Part shown: piece by piece, positions 1 through 64,000 of the stretch | Layout of the letters: every line of letters begins with the position of its first letter | How positions within the stretch are numbered: position 1 is the stretch's first letter | Assembly: GCA_004431415.1 (NCBI GenBank) | Contig: QPMI01000054.1 | Location: 248,001 to 312,000, forward strand | Direction of reading: 5' to 3' | DNA: 64,000 nt | From: Cyanophora paradoxa CCMP329 | Lineage: Eukaryota > Plantae > Glaucophyta | Notes under the pieces: generated by a model | What the model saw: the letters and a program-made list of their open reading frames with translations, nothing else | What the model was told of the DNA's origin: nothing | Databases searched by the model: none | Position numbers and translations under genes: made by a program

Positions 1-30
1 CTATGTCATGAAGCCTTGAAGATTACATGA

Positions 31-562
31 TCATGAACAGGTAATTATATAATTATTAGTGCTCGGGGCAACAGTCACCACGTAAACCGCATGCCGGTCT
101 AGATCTTCAGCGAAGATTTCGCGATCGGCGGCGGTGGTGGCATCCAGATGCAGAAGCTTAAGATTGCACATGTTGCCAAGATCTAGACGGGCGAGGCGGA
201 GGGCGTAGGCGACCGTGACCAGGCTGTGCTCGCCCCTCTTCGCGACGGATTCGTACAGCTCTCCCTGCGCGCTAATTTAATAATATTGTCGATGATCCGG
301 AGGCCGGGCCAGGCCTCGTGCAAGCAGAGGATTCACTGACCTGCCACTTGACCCTGTATGCCTCACTCTGGGTTTCAGGGATCCGCACCGTTTCCAGGTG
401 TTCGAGGAAGGAGTTGCAAAAGCGGGCCGTGCGCGTCGCTTGCGCGGCTGGAGAGAGCGCCTCCTCGCACTGCCGGCACGCGCATCGGTACTCCGCGTCC
501 CGGTTCGACGGCGCCGGCGGAGGGGCATCTCCGCGCTGCTTCTGCTCCAGCGCTGCAGCCAT
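31..562 (-). CDS. hypothetical spliced protein (5' end uncertain)
   Basis: Exon MAAALEQKQ...YRVKWQ, then a GT..AG intron, then an in-frame exon 264-31 (GELYESVAKRGEH...ITCS*). No recognisable domain. Confidence 0.35.
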
Positions 563-1114
563 CTGTGCGCAGGCTGCGGCCGGCGTGAGGGCCGGACCGG
601 AGCTGTCAATGCTTGTGTGCGCGTGGTTGCGGCCGGCACCGACCACGGTCTAAGGCTAGCTATAGCTGGAATTCGAAGCGCTGGTGCCCTTCACTCCAGT
701 AACTGCCACGGTGCAGCCGATAGCTTTTCACGTTCCAGCGGCCGCAATCGAGCTCCTTGAGCTCGCTTGAGCCTCTGATCGCACTGCCGCTGGCCGTGAC
801 GCAGTGCCGCTACAGGGAGAGCCTCCGATCGACGATCGTCGATCGCTGCTGGTTGGGTACGAGCGATTCGGCGGGGTACGCCCGACTCCGCGCGTTTCGA
901 ATTGGCGACTAGGCCAGGCCTCCCGCATCACCGCGCCATCGTTTCAGCGCACCTAAAGGACACGAGTGACGTGCTGCAGCTCAGCGGGAGGTCCTCATCA
1001 GAACACGAGCTAGCTGCGGCTGGTGCGCGACAGGATCAAGTCACGCGCGCGCTAGCTACGCCCGAAAGAGTGATCCGACGACCGCAGGGAGGGCAGCGCG
1101 AGCTACGCTAGGCA

Positions 1115-3615
1115 ATGCCGCCGCCGCTTGTTCAAGTTGCGGGCGCGTTCAAGTCGCTCTCGCACCTGTCGCTGCACGAGGCCCTCGATGACGCCAAGGA
1201 GCGCATCCAGAAGGCGCGCCTCGCCTCGCCTGGGCCCTGCCTTTCGAATAGCTGAGACACTCGCCGCAGCTCGAGCGGGAGAACAAGCTGCTGGGGCAGG
1301 TCGTCGAGGAGCTCCGCGCCTCGAAGCAGAAGCAGGTGACGCCGCGCGGCTCGGAGCCGGCGCCGCGCCCGCCGCCGAGCGCGGCGGCCCGCGCAGGTGG
1401 AGGAGCTGGAGGCGGTGCGGCGGCAGGCGGGGGACGCCCTCGCGGAGCGCGACCTGATGAAGCTCGCCAACGACGAGCTCGAGAAGCGCACGAAGAAGCT
1501 CCAGAAGGAGCTCAGGCGCCCCCGCCGCCCTCCCCCAGCCGCCCGCCCCGCCGCCGGGCTCCTTCGCTGAGCCGCGCCCCCGGGCCGCGCAGCGAGACGC
1601 ACGCGACGCAGTTCCTGTCGACGGGCGCGATCAGCGCGGTCGAGGGCGAGCGCACGCGCCTCGCCGCCCGCACCGCCGAGCTCGAGGTGCGGCCCCGCAG
1701 GCGCCGGCGGGGCGGGCGGGCGGGCGGCTCAGGGGCGGCAGAGCCTGGCGCTGGACCTGGCGAACCAGCTGGAGTCGGCCAAGTCGCGGCGGGCGCTGGA
1801 GCAGGAGCTGGAGGGGAAGACGCGGCGGGAGCTGGAGCAGCAGCTCGAGCGGGCGCAGGCGCGCGCCCGCCGGCTGGAGGGCGACCTCAAGAAGGAGGAG
1901 CGCGCCCGCGCCGACGCCGACGCCGCCCTCGAGAAGGAGCGCGCCCTGCTGCGCGGCGTCCGGGTGCGGCGGGCGGCGCGCCGCGCGTACCCCCGCCCCG
2001 CCCCGCCTGAGGGGGTACACGCGCGGCAGACCGAGGCGGAGGGCGAAGTGCAGCGCACCCTGCAGGACGCCGCCAACACCATCAGCGTGCTCGGCAAGGT
2101 CCGGGGCCCTGTACCCCCCCTCCGCCCGCCCCTGCGAACCCGGTACCCAGAGCGAGGGCCTGCTGCGGCGGAAGCTCGCGAGGGCCCTCGAGCAGGTCCG
2201 AACGGCCACGCACCTCCAGAAGGAGCAGGGTTCGTCCTCCGCGGGATCCCCTCGGCCCCTCCCTCTCCCTCCCTCCCGCCGGGCTGACGGGCCGGCTCGG
2301 GCGCAGCGGCGCGGGCGGCGGGGCTGGAGGCGCGCCTCTCCGAAGCGCTGAAGCGCTCCCAGCTGCAGGCGACCTCCCTCCAGCGCCTCGAGCTGTCCGC
2401 CCGTACCCACCCCGGGGCCCCCCGCCCCCGCGCGCCTCACTCCCGAGCCCAGGGCGGGGTCGTCGCTGCGGGGGGAGGTGCGGCGGCTCCAGGAGGAGCT
2501 GCTCGACGCCCGCACCGCCGCCCGCATGCAGGCCCGCGCCCTCGCCCCGCCCCGCCCCCGTCCCCGCCCCCGCCCCGCCCCTCACTTCCCCCGCAGTTCA
2601 TGAAGCGCGCGATCGACGCGGTGAAGGCCCGGCTCGACGCCGGCGCGCGCGGCGCCGGCGGCGGGGCGGGGGCCCCCGACAACGGCCCCGAGCGCGAGCT
2701 TACCTCCTCCGTCTTCCTCGTGCGTCCGGGGCCCGTACCCCTACCCCGCCCCGCCGCGTACCCCTGACTTATTCCCCCCGCCAGCTGGAGGCGGAGCACG
2801 AGAAGGAGGCGTCGCGCACCCTCGCAGCCCGCCTGCAGGCGCGGCGCCCTCTCGCATCCCGTACCCCCCTACCTTCCGCTCACGTACCTCCCTCCCGCAG
2901 GAGGCGGCGCGGGAGGAGGACCGCCTGAGGGAGGCCCTCGCGGCCTCGCAGGCCTCCGAGACCGCCGGTACCCCCCGCCCGCCCGCCCTTGATCGCCTGT
3001 ACCCGTACCGCCGGTCCCTGAGCGCGCCGCCAGCGCTGCGGGAGGCGGCGGACGCAGCGGCGCGGGCGGGCGACGCGGAGGCCGCGCTGGCGTCGGCGCT
3101 CGCGGGGGCGGAGGAGGCTGAGGAGGGGCGCCTCGCCCTCGAGCGCGAGGCCCGTACCCCGGCCCGCCCTCGCGCCTTCTCCCCCCCTCTGATCCGGGCC
3201 GCGCAGCTGCAGCACATGACGTCGCTGCTGGCGGAGCGGGCGGAGGTGCGGGCCCAGCGGGGGGCGAGACGCGCGCAGGGGCCGGGCGACCCCTCTTTTG
3301 CCCCCGCGCCGGCCGCGCCGGCCCCGGGTCGGGGCGCGGCTCGGCGGGTCCGTCGTCGCCGAGCGAGGGGGAGCGGTCGCGGGGCAGCAGCGGCGTGCGG
3401 AGCGGGGGAGCACGCCGCGGAGCGGGGCCGGCCCCGACGCCTCCCGCGCCTCGGCCGCCTCCTCCGCCTCCCGCTCGGGCGCCGACCTCTCCCGCTCCAG
3501 CGCCGGCGGCAGCAGCGCCGGCGGGCGCCCGCCGCTCCCGGACCCGCACTCGCCGCCCCGCCTCGGGCCCCTGCTCCGGGGTACCATCTTCGAGGGGCTC
3601 CGCGGGGGCAGGTAG
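1115..3615 (+). CDS. multi-exon coiled-coil protein
   Basis: ATG at 1115. Heptad-rich exons (LDDAKERIQK|LERENKLLGQVVEELR; ELEQQLERAQARARRLEGDLKKEERAR) are joined by short GT-AG and GC-AG introns. TAG ends at 3615. Confidence 0.7.
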
Positions 3616-4651
3616 CTTGCTGGCTGCGGGGGCCCCGGTCGCGCCCGCTCCCGAGTGTCGGTTTCCGACGCTGTTAGGCTTCTATGCTTGGTAAATGCAG
3701 AAAACTTGGGTGTAAGCAGGGGGCACAGGGGGTGCAGGTGGAAGCGACAGGGGTACAGGTCGCAGATGAGGCGATCTGGGGGCGAACAAGCAGAGGTCGT
3801 CATATGCATGCTTTCAAAGGCTAGCTAGTACTGCGATAGCCGGCAGCTGCAGAGGGTGCACGTCGACGTCGCGGGTGCAGTTGAAACCCGGCCCCAAGTC
3901 CTCAAGAACCCCTCGCCATGGGCCCGGCCCCCACAACCACGGGAGCCCCTGGCCCATTGCGTTCCACGGCGAATTATCAGAAGGATTGCGGAGCCCCCAT
4001 TGCGTACCATCGCGTTGGGCCTTCAAAAACTTGCTCCCCCTTCACCCCCCTGGCCCTCCCCTGGCCGCCGGGCGCCGGGCGCGGGGCGCCCCCGACCCGG
4101 CACACCCCTCACGCAGGGCCTGGTCCGCCGATGCCATCTCCCTCTAGCTTTATTATAATTATTTCCTCCCTGGAAACGTTGCGCGCTATGCATGTATACG
4201 TATACGTATATATACGTATACGTAGCAGCGCGCGCTTGCACGTGGGGAGGGGGGGAGAGGGGCCGGGGACAGGGGGGAGGGAGGGCGGGGGTGGCGGCGA
4301 GCATTTAATTCCTCTCTCTTTCTCTCCTTGCCCCTCTCAAGCTTTTCCTCTAGATCTGCTCCTCTCATCCGTCGACGTCTCACTTAAAATTCTCATTCCG
4401 GGCGCCCGGCGAAGGATCCCCGGGTCGATATCGCATTCCGTGCGGCGCGTGAATCGAAGTTTCAGGCTTATATTATTTGATTTATTGCACCTGCCGGCCG
4501 CCGCGCCGATTCCCGGCCGCACGCTGATTGACCATTCACCGCGCATGCGCAGGCCCGCCATTCCGGGCCGCGCGCGACAGCGTTCACACGTTCACACCTT
4601 CACGAGCCGAGTTTTCGGTTAGAATTAATATTTGGCTCCTTTCGGACGGAC

Positions 4652-7600
4652 ATGGCATCGGGCGATCCAAATGGTGAGCGTTCGCTCGATCTAGATCGCC
4701 TGGCCTTGGATATCGCCGTCGGCGTCGTTAAAGTGTATGATCATGCATTTAAATTTGCTGCATGCGCATGCGCAGCTGCGGCCACGGCGACAGTTCGCAT
4801 TCGAGCGAGGAGGTGCGTCCTGGAGCGCCAAATTTATCAAATCATGCAATTGGTTCAATTCGATACCGATTCCGATCCGTGCAGCCAGGAGCGGCTGCAG
4901 CCGTACGCCAAAAATATTCTCGAAATGGCGCGGAAGTATGGAAACGTGTCTGAGGTCTGCGGATGTCTCTTTTCGATCGCCTCGAGCTCCGTCCCAGAAC
5001 AAACCAGGGCCGCATATGTGCGCAGTTCAACGTTGACGACAACAGCAACCAGGTTGTCGTCCAGTTCATCGGCGATTGACGCGAGCCGCTTCTGCGAAGC
5101 CGTAAATCTTGAAATTGGACGTCCATCCCAAGCCCTGCGTCCTCCATCGTCGACGTCTTCACAGGTACGGGTATCCATATGCCCTCGAGCTCCACCGCTC
5201 CGCTCGAACATGTACACCTCGACCTCCGCCGCCGCCCCGCTGCAGCTGACACGCTGCACCCTTGCAGGGGCATGCAGCTGCAGACCAGCAGGATCGCGAG
5301 TTGAGAACATCTCTTTCGAGTTCTCACGCGACCTCCGCCGTGGGCCCCGCCTCCGGCAGTCTTTCTGGCGCCGCTCCTCGCGGGCCCGCGGCCGGGGCTG
5401 CGGCGACGGTGGCGGGCCCTCCGGCGCCCTCCGCCGTGGGCCCCGCCTCCGGCAGTCTTTCTGGCACCGCGTCTCGCGGGCCCGCGGCCGGGGTTAACGT
5501 TGTGCATACGGCGCCAGTGACGGGCCCTCCCGGGACCGTACGCGTGTTTTCTGCAAAAGTGGACGTCTCATCGGGCCCTCCCGCGACCGCCGCCGTGGGC
5601 CCCGCCTCCGGCCCAAAAGCCCCTGCGCATGTGCACGTGGGCCGTTTTCTTGGCAACGTTCCTGCAGCTGGTGCCGTTCCGTGCAGTGCCTCGCGGCCGG
5701 GTCCTCCCCGGGCCATGGGCGCAGATCCCTACCCCGGACCCCTTGCAATCGGCGCGACCCCTGTGTCGAACCCCGGTACATGTCACACCTTCGGCACTCA
5801 AAATCATTCCGGTTCGATCGATTGAATCTCGATCTTCTATAAATAATTATACCTATTTGTGCGAACAGCTGTAGATGTGAGGAACTCTGCTCTAGATCCT
5901 CCTTTAACATCACAAGCGAACCCTTCATACGCGCGGGCGTTGCAAGTGTCCAGTGGCCGCGCGCTTGAATAGCGTCCAAGTGTATGAAGTGCGTGTATTC
6001 TCTTCTTGGAAATTGATATGCCTGCACAATTAAATCGTGTTTAACTCTAGATCCAATTAAAGATCTGATGTTTCTTTCCGGCGCAGAGCGGGTCGCGATC
6101 GCTGCTTGCAGTTGAAGGATACGTGCACGCCGAATATGCTCAATGTACCTCGAGATTCCGACTCTAGGCCTACCTAGACCCCGACCTGGTTCCCTGATTG
6201 TGATCGCTGGCCACAGATACCAACATGCTTCCTCTCTCGGCGCTCGATCAGCTTGCATCGTCTCCTGCAGTGTCGTCGACGTCCCATGGCCAGCTCGCGG
6301 AGCCTCGAGTTCCTTCGGTGCTCACTCATGATCAGCCCGTCTCGCCTCCTGCCTCGTTGGTCCAGCCCGCGGTGCCTCGCGATCGATTGGCGTCCGCTCA
6401 GCCTGTAGCTGAGCCGCCGCTCTCGAGCTCGACCGCGAGCGCGTTTCCCGCGATTTCAGCCCATGGCCAGTCTTTGGCGCCTAAATTAGATTCAGAAAAC
6501 GCCGACCAAGTTCAAGAGCGAGTTTCGGCAACGTTAACGCGTCTTCGAAGCTCGGACAAAGGTACCTTCCTGCTGCTGCTCCAGGCGAAAATAGGTTTTG
6601 CGATCGAGCCAGTTTATATGTATGATCGGCATTGATCGCCGGAAGATAATTTTATAATTAACGGTAACATATGCATCGACCCCGGACTCGACGATGTCCA
6701 TTCGAAATTCCCACTTGCATCTCCGCCGCCTGGCGGTAACCAGGGTTCTAATTGATATTTAAATATTAATACTTATTAAAACATAGGGAACATGAATACT
6801 GATAATTACAAAAAATTCATTGCACGTCTAGAATCAGGGGTTCGCAAGCAAGGGTCTTCGGCTTCAATCGCGCCTTCTGCTGGTACTTCTCCTTGGCCTG
6901 ACATCTTTAAAATAATCTCTCGTGGATTCGAATTCAAAAGGTTCAGCTGCAGGTTCACGTGGAACGGGAAACATGCCCAGCGACCGCATTCGGGACCAGC
7001 CGTCGGGGGAAACCTCGGAGAAGAAGCGGAAAGATGACCGCGAACACTCCTCGGGTGATAGTACGTCGTCGCGACAGCCAACTCCTCGAGCGCGTGCGAT
7101 AGCTCGCGTTGCCAATGCTCGAGATTAAAACTGCAGCCGTATATATACGTGTACCTACGATAAACAGCAGTACTAGTCTATATCTGGTGATAGTACGTAT
7201 ACGTCGTCACGAAAATTAAACTTCATGGGATAGCTCGCATCGCCAATTTATACTCGCATTACCAATGCTCGAGATTAAAACCGATGCGCAGCCCCGGGCT
7301 CGACAGAATCGAAGCGGCCGCGGCCTAACGTGTGCAGCACTGGCAGCAAGACTTCAAGTGCGTGAACCCTGGTGACCGGAAATTCGTAGCTATATAGGAA
7401 CGCCAATACCGGCCCAGGCGGCAAGCTTTGGACGGAAGAGGAACTGGAAGAACTGATAAAAGTAATGAACAAGAACAGAGCGCTGGCAGCCTGGAACGTT
7501 TTTCTAAATTCATTTGAGGACGACGAGCATTATAAACAGGTGCAGCTAACAGTCGCTTTAGGGCCTCCGTTGTAACCGTCGAACAGGTTTTCGCTCAACG

Positions 7601-8637
7601 GAGCAAGGAAAGCCTCGGAGAAGTGCGTGACGAGTTTTTCAAGAAAAGCTGGGGCGCATGCGCAAATGGCGTGGCCATGGTACGCCCTCAAGCTTTATTT
7701 GCTTTGAAACATATAATTGCTTACCTACATATAAAAAAACGCAAGCGATTTCAGCTAAAGACGCATCCCAAAGAGGGTCAAGGCGACAAGGTGCGGTGAA
7801 TGCAGCTTTAAATTCATTTCGAAAACTCCGAATGATATTAAATATTGCGCATGCGGATTGTCATATGCATGCGCGCACAGAAATTTCTGGTCTGGACGGA
7901 AGAAGAGGTGGACGCCCTCAAGGATGCGATTAGTGAGTTCAGCACGCCAGAGGAGTGGAACTTCTTTCTGAACAGCTACCCGAAACTCCCCAGATACGGC
8001 GAAGTGCGCACCATGCATATGGCATCTATGTAGATATAAAAACATCGAAGCGTTCTCATCGCCGCGTATGTTTGCTTGTGCACGCGCAGGTCTTCTCTAA
8101 GCGAAGCCCGAGTGGCATCTACAACAAACGCGCGAGCCTCGAAAAGAGCGACGATCAGCATCGCGGTGCCGGTCCTACATTCGGCCCCGCCTGGTCTCCT
8201 GGAGAGGAAGAAGCACTCAGGGACGCAATAGACGAGTTCAGCACTCCAGAGCAGTGGACCTACTTTCTGGGCAGCTACAAAAACCTCCACAGATACGGTG
8301 AAGTGCGCAGTTTGTATTTGCAATTGGATTAATGCACTTGCACATGCAGCTTCATCGCGGGCGTATTGAATTATTGCGTGTGCAGGTCTTTTCTAGGCGG
8401 AGCAAAAGTAGCATCTACAACAAACGCGTGAGCCTCGAGGCTCGGGCTCGAAAATCGGCGCAGAAAGCGACCCCAGCGGCACCGGCAGCCTCGAGCCCTT
8501 TTGGCGCGAGCCCGCAATTGTCTCAAAAGCCACCGGCAGCCCCGCCGTCCTCTGCCCCGCCGCCGGCCCATGGCCACAGCCAGCCGGAGCGGCGACTGAA
8601 ATCGGCCCGCGTGCGTGCTCGCATTTATTTAATTTGA
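4652..8637 (+). CDS. putative RRM-like plus three TRF/telobox-like Myb (SANT) domain protein, possibly degenerate
   Basis: RRM-like EMARKYGNVSE|FNVDDNSNQVVVQF..AIDASRFCEAVN with a frameshift near 5066. Three W(T/S)xxExxxL...W..FL.S......|VF..RS repeats start near 7428, 7888 and 8191, each with an intron at the same position. Confidence 0.5.
5330..5495 (+). repeat. internal tandem duplication (~95-100 bp units) with further partial copies to ~5610
   Basis: ctccgccgtgggccccgcctccggcagtctttctggc...tcgcgggcccgcggccgggg occurs twice. Confidence 0.8.
7054..7290 (+). repeat. decayed intronic tandem duplication
   Basis: ggtgatagtacgt...gatagctcgc...ccaatgctcgagattaaaac occurs at 7054 and again at 7186. 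Confidence 0.7.
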
Positions 8638-8959
8638 TTCAGGGCGATTCGACCGCCATTGATATTCTACGTCGAAAATTCGCATGTGCATTTGTGAGGG
8701 CGATTAATATAAATATTCGACCGCCATTCTACGTCAAGGCTAAATTTGATTTGCGCTGAGAATATAAATAATAGTGCCCGGCGGGGATTCTCCTTCGAAC
8801 TCGGAAGTCGCCGGCGCCGCAGATGATCGAAGAAGTGACGGCGTGGGCCCGAGGGGTGGACGAGCTGACTGATCGCGCCGCGGCTGCGGTGAGGGCTGCG
8901 CTCCGCAAGCCGCACTCACAGCTGCAGCGCCCGTAACCCGCCGCGGCCGTGCACCTGCA

Positions 8960-9730
8960 GGAGGCGCGGGCCGAGCAGCTCGCCGGATCCTTGCGGGAGG
9001 TGCGAGCTCGGTGGATTTAATATAAATATTCGTAATCAGGCTTGAGCTCCGGATCCGCTGCGCGCGAGGCGCAGGTCGAGGCGGCGAGCGGGCAGCTCAA
9101 TGCGAAAAACGACGAACTGGAGCAGCAGCTCGGCGCCGCGCAGCAGGAGATGGCCGAGCTGCGGGCCGGCACCGAGCGGCTCCCGCAGCTAGAGCAGGCC
9201 AACCAGCTGCTGGAGCAGGAGAACGGCGATCTGAAGGAGACGGAGAAGCGGCTGTTCGCGCGGACCAGCAGCCTCAAGCGGGAGGCGGAGGAGCGGACAT
9301 CGGAGCTCCAGCGCGACAACTGCCGCCTTTGCGAGCGGAACCGCGAGCTCGAAGCCGTGAAATCCCGTGCGGTGCGCGCGCCCTTCCCCTGCCCCAGCTG
9401 CAGTCACCGTATGCATCTGGATAAGTTCAAAGCTGACGTCGAAGGGCTCGGCCGTGGGGACGCCGGAAGCTGAGCTCCAGGCCGCGCAGCAGGCGCGGGC
9501 TGCAGCTGAACGGGAGGTGGGGCTGAATAATTTCAATCGAATGTTTATTTGCGTGCTCTGAGACCAAGCCGCCGTGGGCGTTCTTCAGGCGGCGGAACTG
9601 CGCGCCCAGCAGAATGACCTGCGCAGGCGAGACGATGTCTTCCGCAGCTCTTGCAGACATGCATATGCAATTTATATTCCCGGCCTTCTTTAATAATTTC
9701 CGCGACGCACCCGCGCGCAGGAACATGCTG
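8960..9730 (+). CDS. coiled-coil exons (possibly the 3' part of the Myb gene)
   Basis: KNDELEQQLGAAQQEMAELR...LEQENGDLKETEKRLF...LKREAEERTSELQRDN. Confidence 0.4.
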
Positions 9731-10459
9731 AAAATGCTGCGCGCCCGTCCGGAAGATCCGGATCCAGAATTTAAATAGAGGATGTGATCGCGTCCATATA
9801 TATATCGTGCGAAGTTTTGAGGCGCACAATCGATCGCGATTTTCTGCGCCTTTAATTTAATTTCATGCACGACCAGGTCGCAGTCGACTTCGGCCGGCGC
9901 CAGGATCGACGTGCACGTGCACGGTCGGCGACGTCGGCCCACCGGAACCCATGCTCGCGAAATATGCCTGGCATCGCGGCGGGGATCGATATCGCGACTT
10001 GTACAGCCACATGGATGCGCCTGCATGCTCATATTCAATTTGAAATTTGAATATGCAATAGATCAGCTAGCGCTACCGGAAGTCAATATCCCAGTCCCCG
10101 TGGGTCTGCAGCTGAAGATCTAGGGTGCCAGCTGAAGGGTGGCTAGCGCTGCACAAGGGCGAGCGGGGGAGGGGGGGGGGGGGGGGGGAGAGTGGGGCGC
10201 AGGTCTCGGAGCGCGGCGCCTCGTCATGCTGGTCGGAGCTGGACTTCGAACGGCGGCGTCGGAGCTGTCCGGAACAGTGTCAAGTGTGTGTACGAATGCA
10301 ACAGACTTTCCAAAAACAGTGATAGACCTAGAGCGCCACCGGTCCGTCCAGGGCACTCTCATGTGCATATTCACGACAAAATTTCAGCGGCACGGGCACG
10401 GCGGCTCCCGGGGGGCTATAGCTACGATTGCTAATTCACCCAATGAATAAAAGACAGTT

Positions 10460-12733
10460 CGGGGGCTACGGCGGGCGGTCTGAAAGGGAGCCGGCGGGGC
10501 TCGAGGCGCGGTACTTGCGGGCCGAGGGGGAGAAGGCGGGGGCGCCCCCGGGGCCCGGTCCGGGCCCGGCCACGGGCCCCTCGCCCCCGCCCTCCGCGAG
10601 CACGATGCCCCCACCCTCCCCCGGCCCCTCCCCCTCCCCAGGCCCCGGCCCCGGCCCCGGCTCTGGCGTCGGGACGGCGAGGCGGACGCCGCGGCTGGCG
10701 CCGGCGCGGGCGGCGGGGTGGGCCGGGGAGCCGGCCCCGCCGACGGCGCGGGGCGAGGGGAGGGCGGCGTGTTCGAGTCGTCGGGGGCGTTGGGGGCGGG
10801 TGCGGGGGCGCCGTCCTCGCGGTCGCTGGCGGCGGCCTCGAAGCCGATGCGGCGGGGGCGGGGCCGGGCGGCGGGGCGCGACGGCGAGGGCGGCTCGCGC
10901 TCCGAGGCCGCGGGGCTCTCCCGGTCCGTCCCCTCGCCCCCGATGCGCACCGCCAGCCCCACCCGCTTCCGCGGCTTCGCCCGCGCCTGCACGCCCGCGC
11001 CATTCGGATCAGAATGCGGGGTCGGGGCGGGGGCGGGTCTGGGGGCGGGGCGGCGGCGTCTGGCGGGGCGGGGCGCACGCTGCCGGGCTCGCCCTCGTCG
11101 CCGGAGGCGGCGGCGGAGCGGGAGCCGCGGCGGTGCCTGGAGCTCGGGCGGTGCTGCCCCGGCGGCCGCGGCACGTCCGACGCGCGGAACTTGCCCTGCG
11201 CCCCGCCGTGAGGGGGGGACGGGGGCTTCGCGGGCGGCCCGCGCGCACCGACTGGAGGCGCTTGACTTTGGCGAGGAAGGAGCGGTCGGGGGCGCCGCCC
11301 CCCGCCGCCCCCGCCGCCATCGCCGCCCGCATCTGCCCGAGCCCCCTCAGCAAAGCCAAGCGAGGCGAAGCCGGGCGGGGCGGAGCGGACGCGGGAGATG
11401 ACGCCGCGGGTCTCGACGACCTTCTTGAGGGCGAGCTTCCACGTCATCCGCTTCGACGCCGCCCCCGCCCCGCTGCGTGCCGCGCCCCGCCCGGCGCTGA
11501 GCCGCGGGGCGGGCGAGGGCGAGGGTTCAGGGGCGTACGCGTATTTGGGGTTCGTAGCGGGCGGCGCCGGGCGGATGTTCGTCTGCACAAAGCGTCACGG
11601 GGGCTACGGCGGGCGGTCTGAAAGGGAGCCGGCGGGGCTCGAGGCGCGGTACTTGCGGGCCGAGGGGGAGAAGGCGGGGGCGCCCCCGGGGCCCGGTCCG
11701 GGCCCGGCCACGGGCCCCTCGCCCCCGCCCTCCGCGAGCACGATGCCCCCACCCTCCCCCGGCCCCTCCCCCTCCCCAGGCCCCGGCCCCGGCCCCGGCT
11801 CTGGCGTCGGGACGGCGAGGCGGACGCCGCGGCTGGCGCCGGCGCGGGCGGCGGGGTGGGCCGGGGAGCCGGCCCCGCCGACGGCGCGGGGCGAGGGGAG
11901 GGCGGCGTGTTCGAGTCGTCGGGGGCGTTGGGGGCGGGTGCGGGGGCGCCGTCCTCGCGGTCGCTGGCGGCGGCCTCGAAGCCGATGCGGCGGGGCGGGC
12001 CGGGCGGCGGGGCGCGACGGCGAGGGCGGCTCGCGCTCCGAGGCCGCGGGGCTCTCCCGGTCCGTCCCCTCGCCCCCGATGCGCACCGCCAGCCCCACCC
12101 GCTTCCGCGGCTTCGCCCGCGCCTGCACGCCCGCGCCATTCGGATCAGAATGCGGGGGTCGGGGCGGGGGCGGGTCTGGGGGCGGGGCGGCGGCGTCTGG
12201 CGGGCGGGGCGCACGCTGCCGGGCTCGCCCTCGTCGCCGGAGGCGGCGGCGGAGCGGGAGCCGCGGCGGTGCCTGGAGCTCGGGCGGTGCTGCCCCGGCG
12301 GCCGCGGCACGTCCGACGCGCGGAACTTGCCCTGCGCCCCGCCGTGAGGGGGGACGGGGGCTTCGCGGGCGGCCCGCGCGCACCGACTGGAGGCGCTTGA
12401 CTTTGGCGAGGAAGGAGCGGTCGGGGGCGCCGCCCCCGCCGCCCCCGCCGCCATCGCCGCCCGCATCTGCCCGAGCCCCCTCAGCAAAGCCAAGCGAGGC
12501 GAAGCCGGGCGGGGCGGAGCGGACGCGGGAGATGACGCCGCGGGTCTCGACGACCTTCTTGAGGGCGAGCTTCCACGTCATCCGCTTCGACGCCGCCCCC
12601 GCCCCGCTGCGTGCCGCGCCCCGCCCGGCGCTGAGCCGCGGGGCGGGCGAGGGCGAGGGTTCAGGGGCGTACGCGTATTTGGGGTTCGTAGCGGGCGGCG
12701 CCGGGCGGATGTTCGTCTGCACAAAGCGTCACG
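10460..12733. repeat. near-identical 1138-bp tandem duplication of the K+ channel terminal exons
   Basis: Copies begin with cgggggctacggcgggcgg at 10460 and 11598. The differences I found are G/C homopolymer indels. Confidence 0.9.
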
Positions 12734-15061
12734 AGCCGCCGGCGCTTCCTCGCACGAAGAATCGCGCAGACCTTGTAGGAGAGGCTGGCGAGGGCCCACT
12801 CGGCGCAGAGGAGGCGCTCCCACAGCATCGCGTGGATCAGCAGCTGCGCCCCGCCCCGTGAGGAGGCTAGCCGGCGGGCGGGCCGGGCAGAGGCGGGGGC
12901 GGGTGCGGGGTGCCGGCGCGCCTGTCTCCGGATCTCGTCAAAGTCGACGCGGTCCGCGAGGCCGTACCCGATCAGCACCTCTGCGCCGGGGGCAGAAGGC
13001 TCGGGAGGGGTACAGGGCGGGGGCGGGCGGGGGCGGGCGCGCGGGGTGCGGGGCGCGGACCGTCGAGACCGCGCTCGGTCTGCTCGAGCGTGTCCGTCGT
13101 GTCGTAGTACCTGCCCCGCGGCCGGGAGCACCGTCAGCGAGGCGGCAATCGCCGGCCGCTGGGGCGGGGGCCGGCCGCTGGGGCCGGGGCCGGGGCCGAA
13201 GCTGGGGCGGGGGGGCGGGGCGCACCGTGGGTCGAGGCGGGCCTCGTCGCCCTTGAGGTGGTGCGCCGCCGCCATCACCTGCCGCCCCGCCCGCCGCGCC
13301 CCGCTCAGCCGTAGGCGGGGCCGCGAGCGGCGGGGCCGGGCGGCAGAGGCGGGCGCGCCTTGCCGACGTAGTGGTCGGTGTCGGCCTCCGCGGGGCGCAT
13401 CAGCACCTGCTCGCGCGCGGCGGCCTCGGACAGGAGGCAGGGGGCGCGGGGCGGGGGCGGGGGGCGGGCCTCGGCGAGGTCGTGGAGGAGGGCGTCGAAG
13501 CGCGCCCCGACCCCGTTCTCCTCCTGCCCGCCCCGCTCCCTCAGCCCCCGGGGGTCCCCCGCAAGCGCCCGCTGCGCTGTGAGCTCTGGGGACCTTGTGG
13601 AGGCGGAAGAAGCGGAGGAGGAGGCGGAGGCGGGTGCGCGGCGTCACGTCCTCGCCCCGCCCCAGCAGCGCCGCCATCGCCAGCGCCCGCCGGTTCCGGT
13701 TTGACGCCGACGACGCGTTGTATGTCCCCTGCGCGCGCGTGTTGGCGCGGGGAGGGGCGGGCGCGGGCCGGCTGCGCCGGGGGCGGGGAGGGGGGCACCT
13801 GCTGGGCCATCATCTCCTCGAGCGGCAGCGCCGTCGAGTCGCTCAGCATGATCTGCAAGCCCCGCCCCGCCCCGCCCCGCTCAGCGCCGGGCGGGCGGGG
13901 CGGGGCGGGGGGCGGCGGGGCGGGCCTTGCGCTCGAGGCGGCGCTCCATCGCGTCCGCAAGCAGATCCTCCCGCGCCTGCAGACGGGCGGGGCGCCTCAG
14001 ACCCGGGGCCCGGAAGCGATGAAGGAGAAGCGGGCAAAGGCGCGCCGTGGTGCGCTGCTCCGGGGGCAGCAGCCGGTTGATGGGGTTGTACTCCTGCGGG
14101 GAGGGCGCTGAGGGGCGCGAGGGTCGAGCCGGGCGGGAGGAGGGGAGGAGGGGCGGGGCGACCTGGGCGAGGCGCTCCATGTCGACGCGCTGGCGGCGGC
14201 GCGCGCGCTCGGCCTCGGCCCGCCGCAGCTCCTTCAGCGCCTCGCTCCGCTCCAGCTTCAGCACACCCTGCACCAGCTGCGCGCCCCCCGGATCACGCGG
14301 CGCCCTGGCGCGAAGGAGGAGGAGGAGGAGGAGAAGCGAGGCGGCGCGCTCGCCTTGGCGGAGAGGGCGCCGAGGAGGCCGATGCCGATGCCGGCGATGA
14401 TCATCGCGATCGCCCGCGCCGCCAGCTGCGCCGTCCCCCGCGGTCGGCCGGAGTCTTGCGGGGCGGGGCGGGGGCGGGGGCGGGGGCGGGGACCTGGGTG
14501 GGGACGAGGTCGCCGTAGCCCACGGTGCCGATGGTGACGAGGGAGAACCAGACGGCCGAGGGGTAGTCCGCGAACACCGCCTGGTGCTCCTGCACGCCCC
14601 CCCGAGGTCTCAGCGCGGGCGGGGCGGGGCGGGGCGGGGCGGGGCGGGGCGGGGCGGGGCGGGCCTGCTCGACGACCTTGACGAAGACGGCGCCGACGAT
14701 GATCAGCACCGTCGCCATCGACGAGAGGAAGAGCCTGCCGGCCGGCGGGGGTGAGGCGGTGAGGCGGGGGGCGTGGGGGGCGTGGCGGGCGGAGGAGGGG
14801 GCGCACAGGGGCTTCTCGAGGGTCATGAGGACGAAGAAGTTCTGCTGCGAGACGCGCTTGTAGAGCCGCACGAGGCGGAAGAACTGGCGGGAGAAGAGAG
14901 CTCTTGAGCGGCTCAAGCGGGAGCGGAGAGGGGCGGGGCGGGGGGCGCCTTGAGGACGCGGAAGAAGCGCCAGAAGCGGGCGAGGCGGAGGGCGACGCCC
15001 CAGTTGAAGGCCCCGAAGGCCCCCGCCCCGGCACGTCCGTCACCACTGGCCCGCGGTCAGG

Positions 15062-15101
<40 letters not shown>

Positions 15102-18100
15102 GGGCAGGGCCGGCACGCACGCGACGGGATGTCGTACCAGTTCTGCGGTCCCGACAGAAGCACGCTCAGGCGAGGAGGCAGGGGGGCGGGGCGAGGGGGC
15201 CGGGGGTGCGGACGTGGCGGAGGAAGGCGCGGGCGGTGGGGTACGTCTCGCGGTCGCGGAGGGCGAAGCGGGCGACGAGGTCGACGAGGAAGAGGCCCGA
15301 GATGTACCAGTCCGTCCACGTGAACACCGCCTGCCCCGACCCCGCCGCCCCGGCCGCCCCTCGACCTCTCTCTCCTTCTGTGGCGGGGCGGGGCGGGGCG
15401 GGGGCGGACGAGGGTGGACTCGGGGAGCTCCTCGAGGCTCCAGAGCGGCACGATCGCCAGCGCGATGCTCGTCTGCGGGGGGCGAAGCTGAGCGGCGCCA
15501 GGGGCGGGGGCGGGGTTCGGGGGGCGGGCGGGGGCACGGCGGTGAGGAGGAGGAGGAAGCCCTGGGCGAGCCAGACGAGGTAGTCCCGCGCCGTGAAGCG
15601 GGGCGCCGCGCCCGGGCCCCGCCTGCTCCCCGCCCTCCCCGGGCCGCACGCAGCGCGCGAGGTAGAGCCGCTGCGCCTCGGGCGGCGGCGGCCGCACGCG
15701 GCTCCGGCTGCGCAGCTCGCGCGCGCCGAGCACCGCCGTCGGCGCCGCGACGAGGACCATCATCACCCCGCCCATGATGTCTGCCGGGCCGTGGTTGAGC
15801 GCGGGGGGCGCGGGCGGGCCCTGAGGCGCGGGCGGGCGCTAACGGAGGAGGACGGTCTCGCTCATGCAGGCGCCGGGGGCCTCGGAGGCGACGCAGGGGC
15901 CCGTCGCCGCGATGATGTCCGAGTTGTCCCCGATCCCGTCGTTGTCGCTGCCGCCCCCCTTCGGCGCCGGGGCCGGCGGCGCTGAGCGGGGGCGGGGGAG
16001 GGGGCCCACCTGTCGTGCCAGTCGTCGAGGTCCAGGGGGAACCGGTCCACCGCGTCTGCCGGGGTACGCGGCTCAGGCGCGCGGGGGGTACGGCCTCGAG
16101 GGCGGGGGGCCGCGCACCCCACACGCCGTCGGCGTCCTTGTCGAGGTCGAGGCGGGAGAGGGCCACGGCGCCGTACCCGTCCTGCGGGGCACGTCCGGCG
16201 GGGTACGGAGGACTCGGAGCGGGGCGGGGCGGGGAGGAAGGGGGGGTACCGGGGCGAGGGAGAGGAGGATGTCGGAGTGGAGGGCGGCGGCGAGGGCGGC
16301 GCCGGGGCGGGCGGCGCGGCAGAGGGCGGCGCGCCACGGGTCGCCGGCCTCCCCCGCGAACTTCACCGCCAACAGCTCCCCGCCCTGCAGGCGCCCCAGG
16401 GCGTGAGGCGATGCGCGGAGAGGCGTCGGAGCGAGCGCTCGGTTGGGTGGCGGGGCGCACCCGCCAGGCGAGGAAGCCGTCTGCGTGGGCGGCGGCGAGG
16501 GCGTAGGGGGCGGGCGAGGCCGCCCCGGGGGGCTCCTCCCAGGCCGCCGCCTCGTACCCGTACGCCCGCAGGAGGAACAGGGCGCCCATCCCGGGGCCCG
16601 AGGCGAGGGAGAAGAGGGCCCGGCGGCGCGAGGGCGCCACGCCGAGCAGCCGCGCGCCCCGCCCCGCGCCCCACTCGCCCGGGCCCACCGCCCAGCGCTC
16701 CTTGGCCGGCAGCCGCAGGAAGTGCACCGTCGCGTCCGCCAGGCCCAGCCCCGAGGCCGGCACCACGTCGCCCTCCGGCCCCAGCGCCAGCCGCTCCGCC
16801 GTCTGCACGTACGCCGCCACGCACCCTTCCGGGGGGTACGCGTGAGGCGGGGGGTACGGGGATCCGGGGGTGCGGCGGCGCGCTGTACCCGGGGGCGAGG
16901 CGCCCTCGTCGGAGCCGAAGGCGGGCGCGAAGAAGCTCGCGTTCGGCGCGAAGAGCCCCAGCCGCTCCTCCGCCCCCGTCGCCACGTAGTCTGGGGGTAC
17001 GCCATCGGCCGGCGAAAAGGCAAATAGGAAGAGGGGGTACGGCAAAAAGGCGCACAGAGGCGAACGGAGGCGAGGGCGGTGCCCGGGTCGAACTCCTGGT
17101 AAAGGATGTAGGGGCCGCAGGCGGCCGGCGCGGTCCGGTGCACCCGCCGCGCCCCCGCCGGCGGTATGTCCGGCTGGTTCCCCCCCGGCTCAGGGGAAGC
17201 GGGCGGGTGGGGCCCGGGGGTGTCCCGCGGGCGGGTTACCGAGAAAGGCAGCCTTGCGGCCGCGTCATAGAATCGCACGTCTGCGAAGTCGGTACCTCTG
17301 CCGAGCTCCGTCCACGAGACCAGAGCCCCGCCGGAATTGAGGTGCCTGCGGCCGGCGGGTCAGGGGCGGGTGGGGAGACCCCGGGGGGTACCGCATCGCA
17401 CCGGGGGTTCACGGAATCGAACGAGATCGCGCGGCGCTGCTCGGGAAAGGGCTGGCGAGGGGATACAGTTCAGGGGCGCGCGTTCCTCGAAGGGGGCACG
17501 GGGCGGCGGGCCTGCTTGTAGATCTCCCACGGGGGAGTGGTGAAGGCCGAGCTGCCGAAGTCGAAGAGGGCGCCGCGATAGCGCCGCTTGAGCGACTTTG
17601 CGGGGAGGTACGCGTCCGAAAGCCTGCGCCGCCGCTCGGGAGGCGGGCGGGCGGGGGAGGGCGGGGCGCAGCGGGCGGGCGCGGGGCGGACCCGCTCTGG
17701 TGGATGCCGTAGACTTTGGGGCTCCCGTTCTCGTCCACGTCGACGACGAAGACCGCGTCGCCGCTGAAGGCCAGCCGCCCGTCTGCGCGGCGCGCGTCGG
17801 CGGCGGCCCCGCGGCCGCCCGCAGGATCTAATCTAGCCCAAGGCTTTCCCCGCGCTCACCCCTCCGGAACGGGACGAAGGCGCCTTCGGCGAGCGATGAA
17901 GTGTTGTACCGCAGGCGCGCCTGGAGCTGGAAGGGCGGGAAGTGGCCCGCCGTGCTGCGCCCGACCCACGCTGCGGCGGGCGATTGGGCGCGGCGGCGCC
18001 CCGCGAGGCTCGGGCCGGCCGCTTACACAGGTCGCGCTCGTTAAGGTAGTTGCACTCCGCCTCGCGCACGTCCGTCAGCAGCGCGCGCCGCGGGTGGTGC

Positions 18101-18237
18101 CCTCTCGGGGCGAACTGGGCGGCGCGGTCCCGCTCGGCGTGCGTGGAGCCGAGCCGCACGACTACAGCCGCCCACGCTGCGAGCAGGAGGTAAAGGAGCA
18201 CTACGAAGCGCATCCTGGGGGCTCGCTTGCGGTTCAT
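11604..18237 (-). CDS. voltage-gated potassium channel (6TM plus an extra N-terminal TM) with signal peptide and large ectodomain
   Basis: Pore helix and filter SAVWFSLVTIGTVGYGDLVP (~14500-14560). S4 is LRLARFWRFFRVLK|FFRLVRLYK. S2 is TDWYISGLFLVDLVARF. S6 is RAIAMIIAGIGIGLLGALSAK. N-terminal hydrophobic leader RFVVLLYLLLAAWAAVVV. Confidence 0.85.
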
Positions 18238-18707
18238 ATCAGCTCCCGCTGAGAGCGGCCCAGTCGTGCTGGGCCGTCATAGCTAACTGTCTGAACGCTC
18301 AAGGACCCATCAGCAGTGATTCAGCACTATCTTCTTCCGCCGCCCGCTCGCCGAAGCGTGGCCATCCGCTCGCGCGCTAAATCGGCCACGCGGGGAGTGC
18401 GCTGGCTAATCGGATCAGCTGCGCTCAGCACTCTCCGCTGTTAACCGGCTCCTGGCTGCGCCCAGTCGGTCGATGCAGGGTCGAGGAGGGGGTACGGGTT
18501 GCGAGTCACCTCGCAGCTTGCGGATCGAAGCACAGCCATCTGAAAGAGCGCACCAGGCTCTAACAACCGCCCGTAGGCCACCTGGCAGCTTGCACGACAT
18601 GAAGGCGTCCCTACGGCAACCTCCGCGGAATCAATAGGCAGATCAGGACCATTATCCGCGCACAGCTAGGAGGCCGCCGAGCCGCGGGAGCGGCTGGCGA
18701 GCCGGCG

Positions 18708-21700
18708 ATGTCGATCCTGGCTTCCTTCAGCCGGAAGACCGTGGCGCGCAGTCAGCCGCTCGTGCTCATCGCAGGGCCGAGGTCACCCCGCCTGCCACGC
18801 GCGGTCGTGCATGCTCGCGCATAACCTCACAATCGAGACGGTGCAGAGGCGGCGGCAAGCGCTCGGTGCTGAACTACATCACGAGGCACGCCCCCGCCCC
18901 GCCGTCGGAGCCCGAACACAGAGCCCCTGACCGCCGCGCAGGCTGAACGTCCACCACCGCGCGGTGCCGCCGGGATCCGTCTTCGACAAGCAGGGGCTCC
19001 GGCTCGGCTTCATGGTGCGGCTGCCCGCTTGCGCCGGGCCGACGGGGCCGACCGATCCGGCCCGCGCAGGTCCTCGACGTGGACGCGAAGGAGGCGAAGG
19101 AGCTGCCGCCGGCGAGCCTCGCGCTCTTCGCGCAGTCCTTCGCCATCGTCTTCGTCGTGGACGCGAGCTGGCCCGAGGCCGAGGCGCACGCCGCCCGCGC
19201 CTGCCTCGTCGCCCTCGCCTCCGCCGCGCTCCTCTCCGACAAGCCCCTCTGCATGTACCCGCCTTCTTTCCCGCCGTTCCTTTGCCGTACCCCGCGGCGG
19301 CCTCACGGGCGCGGGGCGCGGCAGACTGGGGACGCGGTCGGACTCGCCGGCGGCGACCGACGCGCGGGGGCTGGGGGCGGCCCTGGGGGCGCCCCGCTCC
19401 GTCGCCGCCGCCTCGTCGCTCCTCGTCCTCACGGGCAGCACCATCGCCCGCCGCGACCGCGCCTTCGACCTCGGTACCCCCCGCGCACCCCGCGCCGGCC
19501 GCGCCGCACCGCCCTCACCCCGGGCGCCAGTCCTGGACTTTCTGCACGAGAAGATCGGCGAGCAGTACACCCTCCTCGAAACCATGGCCCTCGCCCACCG
19601 CGCCTCCGAGGTACCCCCTCCCGCGGCGGACCCTGCCGCCCCCCGCGGCCGCCCGAACCGAAGGGGGCGGCCCGCAGGAGAGCTCGCGGCCGCCGTCGCG
19701 CGGGGGGTCGATGCGGCGGATGCCGGCGGGGATGGCGTCGGCGCTGAAGGGCGCGTCGCGGCGGGCGCTGAGCCCCGAGGACGCCGGGCGGCGCATGCCG
19801 TCGCGCAACCCCTCGATGCGCTCCCGCGCCCCCCGCCCCGCCTCCCCCCGCCCCCTCTCCGTCTCCCCCGCCGGCCCCGCCTCCCCACCGGGCACGGCGC
19901 CGCCTCGCCCAGCCGGGCCCCGCCGGCTCCGCCACGTCGCGGTCCGCACTGGGGCCCCCGACGGACCCCGCGCCCCCGCAGACCCCCGCGAGCGCCGCCG
20001 AGCCGGCCGCGCCCCCGGCCCGGCGTTCGCGGCGGCTGCGGCGGGGAGGATGCGGGGAGGTCCACCGGCGCACGCTGGTGCTCCTCGAGTCCGTCAGCGC
20101 CCGCGTGCGGGCCGAGCTGCTGGCGGCCGCCGTCCAGGGCCCCTCAACGCCGAGGCCGCCCCCGACGCGGCGGAGGCCGGCGCGGGGGCGGCGGCCTCCC
20201 CGGCGCGGGGGGCGGACCCCCCGGCGGGCCGGCGGCCCCCGGGGCGGGGGGGATGGAGACGGAGGACGAGGAGGGCCTCGCCCGCTCCCTGGTGCCCCCG
20301 TACCCCTCCCGCCCCCCTCCCCGCCCCCCTCACGCGCGGGGCGCAGGTGCCGACGGTGGCGGCGCCGGGGCCGCGCGGAGCGGTTCGTTCAAGTCGGCGC
20401 GGGGCCAGAACCCGGCGTCGAGCCAGGGCCTGCGGCCGCTGCTGCGCGACCTCTCCCGCGGCCACTCCCTCGTCCGCATCGCCCTCCCCGACCCCGAGCC
20501 CCCGCCGTGCGCCCCGCCCCGCCCCAGCCCTCCCCGGCGCCGCTTAGCGGGGCGCGCGGCAGGCGTCGGGGAGCCGCTCGTTCAGCGGGCCGCGGGCGCG
20601 GCGGGTTGGGGCGGCGGCCGCCTCGAGCCCCAGCACCGCCCGCGCCCGCCTCGACCTGCTCGCGCTCGCAACGGACGCCGCCCGGTACCCCCTGCTCGGG
20701 CTTCATGCGAGGCTCAGCGGCCGAGTCTGACGGGCGGCGCCCGCCGGCGCAGGTCCAGCAGCCCGGCGACGCGGCGCGCCGGCAGCCAGCTGGACGCGCC
20801 GGCCGGCCCTGCCGCCGCCGCTGGCACCGCCTCGCCGGCCCGGCGCGCCAGCAGCCCGCTGGACCGTCCGGGCGCCTCCGCCTCCGCCGCCGCTGCCGCG
20901 GGCGGCGCGGGCTCGCCGGCGCGGCGCGCGAGCAGCCCCGCCGAGGGCACCCGCGCCGTCTCCCCGGCCCGGCCCCGCCGCCTCCGCGGGGGCCCCATCC
21001 GAGCGTCCCTGGGCCCCTACTCCTCCGCCCCGCCCGCGGCCCCTGCGGCTCCCGCCCCCGCGCCCTCCAAGGCCCGCCCCGCCTTCGCCTCGGCCCCCTC
21101 CTCCCCCGCCGAGGTCGTCCGCGGCCGCCCCCCGCCTCCGCCCCCCGCTCTCCGCCCCCGCCCCGCCCCGCCCCGCTCCGCCCCGCCCCCGCCCCCGCCC
21201 CGGCCCCGCATCCCCTCTTTCCGAGGAGATCGAGGTGCCACCATCGCCGACCCGCGCCCCTCCGATCGGCCTCCAACCCGTACCCCCTGCAGGTCGACCT
21301 GGGGGACGCCCGCGTGCGACTCCGCTTCGGCGGCTCCGGGGGCGTCCAGGCGCGCCTGTACCCCGCCCCCTTCGCTTGCGTACCCCGCTAATCATCGTCT
21401 ACCCGCGCAGGCGTTTGTTGAGCGGCAGGGTACCCCCTCGAAGGCCGTGCTCGTGCCGTGCGCGTCCTCCCCCATCTCCGCCTTCAATCGCGCGCCGACT
21501 CTGGTACCCCCCAGGATTGCCGCCGGCCCGCACGGCACCCCGCGCATGCTTTTGAAGGAGGATCCGCCACCCTCCCGGTCCCCGAAATCGCCTACCCTGG
21601 CGCCCCTCGCGGCCCCGGCGGCCGCGCTCGCGCCCGTGTCGCCGGTCCTCGCCCCGGCGGCCGCGCCGGGCCCGTCTCTGGCGGCCGGCGCTGCATCCCC

Positions 21701-22264
21701 GAGGCGGCTCCAGCCGCTCCCCGCCCGCCCCACCCCGGTCTCCCCCTCGGCGCTCGCCCCCCGCTCCAGCCCCGGACTCGAGCCTCGGCCGGCCCCGCTC
21801 CCCGGCGCCGTGGCCGGGGCCCCCCTCTTGGACCCTGCGCCGGCCCCCGCGGCGCCGGAGCCGGCGCCGCTGCGCCCCCCGTGGACCTCGAGCAGCGCAG
21901 GAGGCCCTGCTCCTCGCCTGGAGCCGCTGCCGCGCCGCCCGCGCCACCGCCTTCGTGCGTGTACCCCCCCCGCTTCGCCCGCCCCAGGCCCGAGGCCGCT
22001 CACCCCCCCCGGCAGCGCGTGCTGGGCCGGCGCACGGCGCTGCTCCAGTGGCGCGCCGCCATCGCCCTGCAGAGCTTCTGGAGGGGGGTACAGGTCCGCC
22101 GGGCGGTGCGGATCGCGTACCCGGACTTCGCGGACCGGCTGTGGCTGGCGAAGCAGGGGGCCCGGCGGCGCGCCCTCGCGGCCCGCCTGGTCCTCCGCTC
22201 CCGCGGCGGCGCCGTCTCCCTCGCGGCCCCGCCAGCCCCCGGCCTCGCGGCGCCCCTCGCCTGA
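18708..22264 (+). CDS. Arf/ARL13-like degenerate GTPase domain, Pro/Ser-rich region and C-terminal IQ motif
   Basis: Spliced motifs VLIAGPRGGGKRSVLN, AIVFVVDAS and LLSDKPLC. IQ motif AAIALQSFWRGVQVRR near 22055. Confidence 0.65.
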
Positions 22265-23052
22265 GTCTGGGTCGCGGCGAGCTCTTATTTGCGGTTAGTA
22301 GGCTTAAGGTTTGCTGGCTTAGTCATTTCGAATACGCGTAGTTCGCAGCCGAGGTGGCTGCTTGGAGAATCCCTATGATTTGCTCTAAGAGTCTCTGAAA
22401 TCACGCATAATCGTTGAATGGCAGAACAAGTAGGCATCCCTTTAGTAGGCTACGGCTACATATTAAGCTTGCTAGTACTGCAGCCGGATGGTATTTTAGT
22501 CAATATTTTGGTCAAGCGCTTATTTGCAATTTCAGTAAATATTTTAATCGAGCTTCGCACATAATGAAATTAATGCGGCACACTGCAGCAATTCGAATTC
22601 CCCTGCCCGATCGACACGTACTTCCCCAAGCGCCGGCTTTAGTCACAGGGTTATCGCCGCTCTGATTCAGTGAGGCTCAGGGAATGGGGCCTAGTTGACT
22701 ACAGATTCGAACACATATCGGCGAGTACAAAAGGCTGGGTGGTGTGTAAATGATGCTCAAAATGAAGTTGAAAAAACGAACGAAGGTGGAATCCCAAGCG
22801 CTGCGCTGAGCTGGGTGAGGGCGCTCGAGGCAGGTACGGCGGGCGGCGGGGGCCGAAGGCGGCCGTGGGGGATGAAGAGGGGAGGAAGCGGAAGGATCGG
22901 AGCCCGCGTGCCGGCGGACGACCGCCCGGCGGGCGCCTCTGGAGTCCCGGGCGACCAAGCGCCGCAGCCGGCACAGGGCGGGGCGGCTTAAACAGACGGA
23001 TCTTTGCGGAGAGGGAGGGGCGGGGGCGGAAAGGAGGGGCGAGCGCCGCGCG

Positions 23053-23590
23053 CTAGCTCAGCCTGCGAAGCTTGTTCTCCAGTCGCCGCGTGTACTCGTC
23101 AAGCCGGGCGACGACGACCTCCAGCTCGCCGACGTTCCGGTCTATTTCGTCGATCTGTGCCAGGTACGGCTTGAACTCCTCCTCTGCGGCGGCCGCGGCA
23201 CGGTCAATGAGCGGCTCGGGTCGGAGCGCGCGCGGGCGCGGACCCTTCTTCACGAGGGACTCGTGGAAGGCCATGAGCTTCGAAGCATACTCCGCCATTT
23301 CTGTGTACTTCGCGCCGGCCGTCTCGTTCATGCGGGCGAGGAGCCGGTAATCCTCGTTGCCCGCTGCAGGCCGGCTCGGGCACAGCGCGCGGAGCGGCGG
23401 CGGCGATGCACGCACCCGTGAGCTCGGCCTCGACGTACTGCGTCACGTTCTCGAACATGGAGCGGGTCATTTCAGCCAACGCCTGCTCCCGCGAGACCGC
23501 CGGCTGTGCGGGGCCTGCTGGCGCGCCCTGTGTCGCCGCGCTCTCGGTTGCTGGCGATGGTGCCGCCGGCGCGGCCGGTGCGTCGGCCAT
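23053..23590 (-). CDS. BLOC1S2: BLOC-1 subunit 2 (BLOS2)
   Basis: MFENVTQYVEAELT|AGNEDYRLLARMNETAGAKY...|FKPYLAQIDEIDRNVGELEVVVARLDEYTRRLENKL; two GT-AG introns. Confidence 0.9.
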
Positions 23591-23645
23591 TGCGCTGCAG
23601 GTCACTGAGGTCACAGCTGCGGGGGTACGCGGCAGAAAGGCAGCG

Positions 23646-26308
23646 ATGAGTTTCGCCAGCTCCTCGGCGGTGCCGCGCGCGGAGGCGCGATCTCGCGCCC
23701 TCTTTGCGTTCGGCGGAAGCGATCTGGCGGAAGCGGCGCCCCAGCGCCGGCAAAAATCCCAGCTGCAGCGGGCACTCGTTCGCTTCGAGCTCCGCGGCGC
23801 GACCTTCCACGGCCCGGACCGCACAGAACAGCGCGTGTGGCTCGCCTCGTCTCCGGGCCCCGCCGGTGAGGCGATCTCAGGTCGGACCGCCGCACGCGCG
23901 TGGGGTCTTGCGGCCCTCGCTCCCCTGAGCGCAGCTCGCCCAGCAGATGCCGCCACCGTCAAGCCGGACGGCAAGCGGCCCGCGAGCCGCAAGCCCAGGA
24001 GCGGCGCGCAACAGCGCCGGAAGAAGCAGTCGATCCTGCCGCCCGTCGGTCCGCGCGCGGGCCCGCGAGCGGCCGCGGGGCGCCGGCTCACGCGGGGGGC
24101 GGCAGCGTTCAACCCGGAGGGCCGCTCGTCGTCCCCGCGGGCGACGGCGTCGGCGGACCCGCGGGAGGCGGCGTACTTCGCCGTCCTCGCGTGGCTCCGC
24201 GACGAGGCCTTCGTGCAGGACTACATCTCCAGCTGGATCGCCCAGGCCCGGCCCTCCGCCGCCGGTGCCCGCCCCGCCCCCGCCCCCGCCCCGCCACCGC
24301 CCCGCCCCCCCTCGGCGCCCCCGGAGCTGAGTGTGCCGCGGGCGGGCCGCCGGCAGACGTGGCGATGGCGCGGGAGATCGCATCGGGGACGGTGCGGCGC
24401 TTCCTCTCCCTGGACCGAATCCTCGCCAACATCGGCGGGCCCAAGCTCGACCTCCGCCGCAAGGAGCGCGTCATCTTCGTGCGCCCGCGCCCCTCCCGCC
24501 CCCGCCCCGCCCCCGCCCCGCCCCCGCTGACCACGACGTCCCTGCCGCCGGCCGCAGCTCACGGCGATCTACCAGCACGTGTTCATGGACCGCATACCCC
24601 TCTACGCCATCGTGAACGAGGCCGTCAAGCTCGCCCGCAAGTACGGGAAGGTGCCGCGACGCCGTACCCCCTCCCGATCCCTTCCCCACCTGTCGAACCG
24701 CCGTACCCGTACCCCAGCGCCAGAACTTCCTGTCGCTGGTCAACGCGGTTCTGCGGAAGCTGCCCGACGAGGCCGAGACCCTCCTCGACGCCCTACCCCA
24801 GGCGCGCCCCCCCACCTCGCCCCGCCCCGGGGTACGCGGTTTTCTCCCGCATCTCCGTCTCAATCCCCGGCCGGCGCAGGGTACGACGGCGGACGACATC
24901 GCCGTGCGGTACTCGTACCCCCCGTTCCTGGTCAAGCGGCTCGTCGCCTCGTACGGCCTAGAGGAGGTACCCCGGGCCCGCCGCGACCGCCTCGCTCCGG
25001 ACCGAGCGCCCGCATCGCCGTTCAGACGCAGCGGCTGCTGGAGGTGAGCAACCTGCAGCCGATGGTGACGGCGCGGCGCATGGAGCCGCTGGCGGACCCG
25101 GCGGGAGTCGACCCCGAGACGCGGGCGGGGGACGAGGCGGCCGGCGTGTTCCCCTACCGGGGCCTGCCCGAGCTCGAGGAGGCCATGTGGGTCGTCGAGG
25201 AGCGCCGGTGCGCGCCTTCTTCGGCCTTCTCCTTCAAGGTTTGACGCGGGGCGGCAGGACGGGCCTGGCGCGGGTCGTGCAGGGGCGGGACTTCTACGTG
25301 CAGAACCTGACCCCCGCGCTCCTCCTCGCCCGCCTCGCGGCCGGCCTGCCCGAGCCGCCCCGGCGCGTCCTCGACCTCTGCTCGGCCCCCGGGGGCAAGA
25401 CCCTCGGGCTCGCCCAGCTGCTCGCCCGGCGCGGCTGGCTCGACGACTGCGAGCTCTGGGCCAACGACGTCGCGCCGGGCAAGGCGCGCCGCCCCGGGCC
25501 CCTCCCACCCTCCTCCCTCCCTCACCTCCTCCCCTCCCCCAGCTGGAGCGGATGCGGGAGAACTTCGACAAGTACGGCCTCCGCGTGCGCACCGTCATGG
25601 CGCCCGGCGAGCTCTTCGGTGCCCTCCGGCCCCCGCCCCGCCCGCCCCTTCCTTCGGAGCTGACGCGCTGGGCGACGGCAGGCGTGCCGGCGGAGCGGTG
25701 GCCCGAGTCGCCGTGCACGCCGCCGGAGGGGGCGCTGGCGGGCTGGGGCGACGAGGCCGTCGCCGCCGCCGGCACCTTCGACGTCGTCCTCGTCGACGCC
25801 CCCTGCTCCAACAGGTCCGCCCCCTCGGTCCCGCCCCGCCCCCGCGCCCGCCCCGCGCCCGAGCGACGCGCGGCGGGGCAGCGGGGTGCTGCACAAGCGG
25901 CCGGAGGCGCGGTGGCGGATCGCGGGGCCCGAGTCGGTGCACGCGCTGCAGGGCACGCAGATGGCGCTGCTCGCCCGCGCCGCCGGCCTCGTCCGCCCCG
26001 GCGGCCAGGTGCCCGCTCCCCCGCCCGATCCGATCCGATCCGATCTGATCTGATTTGTCCGCGGGCTCAGGTGTGGTACACAACGTGCAGCGTGCTGCCG
26101 GAGGAGAACGGTCGCCTTGCGGAGCGCGCCTGCGAGACGCTCCCCTTCCGCATGGGCGGGTGCGCCCCGCCCGCCCGCCCGCCCCGCCACCAAGCCTCCT
26201 CCTCGCCTCACGCCGCCCCCCCGCCGCAGGTACAGCGAGACGGTGGTGCCCTCGCTGGAGGGCTTCGACGGCGGCTTCGGCTGCCTCCTCATCCGCGACG
26301 ACGCGTAG
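23646..26308 (+). CDS. rsmB: RsmB/Sun-family rRNA m5C methyltransferase with NusB domain, probably plastid-targeted
   Basis: NusB-like AIYQHVFMDRIPLYAIVNEAVKLARK|NFLSLVNAVLRK. Methyltransferase motifs VLDLCSAPGGKT, FDVVLVDAPCSNSG and YTTCSVLPEEN. Leader begins MSFASSS. Confidence 0.85.
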
Positions 26309-27157
26309 CCCGCCGCCCGCCGCCCGGCGCGGGCTCGCCCCCGCCAGCGCTCCGCGTGACTCAGTGAAGCGAGCCCGAGGGCAGCTGCCGGCTGCTAGCG
26401 CTAGGCCACTCCAATTGAGGAGGCTTTTGTCTCATTAATAGGCTCTTGCAATTCAATGATTGCCTGTACATGTATGGCGGGACTGAATGATATCGATGTA
26501 TCCGTTCAATTCGTTCACGGCCATCGATTCAAATTAAAATCTCTTCTTCGCAAATTCAGAACACAATAAATCCTTCAAGCAGTTACAAGAAAATCTCGGT
26601 GTTGGCGGCTAGCCTCGGCTCCAACACTAAATACAGAAAAGCTCTAAAACCGCGTGCGCACCTGTGCTACCCCACTATTGTTGACTCATTTCAAAGATGG
26701 CTACGCATACGTTCTCTCTGAATCTCGATCGATTTCATGAACTATCGATTCCAAATATATAGATGGAAAGGGCTAAAAACTCCCGCTATCGATAGCAACC
26801 CAAGAGACAAACACCCCGTACGAATCATGCATATCAGACCCTACGTACTCCCGAAAATCGATTGCTATGGAAACTAGAATTACATTACATTCACTTCCGA
26901 GTGAAATTCGCACCTACCATTCCTAGGCCTAATCCCGAGAATATCTACGAAACCCCTCAAAGAAGAGCCCATAGGCTGGAGATAAGGCATCTCAGCTGAC
27001 GCTTCCCGAAACCCGCCTAACTACATGTACACGACATGAAAAGTAAAGAAAACCCGAGCGCGAAGGCTCGCAAAATTGTTGCTCTCCGGAGGACTAGTGT
27101 ACAGGGGCCCGAGGGGGCCGAGCGAGCCGCGGACCGAATTCGGGTCCGCGGATCGGA

Positions 27158-29799
27158 TCACTGGAAGTTCATGTAGTCGTAGTTGATGCCGGGCCCGACG
27201 GAGGAGGAGCGGGCGCGGGCGCCGCGGCGCGGGGAGCTGACGGGCGAGTCGACGTCGAGGTCGTACCCCCCCGGGCCCAGCGAGGAGGAGCGGTTGCGGC
27301 TCTGGCTCTGCGAGCGCGCCGCGCGCCCCCGGCGCGGGCTCATGTTGTCCGCAAAGTCCAGCACCGGGGGCGACGCGGGGCGGGCGCCGGTCGGGGCCGG
27401 CGTCGCGATGCGGGGCCCCGGGTTGTGCTTCGCGTAGATCGGCACCCGCGGGTCCAGCGGGCACCGCACCCTCGCCACCTGCCGCGCACGCCCTCGGATC
27501 GAATTCGGGGGGGGGGGGGGATCGGGGGGGGGTACGGCGCGGACCTCGGAGGCGAGCCCCATGACGCGGGCGTACAGCGAATCGTACCGTGGGTCGGGGG
27601 GCAGGAGAGCCAGAAATAGCATGGGGAGCCCGTAGGCGCACGAGGCCAGAAGGCTGCGCGGCGGACCCGTCAAACACGACGGCGCCGGGGGGGTACGGGA
27701 AGGAAATGGCTCGCTTTTGGGGTACGTAGATGTCCCCCCCGTCGGACACGTGCGCGTTGAGGTGGCGGGGCACCACGCAGCGGTAGATCTCGTTCTCGAT
27801 GAGCTCTGCGGGGTACGCGATCGGATCGGGCAGGTGGGGTACGCGACTCCAAATGCACGCACTGGTGTCGGGGAAGACGCGCGGGTTCTCGCGGCAGTAC
27901 CTGCGCGATCGCCCCAGTGTCACCGGACTTGAGGGGGCGGAGCCGGGGGAGCGGAAGGGGGGTACGGGGCGCGCCGCCAGTTCTCGGAGTAGAGGTCGTA
28001 CTTGACGATCTCGACGAGCGTGACGCGCATGGAGGAGACGTCGCGGGGGTACCCCTCCGGCAGCCTGGCGCCCCGGGGTCGGTCGCGGGCCGCCCCGTCC
28101 CTTCGGGGGGCGCGGGTACGGGCGCACTGGACGGGGATGCCGGCGTTGGTCCAGTAGTCGATGGCGGCGTGGTAGACGTCCGTCACCTGCGCCCCCCGCC
28201 GGCCCCCGTCGGACCGGGTCGAGGCGGCGCCGCCGGGGCCGGGGCGCACGACGGGGTTGTAGTCGTCCTCGATGAACTCGCGGACGGTCTTCACCCGCTC
28301 CGCCCGGCACCGCCGCGCCAGCTCCCCGATCTGCCCCTCCGTCACGCCGGCCCCGGGCGGGGCCGCGCCCCCCGCCCGCCCCCGCCCACCTCGGCGAGGA
28401 GGCGGCGGCGGAGGACGGCGGACTCGACGTGGAGGTCCTCGGCGAGGTCCCGCTCCCCCAGCCCCAGCAGCGTCTTCCCGTCCACGCTGCTCGCCCTCAG
28501 CCGGGCGCCCTCGCGCCCCGCCCCGCGCCGGCTCGTGCGTGGGCCCACCTGTTCCGCTCGAAGGCGGGGACGAGGCGCCCCAGCTCCAGCGACCGCAGCC
28601 ACGCGCTCACGTCCGCCACCTGCCGCCCCGGCCCGGGTCAGCGGCGGCGAAGGCGGGAGGGAGGGGGGCCTGGAGGGCCGGTCCCCCGGCATGCTCAAAG
28701 CGGGGGCACCTTCATGGCGGCGGGGTCCACGGAGCAGCCGCAGCCGGTGGCGGCGGCGCCGCTGCCCGAGGGCGAAGGCCCCGCGGCGGGGCCGGCGGGG
28801 GCGGCGGGGGCGGAGACCGAGACGGAGACCATGGTGGGGGCGGGGGCGGGGGCGGGGGCCGAGCTGGCGCCGTGGAGGGAGGAGCCGCCGGTGGAGGCGT
28901 TCGAGGGCGCCGGCGAGCCCGACGAGGGCGGCAGCGGCGCTGCGCGGGCGCGGGGCGGCGGTCGGCCCTCGGAAGCGCGCGGGGGCGGGGGCGGCGGGCC
29001 GGGGCGGGGCGCGCACAGTGGATTGGGGCGAAGCGGACGACGGGCGGGGCAGGGTCGAGGTGCCCCGCACGTGCAGGGCGCCGGCACCGGCGCAGCGCGC
29101 GGGGAGGCGGCCCCGGCCCCGGGCGGGGGCGCCGAGGCCGGCGGGGTACGCGACACCTTCGCCGGGCTCCGCGGCGTCCTCGGCGGCTTCGGCGCTGCCC
29201 GCCCGGGGTAAGAGGGGGAGGGGGGGGAGAGAGAGCAGGGGGGGTACGTGCGCACAGGCGGGGGTGGCGGAGGGCCCGCGGAGGAAAGCGAGCGCGGCCT
29301 CGCCGCTGACGCGGGCCGAGGGCGGGAGCTCCGAGAGCGGGTTGTCCCTAATATCGAGGACCTGCGCGCCGCGGGCTCGAATCCGGGCGGGGCCCCTTTC
29401 GAACAGTGGTAAGGGGTTACCTCGAGGTCGAGGCGGGCAAGCTCGGGGGGAAGGTTCTGGAGGCCGTTGCCGGCCATGTGGAGGGATACCAGATTCGGGA
29501 GGCGGAGGATGTCCCGCCCGGGCACCTGCGCGCCGGCTCGAGTCCGGGCGGGGGCAGAAAGCGCGGGCCCGGCGGGGCGCGCTTCCTGGATCTGGTTCCC
29601 GTCGAGGTCGAGCACTCGGACCCTGGAAGCGCCTACGTATTCGATCTGCGGGGCGCGGGCGGGTTAGGGGCGGGGCGCCGGCCGGGCTGCGCCGGGGCGC
29701 GGCAGGGCGGGTCGGGCGGGCCTCGGAGGAGGGCCAGAAGCTGAGGCGGGAGTGGGAGAGGTCGAGCCTCCCCTCGTCTGCGATCCAGCCCTTGCCCAT
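27158..29799 (-). CDS. leucine-rich repeat plus SAM domain protein with an unassigned C-terminal domain
   Basis: LRRs LDLDGNQIQE, LVSLHMAGNGLQNLPPELARL and LDIRDNPLSELP. SAM-like DVSAWLRSLELGRLVPAF...VDGKTLLGLGERDLAEDLHVESAVLRRRLL. Confidence 0.75.
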
Positions 29800-30456
29800 C
29801 CTGCCTGCGCCACGCACTGAGCCACGCATATGCATGCCGGTGCCGTATGAACGCGGGTCCCGGAAGCGGGCGCGGCGGCGCCGAGTGATGCTATACCACT
29901 GTACTGGTGCCGCCGACTTCCTAGGGCAGCGTGCTAGGCGCGGCTGCGCTGCGCGCGATGACTGGTATGGGGAAGAATCGGCTGGCGTGCGGCGGGGGAG
30001 GCGGCGGCGGTGCCCCAGGTGCGGAAAAGCGATCCAAGAGCGTTAGAACGAACCAGGCAGCAGATGGGCGCGGTTGCCCGAAGTTGATGCTCGGCGCGCG
30101 GCGTGGGCGGGGTTGCGCGAGATGCTGGCTGGTTGTCGTATCTCGTTGGTTGGGGATGATCGGTTTGCTGTGCTAAAGGCTGCTCGGGCGACACAGAACA
30201 TTTACCGACCGCGCTGGGCGTTATAAAAGCCAGCCAGGTCGCACGGGTACAGGTAACGGCAGCGTATTGATTTGCAAGGTCGTCGAAGAAGCGCGGCCTC
30301 GGCGCCGGGCGGTTTTATAGCAGCGGGAGACCACCAGATAGCGGATTCGACCGCACAACGGCGTGGCGCTTGCGACCTTCAAACGGCCCTCGGCCGTGGC
30401 CCGCATCCAAGGAGCGCTGGGCGCGTGCAAAGCAGCAGCCGCGTATTTTGCATCTA

Positions 30457-33400
30457 ATGGCGGCCTTCGGATGCCCGCGCGCCGGGCCCGTGCATGCGCT
30501 AGCGGCCCTGGTGCTCCTTGCGTGCGTGGGAGCGGCGCTGGGGCAGACCAACGTCACTCTCCAGCGCGTGCGAGCGTTTAGGGTTATCTCCGGTGCGTGC
30601 GCGCCGCGGCGTGCCCGCAGCGCGCGCTAGCGCCCTCTCTGTTCACGGACCGCCAACGATATCGATGACGTACGCGTCGCTTCGCGGCGCGGCGGCACCG
30701 AGCTCTAGAGGGCGCGCGAAACCGCTGTCATCGTATCCATAGCGCCCGTCTAAGTGATCTAGAGTGCTTGTATGCTTTCGCATGCATCGGGCCTGGACCC
30801 TAAACCCGCACAGGGGTTGACGCGTCACGCGCGCGCTCGCGCCGGTCGCGAGCGGGGCGTCATGCGGTCGGGTGGCCCTTTGCTGCTGCTCAGCGACTGA
30901 TTTAGTTCCTTGGCCGCCCGCTACTTAAACGAGCACGGCTGTGACCGAGCCCGGCGCCCAGCCCGCCGTCGTTTCCCTCCCCCGAGCTCCGACTCCGACT
31001 TCTCTGGGGCCGCTCGGGCGGGCGGCCGTCGGGCGCTGACGGGGCCGGCGCGGCAGGCGGCCTCGCCGGAGACAACCGCATCTTCGGCCGCGGCGAGACC
31101 GTCCACGTCGCCCTCTCCTTCGCCTACGAGGACGTGCGCCCCCCCCCCCCCCCCCCTCCTGTTTGTACCCCCCGGAGGAATGACGGGAGCCCGGCAGGAC
31201 GTCTCGGCCGTCGCCGCGAGCTGCTCCTCCCTCGAGCTGAAGAATAACGCCGGCCTCAGGTTCAGCATCATCACCGAACTGTGCGGGCCCGTACCCCCCG
31301 CTTCTCCCCCTCCCGCCAAGCCCCGGCCCGCGTCCAGGCCCAGCGAGGTGTCGGACTTCTTCGGGGTCTACTCGATCTACGCCACGGCCACGGTGCGGCG
31401 CGCCCCGCCGCGCCCCGCGCCGCCGGCCCCGCGCCGACGCGGGGGCGGGGGTACACGCGCAGGTCACGGACGGGGCGGCGTGGGGCGAGGCGGGGAAGAC
31501 GGGGCTCTGGCTCAACCTGACGAGCGCGGACTTCGCGGACTGCGGCGCGGCCGCCGGCTTCGGCCTCGATATCGAGACCACGTCGGGGCCGGAGGCCGGC
31601 TACTACGCCGTGCGCCGCGTACCCGCCCCCCCTTTCCTCAATGAATTCTTATCCGCGCCGCGTGCGGGGCGGGGCGGGCAGTTCATGCTGAACCTCGAGG
31701 ACGAGGAGCTCGAGGACCTTGGGGTGCCCGGGGCCCGCCCCGCCCGCCCCGCCGCAGCGGCCCTGCCCGCGCTCACCCCGCCCCGCCCCGCCCGCCCTCC
31801 CGCCGCGGCGCAGAGAGCCCTCGTGCGGCCGCAGCTGCAGGCCCTCGGCGCCACCATCGTGCGCCGCGCCCCACGCCCCCCGCCCTCGCTCGCCCCGCCC
31901 TCGCTGAAGTTGGCGGGCAGCTGAACGCGGTCCCGGGCTCCGCCCTCTCCATCAACGACCTCCTCTGGGCGAGCCGGCCCGACCCCGGCCCGGCGCCGCC
32001 CAGTGGACGCGCGCGCCAGTGCTGAGACGCCTCCAGGTCGTCGTCTCGTTCACGGGCAAAGTGGACGACCCCCTCCCTGCCGGCTGCGTCCCCTCCCTCG
32101 CCCTGTGCGCCCGCCCCCGCCCGCCCGCCCCGCCCGCGAGCGCGCGCCCTGACCGCCGCGGCCGCCGCCTTCAGCAACTTCGCGACGAACACGACGTGCG
32201 AGCCCCCACGCGCCCCCGAGGCCGCTCCCCGGCCCCGAGGCCGCTCCCCGGCCCCGCCGCCGACCCCGGGCCGCGCCGGGGCGCGCATGCGCAGGCTGAC
32301 GTACGTGCCGAGGGCGACGGCGCTCGAGCAGACGGGCGCCTCGGAGGAGATCATCAACGACCGCACCCTCGTCCTCTCCAAAAAGTGGGACCTCGTCTTG
32401 GGCCCTTTGGCTGCGCTCCGCTTCGCCTCCGTTTACTGACCCTGTACCCCCGCAGGATCGCTGAAGGGGACCAGACGTCGGCGGCGACGATCGGGGTGCA
32501 GCTGCCGGTGGCGAAGGCGCTCCGAATCACGGGCGCCTCGTGCAAGGCGACGGGCATGGTGCTCGACGCGGCCTCCGCCGCCGTCGAGAAGAGGGACTTC
32601 AGCGCACCCTCCAACCCGCCCATCAAGCGCATGACACCCGACAGCGTCGAGGTCGGCCCGGGGCCCCCGGCAGCCCGCACGGGGCCGGACCTTGTTGTCG
32701 AGCCCGGGCGGGGGCGCAGGTGACGGACTTCTACCTGCACCCCGTGCGGAGCTACGAGCCGGCCTCGAGCCCCAAGCTCTACATCTCCGGCGTCTCTGTC
32801 GACACGCTCCGTGCGCCCCGCCCTGCAGCCCCGGTCTCCCCGCCCGCCCCGTGCTTCGGGCTCAGGCGGGCGCCCCCTGCCCGGGCCGGCAGCCTCCACG
32901 CTGAGCCAGGTCTCGTCAAAGAAGGCCGCCGGCGCCTACTACGTGCGCCTATTTCCTCGGGACCTTGAGCTAAGCATCGATCCGAGTTGGTTTCGCGATC
33001 CCGATCCGCAGGCGGGGGATATCATCGACATTTTCGTCAGCTTCAACCGGTGCGCTGCTCATTGTGCTTTATTTGTATTTCCATGTTTAACTTCTCCCCC
33101 GCGCAGGCCCGTCTCCTTCTTCCTCCTCACGGACGGCACCTCCACAACCTACGGGTGCCCTGCCCCTCCGCCTTCTACCCCCCCTTCACCCCCCCCAGCC
33201 CGCTCCCTCCAATGGCGATCGCGAGGTTCACGCTTCGCTTCGTTCGCAGGAAGCCGTACCTGGACGTGAACACGGGGGGCGTCGCGAGCTTCATCGGCCA
33301 CGCCCCGCGCGACACCGTGCGACTCTGAGGCTCCCGGCTGCACATCTCGCGATCGATCTCGATCAATTTTATTTGAATTTCCGCTGAATTCCCGCGCATG

Positions 33401-36400
33401 CAGGCGACGCTGGTGTTCCGGTACGTGGTCGGCTCGGGCGAGGCGACCCCACAGGACTCCTTCCTCGAGGCGAGCCCGCGCCCCGGGCCCGGACCCCGAG
33501 CGCCGTTCGCTTCTCGGGCCGACGAACGGCTCCCCAGGTCACGGCCTTCGTGCTGAACGGCGGCTTGATTTCCTCCCCCAACGGCCTCGACGGTCCGCTG
33601 CGCCTATCAAACTTCCCGACGCTCCACCGCCGATGCGGGCTGACGCCGCGCGCCGCGCAGCGAAATTCGACCTGCCGAGGGTGGGCTCGCCGTCGGGGCT
33701 CAGCGCCAGCCGCATCTCCGTGAACCGGTTCGAATTCACCGCCGCTCGCCGATGCGCCCGCGCGAGGCCGACGCCGGCGCCGGCGGGCGCGCGCGGCGGG
33801 GCAGGTCGTCGTCGATCGTGTCGCTGCGGGTGTTCGGGGCGGTGGGGGGCGGCGCCGACGTCTTCTCCGTCGGCGACATCGTCCGCGTGCTCGCCTCCTT
33901 CGACGACACCGTCGACGACGCCGTGCGCCTGTGCTTAAATCTAAGATTAGCTAATAATAAATTAAAGCTCTTGACCAAGCTTCAAGATCAATTCTATACG
34001 CTTTCGTCGATTTGCTCGGGCCACCTGACGTGCGCGCCGGCGTACGTATTGCCCGCGCGCAGTCGCTCGACGCCGACGGCTGCAGCCCGACGCTCGCGAC
34101 CTCCATCGGCACCTTCGCGCGCGTCCCCCGCGACACCTTCAACAAGCAGATCAGCGGTGCGGCCGCCCCCAGCCGCCGCTTTCCGAGCGCGCGCCGCGTC
34201 CGATGGCACACCCCGTCGACGTCGGCCAGGGACCGTGGCGGGCCCCTACGACATCGTCTTCGAGCGCGCCGTCTCCGAGTCGGACGGCGTCATCGACTCG
34301 ATTGCCGTCTCCAAGCCGTGCGCGCCTCCCGCTGGACACCGACTGCGTCTCCCGCCTGCTTTCCGATGGATTTCCCCTCCGCCGCGTGCGCAGGTACGAC
34401 AAGGCGATGAGCCTGGACGGCTGCCCCGCCTCCTGTGCGCCGGCCCCCGGCCCACGACCCCGCACCCGCCCCAGCCGATGGCGGCGAGGGCTGACGGCTC
34501 GGGCAGCGCGCATTCGGACGCCGGTGCAGCTGGGCAAGGCCCGCGGCTTCTACCCCCTCCTCGCCTCCTCCGACGGCCTCGCCGCGGACATCAGGGCGCG
34601 CACGCGGGCCGGCGCCCGCGGGTTCCAGCCCAGTCGCCCCCGCCCCCTCTCACGCCGGCCGCACGCAGACCGACACGGTGCCGGCGACGGTGGTCGGCGT
34701 CACCAGCAAGCTCCAGAACAACAGCACGCCCCTCGGGGTGCGCGAGCGAGCGCGGGCACTCGCGCCCGAGCCCCCCTTCCCCTCCGCGCGCCGCGCCGCG
34801 TCTCATCTGCAGCGCGGCGCGCGCGCGCGGGCAGCCCGGGGACGCGATCGACATCCTCGTCGCCTTCTCGAAGCCCGTCAAGTTCGGCCTCCTCGTGCGC
34901 CCCGCCCCGCCCCGCCCCGCCCGCCGGTCGATCCCGACGGCCACGCGCCGCCATCCTCTCAACCCCGCCTCCAGACGGACCCCATCCTCTTCAACGACTT
35001 CGAGAACAAGAACTACGACGCCCGCCGCTACGGTCGGCCCCGATCGCAGCCCCCTGCCACCGGGCCTCCAGCCCAAGGACACGCGTGCTGAGGCGAGTGC
35101 GGATGCTCGCAGGGACGCCGCGGCTGATCCTAAACGCCCCCGCGTACGCGTACTTGATGGGTTACGCCAACGCCGATGCCAAGGCGAGGCGGCCCCGCCT
35201 CGCTCGCCCACCCACCCCCGCAACGGAAAGCTGATGTTCGGCGCAGACGGCGCTCCTGTTCCGCTACATCGTCTCCGTCGGCGAAGGGTTCGTACATACC
35301 GACCCTGCCCGCCCTACCCAACCCGACGTCGATCGACGCCGCGCCGACGACGGGGCGGGGCGGGGGGTCAGGATCAACGGGCTGAACGGGACGGGCCCGG
35401 CCTTCAAGTACCTCGACGCGATGAGCTCGCTGGGCCTCGACCTCTACGGCGGCTCCATCACCACCCTCAGCAACGCGATCGACGCGCGCCGCAGACCTAC
35501 ACCCTCCCCCAAACCAGCGTCGCCGTCGCTCACGGAGGGCGCGCAGGCGAACCTGGAGCTGCCGGTGGAGCCGGCGCCCAACAGCCTCTTCGCCTCTCGC
35601 GTCTCCATCCGCAACGCCGGCAGCAAGGCCCGCCCGCGCCGCCCCGCGCCCTCGACCGGCTGTTCGTGCGGGCGCGCGAACGCTGATCACAAGCCGCCTT
35701 CTTCAGATCCCGCCCTTCGGGTTTGATCCGGACAGGCGCCCCGGTGACCAGAACATCGTGCGGCCCGGCTTGGCTTGGCTTTTATTAAACAGCCGGCACC
35801 GCCTTTCGCGACCCCGGTTCGCAGTATGGAACCAAGTCCTTCGGCGTCTCGGGCCGCCGGCGGACGCTGCTGGGGGTCGCGGCGAACCCCAACCCCACCG
35901 AAGTCCGGGTCAGCCAACAAACAGGCCCCCGGCCACACTCCGCCCGAGATCAATTTGGAGCGACGCCGACGCCGGGGGCGGGGCCTGGGCGGCGCAGGTG
36001 CTGGCGCAGTTCAACAGCGTCTTCGAAGTGGCGGAGAGGACGCAGTCCTACAAGGCCGACCTCTCCACCGTCGCCGAGTCCGCCAACGCCGCCGCAGCGA
36101 GGGCGACCGCTGACGGCCGGGCGGCGCGGGCCGCGTGCGGCAGGTGGTTCGACCCGCGCTTCGTGACGCCGACGCTGCCGAGCGTGAGCGAGAACGGGAC
36201 GGCGATCCTCTCCTCCATCTGGTGGCCCCGCCTCACCGTCATCAACCTGCGCGAGCGGCTGCAGCCCTTCGACCAGCGCGTCCTCATCTTCAACGTCCGC
36301 CCCCGCCCCGGGCCGGGTCCCCCGCCGAGCATTCCATTAATTTTCCTGTCTTTACACCTCTTCTGATGCCGGATTTGCGTTCGACCCCCCGCAGAACGGG

Positions 36401-38747
36401 ACCGTCCAGATGCACGGTGCGCGCGCGTGCGCAATCGATGTCGTTCCGCCCGCGGCCGACACCGCGCCGCGCCGCAGAGCGCTACGTGATGGCCTTCTCG
36501 GTCTCCATCGACGCCCGCAAGTTCCCCTTCGACGAGCAGAACTTCTACGTCCAGGCGCGCCCGGAGCGGCGCCCCGTTCCGGATCCGCCCCGCCCCTCCG
36601 AATCCTCAGAGTCTTCACACGCCCCGTCGCATGCGCAGATCCGCTCCCAGACCTTCGACCGCACCAAAGTCACGTGCGCGCTCAAGCCCCGCCGGGGCGC
36701 GCGCGGGGGCCAGCCTTTCCTTCAAAAATTCGCGTTCGCTGATCATGAGGGGGCGGCGCCGCGCAGCTTCAAGCCGCTGCCCCAGGACCTGATCGACATC
36801 CAGGAGAGCGTGCTCAAGAACATTAACGAGCCGGCCTTCTCGTTCTCCAAGTACTCCCAGGCTCGAAAACTGTATTATTGACGTTCATCGTTCTGGATTC
36901 TCGCGACGCGGCGGCGCAGACCATCGGGACGGTCGGTGTCGGCGCCTTTGCCAACCACGCCATGCTCACGGTGAGCGGAACCGCGCAAAATACATATAGA
37001 ACTGCTTCTCTGCGTGCTCCCGCGTGCTCTCGCGTCGATCGCGTTTCCTCGCGCCTGTTGCGTTCCGGGATCCGTCGCCGAGACGAACTTGTAGACAATA
37101 CTAATCCTGGGCCTGTTCTGAGCGGCTCCAAGTGATTTCGAAGTGATGTTCGCCCCTCGATCGGCAGGTCTCGTTCCTGGCGACGCGCATCTCGACGTAC
37201 AACACGATCAACATCATCCTCCCGCTCCTCTTCATCTGCATCTCCGTCTGCGGTGCAGCCGGCGGCCGATCCGCCGCGGCGCCCCGCGCGCCCTCGCCCT
37301 CGTGCTCACTCGAGCCCGGCTCGGCCGGCAGCGAGCTTCTCGATGCCGATCAAGAGCGACGCCCGCACGGCGACCTGCACTGGCGCCCTTGCCGCCACCC
37401 TGGCTTTCGCCTGTCCGCACCTCGCCCCGGGCCCCCCTCGAACCTTTCCTGCTCACCCGCCCCCGCACCGCAGTCGTCGTCGCCACGGTCTCGCCCCCCG
37501 TGAACTAGTGCGCCGAAAGCGAGCCCGAATTCGCGCCCGCCCCGAGCGCGAGATGCGAGCCGCCGGCGCCGCGCCGCCGCGCCAACTCGCCGCGCGCAGC
37601 ATAACGAAGATCGGGCGGCTCGTCTTCCAGGCGTACGCCTTCTCCATTGCCGGCATCCTCATACAGACCTTCCTCCGGTGCGCCCCGCCCCGCCCGCGCG
37701 CGCGGTCGGGGGACGCGGCCGGCGCTCGCGGCTGACCGCCGCGGTCGGTCTCGCCGGATGTGCGCAGGTACGTGGTGTGGGTGATCGACGAGTCGAGCCG
37801 CAAGGTCTACGACGACAAGAACGACGAGCGCGCCCGCATCTACGGTCCGCCCCGCCCCCGCCCCCGCCGGCCGCGCGCTCGGGCCCGCCTCGGGACCGGC
37901 GACCGCGTCGCCGACGGGGGCCGGGGCGCGCGGCAGACCACATCCTGGACACGGTGCTGGCTTTCAAGCGGAAGATGCGGGCGGCGGGGGAGGGCCACCT
38001 CCTCGCCAAGGTCCCCTTCGACGTCCGCCCCGCCCCCGGCCCCCGAGCGCGCGCCCCGGCGCTAGCCCCGGTCCTGACGCGGCCGAGCATGCGCAGGACC
38101 CGGCGGATTCCTCCAAGGTCGACAAACGACACTTCGATGGCTCCTTTCTGCCGTTGACCCGCCCCGCCCCGCAGGCCGCCGGGGGCGATGCCGTGCCCGT
38201 CGTGTCCGTCGCGGTGAGCGCCGCGCCCCGCGGTGCCGGGCGCCCGCTCCGCCTCGATCGGGCGCCGACGGGGCCGGCAGCCGAGCGTGGACGTGCTCTC
38301 CATCACGACGCAAGTGGAGGCGCAGGAGCGCCCGAAGCACAAGACGACGGCCGGCGTCCTCCCCAACCCCGCCCGCCTCAACGGCACCAACCCGCCCACG
38401 GCGCGCCCCCGCCCCTTCCGACATCCCGCCCGCGCCGCCGCGCGCGCGCTGACGCGGGCTCCGGGGCTGGCCGGCAGCTCCCGCTGCGGCAGTACTTCCT
38501 GCTCGACTTCTACTGGCGGAAGCTGCAGTTCATCCCCCTGGACCGCATGAAGCGGGAGCAGTACCTCGGTGCGCGACCGCGAGCCTTCGCAATCCGATGC
38601 AGCGCTAGCGGCTAGAGCTCTCTCCCCGGCCCCTCTCACTGATCATGATCCCCGGCAGACAACCTTATCGACGCGAATTTCTTCTTACGCATTCTCTTCT
38701 GGCTCACCTTCATAATTAGCACCGCCTGCTGCATCGCCTGCCCGTGA
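30457..38747 (+). CDS. Cys-less (Pro-loop) pentameric ligand-gated ion channel with five N-terminal Ig-like repeats
   Basis: Signal peptide, then WFDPR, IWWPRLTVIN, NGTVQM and DARKFPFDEQ. M1 is NIILPLLFICISVCASF. M2 to the M2-M3 loop is SDARTATCTGALAATLAFAFVVATVSPPVNYITK. M4 is FFLRILFWLTFIISTACCIA. TGA at 38745-38747. Confidence 0.85.
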
Positions 38748-39329
38748 CGCGAGCTGGAATTCGATCAAATTAACGATTTCATAGTCACCGCAAGAGCTAA
38801 CGATTACTGGGGTGAACTACGGTGGGGCGAACGCTCAAACAGAAAAGAATGCAAGCGAAAAGGTTCTAGATATCGATTTAGCTATTGTTCTAGCCTAGTA
38901 GATCTCCGTCATTTATACGCGAGAACAATTATGCAATCGCAAGTCTTGACTTGGCAGTGTTGGCACAAGTTGGCAGCAGGCTTCACGAAGCTCATGATCA
39001 GCCTCAGATCAGGGATATCGCGCGAGTTTGCGTGTACTTTTTTTTTATCGCGCGAGTTTGCCAGTTAACGTTGCGTGTATACGTATACGGTATACGCACT
39101 AGTACGTATTACGTTCAAAAACGGTTACGCTACGTATACGTGTATACGTATACGGCGCACACCTCTATATATATAGCTAGACTGTGGCTAGCTATAGTCC
39201 GATCGCGAGGTTTTGGCCGCCTCGCAACTTGGCAACTTTATCAATACAATAACTACGTATATACGCCCGTACATGCATATGTAGGCTGTAGCTATAGCCT
39301 GTAGCCTGTGCACGTGGTCTTCTATGGTC

Positions 39330-39816
39330 TGTAGCCTCACCTAGAACCCACGCTTCTATGATCTCGGAAGGTGGGGCCGGGAATGTGTTTATACATGCTT
39401 AGAATTACTTTCTATATCACCAAAGACTCCGCCTCCGGATCCTCTTCGTGATCGCCTTGTTGTTCCCCTTACTTGTCTGCTTCCTGTGATATATCTTTCT
39501 CACTTCTGTCCTCCTTGCAATTGGTCGGTTTCGTCTATATAGCTACTTTAGATCTCGGTGCTGGTTCTAGCTCTTTCTCGTGTCTCTCTATTTCCTCTTC
39601 TTTGCCTTATAACTCTGTAGCTCGATCTCCGTCTCGGATTTTCTCGTCCGTCGTCTCTTCGAATTCTCGGACTCTCTTCCTCTGCTGTCGATTTTGGCTC
39701 TTTGTCTAGTGCTCTTGCCTTAGTTTTTCTTATTTCCGTCGTTCTCTTTGTTGTATATGCCCCCTGGGCAGGTGTTGGTGTCTAGAGGCTGTGGCCGGTA
39801 ATTCACCAAAAAAAAA
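39330..39816 (+). mobile_element. 3' portion of a poly(A)-tailed non-LTR retroelement (LINE 3' UTR or a second SINE)
   Basis: Pyrimidine-skewed tract ending ctagaggctgtggccggtaattcacc-A9. These 26 nt are identical to the tail of the SINE at 52530-52733. 5' boundary uncertain. Confidence 0.55.
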
Positions 39817-40329
39817 GACTAGTACTTAGAATATAATTATAAGCCGTAAAATCTGCCAGGGATGACCCCTGCCCCCCCCTCTGTCGACGGACGTCGAATC
39901 GCACCGACATCCAAGTTTATCCAACCGCGGTGGCCATGGCTTGAGCCTCGATCGCGAGGACCGACAGTTCCGAGAACTTCCGACATACGCGTACGGTATA
40001 TCCCTAACTGAGGCTGACTCCCTGAGGGCCGCTGAGGCTGTGTTCATCAAATGCACGGCATCATTGGGTGACATTGGCAATTTGGCATGATATCGATTCG
40101 CGATATCGCGCAAACTGACACCACCAGAAACTTTTTTTTGAAAGATGCATTCATATGACTACCCATTTTTACCGGTACCTTAACTACTAGTAGTCTACTA
40201 CCGTTCACGGGTGACGCAGCTGGCCTGGCAGCGTGACAGGCAAGCTGAGGGCCTCAGGGGGCCTGAGGCAACTGAATCGTAGTACTGAGTACTTACGAAT
40301 TCGCCGAAGGCTCCTAGGAGTTCTAGCTA

Positions 40330-40591
40330 CCGTGTGGCACTATAATACCGCGCCCACTTAATTACCGCGGTACCAAATTACCGCGCCGAGAATTTGTTAA
40401 AACGCGGTAATTTGGTACCGCGGTAATATGCTGCAGCCAATTCGCTCCATACAGTACCCCCCACAATTACCTCCCCATACAAGCCTGAAGTTTTTTAAAA
40501 CGCGGTAATTTGGTACCGCGGTATTTTGGCCACCCTCGGGCCGGAGTTTTTACCGCGGTAATTTATGCCGCGGTAATTTAGTGCCACACGG
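40330..40591. mobile_element. Tc1/mariner-pogo-type MITE
   Basis: TA on both flanks. TIRs CCGTGTGGCACTATAATACCGCG and CCGTGTGGCACTAAATTACCGCG match at 21/23. Internal (ATT)ACCGCGGTA repeats. Confidence 0.85.
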
Positions 40592-40989
40592 TATAGGATC
40601 CGAATTTCCGAAATCGGTCGACTCAGTGACTCGGAACGGTACCGGGTACCGCGCGTACGTCGAATCCCGCGCGCCCGGAGTACGTCCTGGGATTCTGGCT
40701 GGGAACTCCGGGGACCGGGGGACCGGAGTCACCGGACTCGGGAACTCCTAGGCTTTCCTAGCTATAGCGAGTCCTAGACTCCTAGCCTGACTCCTAGGCG
40801 CACGGCGCCGGCGGTCGCGCGCCGCGGCGCGCGTCCGCGACGCGTCGACGTCGTCGTCGTCGCGTACCCCGGTACCACCGGCGGACCGGCGGCGGTACGT
40901 CGTCGTCGACTCGACGTCGAGTCGATGTCCGATCGACTCAGTCCGAGTCGGACGGTCCGACCGTCGGGTCCGGCCGCCGGCGTCGCCGC

Positions 40990-41550
40990 CAGTGATTGAT
41001 ATACTTTCATTGCGCAAGCTTTCACTGTGAAAGCTTTCTAGAAAGCTTTCTGAAAGCTTTCATGCCCAAAAACGCAGGTGAAAGCTTTCGAATTCAGTTT
41101 CGTTGCAACGGGGGGGTACCCTACAGCAGGCCTTCCGACGGAGTTTGAGCAAGAAAACGACGGATTTGAGCAAGCTAGAGTGCAAGTTGTGCAACAAAGC
41201 ATAATGCCACACGGGGCAAACGGTTGCATGACGTTGTGGAAGGGCGGGGGCCGCTGGGGAAGCTTAATTAAGGTGGCAGCCTCCGGATCCGGAGCTGTAC
41301 CCCCTCTTCCACTGAAACTTAGCTGAAAGGAGCTCAGGGGCACAACAGGGCCATGCGGGCTTTAAGATTGCAGTTGGAGATGACATTGGAAAGCATAGAC
41401 TTGTGTTTGGACGCTTGCTTGAAACAGAATATTTCCGGTTTGGCTGGGCAAGGTTTCCTTGTATGGGAGCAATCCTTTCAGAAAGCTTTCATGAAAGCTT
41501 TCATGAAAGCTTTCAGGGTGCCGGCGGGGAGTAAACTTTCACAAACACTG
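40990..41550. mobile_element. non-autonomous hAT element
   Basis: CAGTG(A/T)TTG termini, an 8-bp TSD GTCGCCGC (40982-40989 and 41551-41558), and subterminal GAAAGCTTTC palindrome arrays at both ends. Confidence 0.85.
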
Positions 41551-41742
41551 GTCGCCGCGTCGGACGGTCGACTTGTCGCGATCGACGGCGGGACTCGACG
41601 CTCACATGATCACTGAGTCGACTCTCCGATCAGACTCCTGGGAGATCCGATGATCCGACTCCTGGGAGTCATGGGCTACTGAGTAGTGCTGTGCAGTATG
41701 TGCAGAGTCACTGCAGACCGTGCAGCAGCACTGCAGCTAATA

Positions 41743-41943
41743 CTGGAGAGCTAGAAATATTTAGTGGGCTGCATATTTATAGTACTAATTATATAAACTT
41801 TTTTGAGTGATCTACTAAATATTTCATACAGGGGTACCTGGGGTAGGCCCTCTCTCCGCCTACTAAAAATTTACCAGCTGCTAAAGTGGCAGTTTTGGCG
41901 AAGTACTAATTATTTTCCTGTACTAAATTAACCAGTTCTCCAG
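41743..41943. mobile_element. MITE with TA target duplication
   Basis: TA|CTGGAGAGCTAGAAATATTTAGT ... ACTAAATTAACCAGTTCTCCAG|TA; imperfect TIRs and an AT-rich interior. Confidence 0.65.
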
Positions 41944-44022
41944 TAGCCAGCTATGCATGCGCAGCCTGCATCATGGGAATATTAATATGATGGGATTCAC
42001 TGATGAGTCATGGCGCCGGCATGCGCATTCGAATTCATGATTCTCGAGTCTGCAGCTGCAGCCTGCAGGCTGCAGCCCCGCGGCCTGCTAGGGCGCACTG
42101 CGGCAGGCTGCAGCTGCAGGCTGCAGCAGCTGCAGTGCAGCCCCAACTTTGGCCCCCAAGGGCCAGCTCTGACAGCCGGGCGCCAGCTGCAGCTGCAGCA
42201 TGAGCACTGCGGCACTGCGGCAGGCCCATCATCACGCCGCCCATCACGCAGCCCCTGCCGCCAAATTGGGCGCCAATGCCCGACATCACGGCGACATGCG
42301 GCCGCGGCAGCTGCCCGCGCGCGCTAGCGCAATGGCTCAGCGCCTAGTCGCGTAATTTGCGGCGTTAATACGCACGGTCCGATCCGGTCCGGTCGATATA
42401 TATATATCGCGCATGTACGTATACATGCATGATGCATGATACCGCATGCGCAAAAGCCATCTAGCGGCAGCTGCAGCTTGCGTCGCCAGCTGCAAATATG
42501 TGTCTACGCCTCGCGATCGTAATTCATGATTAGGATCATCACTGTTTGCACGACGCCGGCGTCGCGATCGATATTGATGCTGGACAGGTCCCAGCAGGCC
42601 ATCGCGCTCGCCCTTGGCGAAATTCACGTGCGCACGGGCGTGCGTCTGCTCCCGCCCGCGGCCGCGAGCTTGCGCTTGCCCGGCCCTGGCCCATGGCCAG
42701 TCGAACGAAGCGACCCGTCTAGATCTGGCGGAGGCCTGAAGGGCGCGGTCTGATCGCCTTTGTCATATGCATCAGTATCGATATTTCCTCTTTAACGCGC
42801 AGGTTACCGTCCCCTCATACACGGTCGCCGCTTCAGCTGGTTCGTAGCTCGAGCTCTGCTGTAATTTCTAAATGATGCACTGCTCGTATGCGGCGCCGGC
42901 GTGTACGTCGTTTGCTTTCAATTTAGACAAGATTAAATGCATGACACGGTGATCACATATGCATGCACACACGCGTACGGGGCTCTGCGCATGCTTGCTT
43001 ATAGATACGTATACGTATATCTACGTACACGCATGCGTATACGTACACTTGCACGTGCACGTGCATGCGCAGCTGCAGTACTAGTTATGATTCATTTTAC
43101 ACACATATATATACGTATACGTCTAGATCTATGAAGACTAGATCTAGCTATAGATTTGCATGATCACGATATAGATCATGATATAGATCATGTGGATCCG
43201 GAAGCTTAAGATTGATTTCTGACGGTATCCGTCGCAGCTCATGATCATCGCAGCGTAGCAAAGAGGTTGCTGCGGCATATTAGGCCTATAGTTAGGACTG
43301 GGCCTTCGACATCCAGAGCAACGCCAGCCCTGGAGCTTCCGGATTCGGGCTGTAGTCTGCTCGATCGCGAGCTCGCCCATTTGGCCCAGGTACCGTATTA
43401 CCTTCCCCATTAAAACGTTGTATTAAATCGCATTGTCACTGAGTACCTATCCGCGTTATACTTATTCCTTTGATCATGAATTCGAAGTCCTTACAAAGTA
43501 ATACGATATTCAAATCTAACAAAAATGTTGCAACTGCAACTTGCATCTATCCATCCAGCCGCAATCTCTAGGCTAACTAAGGGAAGCACTGCGAGGGATG
43601 CCCAGGCTTAGGTGTCCCTCCTCTAGATCTGGGCTCTTAATCTTGGACGTCGACTCACGATCACGCCCGAACTTTTCCAGACACGGAGGACGCGACAGCT
43701 ACATTCAAACTCGAATTCTTCCGGACCCATGCATTTCGAAGGCACTTCAAAGCCGTTGACGTTGGTACGTGTTAAATTGGCGATCATGCCACAATCGCGA
43801 GTGCTCGAGCTCAAGGCTCAAGCTTAAGCTCGCGGAGGATAAATGACGTTTGAGATGATTTACTTTTTTAAAACGAGGACTAGAAAAGTCTAGAATTGCT
43901 TCAAGGCTTGATCGCCTGCATCGATAACCTTTTCTTAACTTCCGAAACTCGTCACTATTTTTGAGAGTCTACGATGGGGCGGACTCCACGCAGGCATTAA
44001 TTAGAAAGCTTTTTCGTTGCAG

Positions 44023-45810
44023 GATGCAGGGGATCATGATCGATATCATGATCATGATCAGCACCCTAGGCCTGGCCTGGAGGGCAGGAGAGTCAGGAGC
44101 TCGAGTGGGTTCAAGCGCCGCAAAAGAAATCTGCCGGAGTCCGCCCCGTCCTCGCCGCGGCGGCAGAAGCGCGGCACGCGATCGGATCCGGATGAGCCCG
44201 AGCCGCCGCCGCAGGTGCCCTCCGCTCCGCCCCCCTCGAGCTCCAGCTGCAGGCCGACGTTCAGCGTCTCTCGAGCCCAATTGGTGTCGATTTCTGCGCT
44301 CTGCGCGCTCGACGGCCCCGCAGAGGACCCTCCGGCGCCAGTGGAGCTTCTGGCCAATTGCAACCGGCCGCCGCTTCTGGCCATGGCTGCAGCTGCAGCG
44401 GCCTACGCATGCGGGTCCATGACCAGCAACCTCAACGGCGCGGGTGTTAAATCTGCGCTGGCGCCTTCCAACTTAGCCGCTCTCCCGGGCTCGATCGCGA
44501 GCTCGGGGGACGCCTCTGCACGGGTGAATTCGAACGCCAGCGATCGCGATCTGCCTTTCGAGCCACACCAGGCGGAGCCGCATGCGCATGCGCACGGGTC
44601 GGCCTCCGGATCCGGATCCGTGCACGTGCCGCCCCAGCCGCGCGCCTCGAGCTCATCGCGGTCGCCTCCGGATCCGGCGGCAACGACCGCGGGGCCGCTG
44701 TCGGGTCTGGCGGCGTCCATCGCGCAGCTCCCGCCCCCTTCCTTCGAGTTCGTCGCCCCTTCGAGAACAGAGGCGCCAGCGCCCGCCCCGCGGCCCCGGG
44801 CCCGCCCCTCCCCCCCAGCGCAAACGGCCCCCAGGCCTCTTCGGCCCCCCCCTTCGTTCCTCGTGGCCCCGTACCCCCTCGCGTCGTCCGCGCCGCAGCA
44901 GGCGCTGAGGGCCCCGGGACCAGTCACTGCATCGCCGCCCCCATTATCGCTGCCTTTAGATCCGGATCTGGATCTGCGGCCGGGCCCGGCGGGCGAGTGC
45001 ACGTGGCCGCAGCCAATGGAGCATGCGCAGTCTTCGAGATCTCAGTATACCTGCATGCCATCCTCTCGTCCGCCTAGGGCGCTGCACGCCAATCGGTGCG
45101 CAAGGGCGAGCCTGCACCCGTAGCCCCGGCCCCGCCCGCCTGCGCACCCATCGCGCCGCTGATCATGATCATGACTTTTGAGCAGGGCGGGCCTGGGCGA
45201 ATCGATGCGGGAAGGGGTACACGGTCCCCTGGGGCACACGTCGTCGATCGCGGTGGCAGCGTGCAGCCCGCCACGGCCGGCGCCGGCGCCCCGCAACTTC
45301 CCGAAGACCGCCGGGGCCGGCCATCCGCTTCTCCGGTCTCCCCCCCCTTCTCTGCCGCCTCCTCCGCTCGCGCTTCCGGAACCGGCGCGTGCGCCGGCGC
45401 CGTCAGCAGCAATCGGCCACGAGCCCTGGTCAGGGGGCCACCGGCCGCGGTCGAACCCCCCGAGCCGCGGCCACGAATTCGAACACCTTCGGCCCTGCCA
45501 AGCCCACAGCCCCGCCGGCGCCGGCAGCGCCGACCCGCCGCGGCCTGCAGCTGCACCGCTCCCTCCCTCCTCGCCTCCGGCGGACCCGGCTCTGGCGCCG
45601 GCGCCGGCGCTCTTTTCGGCCCCCGCGCCGCTGCTCAGCCGGCGGCCCGGCCGCGGGCCTGAAAGCCTCGCCGCCCGTGTCGCGACCCTGCCGTGGACCC
45701 GGCCATGGCTGCCGCCGGCGCCCCAGCGCCCCGGCCCCGGCCCCGTCTTCCATAGCTATCCCCCGGCCGCCCCGGAGGGCGCCGACCTCCCGCCCCCGTC
45801 GGGCCCCTAA
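44023..45810 (+). CDS. Pro-rich protein with a basic NLS-like motif, paralog A (first exon not located)
   Basis: SGFKRRKRNLPESAPSSPRRQ, ISALCAL, LAASIAQLPPP and SLAARVA are shared with paralog B. Confidence 0.5.
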
Positions 45811-46365
45811 TGACAAGGCCACGAATGGCGTCCTGTGTCATCACCTGGCGGACCTTGCGGGTGATCGGAATATTACATATAATTATAATCTGAATTACGA
45901 ACTCGCGATCCCAAATTGTGTATGTGACTCATGATCATGATCAGTGCGAGTGATTGGATTACTCACAATTAGATTAGGTTGCTTGTACGAGTGATCAATC
46001 TTGATTACGACGACCGGTGCCTTCTTAAATTTCGAATTCTTTGAGGCGAAACGGAATCACGGCATGTAATTTGGAGTTCGTATTCGCGTGGCGATACAAG
46101 CTGGCTGCAACGTGCAGCTGGCACAAAATAGAAAGGCTGGCTGGAGGAATAATTAAAGACTATTTCTCGAGCGATGCATATACAGGAGCCAGCCAGAACA
46201 TCAAGATTGAAACGCATGCAAATAAGAAAGACATAGACAGAAAGAGAGCTCAGGTACGCAGAATAAGAAGCAGAAAGCGAGCGAAAAAGATGTGGTAGAT
46301 GAATCCATGTATCTCTGAATATACATGTCTACATAAAGACTCCAATACGCAAGGCATAGCGAAAC

Positions 46366-48306
46366 TCAAATACGCAGGGGGGCGACCTGATCGAGGGGTG
46401 TGACGAAGGGCGGCGGCGCCAGGGGGGCGGGGGGTCGCCCGGCTGGACCAGCGTGGCCCGAGGCGTGGGGGAGGGCCTCGGGGGGGGCGGGCGGGGCGAA
46501 GAGGGGGCCGGGGGGCTGGGGGGCCGGCGCGGGGCCCTCCCCTCGGTCGAAGGCCTGCCGCCGGCGAGGGTGAGGCGGGGGGCGGGCGACGTGCCGCGCG
46601 GACAAGGGACGCACCTGGATGCGCGAGCGCGCGCCCTGCACCCGATTCAGCACGTTGCGGATTCGAACCGCGTACTCGCGAAAGGACATGTTTGGGGGCC
46701 GCGGCTCCGAGGGCTCGGGGGGCGGCCAGACCGACGAAAGGGCCGCGACGCGGGCGGCGAGGCTCCCGGGCCGGCTTTCGGGACGGCCGCGGGGGCGAGG
46801 CCGGGGCCGCCGGCGGGGGCGGCGGCGGGCCGGCGGGTCGGCGGCGGGCCGTGGTGCTGGTGGTGCCGCGAGTTGCCGCGGCTGTGGCCGTGGCCGTGGC
46901 CGCGCCGGTCCCCGTGGCTGCGCCCGTGGCTGTGGTGCGACGACCGCCGGCTGTGGCCCTCCCGCTCCGACCGCCGCCCCGCCTCTGCCGGCGCCGGGGC
47001 CGGCGCGATGGCCGGGGCGGGCGGGCGGGGCGCCGCTGCGGTCCGCGGGAAGTTCTGGAGGGGCGGGACGAAGCGGGGCCCGAGCAGGGCGGCCGGGGCG
47101 CCGAGCGGGGGAGCCGGGCTCGCCGAACGCGGGCGCGGCGCCGGAGCGCGCGGAGAGGGACGCGACGAAGCGAAGGGACTCCTCCTGAATCCGAGCGAGC
47201 TCCTCGCGGAGCTGCAGGCTGCGCGCCGCCAGCGCCGACATGTGCCCCACCGGGTCGAGCACGCCCCCCGCATGAGCCCGTCCAGGCGCGCGCTGCGGGA
47301 CGCGGGCCTCAGCAGAGCCGGCGGGGCGCGGCGGCCACGGCCCGAGGCCGGAGCGCCGGCGGCGCGCACCGGTGGGCGTGGAGCTCCCGCAGCAGCATTC
47401 GCGAGTTGGCCTCCGACGAGGGCGACGGCTCCAGCGGCTGCGGCCGCGCGGGCGCCGCGGGGGGCGCCTGCTGGGGCGCGGAGGGGCGGCGGGGTGCGGG
47501 GCGACGAGGAGGTACGCGGGGGGAGGCGGGAGGGGCGTCGGAGGCGCGTGCGGGGCGAGGGAGGAGCGCGGCCGCGGTTCTGGCACCACCGCCGGCGGCG
47601 GCAGCGGGACAAGGAAGGCGGGCGGGGGGAGCTGCGCGATCGATTCCGCGAGGGCGGTCAACGGCGGCGCCGGGCTCGCCGGGAGCGGCGGAGAGGCGCC
47701 GCGCGGCGGAGGCGGCTGGGGGGACGGCCCGTGCGGGGCGGCCGGGTGCGGGGCGAAGAGCAGGGCGCTGGGGGGCACGCGGGCGTCCCTGGAGCCCGAG
47801 GGCGGCGACGGCGTCGCCGTCTGGCACGAGTAGGCCGGCACGAGCGGCGGGCTGACTCCGTCCCCGCCGCCCATCTTGCGCGCCGGCTCCAGCGCTCCCA
47901 CAGGCTCCACCACCGGGCTGCCGAGAGCGCAGAGCGCCGAGATCGCCTCCGAGAGGGTTGACTTGCCGGGCGGGCGGACCGGAGCGGCCCCGGGAGACAC
48001 ATGGGGCTCCTTGCTGTCGCTGGCGGCGGGGGAAGGCCCCCGCGACTGCGGCTCGGGCCCCTCGGAGCCGCGTCTCTGCCGCCGCGGCGAGGACGGGGCG
48101 GACTCCGGCAGATTCCTTTTACGGCGCTTGAACCCACTCTTCCCCCTCTTATCCTCGGAGCCCGAGCCAGAGTCCTGCGCGGAAAAGGGAAAAGAGAGGA
48201 CATGCGATCAGGTTCGCAGTCGTCATCTTACATGATGTGTCGAGAGTAAGCGCACATGAATCCATACCTCTGGCGCGGCCGCTGTTGTCTCTGATACGCC
48301 GTTCAT
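46366..48306 (-). CDS. Pro-rich protein with a basic NLS-like motif, paralog B
   Basis: MNGVSETTAAAPE|DSGSGSEDKRGKSGFKRRKRNLPESAPSSPRRQ; ISALCAL; LAESIAQLPPP; short coiled coil SLQLREELARIQEESLRF. Confidence 0.6.
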
Positions 48307-48874
48307 GGCGGATTGGGAAAGAGCTCGCGTCTGTCGGCCTGCGCGGCGCGAGTCGAACTGGGCGGACATGAAAACGCCGTGGTCGGTTCGTCGCGGACCT
48401 GCAGCTTGACTGCTGCAGCTTGCAGCGCAAGGGATCTCACGGACAGAACTCTCTGAATATGACTCTCTCGCTGTGCTGCAGGCCGGGCTGCGCGGGAAGC
48501 GCGTGAGATGGTGCCGTGCGCCGGCATGGGATCGGATCGCGTCCACGCACCGACGGCCGCAGCAGGTACAATCTTGTTGAGCACTTTTCCACTATGTCAA
48601 CATCAGGCTGCGGTCCGGCCAGGCCCGGCAGGCCCACGGCGAATGGATACGTGACGCGTCGCCGGGAGAGTCCGACGGTATCCGGGATGCAGGTTTAGTG
48701 CTGCAGTCGCTGCTGCCAAGCGTACGGTACAGGTGTCGAAGGGAGCCAGATTCAGGCCCTCCGGTTCCCACGCGGAGGTCTCCAAAGGCAACCCGCGAAA
48801 GTAGTGGCTCGGAGCCGCGGGGAACGAAGTGGCGGATACCCCAGTTCGTTCCCGCGACCGTATACCCCCATAAC

Positions 48875-50390
48875 ATGGCCGACGCGGCTTCGGAGGCCAG
48901 GGAGGCGCGCGCGGACGGCAGGAGACAGCTCTCAAAACCGAGCCTGAGCCGCCGCGTCAAGAGCGCGCTCCAGATCGACAAGCGCTACTTCTCGCCCTAC
49001 TACGTCGTGAACCTCGCCTACGTCGTCGGATTCATGGTAGTGCACTATATCTGCGGACCGGAGACCGACCCGGACTCGGTTCTCCTCGGCAAGTACACGA
49101 TCGTGCGCCCGCCCGCCCGATTGAGGGCGCCCTTAAGCGCGACGCCCGCGGGCGGCGTAGGCGGACGCAGCACCGCTCCATAGCGCTTTTCGAGCGCTCA
49201 CGCCGCGCGCCGGGCGCAGGAGCACCAGCTCATGCTCAGCGGCTCCATGTTCATCGTCGCGAAGTCGATCAACATGGACTCGTGGGACCAGCTCTGGTGC
49301 GCTGCCGCCTTGCGCGCTCGCCCTTGCGCGCCCGCCTCTGCACCGAGCGTGCGCCGAATCGTTGACCGTGCGGACGCCTGGCAGGTACTGGGTCTTCTTC
49401 TTCGGGAAGGGCGCCGCGCTGCTCCTCTCCTACCAGAACGGGGCCCGCTGGCTCGCCGCGAACTTCGCGATTTTCCTGTGTACGACCCGCCCCCTTCCCC
49501 CGCCCGCGGCCCGCCGCTGACGCGCGCGGCGGCGGCCGCCGTCAGTGCTGTTCCTCACGCTGGACCAGCCGGCCTACACGGGGCCGTCGAACCTCACCTT
49601 CCTGACCCCCGCGAACTTCGACTGGCTCGTGGGGGACCCGAACGCGCACCACGACTGGCTCGTCGAGGCGTACAGTGCGGCCCCGTACCCCCTGCCCCCG
49701 TGCCGCAGTACCCCTCAGGCTTCCCCCCCCTGCCCCTTCGGCCCGCAGCGACGTGGGCCTTCTCATGCACTCAGTTCGCGCCGACCTTCGCCAAGCTCTC
49801 CGTCGAGTGCGTACTCCCCCCTCCCCCTTGAATCACCGCCCCCCCCCCCCCTCCGCCCTCCCCCGCGCCCCCGCTTCTGAACTGGGTACCCCCAGGTTCT
49901 CGTCGGAGGAGCTGCGGTTCGGGAAGCTCGACGTGGGCCGCTTCCCGAAGCTCGCGGAGAAGCTGCGCATCGAGACGACGACCTCCAGCAAGCAGCTCCC
50001 CTCCCTCCTCTACTTCTCCAAGGCACCCCTGCTCGCCGCCGAGCCGCGTACCCCCCTTCCCTGGCCGATGCGGCGCCGGCGCAGGGGAAGGAGATCGCGA
50101 GGGTACCGGAAATCCTGGAGGACGGGAGCGTCTCACCCTTCGAGATGAACAGGGTACGGCGTTTCGGGTCTAGATCTCGGCCCTCCAGCCCCGGCCCGTT
50201 CCGGAGTCGAGCCGGTGCGCAGAAATCGGTGGTGCGGTTCTTTGGACTGGACGGGGCGGACCTGGCAGAGGCGGCGCCGGGCGAGGAGGGGACGGCGGAG
50301 GACGCCTCGGGCTCGAAGCCGGCGGGGGCGGCGGGCAAGCGCCAGGCTGCCGCCGGAGCCGGCGTCCGCAACCGCAGGCGCCGCGGCTAG
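48875..50390 (+). CDS. TMX2: thioredoxin-related transmembrane protein 2
   Basis: SPYYVVN, QPAYTGPSNL, WLVEAY.TW..SCTQFAPTFAKLS, LRFGKLDVGRFP and SSKQLPSLLYF..GKEIARVP across 8 exons. Confidence 0.9.
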
Positions 50391-50640
50391 CCAGAACTAG
50401 ACGGAAGATGCGGGCGCCCCGGGCCGGCGCGCGGCTCAGCTGGGCCCCCGCGACCAGCAGATCCGTGCTCGCAGCTCTTAGTTTCAATACAAATTCGCCC
50501 ACGTGCACGCAGCTCGAAAGCCGCCCGCGCACCGTTCCGAGTCCATCTGAGCCTCTCGCGCTACTTCTGGTCTGCCCTGCCCTACATCAAACGCTGCCTC
50601 GTCCTATCTGGCCTGGCGGGAAGGCGGGGGCCGGGGCGGC

Positions 50641-51805
50641 CTAGGGCGGGAGGCCCATGCGCAGGCGGGCGCCCTCGATCATCGCCCGCGCGTCGTTGGA
50701 GAGCGCCTTGCTGTCCGACATTGCCTCTGCCGCAAGCGGTCGGGGCGCCGGCGGGGAAGGGGGCGGGGAGGGGCCGAGGGGGGTACGGGCGCACTCCGGA
50801 AGGGCTTCTCGAGCTCGGGGAGGAAGTCCTCCCTCTCCACCGCGTCCGCGAACGAAGCCCCCTTGAACCACCTGCGCGGGGGGTACGGTCGGCGAGCGCG
50901 CGGGGGCGGGGCGGGGCGGGGCGGGGCGGGGCGGGGCGGGGGGGCACGGGTCGGTGCGGGGGATCTCGAGCTTGTAGGAGGCGGGGTCGTCCAGGCCCGG
51001 GGTCGCGTACAGGTCCTTCGCCGCGAAGCGCGTCCGCTCCCCGTCCAGCGTCGCCAGGCCCGGCAGCCTCTGCAGCACCTGCCCCGCGGATCAGATCGCG
51101 GCCCCGGCGCCGCATTCGGTTCGGGATCCGAGGGACGGACCGTCGTGCGGTAGGACGGGTGATCGCACACTGCGTGGCAGCGCTTAGCTGGGCGCGAGAG
51201 CGGGGGCGCGGGCGGGGGCGCGGGCGCGCCTGGGTTCCGCTGCGAGCCGTCGAGGTTCTTCAGGAAGAGCGACTTGAGGTTCTTGCAGGCGGCCAGGCTC
51301 GACACGTCGTCGATGTTGTGGATCTGGTTGTCCTGCAGCGCCAGGTGCTCCAGCGTGACGCACCCCTCGAGGCCCTCTGCCGGCGCCGTGCGCAGAGCAA
51401 GGACGTTAGCGGCGCGGACGGGCAGCCAGGAGGCGAGGCCACGAGTCGCGGCGCGCCGCACCGATCCTAGAGATCTTGTTGGACGTTAGGATAAGGCGCT
51501 TCAGCTTCGCGCATGTTCCCAAATTCTCTGCCGTCGCGGGCGACTCAGCAACGCGCAGCGAGGCAACCCAGGCCGGCTCGGCGCGCCTATCTTCTCGATT
51601 GCGTTGCCCGACAGGTTGAGCTCCTGCAGATTTATACACATCTCCACGCCCTCAATCCTGACGCCGAGTCAGCGGTTTCACAGTGAGCGCACGCTGAAAC
51701 AGACCAGCGGATGCCGCGGCGGATGAGCTGGAGGCTAAAGACGACCTCCACGTCGAACGCTCCGGTTGCTTGCTTTATGAGCTGCTCCGTTATGCGCTCC
51801 GCCAT
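50641..51805 (-). CDS. LRRC61: leucine-rich repeat protein 61-like
   Basis: MAERITEQLIKQATGAFDVEVVFSLQL, SDS22-like LRRs, and LRR cap NP|VCDHPSYRTT|VLQRLPGLATLDGER. Confidence 0.8.
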
Positions 51806-52529
51806 CGCTGGCGCCCTGTAAGGCCCTGCCTAGTGCCGCTGCTGTAGCTAGCTCCCGTGCTCCTCAAAACGCCTCCGCTGAGCAGCTGGCTGCGGCCGGG
51901 AGCCGGAAGCTGCAGAAAACCCACGGGCCACGGGCAGCTCAAAATAACCTCCCCTACCGGCTTTGAACCCGCACTGCGGCAACCAAGCTCTTAAGCTTCG
52001 CATGCGCAGATCTAGATATCGATGATCTGATCGGCGCCGGCGCCGGCGACGATGAAACTTTGAGCTCGCGGTCGAGGCGCTCGATCGCGGCGAGGCCGGG
52101 CCCGAGCTCTGCGCAGCGCATTGCGCACGCGCACGCGGCCAATTGATATTGCAAGGTCGACGTCCACCTCGAACTTGAGCTCGAGCTCGCTCGCGCGCCG
52201 CGCGCGCTGTCGCGCGCGCATGCGCAGCCCTGCTACGTACGTGCATGCGCAGGCGGGCCGTCGTACGTGCGCGGCGCACGCGCGCGGCCGCGGCGCCGGC
52301 CACGCTGGCCCCGGCCGCGGCGCCTGCGCGCCTCGGGGCTCGAGCTAGCCTCGCGATCGCGCCGCGCCTAGAAATTTTCATCTACGTATACGGCCCTATA
52401 TATATAGCTATATATAGCTATAGCCTCCTCTCGATCGAACTCCCCCCTCTATAAAAGTTCTCCCCCCTAGGCCTCGAGCTCCCCACTCCCCCGGCCCTGC
52501 ATGATCATTACCGTGATTATAATTATTGA

Positions 52530-52733
52530 TTTTTTTTTTGGTGAATTACCGGCCACAGCCTCTAGTCTACTCCAGCACTGTGGGGGCGTGTACAGGCAAG
52601 GTGGGGCATGATCGATCGGAATTATGTGGAACGGGCGGGATTTGAAGGCGTGATTCTCATCGCAGGGCGATTCGAACACGGAAGGCATGCATCGGAAAGC
52701 GTGTATGATAACCACACCGCTATGAGCGGGGCA
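52530..52733 (-). mobile_element. tRNA-derived SINE
   Basis: 15-bp TSD GATTATAATTATTGA (52515-52529 and 52734-52748). Minus-strand A box TAGCGGTGTGG (52712-52722), B box GTTCGAATC (52669-52677) and an A10 tail. Confidence 0.85.
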
Positions 52734-53209
52734 GATTATAATTATTGACATTCGAGGATCCGGATCCTATCATTCGAGAATTCTGGATCGAAAAACCCGA
52801 GGATCCCCGAAACATGCATGAATTGATCATGATTAGATCATATGCATAGAAGAAAGGAAAGCCGATGTTTCCAATGGGAGCATTTGAGCCGTTGATATAT
52901 TTCCCTCCTGAATTTGGAGGGAACTCGAGCTCGAAGAGGACAGATCTATAGCTAGATGGAGCTCACGTTCCCTCTCTACGAGTCCATTCAGAATTCCGGC
53001 CGATCCGCAAGCCCGCTCCGCCGCCGCAGATCCGCATCAGAGCCGCCAATGTGCGCGCCCTCCTCGCGGGAATTTCGCGCCCTGAGAAACCCGCGCGCGC
53101 AGAAGAAATATGGGAGATCCATCCGTCTCCGCGCGCTACGCCGAGGCAGAGAAGGTGCCGAATTCGAATGACGCGTTCGCTCGCGATTGCCTGCAGCTTA
53201 TCGCGCGCG

Positions 53210-53503
53210 ATGCAGCGCCGCGCTTCGGGCACGGCCGGGGCGGCTGCCGCGGGTGACCACGTTGAACACGGCGGGCGTGGGGGTTCGCATCCGAAAATTT
53301 CCGTCGGAGCGGCCTCCATCGGCGCCATCGCGGGCTCGTTCCTGGGCAGCGCGATCGGAGGCGCTGCAGGTGCGCATCCGCGCGCGTCCATCCGATATCG
53401 ATCCGCAGCAAACTCGCTTATAATTGCACGATCAATTCACGCGCCGCGCCGAATTTGCGCAGGCGAGGCCATCGGGGGCCCGCTCGGTGGTACGGTCGGG
53501 GCT
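53210..53503 (+). CDS. small glycine-zipper protein exons (ends uncertain)
   Basis: GAASIGAIAGSFLGSAIGGAA|GEAIGGPLGGTVGAG across a GT-AG intron. Confidence 0.4.
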
Positions 53504-55495
53504 GGTGCGAGGAATCGCCGTGGATTGCGCTGCTGCAGGCGCGCGCCTGCGCGCGAGAGCCGGAGATCTGACATTGCGTACGCACGTTGTGGATTGAAGC
53601 CCTCGCGGGGACAGCGGGACTGGTTGCGGGCGCAAGTGCGCGATTGATATCGCGACGCCGATTGCATTAATATTAAATATATAATAAATTCCTTCCTGAT
53701 CTCTGGGCGATCGACTTGAAAATTTGACCGGGGTGCACGTGCATCGATGCATCCGCAGCGCCAGCGTTCAAAGTGGAGGCCAGTCCTGAGGAGCTGGAGG
53801 GCGCATCGGGCAAGTCTCACGTGCGTTCACATATTAGTACTGGCATATAATCATGCATCGCGATCGCGCACACGTGCAAGTTCGAATTCATCCGATGATC
53901 CTCGTTGACCGGACGTCGGTTTTAAATATGTAGCTTATAAGAAACAAAAATACATATGCATGATCATGAAAGAGATGATTAGATGTAATATTATACGCAT
54001 AAGAAAAGGATTAGAAGCTGAAATGGAAAGCTCTACGTGAAGAAGCTGATACCTTGAGCTTGATATTCACTGGATTGAAAGCTCTACCGTCTTAAGAAAT
54101 TGATCTGGGCATGTACCGCGGCTCTGCAGCCGCACGAGTCGATGTCGGAGCTCGGGCCGCGATCGGACCACGCGTGATCGCCGCTGCGCCTTGATGACAA
54201 TTCGGGGCAGTGCTGGTGCTCTCAGTCTGAAAGGTACGGTCATGATCAGCGCCGGCGCCCCACCACTCTATTTACGTATACGTCGACCAATATTAATTTT
54301 ATTTCTTCATTTGCGCATGGTCAGCCTGCAGCTGGACAGCAGGACCGTGAATAATGTAAATTTAATTTAGGCTAGCTAGCGCCATATATATCGGAATCCT
54401 GCAGCTGCAGTGCATGACCTACATTTTGCGCATTAGGTCTAGTACTACGCGTACGCGTACGGTAGCTGTATATATTGTTTCGCAACATGTACATGTAAAT
54501 ACGTGTACATCATCTTGATCATGATTATGGGCTCCACTCGATCGATATCGGGCGCTATATCGAGCGCGGCCTCGCGATCGCCCTGCAGCTGGCGTCGCCT
54601 TTCTCAAGTTTTTCGAACTCTCGACCGCTTTAAAGTTATTGTCGCAATTCGCAGAGTGTTCGAATTCACAGACTTCGCCATGTACACATTGGCAGAATTC
54701 AGTTCGCATAGCGGCGATCTCCTAACTTAATGACCTGACACTAGGCTGACAGTAGTATAGCCTATATAGCTAGGCCTGAAGGCCGAAGGCCGAATTTCCG
54801 CCGAATTCGATCGAAGTCCTAAAATTAAAGCCGAGCTAGCTATTGATGTACTCCGGCCATTCCAAAAAAAAACGTTTTCAAATCGGCGGGCACCAATGGC
54901 GGTCGAGTTCGCGGTCGAAACTCCCATACATGAATGACGCGAATCGAGTCATTCAGGAGTTGACGGCGACTTGACGCCGCAATGACGCGAAAGTTGGCGG
55001 CGCCCACACGCCGCCCAGCGACTCGCAGGCTCAGCGGTGACAGCGGCTGTCGCAGCGAGTCGCCGAGTCGGCGGCGACGGGGCCGGCCCGGGCCGGCCCG
55101 GCCGGCGACGGCCCGGGCCGCCCGGCGACGTCGACGGGCCGGCGTTACGGCGGCGTAACCATCGAGGCTGATGCCATGATGATGGAGCCCGTGCCGCGGC
55201 CCGCGCGCGCGGGTACACGAAAATCGGTATCGACCCCAGCGGGCCAGCGGCCAGCTAGCTTCGAATTCCAGCTTCAGCGCCACGCTGCGTCTACCGGTAG
55301 CCGGCGGTAGGCGGCGGTAGCTTCTTCCCGAGGAGCTCGCAGTCCGAGGCAGTCGGCGATCGCACGCTGCGTGGTGGCTAGCAAGACGCGCGCGTTTAAT
55401 TATAACAGCTGGGCGCGCGGCCTGTATGAATTCGAAACAGCCGCAGCGCGCCGGGGCGCGCGCCGCGTGCCCGTGAGGTCGAGATCTAGAACCCA

Positions 55496-58023
55496 ATGTC
55501 CACGTGCGCGGCTCTGCTCCAAGGCTCGCAATGCGGCCGGGTGCAGCCCTCATCCCGAAGGCAGGCCCGAATCGCGATCTGCGCCGCGGGCCGCGTTCGT
55601 CTCCGACCTTGCCCGGGGAGATGCGGCAAGCGGGGGGGCGACCCCTTCCTCCCGCCACCTCTACGGCGTCGTCCTTCTGGCGGACATCGCAGGGCGAGCG
55701 CCCTGCTGCGCTTGACAGCTTCATCATGACCTTGTTCCTGCCCGCCCTGCTGACCGCTGCCGCGGCCGTGCGCACGTAGGAGCGTGCGGGCTGCGCGGGC
55801 GCTGCTGCGAGACGACGCGGAGGGCGGGGCGCGGGGCGCCGAGCTGCTCTCTCGCTGCCTCAACGCGGCGCTGACCCAGATCGTCCGCGTGGCCCGCGCG
55901 TGGGACGTCGGTGCGCCCCGGCCCGCCCCGCCTTTAGCCGCCGCGCGCGCGATCTCTCCGTGCCCACCGGCGCCCCTTCGAACTGGTCATCTGATCCCGC
56001 CGCCCCGGCAGATTTGCTCCGCTTCTTGGGGGACGCGGCGCTCCTCCTGGTGCCGTGCGCCGGCCGCGCGGACCTGCCGGCCGCGTGCCGCCGCGCCCTC
56101 CGCGTCGCCGCCGCGCTCCTGGAGCCCGCCGCGCCCTCCGCCGACGTTCCCGAGCCGTTCAGGCGCCCCGGGCATGCGCCGTCGGACGGGGCGTTAACGT
56201 TTCTGAGCGCGCGGGGGCAGGCTGCACGCGTCGGTGGCGGCGGGCCCGCTGGCGGCGCTTCGCCTCGGTGGCGTGGGGGGCAAGCTTGAGCTGGTGGCCC
56301 ACGGGCGCCCCCTCGACCGCATCGCCCGCGGCATCGGCCTCGCCGGCCCGGGCGCCGTCTGCGTCGCCCCCGAGGTGCCCCTCCCGCCCGCTTTGGGGGC
56401 TGCTGTCTCGGACCCCTCAGGCGTGGGGGACGCATATCAGGTCCTGGACGCTCTGGGCGGCCCGCCGGCACCCGCGGCCGGCTCGGGGCCGGCGGGGGAC
56501 GGGTTCTGGGTCTTCGAGGGTGGTTCCGCGGCGCTGGCTGCCGCCTGCGAGGCGGGCCCGCCGGGCCTCCTCCCCGGGCCCCCGCCGCTCCCCTTCGCCC
56601 TTCCTGCGGAGTCCCCTCCCCCGGATCCGGACGCCGTTTCGGCATTGGACGGCGCCGGACCGGAACCGGAGGCGCCCGGGCCGGGGGCGGCGGGCGCCTG
56701 CACCCCCGGGGATCCGGACCCCGCGGCCGGCGACGCGGCGTACCGGCCGTACGTGCCCAAGGACGTCGACTGGGTGCTCGACCACGGCGGGTGCGGCGGC
56801 GGCGCAGCTTGAGCCGCCCGCAGCTCGAGCTCCCCTTCCGCTCACGCGCCGGCCCACAGGCGCTTCCTCACCGAGCTCCGCATCATCACGGTGCCCGGCC
56901 CCGCCCCCGCCCCCGCCCCGGCCGGCTGCGGCGGCCCGAGCGCCGATCCGACGCGCCGGCATCGGTCCCCAGGTGGCTTTTCTGCTGCTGGCGCCCCCGC
57001 CGGAGCCCGAGCCTGCGGGGGCGAGCGCCTCTGGCCCCGACCACGACGAGGAGCCGCTCGACCCCGTCCGCCCCTCCCGCGAGCCCCGTCCAGCGGCCCG
57101 AGCTTGCACCGAGCGGCGCGCAGGGGGCGCTGGGGGCGATGCAGCGGCGGGTGTGCGCGGTGCAGGAGGAGGCAGAGCGCGCCCGCGGCGTCGTGCGCTC
57201 CTTCTTCCGCGACGACAAGGTCCGCCCCATTCCTCCTTCTTCTTCTTCCGGGGCGGGTCGACGCGGGCGGGCCCGTTAGAGGGCGGGCGCCTTGACCTCG
57301 GAGCCTCTTGCCGAGGCGAGGGGTCCGTTCTGGCATCCAGCGCGGTCTCCGTTAGACTTCAAAAAAGAAAAGGGGGAAGGAATCGCGAAGCTCGGGTCCC
57401 GCCCCGCGCCGGCGCGCCTCACGGGGCGCAGGGCTTTGTCGCGCTGGTGACCTTCGGGCTCGCCGGGGGCGGCGGCGGCGCCGACGACCCCCTCCGCGCC
57501 GCCCTCTTCGCCGTGCCCCCCGCCCGCTCTCCCCCCGCCCTCGGAGCTCGGCGCCGACGTGCGTTCGGGGGCGGGGGACACAGGTGCGGGTGCGGGACGC
57601 CTTCGCGGCGGGGTCGCTCGGCCCCGTCTCTATCGGGCTCGCCACCGGCCGGTGCGTCCCCGCGCCCGCGCCCGCGCCCGCCGCCCCGCCCCGTCCCGCC
57701 CTGCGCCCGACGAATTCCTCTCAGCGTTTTCTGCGGGATTGTGGGCGACCCCCTCCGCCGCTGCGACTACACCGGTGCGCGTTTGCGCGAAGAAACGTTC
57801 CTCATTCCCCGCTCATTCTCGAGGGCCGGGGACGCGACGCGCAGTGCTGGGAGACTCTGTCAACCTCGCCGCGCGGCGCGCAGGCGGCGCTCGAACTTTC
57901 GCGGCGGCGCGTTCCGCCGCCGCGGGCCAGTGGGTCTGACGAAGCTTCCCTCGGCCGCGCGCAGGCTCATGGCGGCGGCGAAGGGGGCCGTCTGGGTGGA
58001 CCGCGCTACCCAGGCCCGCCCCG

Positions 58024-58055
<32 letters not shown>

Positions 58056-61000
58056 CCCCGTCTTGATTCGGACGGCGGCGGCGGGGCGCAGGAGGCGGTG
58101 GGACGGGGTACGCGACGGAGGAGCTGCCGCCGCTCAGCATCAAGGGCTACGACGGCTTCGTTCGCGCCTTCGCGCTCCTGCGGCGGCAGCTCCGCGCCGG
58201 GGGCACCACGGGCCGGTGCGCGGGCGCGGGCGCGGCTGGCGCGCTCCCTCGGGGAAGCGCTGAGGGGCGCGGGGCGGCGTGTTGCAGGCTGTCGCGGGGG
58301 CACCTGGCGGGGCGGGCGGCCTCGCGGCGCTCCCAGACCTCGCGGTCGCGGTCGGGCTCCAGGGGCTCCGCGAGCCCCGACTCGGCCTCCGCCAGCCGCT
58401 CCCGCCGCACCTCCCGCACCCAGGCCCGCCCGCCCGCCTGCCCACCCGGCCCCCGCGGCCGGCCCCCTGCGATCTGAGCGCCCCCTGCCCCGCAGTCGCT
58501 CTCGCAGGCGGGGGACGAGGGCGAGTCGCGCCTCTTCGGGCGGCGGAGGCAGCTGCGCGAGGCCCGCCCCCGCCCCCGCCCCCGGCGCTCCGGCGCTCCG
58601 CCTCCGCCCCCTCAGCGCCGGGCCCCCGGGCGCAGATCCGAGACTTCCTGCAGCGGGCGAGGCCCTCGGGCGTCGGCGCCGGCGTCCTCCTCATCGAGGG
58701 GGAGCCCGGCTCGGGCGCGCCCCCTCGCCTGCCTCTCGCCTCCTCTCCGCTCCGCTCGGCCCTCACCGCGGCCGTCCGCTCGGCGCGCGCGCGCAGGGAA
58801 GAGCTTGCTGCTGGGGGAGGCGCTGCGGATGGCGGAGGCGCTCGGGGTGCCGGCGGTGACCATCGGGGGCGACCCCCTCGAGGCCGCCCGCCCCTTCCAC
58901 GCCCTCCGCGAGGCCCGCCCCCGCCCATCGGATCGGATCTGATCCCGTCTGATCTGATCTGAGGGTAATCGTCTCGCAGGCGCTGCGGTGCATGCTGGGG
59001 ACGGGCGGCAAGGGCGACCCGGTGCGCCGGCGGCGGCCGGTCTCGGCCGGGGGCGCTCCTGAGCGTGCTCCTGCGGCAGGTGGCGCTGAGTTCGGACGAG
59101 GAGCAGACGGATCCGGAGGCGTCGGAGGCGGGGCCGGCCGCCGGCCCCCCGCCCCAGCTGCTTCTCAAGCCTTGCAGCTCCGTGCGGCGCGCCCTGCCCC
59201 AGCACTGGCTCCGCTCCCGCGCACAGATCCCGAGCCTCCAGGTGAGGGCCTGCATCTGCGCGCCTCCTTCGCCTTGCCTGCCCTGCCTTGACGCGGGCCG
59301 GCCCTCGCGCCTCCGCCCCACCCCGCCCCGCGCCGCCCCGCCCCGCGCAGATCTACGACATCGTCACGGACGCGACGGCAGAGGCGTCGAAGGAGGGCGG
59401 CGGGTCGGCGCCGGCGTCGGACGCGGAGGAGGCGCACGTGCGGCCGCCCGAGGGCGCCGGGGCGGCGCTGGCGGCGGGCGACGGGGCGGGGCGTGGGCGG
59501 CTGGAGGGGCGCCCGCCTCGCGGCGCGCTCCCTCAAAGGCACCTTCCGCAACAGCTTCAGGCGCAGCTTCAAGCGGGGCGGCGAGCTCGACCTCGAGGCC
59601 GCCGCCGGGGCCGGGGCCGGGGCCGGGGCGGAGGCGGCGGGGAAGGGTGCCGGCGGGGCGGCGCGCCTCGCGCTGCTGAAGGTCCTCCGGCGGGTGGAGC
59701 CGCGCCTCGCGACCCTCCCCAACGCCCGCGTGCGCCCCACCCCGGCGACTCGAGCTCGATCCCAGCACGCGCTCGAGAGATGGTTTGAGCTGAGGCGCGC
59801 GCGCGGGCGGGCAGATGCTGGACCTGCTGCTGCGGGAAGGCCCGGCGGCGGCAGATGCGGAGGAGGGGGAGGGCGGCTCGCCGGGCGACGCGGAGGCGCT
59901 GCTGGCCTTCGCGGGGGCTTTCCTCCTCGCGGTCATGCGCCGCTTCGGGGGCCTCCTCGCCGTCGACGACGCCCCGCACCTCGACTCCGCCACCCGCCGC
60001 CTCCTCGCCGCCCTCGCCGCCGCCCCGGGCACCTCCCTCCTCCTCACCTGCCCCCCGCCCGCCTCCTGCCCCGCCTGCTCCCAGATGGAGGCCCTGCGCG
60101 CCTCCCCGCGCGCCCGCCTCCTCCCCCTGCCCCCCTTCTCCCCCCTCGAGACCCGCGCCTTCGTCGGGCACCTGGCGCGCTTCCCCCCCTTTTTCCCCAT
60201 TACCCCCCCGTCAACGCCGTACCCCCTCCCCAGGTGGACGCGGCGGCGGAGGCAGTACCCCCCTGGCTCGCCTCGGAGCTGGCGGAGCAGTCGCGCGGCA
60301 ACCCCTTCCTCATCCAGGAGATGGTGCTCGCGAGAGATCTAGAATTACACAGTCGCGATCGGCCACTCGAGGCGAGCTAGCTCACCTCCGCCTCGCTCCG
60401 GCAGGTGGCGCACCTGCGGGGCCAGCACGTGCTGGCGCGCATGCCCGACGGCGCCCTCGTCGTCTTCGACGAGCGCGGCGACCCCCTCCCCTTCCCCGAG
60501 GTCCGCCCCTTCCCCCCGCGGGGCGGGCCGGCCGCCGAGGCCGCAGACGATACCGCACTCTCGCGGGGCGCCCCTCTGACCAGCGCCGTGGGCAGCGGCG
60601 GGGGTCGCTGCCGCTGGCGGCGTCGCTGGAGCGGCTCGTCGTCTCGCGGCTGGACCGCATCTCCCCCGAGGCCGCCCTCTGCTGCCGCCTCCTCTCCGTC
60701 CTCGTCCGCCCCCCTCGAGTTCCGCCCCGCCCCGGCCCCGCCCGACCCGCCGCGCCGCGGCCGGGCAGGGGGCGCGCTTCGACGTGGCGCTGGCGCGGGA
60801 GGTGCTCGCCGCCGACGCCGACCCCGCCGCCCTCCCCGCGCCCTCCCGTGCCCGGCCCCGCACCCCGCCCCCCGCCCGCCCTTCACGCGCGCTCCCTAAA
60901 ACGCCCCCCCGCGCAGGCGCTGGAGGCGGGCGGGGTGCTGGTGCGGGACGACGCGCGGCGGGGCGTGCCCGAGTACCGCTTCGCCTCGGCCGCCACCGCC

Positions 61001-63031
61001 GCCGTCCTCTACCAGGCGCGTACCCCGTACCCCTGAACGATCCTGCGATGCGATGAGCCGGCCCCCGCTCCCCGCCGCTCGCGCTCGAGCGTCCTTTGCG
61101 CGCGCAGCTGATGGCGGAGGCGGACCGGCGGCGGCTGCACTGGCGCGCCGCCCTCGCCCTCGAGGCCCGCCCCGCCGCATCCGCCGCCATGGTCCGCTCG
61201 CCTCGAATCCCGCTCTTAATCGCGTTTTCTCCAAGTTCGGCTTGGATGGCGGCCTCGCCCGCAACTCCGCTTAGAGCCGCCCGCCTCGCGCGCGCGCGCG
61301 CGCGCGCGCTAACTGCGGCGCGCCGCGCCGCGCCGGCAGCTGGCGCACCACTGCGAGCGGGCGGGGGCGGCGCTGGCGGCGGTGGCGTACATGGACCGCG
61401 CCGCCCGCGAGGCGATGGCCGCGGGGCCTACGTCGAAGTCGCCGACCTCTCCCGCAGGGCCCGCCCCGCGCCCCCGCCCCGGCCCCTCCGCGGCTGACCG
61501 CGCGCGCTGCAGGCGGCCCAGATCGCGGTGGCGAACGCGAGGGCGGGCGGGGCCGACGCGCCGCCGGGCGGCCTGGCGCCGCTGCGGGGCACCGCCGAGG
61601 GGCGGGCGGCCGCCGGCACGCCCCTCGCCGTCGCCCGGCGCTCCGTGGCCACCGCCCGCGCCCTCTTCTCCCTCGGCCACCTCGCCAGCGCCGCCGACGT
61701 GCGCCCGCGGCCCGCCAAACTCAGATCTGCTTCGTTTTGAGGGGCGCGCCTTCCCCTCAGGCGCTGGAGGAGGCGCTGAGGCTGCTGGGGATACCCCTCG
61801 CGCGGGACACCCCCGGCCTCCTCGGCGCCGCCGCCTCTCTCCTCAAGGTCGACGTCCCCGCGTGCACGTACCCCTCCCGCCCCGCCCCCTCTGACGGGGG
61901 GAGCCAGGTCGTCGTCTCGGGCCCGGCGCGCGCGGCGCCTCCGAAGCGGCATCCCCCCGAGGACGCCGACCGCGAGAAGGCCGGCGGGCCGATCTCGAAC
62001 TCGAAGCCGGCCGAGGACGCCGCCGCCCAGTACCGGCGGTGCCCCCGCGCCCGGCCCGCGCCCAGCCGCCTTGCGCCGCCTCACCTCGGGGGCAGGTGCG
62101 CGGGGGCGGCGCTCTCGCTCTACGCCCACCTCCTCGTCCACCGCGGCGACGCCGTCGGCGCCGTCGTCTACTCCGCCCGCAACGTCCTCGTGCGCCCTCA
62201 CTTTCGGGCCCCTCCTACCCCGGCCCTTCCCCTCCCTCACCCGCGCCCCCCTTCTCCCCTCAGATCGCGAGCCGGGAGCCGGCGAGCGCGGGGTACGCCG
62301 AGGCCTGCGCCTTCATCTACAGCATTCTCACTGTGCGCGTACCCCCCCGGCTGTCCCCGGCTCGTATGATTTCCTTCCCTGATGCGGTCCCCTCCGCTCG
62401 CCCGGCGCGCAGCGGGCGCGGGTGCACGGGAGGGCGGGGGCGTACCTGCGGCGGGCGCGGGAGATTGCGCGGCTCCCCGGCTGCGGGGGGGCCCTGGGGT
62501 ACATCCTCTCCAACCAGGTGCCCCGCCCCGCCCCGCCCCGCCCCGCCCCGCCCCCCCGCCGCCCTGCTCCTTCCCTAACCGGACCCAACGCCAGGTGACG
62601 AACCTGACGCTGCTGGGGCGGCTCGCGGAGGCCGAGGAGATGGGCGCCCGCGGCGCCCTCGAGGTCCGAGCGGCGCCCCGCCCCGCCCCGCCCCGGCAAT
62701 CCCCCTCCCACTCCTCAACACTCTGAGATGCGACCCCCCCCCCCCGCGCCCGCGCGCCGCAGCTCGCCTCGTTGGGGACACGCGCGCCGCTTTCGAGGCG
62801 CGCCCGCCCCTCCCCCGCCGGTCCCCCGCCCGCCCGTCCCCCCGCCGCTGAGGGCCGGTGCGGCGCAGGCGACGATGAACTCGGCGGCGGCGGCGCTCTT
62901 CCGCGGCCGCTTCTCCGCCGCCGACGAGGCCTGCCTCGCCGTCGTCCGCCCCGCCCCGCCCCTCCCCCTGCAGCGCCCACTGATCGTTGTCGGCGCCTTA
63001 GATCCAGGACGCCCGCATGAGCTCCAACGCG
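55496..63031 (+). CDS. ADCY10-like soluble adenylyl cyclase (two class III domains, STAND NTPase, helical repeats); start uncertain, 3' end apparently truncated
   Basis: C1: VVLLADIAG, GAELLSRCLN, RFLGDA. C2: FRDDKG, SIGLATGRVFCGIVG, YTVLGDSVNLAARLM. P-loop IEGEPGSGKS, Walker B LLAVDDAPHLD, then GNPFLIQE and SRLDRISP. Confidence 0.85.
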
Positions 63032-63094
63032 GTGCGAAGCCTCCAACTTTGCGCGCGGCGGAGGACCGGGCGGAGGGGGGTACGGCGGACCGTG

Positions 63095-64000
63095 ACGTCG
63101 GCGTAGAGCCCCGTGAGCTGGTCCGCCACCACGGCGCCTGCGGGGGGGGGGGGGGGGGGGGGGAGGGGTGCTCAGGGGCGGCGGGGGAGGCGGAGGGGAA
63201 GGCTGGGGCACCGCGGAGGTCGAAGGCGGTGGGGCCCTGGACGGTCAGCGGCTGCTTGTCCGTGTCCTCCCCGTCCATCGGACGGTACCGGAAGTTCAGC
63301 GTCTGCGCGGCGCGCCCGGGCCGTTCGTGCCCGCCCGAGAAGGGTACAGGACGGTGCAGCGGCGGGAAACTTCGCACCCGGGGATCGCGGACTTCGTCAA
63401 AGGACGCGAACTCGGCTATACCCCCGGACGAGAGGTCAATGCGGGGGGGAGACGCCGGCGTCTTGGGGTCCATCGTGACGTCACGGCTGAACGTCACCTG
63501 CCCGGGGGCTCGGCGCGGGGCCGGAGGCCGGAGCGGAAGCCGTGCGGGGGGGTACCTGAATGCGGATGGCGGGGGAGGAGGAGTCGATCGTCTTGCCGAG
63601 GTACGCGGCCGAGACCTGAGGGGGGGTGCGGCGTTGGCGGGGCCGGGGCAGGGGTACGCGGGCGGCGCGGCGCACGTCGACGATCTTCGGCGGCGCGGTG
63701 AAGACGAAGAAGGGCAGCTCGAGGCGGGTGGGGGCGGGCTGCAAGGGGGTACGGGATCAGCTCGGGGTAAGATGGGTAGGGGGGGTGGGCCCGCGCGGGG
63801 GGCTCGCTCGCCTTGAGGGCGAGGCGGGCGGGGAAGACGCCGTCGCGGCTGCGGATGGAGGGGCCGCGGGCGGCGAGGGCCTCGGGGTCCTGAATGGCGG
63901 TGGGTGCGCCCTCCACGGGGGGCGCCACGGCGTCGATGGGGTTGAAGGCGGTGGGCGTCGCGGGGTCCAGCCCGCAGACGGCCCCCTCGGGGATCTCGAA
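63095..64000 (-). CDS. partial gene entering from the right edge, encoding the same Ig-like repeat as the pLGIC ectodomain
   Basis: AIRIQ|VTFSRDVT...PPRIDLSSGGIAEFASF...|TLNFRYRPMDGED...AFDLRG|AVVADQLTGLYADVT. Confidence 0.7.

Follow-up and report, generated by a model that had tools for sequence, protein, structure and literature searches.

The window analysed here, 64,000 nucleotides from the swimming freshwater alga Cyanophora paradoxa, carries on its forward strand a gene at 30457-38747 whose spliced model has 3,858 coding nt and encodes 1,285 residues with zero internal stops (Table 1). Position 30457 opens the ATG, which is also the first in-frame ATG, and position 38747 is the end of the stop codon. 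All 51 introns end in CAG, with a GT start in 42 of them and a GC start in nine, and their median length is 74 nt. From residue 46 to residue 1285 the model agrees without a difference with the database entry P0001 (EukProt Cyanophora paradoxa g17739); exon 1 (30457-30592), which harbours the signal peptide, is absent from both P0001 and the public annotation. In the homology searches, P0001 served for whole-protein queries and the spliced model was queried exon by exon; single exons matched nothing in Pfam or the PDB, such queries being too short for this to imply absence.

A single spliced 5,050-nt transcript contig (run X17, record 3) covers exon 1 to exon 36, the latter within the channel, and joins the signal peptide, the repeats and the channel domain, its offsets being equal to those of the model at exons 5, 12, 13, 21, 22, 31 and 36. 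The contig comparison stops at exon 36, and the 3' third (36431-38747) is supported by P0001, by a loose end of the contig reaching exon 38, and by the word share, which in RNA-like runs was 0.28 against the 0.278 expected with all 52 exons present. An earlier note on this DNA had claimed both the span of the gene and a single transcript; the coordinates, with a 52-exon frame from ATG to stop, proved exact, and the single transcript is borne out by the contig over exons 1-36 and through P0001 for the remainder. It is extremely improbable that two neighbouring genes, one for a secreted repeat protein and one for a channel, have been misread as one: the genome is gene-dense with overlapping UTRs (PMC6704402), and assembled contigs alone cannot prove a single molecule, but the spliced frame is unbroken over the stalk-channel junction in four RNA runs, and the fusion is repeated in intron-free transcripts of other organisms and in two Cyanophora paralogues.

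Table 1. Features of the stalk-channel gene, in positions of the window
Feature	Positions	Strand	Evidence or remark
Whole gene	30457..38747	+	52 coding exons, 1,285 aa; C. paradoxa g17739 plus unannotated first exon
Signal peptide, residues 1-28, in exon 1	30457..30540	+	Hydropathy peak 10-28; exon 1 on the channel's spliced contig
R1, type A, Cys80/Cys144, most diverged, then acidic linker	30541..31723	+	Leave-one-out 12 bits vs 3.6 shuffled
R2, type A, Cys228/Cys300	31814..32797	+	E 4e-13, profile built without this gene
R3, type B, bacterial-like, no Cys	32798..33719	+	tblastn against giant bacterial proteins, E 3e-5 to 1e-2; bacterial-copy profile E 6e-19
R4, type A, Cys543/Cys607	33720..34595	+	E 5e-26, profile without this gene; all-beta in AlphaFold model
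R5, type B, adjoins channel	34669..35615	+	Bacterial-copy profile E 6e-8; fold model
pLGIC ligand-binding domain, no cysteines	35707..37191	+	Pfam PF02931, E 1e-15
Basic-aliphatic motif RRRTLL, residues 832-837, candidate site-1-protease-type site	35855..35872	+	8 residues before strand beta1; consensus PMC8310232
Pro-loop motif FPFD, residues 949-952	36522..36533	+	Hallmark invariant in 7/7 family members
M1-M3; pre-M1 Arg1026, M1 Pro1038, M2 0' Arg, 9' Ala, 16' Phe, M2-M3 Pro1082	37198..37774	+	Hydropathy
Cytoplasmic M3-M4 loop, ~150 aa	37775..38669	+	
M4 helix and stop codon	38670..38747	+	Hydropathy

Two kinds of Ig-like module in the stalk

The hydrophobic peak near the N-terminus agrees with the signal peptide read by the earlier note, and is followed by a stalk of five Ig-like beta-sandwich repeats in the order A-A-B-A-B. 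The note had counted five repeats of a single kind. The number stands, but five identical repeats are rejected: type A is a diverged form of the module with a cysteine pair, and type B carries no Cys. The proposed consensus fits R3 and R5, both of type B, R2 and R4 being of type A, and the proposed starts (near 31060, 31920, 32990, 33805 and 34830) mark the second strand of each domain, the domains themselves beginning about 20 residues earlier. R1 is the weakest repeat, and shuffled controls for the type A profile of R2 and R4 gave at most 2.3 bits.

An AlphaFold model of R4 and R5 is all-beta (pLDDT 82, pTM 0.75), with the A-B pair packed as a defined unit. Its nearest folds are FdeC, SbsC, invasin and CopC, with middling Z-scores of 5-6.5, and in the ESM Atlas it matches SbsA/Big Ig clusters at TM 0.5-0.67. 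The best matches are all Ig-like, of the bacterial Big/E-set kind, and the Ig fold claimed for the repeats is thus supported by the model for R4 and R5, and suggested by homology for R1-R3. Used as sequence queries against the PDB, the repeats gave only chance S7 matches. The picture of 25 Ig modules above each pore would hold only if the channel is a homopentamer and its stalks stay whole.

With regard to type B, the proposed similarity to large bacterial surface proteins was confirmed for R3 and R5 by a profile of bacterial copies. The module aligns end to end with modules of giant bacterial proteins (30-39% identity, profile probability 99.6%), where it occurs as tandem copies in DUF4347/Big proteins of 2,300-4,900 aa adjoining TolC/HlyD genes. 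Giant type-I-secreted bacterial surface proteins (DUF4347/Big_12/Big_13; SbsA Big_5, CopC-like clan) share a similar Ig-like fold. The bacterial carriers appear adhesin-like by their size and TolC/HlyD neighbourhood only, and within these carriers the modules may serve as no more than spacers; a shared Ig fold, predicted here with middling fold scores, says nothing on binding. Ten B repeats found no match in Pfam or NCBIfam, the module having neither name nor model, and their Atlas neighbours carry Big_5 or Big_12 in a minority of members only. Only the eukaryote proteins showed the cysteine-paired type A, and no type B module fused to a pLGIC was found in the bacterial loci fetched. A named bacterial donor was rejected, the eukaryote B repeats forming one side of a branch (91/84 support) in an unrooted tree with no sister group. 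Searches of viral contigs and plasmids with the repeat-5 exons, introns in frame, returned nothing, as did those of phages with the B repeat.

A Cys-less channel with a charge-reversed pocket

Judged by its sequence, the remainder of the protein is a relative of nicotinic/GABA-type channels that belongs to the Cys-less Pro-loop pLGICs and bears all the hallmarks of the family. The Neur_chan_LBD match (PF02931) scores 58 bits against a cut-off of 26, and ELIC is the best solved sequence relative (E 7.5e-20). The hallmarks of the superfamily, namely, [F/Y]PxD at the beta6-beta7 tip, pre-M1 Arg, M1 Pro, M2-M3 Pro and a beta9 aromatic (Table 1 in PMC4795631), correspond here to FPFD, R1026, P1038, P1082 and the Phe of EPAF, and are invariant in 7/7 family members. 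Four transmembrane helices follow the ECD according to hydropathy; helices are also present in a homologue's structure model, which matches pLGIC structures. The Pfam Neur_chan_memb model does not match the Cyanophora protein, but matches homologues P0006 and P0007. Membership of the Cys-loop receptors was rejected, since Val and Phe occupy the two Cys positions (13 apart) and the ECD contains no Cys. The claim of a complete Cys-less pLGIC with FPFD and a long M3-M4 loop is therefore upheld. The protein resembles ELIC (Dickeya/Erwinia) and protist Cys-less Pro-loop receptors in its LBD and M1-M4, its FPFD without flanking Cys, its pre-M1 Arg, and its M1 and M2-M3 Pro. It differs from ELIC by ~800 extra extracellular residues, a eukaryote-type M3-M4 loop of 150 aa, and substitutions in the pocket and at 9'.

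Mapping onto the ELIC pocket residues of known role (PMC3316889) revealed Arg at the E131 position of loop B in 8/8 members, Thr at the E77 position in 7/7, and Gln/Ser at the F19/Y38/F133 positions, with the loss of two cage aromatics; the loop C aromatic is His in the Cyanophora gene. The pocket positions are highly conserved across the family, yet charge-reversed compared with ELIC. An amine-gated pocket of the ELIC, GABA-A or GlyR type was rejected, the loop-B Glu (E131/E155), the loop-A Glu and the aromatic cage all being absent. These invariant, conserved replacements argue against a GABA/amine-type cation as agonist, and an anion or polar molecule, or protons or calcium, would suit the pocket better. 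The loop-B Arg is not GLIC R133, since it stands at Pro+11 (the ELIC E131 position) and R133 at Pro+13.

In the pore, Ala, Gly or Ser replaces the 9' Leu in 6/7 members, which would give a wide pore with its gate probably at the 16' Phe. Selectivity is not predictable from sequence in this class (PMC4795631), and the acidic residue at -2' hints weakly at cations. Among members only 38-47% identical, the ECD-TMD coupling residues are all conserved, as is the small-residue M2 pore face, and since every coupling residue is intact, we infer that the subunits assemble into a pentamer and conduct ions. Such conservation also makes it very unlikely that the protein is a non-conducting adhesion or coat protein, in which the pLGIC body would serve just to anchor a pentamer in the membrane, a reading to which the lost 9' Leu and the loop C His lend some weight. 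These conservation claims rest on few sequences, given that eight family members were found.

Family members and the stalk-channel junction

Protist transcripts, those of Colponema among them, carry the A-B-channel unit as well, and the two Cyanophora paralogues show the same layout, expanded. The core layout, from the sequences, is A-B-channel, expanded to A-A-B-A-B in the Cyanophora gene. Stalks range from two to about nine modules, and a close relative, P0002, has its signal peptide directly on the channel without repeats, giving a natural series of 0, 2, 5 and ~9; P0002 retains the loop-B Arg-Ser of the other members. Type B directly adjoins the channel in all stalked members, and after the last repeat most of them have a long unstructured linker (low pLDDT at 314-390 in the homologue model). 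Word-based searches for homologues brought up P0001 and P0003 at most, and missed members that the exhaustive search found, so that the family size is underestimated. P0004, P0008, P0009 and P0012, whose matches are confined to an Ala-rich intronic portion of the query, were discarded as relatives. Two scans of metagenomes yielded no relative, the ESM Atlas no large cluster with the stalk-channel architecture, and the literature searched no description of an Ig-stalk pLGIC in any eukaryote, in line with the earlier note, which did not recognise the architecture. A 2016 survey by Jaiteh et al. dropped terminal domains and mentions neither Cyanophora nor glaucophytes (PMC4795631).

The nearest parallel is DeCLIC, a Desulfofustis pLGIC likewise bearing a large tandem beta-sandwich N-terminal extension (PMC12664993, PMC9897478), which tunes gating (PMC12664993). 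DeCLIC is the top Foldseek match of a two-repeat homologue, but the match beyond the channel is no true superposition (rmsd ~45). Its extension consists of two jelly-roll lobes and is bacterial and periplasmic, whereas the Cyanophora family is eukaryotic and has two to about nine Ig-like modules, along with cysteine pairs, sequons for glycosylation and a candidate site of cleavage. A DeCLIC-type jelly-roll was rejected for the repeats, whose model matches Ig-like folds with no DeCLIC chain among the listed matches.

The candidate site RRRTLL lies inside the first loop of the channel domain, and the stalk may be cut there. The SKI-1/S1P consensus is R-X-aliphatic-Z (PMC8310232), and a motif of this kind with an upstream basic residue occurs in 4/7 members, 8-12 residues before beta1. 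One reading, which we consider unlikely, is that a site-1-type subtilase of the Golgi cleaves the chain behind RRRTLL, so that five Ig modules are set free as a soluble protein and an ELIC-sized mature channel is left, the stalk being a pro-domain for folding, trafficking or silencing until cut, or a shed ectodomain. The N-terminus after such a cut would align with mature ELIC from residue 6, and SKI-1/S1P-like subtilases have been reported from across Archaeplastida (PMC6713707). The background of 0.00-0.06 per like-sized window belongs, however, to a stricter pattern picked after seeing the data, compared with 0.2-0.3 for the literature pattern alone; P0007 lacks the loop altogether, and P0005 and P0006 have no clear motif.

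Modes of gating and their meaning

The reading that we favour, at roughly even odds, is a chemically gated Cys-less Pro-loop pentameric channel whose five Ig-like modules form an accessory stalk for tethering or modulation. The channel would lie in the plasma membrane (or a flagellar or vacuolar one), and a chemical stimulus at its own ligand-binding domain would open it. In extended form the stalk would reach about 20 nm; by binding to matrix, to glycans on a surface or to a second cell, it would place the channel or tune it, by analogy with the DeCLIC N-terminal domain. It may be nicked at RRRTLL and held via the conserved FPP-x-x-(Y/F)D segment of the channel domain; a cut stalk could stay bound because the site falls within that domain.

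The earlier note had suggested gating by contact, adhesion or a macromolecule. The stalk-less P0002, the variable module number, the conserved pocket and the protease-like motif between stalk and channel speak against this as the sole mechanism. A contact- or force-gated receptor-channel is a minority reading: a surface, a macromolecule or another cell that binds the stalk, or a pull on it, would open the pore directly, perhaps when a nicked but still tethered stalk is drawn away, as happens in adhesion GPCRs and polycystin-1. The adhesin-like make-up of the stalk, the packed A-B pair, the constant place of type B on the channel, the lost amine cage and a site permitting a cut stalk to remain bound speak for it; P0002, the varying module number and the long linker speak against it. 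We know of no pLGIC gated by contact or force on an ectodomain stalk. Adhesion GPCRs and polycystin-1 likewise place a long adhesion-type ectodomain, possibly one cut near the membrane unit, on a signalling membrane module. This is a works-like analogy only, the Cyanophora protein having no homology to them and no GAIN/GPS domain, and its candidate site being subtilase-type. Less likely still is a fuller version of this logic, common to glaucophytes and alveolates, in which contact or force on the nicked but tethered stalk would gate the channel and a re-purposed pocket would read the state of the stalk.

A biological role is known for no pLGIC of unicellular organisms (PMC4795631), and among the N-terminal accessory domains of pLGICs, that of DeCLIC alone has been studied (PMC12664993). 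With expressed eukaryotic members whose channels are 40% identical and whose Ig modules number 0, 2, 5 and ~9, the role of the ectodomain in gating, trafficking or sensing is open to deletion and swap tests. The charge-reversed, conserved pocket and the small 9' residue point to an as yet unknown ligand class and gate geometry, and if contact or force does gate the channel, it would represent a new activation mode for the pLGIC superfamily.

A transcribed, intron-rich gene

The five-repeat pLGIC gene, on the forward strand at 30457-38747, is eukaryotic and rich in introns; its 52-exon model, assembled from coordinates only, comprises 3,858 nt and encodes 1,285 residues, with no internal stop and a GC3 of 0.95. 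The 51 introns all end in CAG, and their donors, GT (42) or GC (9), have a downstream consensus in common. With two channel exons as queries, an exhaustive search of proteins retrieved P0001, C. paradoxa g17739 in EukProt, which lacks the signal-peptide exon and is identical to residues 46-1285 of the model. Whole-protein analyses were based on P0001, and the model itself was searched exon by exon. The annotation of the paralogue P0010 likewise appears 5'-truncated.

With regard to expression, sampled words of the gene were present in four RNA-like runs at 0.28, the expectation with exactly 52 exons being 0.278, and over 30440-36430 all four carry the exon joints that the model predicts, among them the ones linking repeat 5 to the channel. 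One contig of run X17, 5,050 nt long, spans exon 1 to exon 36 and beyond, with offsets equal to those of the model at all listed exons. This transcript evidence consists of assembled contigs from runs guessed to be RNA, spliced at canonical sites and carrying a single open frame. The gene is real and expressed, and the X17 contig bears out the proposal of an earlier note that repeats and channel share one transcript; an annotation artefact is wholly improbable.

A Cys-less channel and a candidate cleavage site

P0001 matches PF02931 (E 1e-15), and its C-terminal 474 residues have ELIC as best match among solved structures (E 7.5e-20). FPFD, the pre-M1 Arg, the M1 Pro and the M2-M3 Pro, the most conserved residues of the pLGIC superfamily (PMC4795631), are found in every family member, and the extracellular domain contains zero cysteines. 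The channel belongs to the Cys-less Pro-loop class, as had been claimed from FPFD and the missing Cys-loop cysteines. The predicted model of a two-repeat homologue (P0003) resembles DeCLIC, GABA-A, ELIC and GLIC chains.

Among the ELIC pocket residues, whose functional roles are taken from PMC3316889, the E131 position is Arg in all eight members and the E77 position Thr in 7/7; that of F19 is Gln/Glu in the family, those of Y38 and F133 are mostly non-aromatic, that of R91 remains basic and that of F188 aromatic (His in this gene). These substitutions make an amine agonist unlikely. In M2, six of seven members have Ala, Gly or Ser at 9' and five of seven have Phe at 16', which probably places the gate at 16'. 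The -2' residue is Asp in this gene, and ion selectivity cannot be called with confidence from such residues. That the protein is a non-conducting anchor seems very improbable.

The stretch that links the last repeat to strand beta1 contains, in the loop after the conserved FPP-x-x-(Y/F)D segment, the sequence RRRTLL, which conforms to the SKI-1/S1P consensus R-X-aliphatic-Z (PMC8310232); SKI-1/S1P-like subtilases are reported throughout Archaeplastida (PMC6713707). A hypothetical cut there would yield an N-terminus aligning with mature ELIC, and similar motifs lie 8-12 residues upstream of beta1 in P0003 and the Cyanophora paralogues P0010 and P0014. Since three members lack such a motif and the stricter pattern was post hoc, this candidate site is a lead. 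A stalk cleaved as a pro-domain or shed as an ectodomain is a rather doubtful reading.

Two kinds of Ig-like repeats

The earlier count of five repeats, their Ig-like nature and a bacterial kinship (for type B) held, but the repeats fall into two types, related to each other at a profile-profile probability of 95%. Over its full length, type B (R3, R5) aligns with a module that occurs in giant bacterial proteins (Azospirillum, Microvirga, Kosakonia, Niveispirillum, Acetoanaerobium and many other phyla) and has no model in Pfam or NCBIfam. Arrays of this module, with up to 16 copies per 6 kb, are found in DUF4347/Big_12/Big_13 proteins, which are often encoded next to TolC/HlyD genes. Longimicrobiales and Marinacidobacterium genomes (loci L021-L031) contain several separate giant frames each, made nearly entirely of type-B modules (11-16 copies per 6 kb). 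Type A (R1, R2, R4) is diverged, each copy having a cysteine pair (80/144, 228/300, 543/607) that presumably forms a disulfide.

An AlphaFold model of R4+R5 from 100 aligned sequences (pLDDT 82, pTM 0.75) predicts two all-beta domains. Among solved structures it comes closest to the FdeC adhesin, S-layer SbsC, invasin, InvE and CopC, at middling Z (4.5-6.5), and its Atlas matches are SbsA/Big-type clusters (TM 0.5-0.67), so that an Ig-like fold is well supported by modelling. 'Adhesive' would be an analogy, and direct gating of the channel by contact, as first suggested, or by force is rather doubtful.

Family, neighbourhood and significance

An A-B-channel unit is present in two intron-free transcripts (P0005, P0007) and in Colponema vietnamica (P0003), the latter from the transcriptome of a predator, where prey sequence is possible; P0006 is a member with an incomplete 5' end. 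The annotated part of P0010 reads B-A-B, and P0014 (2,611 residues) has three A-A'-B blocks. Channel cores are 38-47% identical across the family. R3 and R5 each group with the corresponding repeat of P0010, which makes the repeat expansion older than the P0010 duplication. In P0002, from a metagenome contig, a signal peptide is joined straight to a stalk-less channel, and no A/B repeat was found at its locus.

Features of the window and of a related locus
Feature	Location	Strand	Remarks
Signal-peptide exon	30457-30592	+	Absent from public model g17739; followed by the gene's only long intron (464 nt)
Leucine-rich-repeat-like exons, divergent neighbour gene	about 29300-29800	minus	LxxLxLxxN pattern in translation
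Low-GC block	38800-44000		46-54% vs about 70%; short palindromic and tandem units
Type-B Ig module, different gene	63720-63090	minus	Colinear profile matches (12 bits, 9 bits); by eye, five short exons can be read
Stalk-less channel on a metagenome contig	L003:8001-9136		Same channel subfamily; split by apparent introns; adjoins NRPS-like gene

The gene with the additional type-B module enters from beyond the window's end, and no channel follows the module within the window, so other Cyanophora proteins also use it. The A and B repeat profiles had no match at 11604-18237, nor did a Pfam search of the unspliced frame of the divergent neighbour. The X17 contig extends about 1 kb beyond the stop codon of the channel gene. 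The low-GC block probably derives from transposons or consists of repetitive DNA.

Cys-less pLGICs of protists are already known from a survey that discarded terminal domains and did not mention glaucophytes (PMC4795631), and the C. paradoxa genome paper mentions no ligand-gated channels (PMC6704402). N-terminal domains are regarded as a prokaryotic feature, only the jelly-roll pair of DeCLIC having been characterised (PMC12664993), whereas the Cyanophora stalk is Ig-like and eukaryotic. No Ig-stalked eukaryotic pLGIC was found in the literature searched, which excluded most subscription journals, and this eukaryotic ectodomain is apparently undescribed. A branch with 91/84 support separates the eukaryote B repeats from 30 bacterial copies, a pattern compatible with one old acquisition and indicating no donor. 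We can propose, with a probability of about 0.5, a chemically gated Cys-less pLGIC, whose ligand-binding domain would respond to an anionic or polar ligand, protons or calcium, and whose Ig stalk may serve as an accessory that tethers, positions or tunes the channel.
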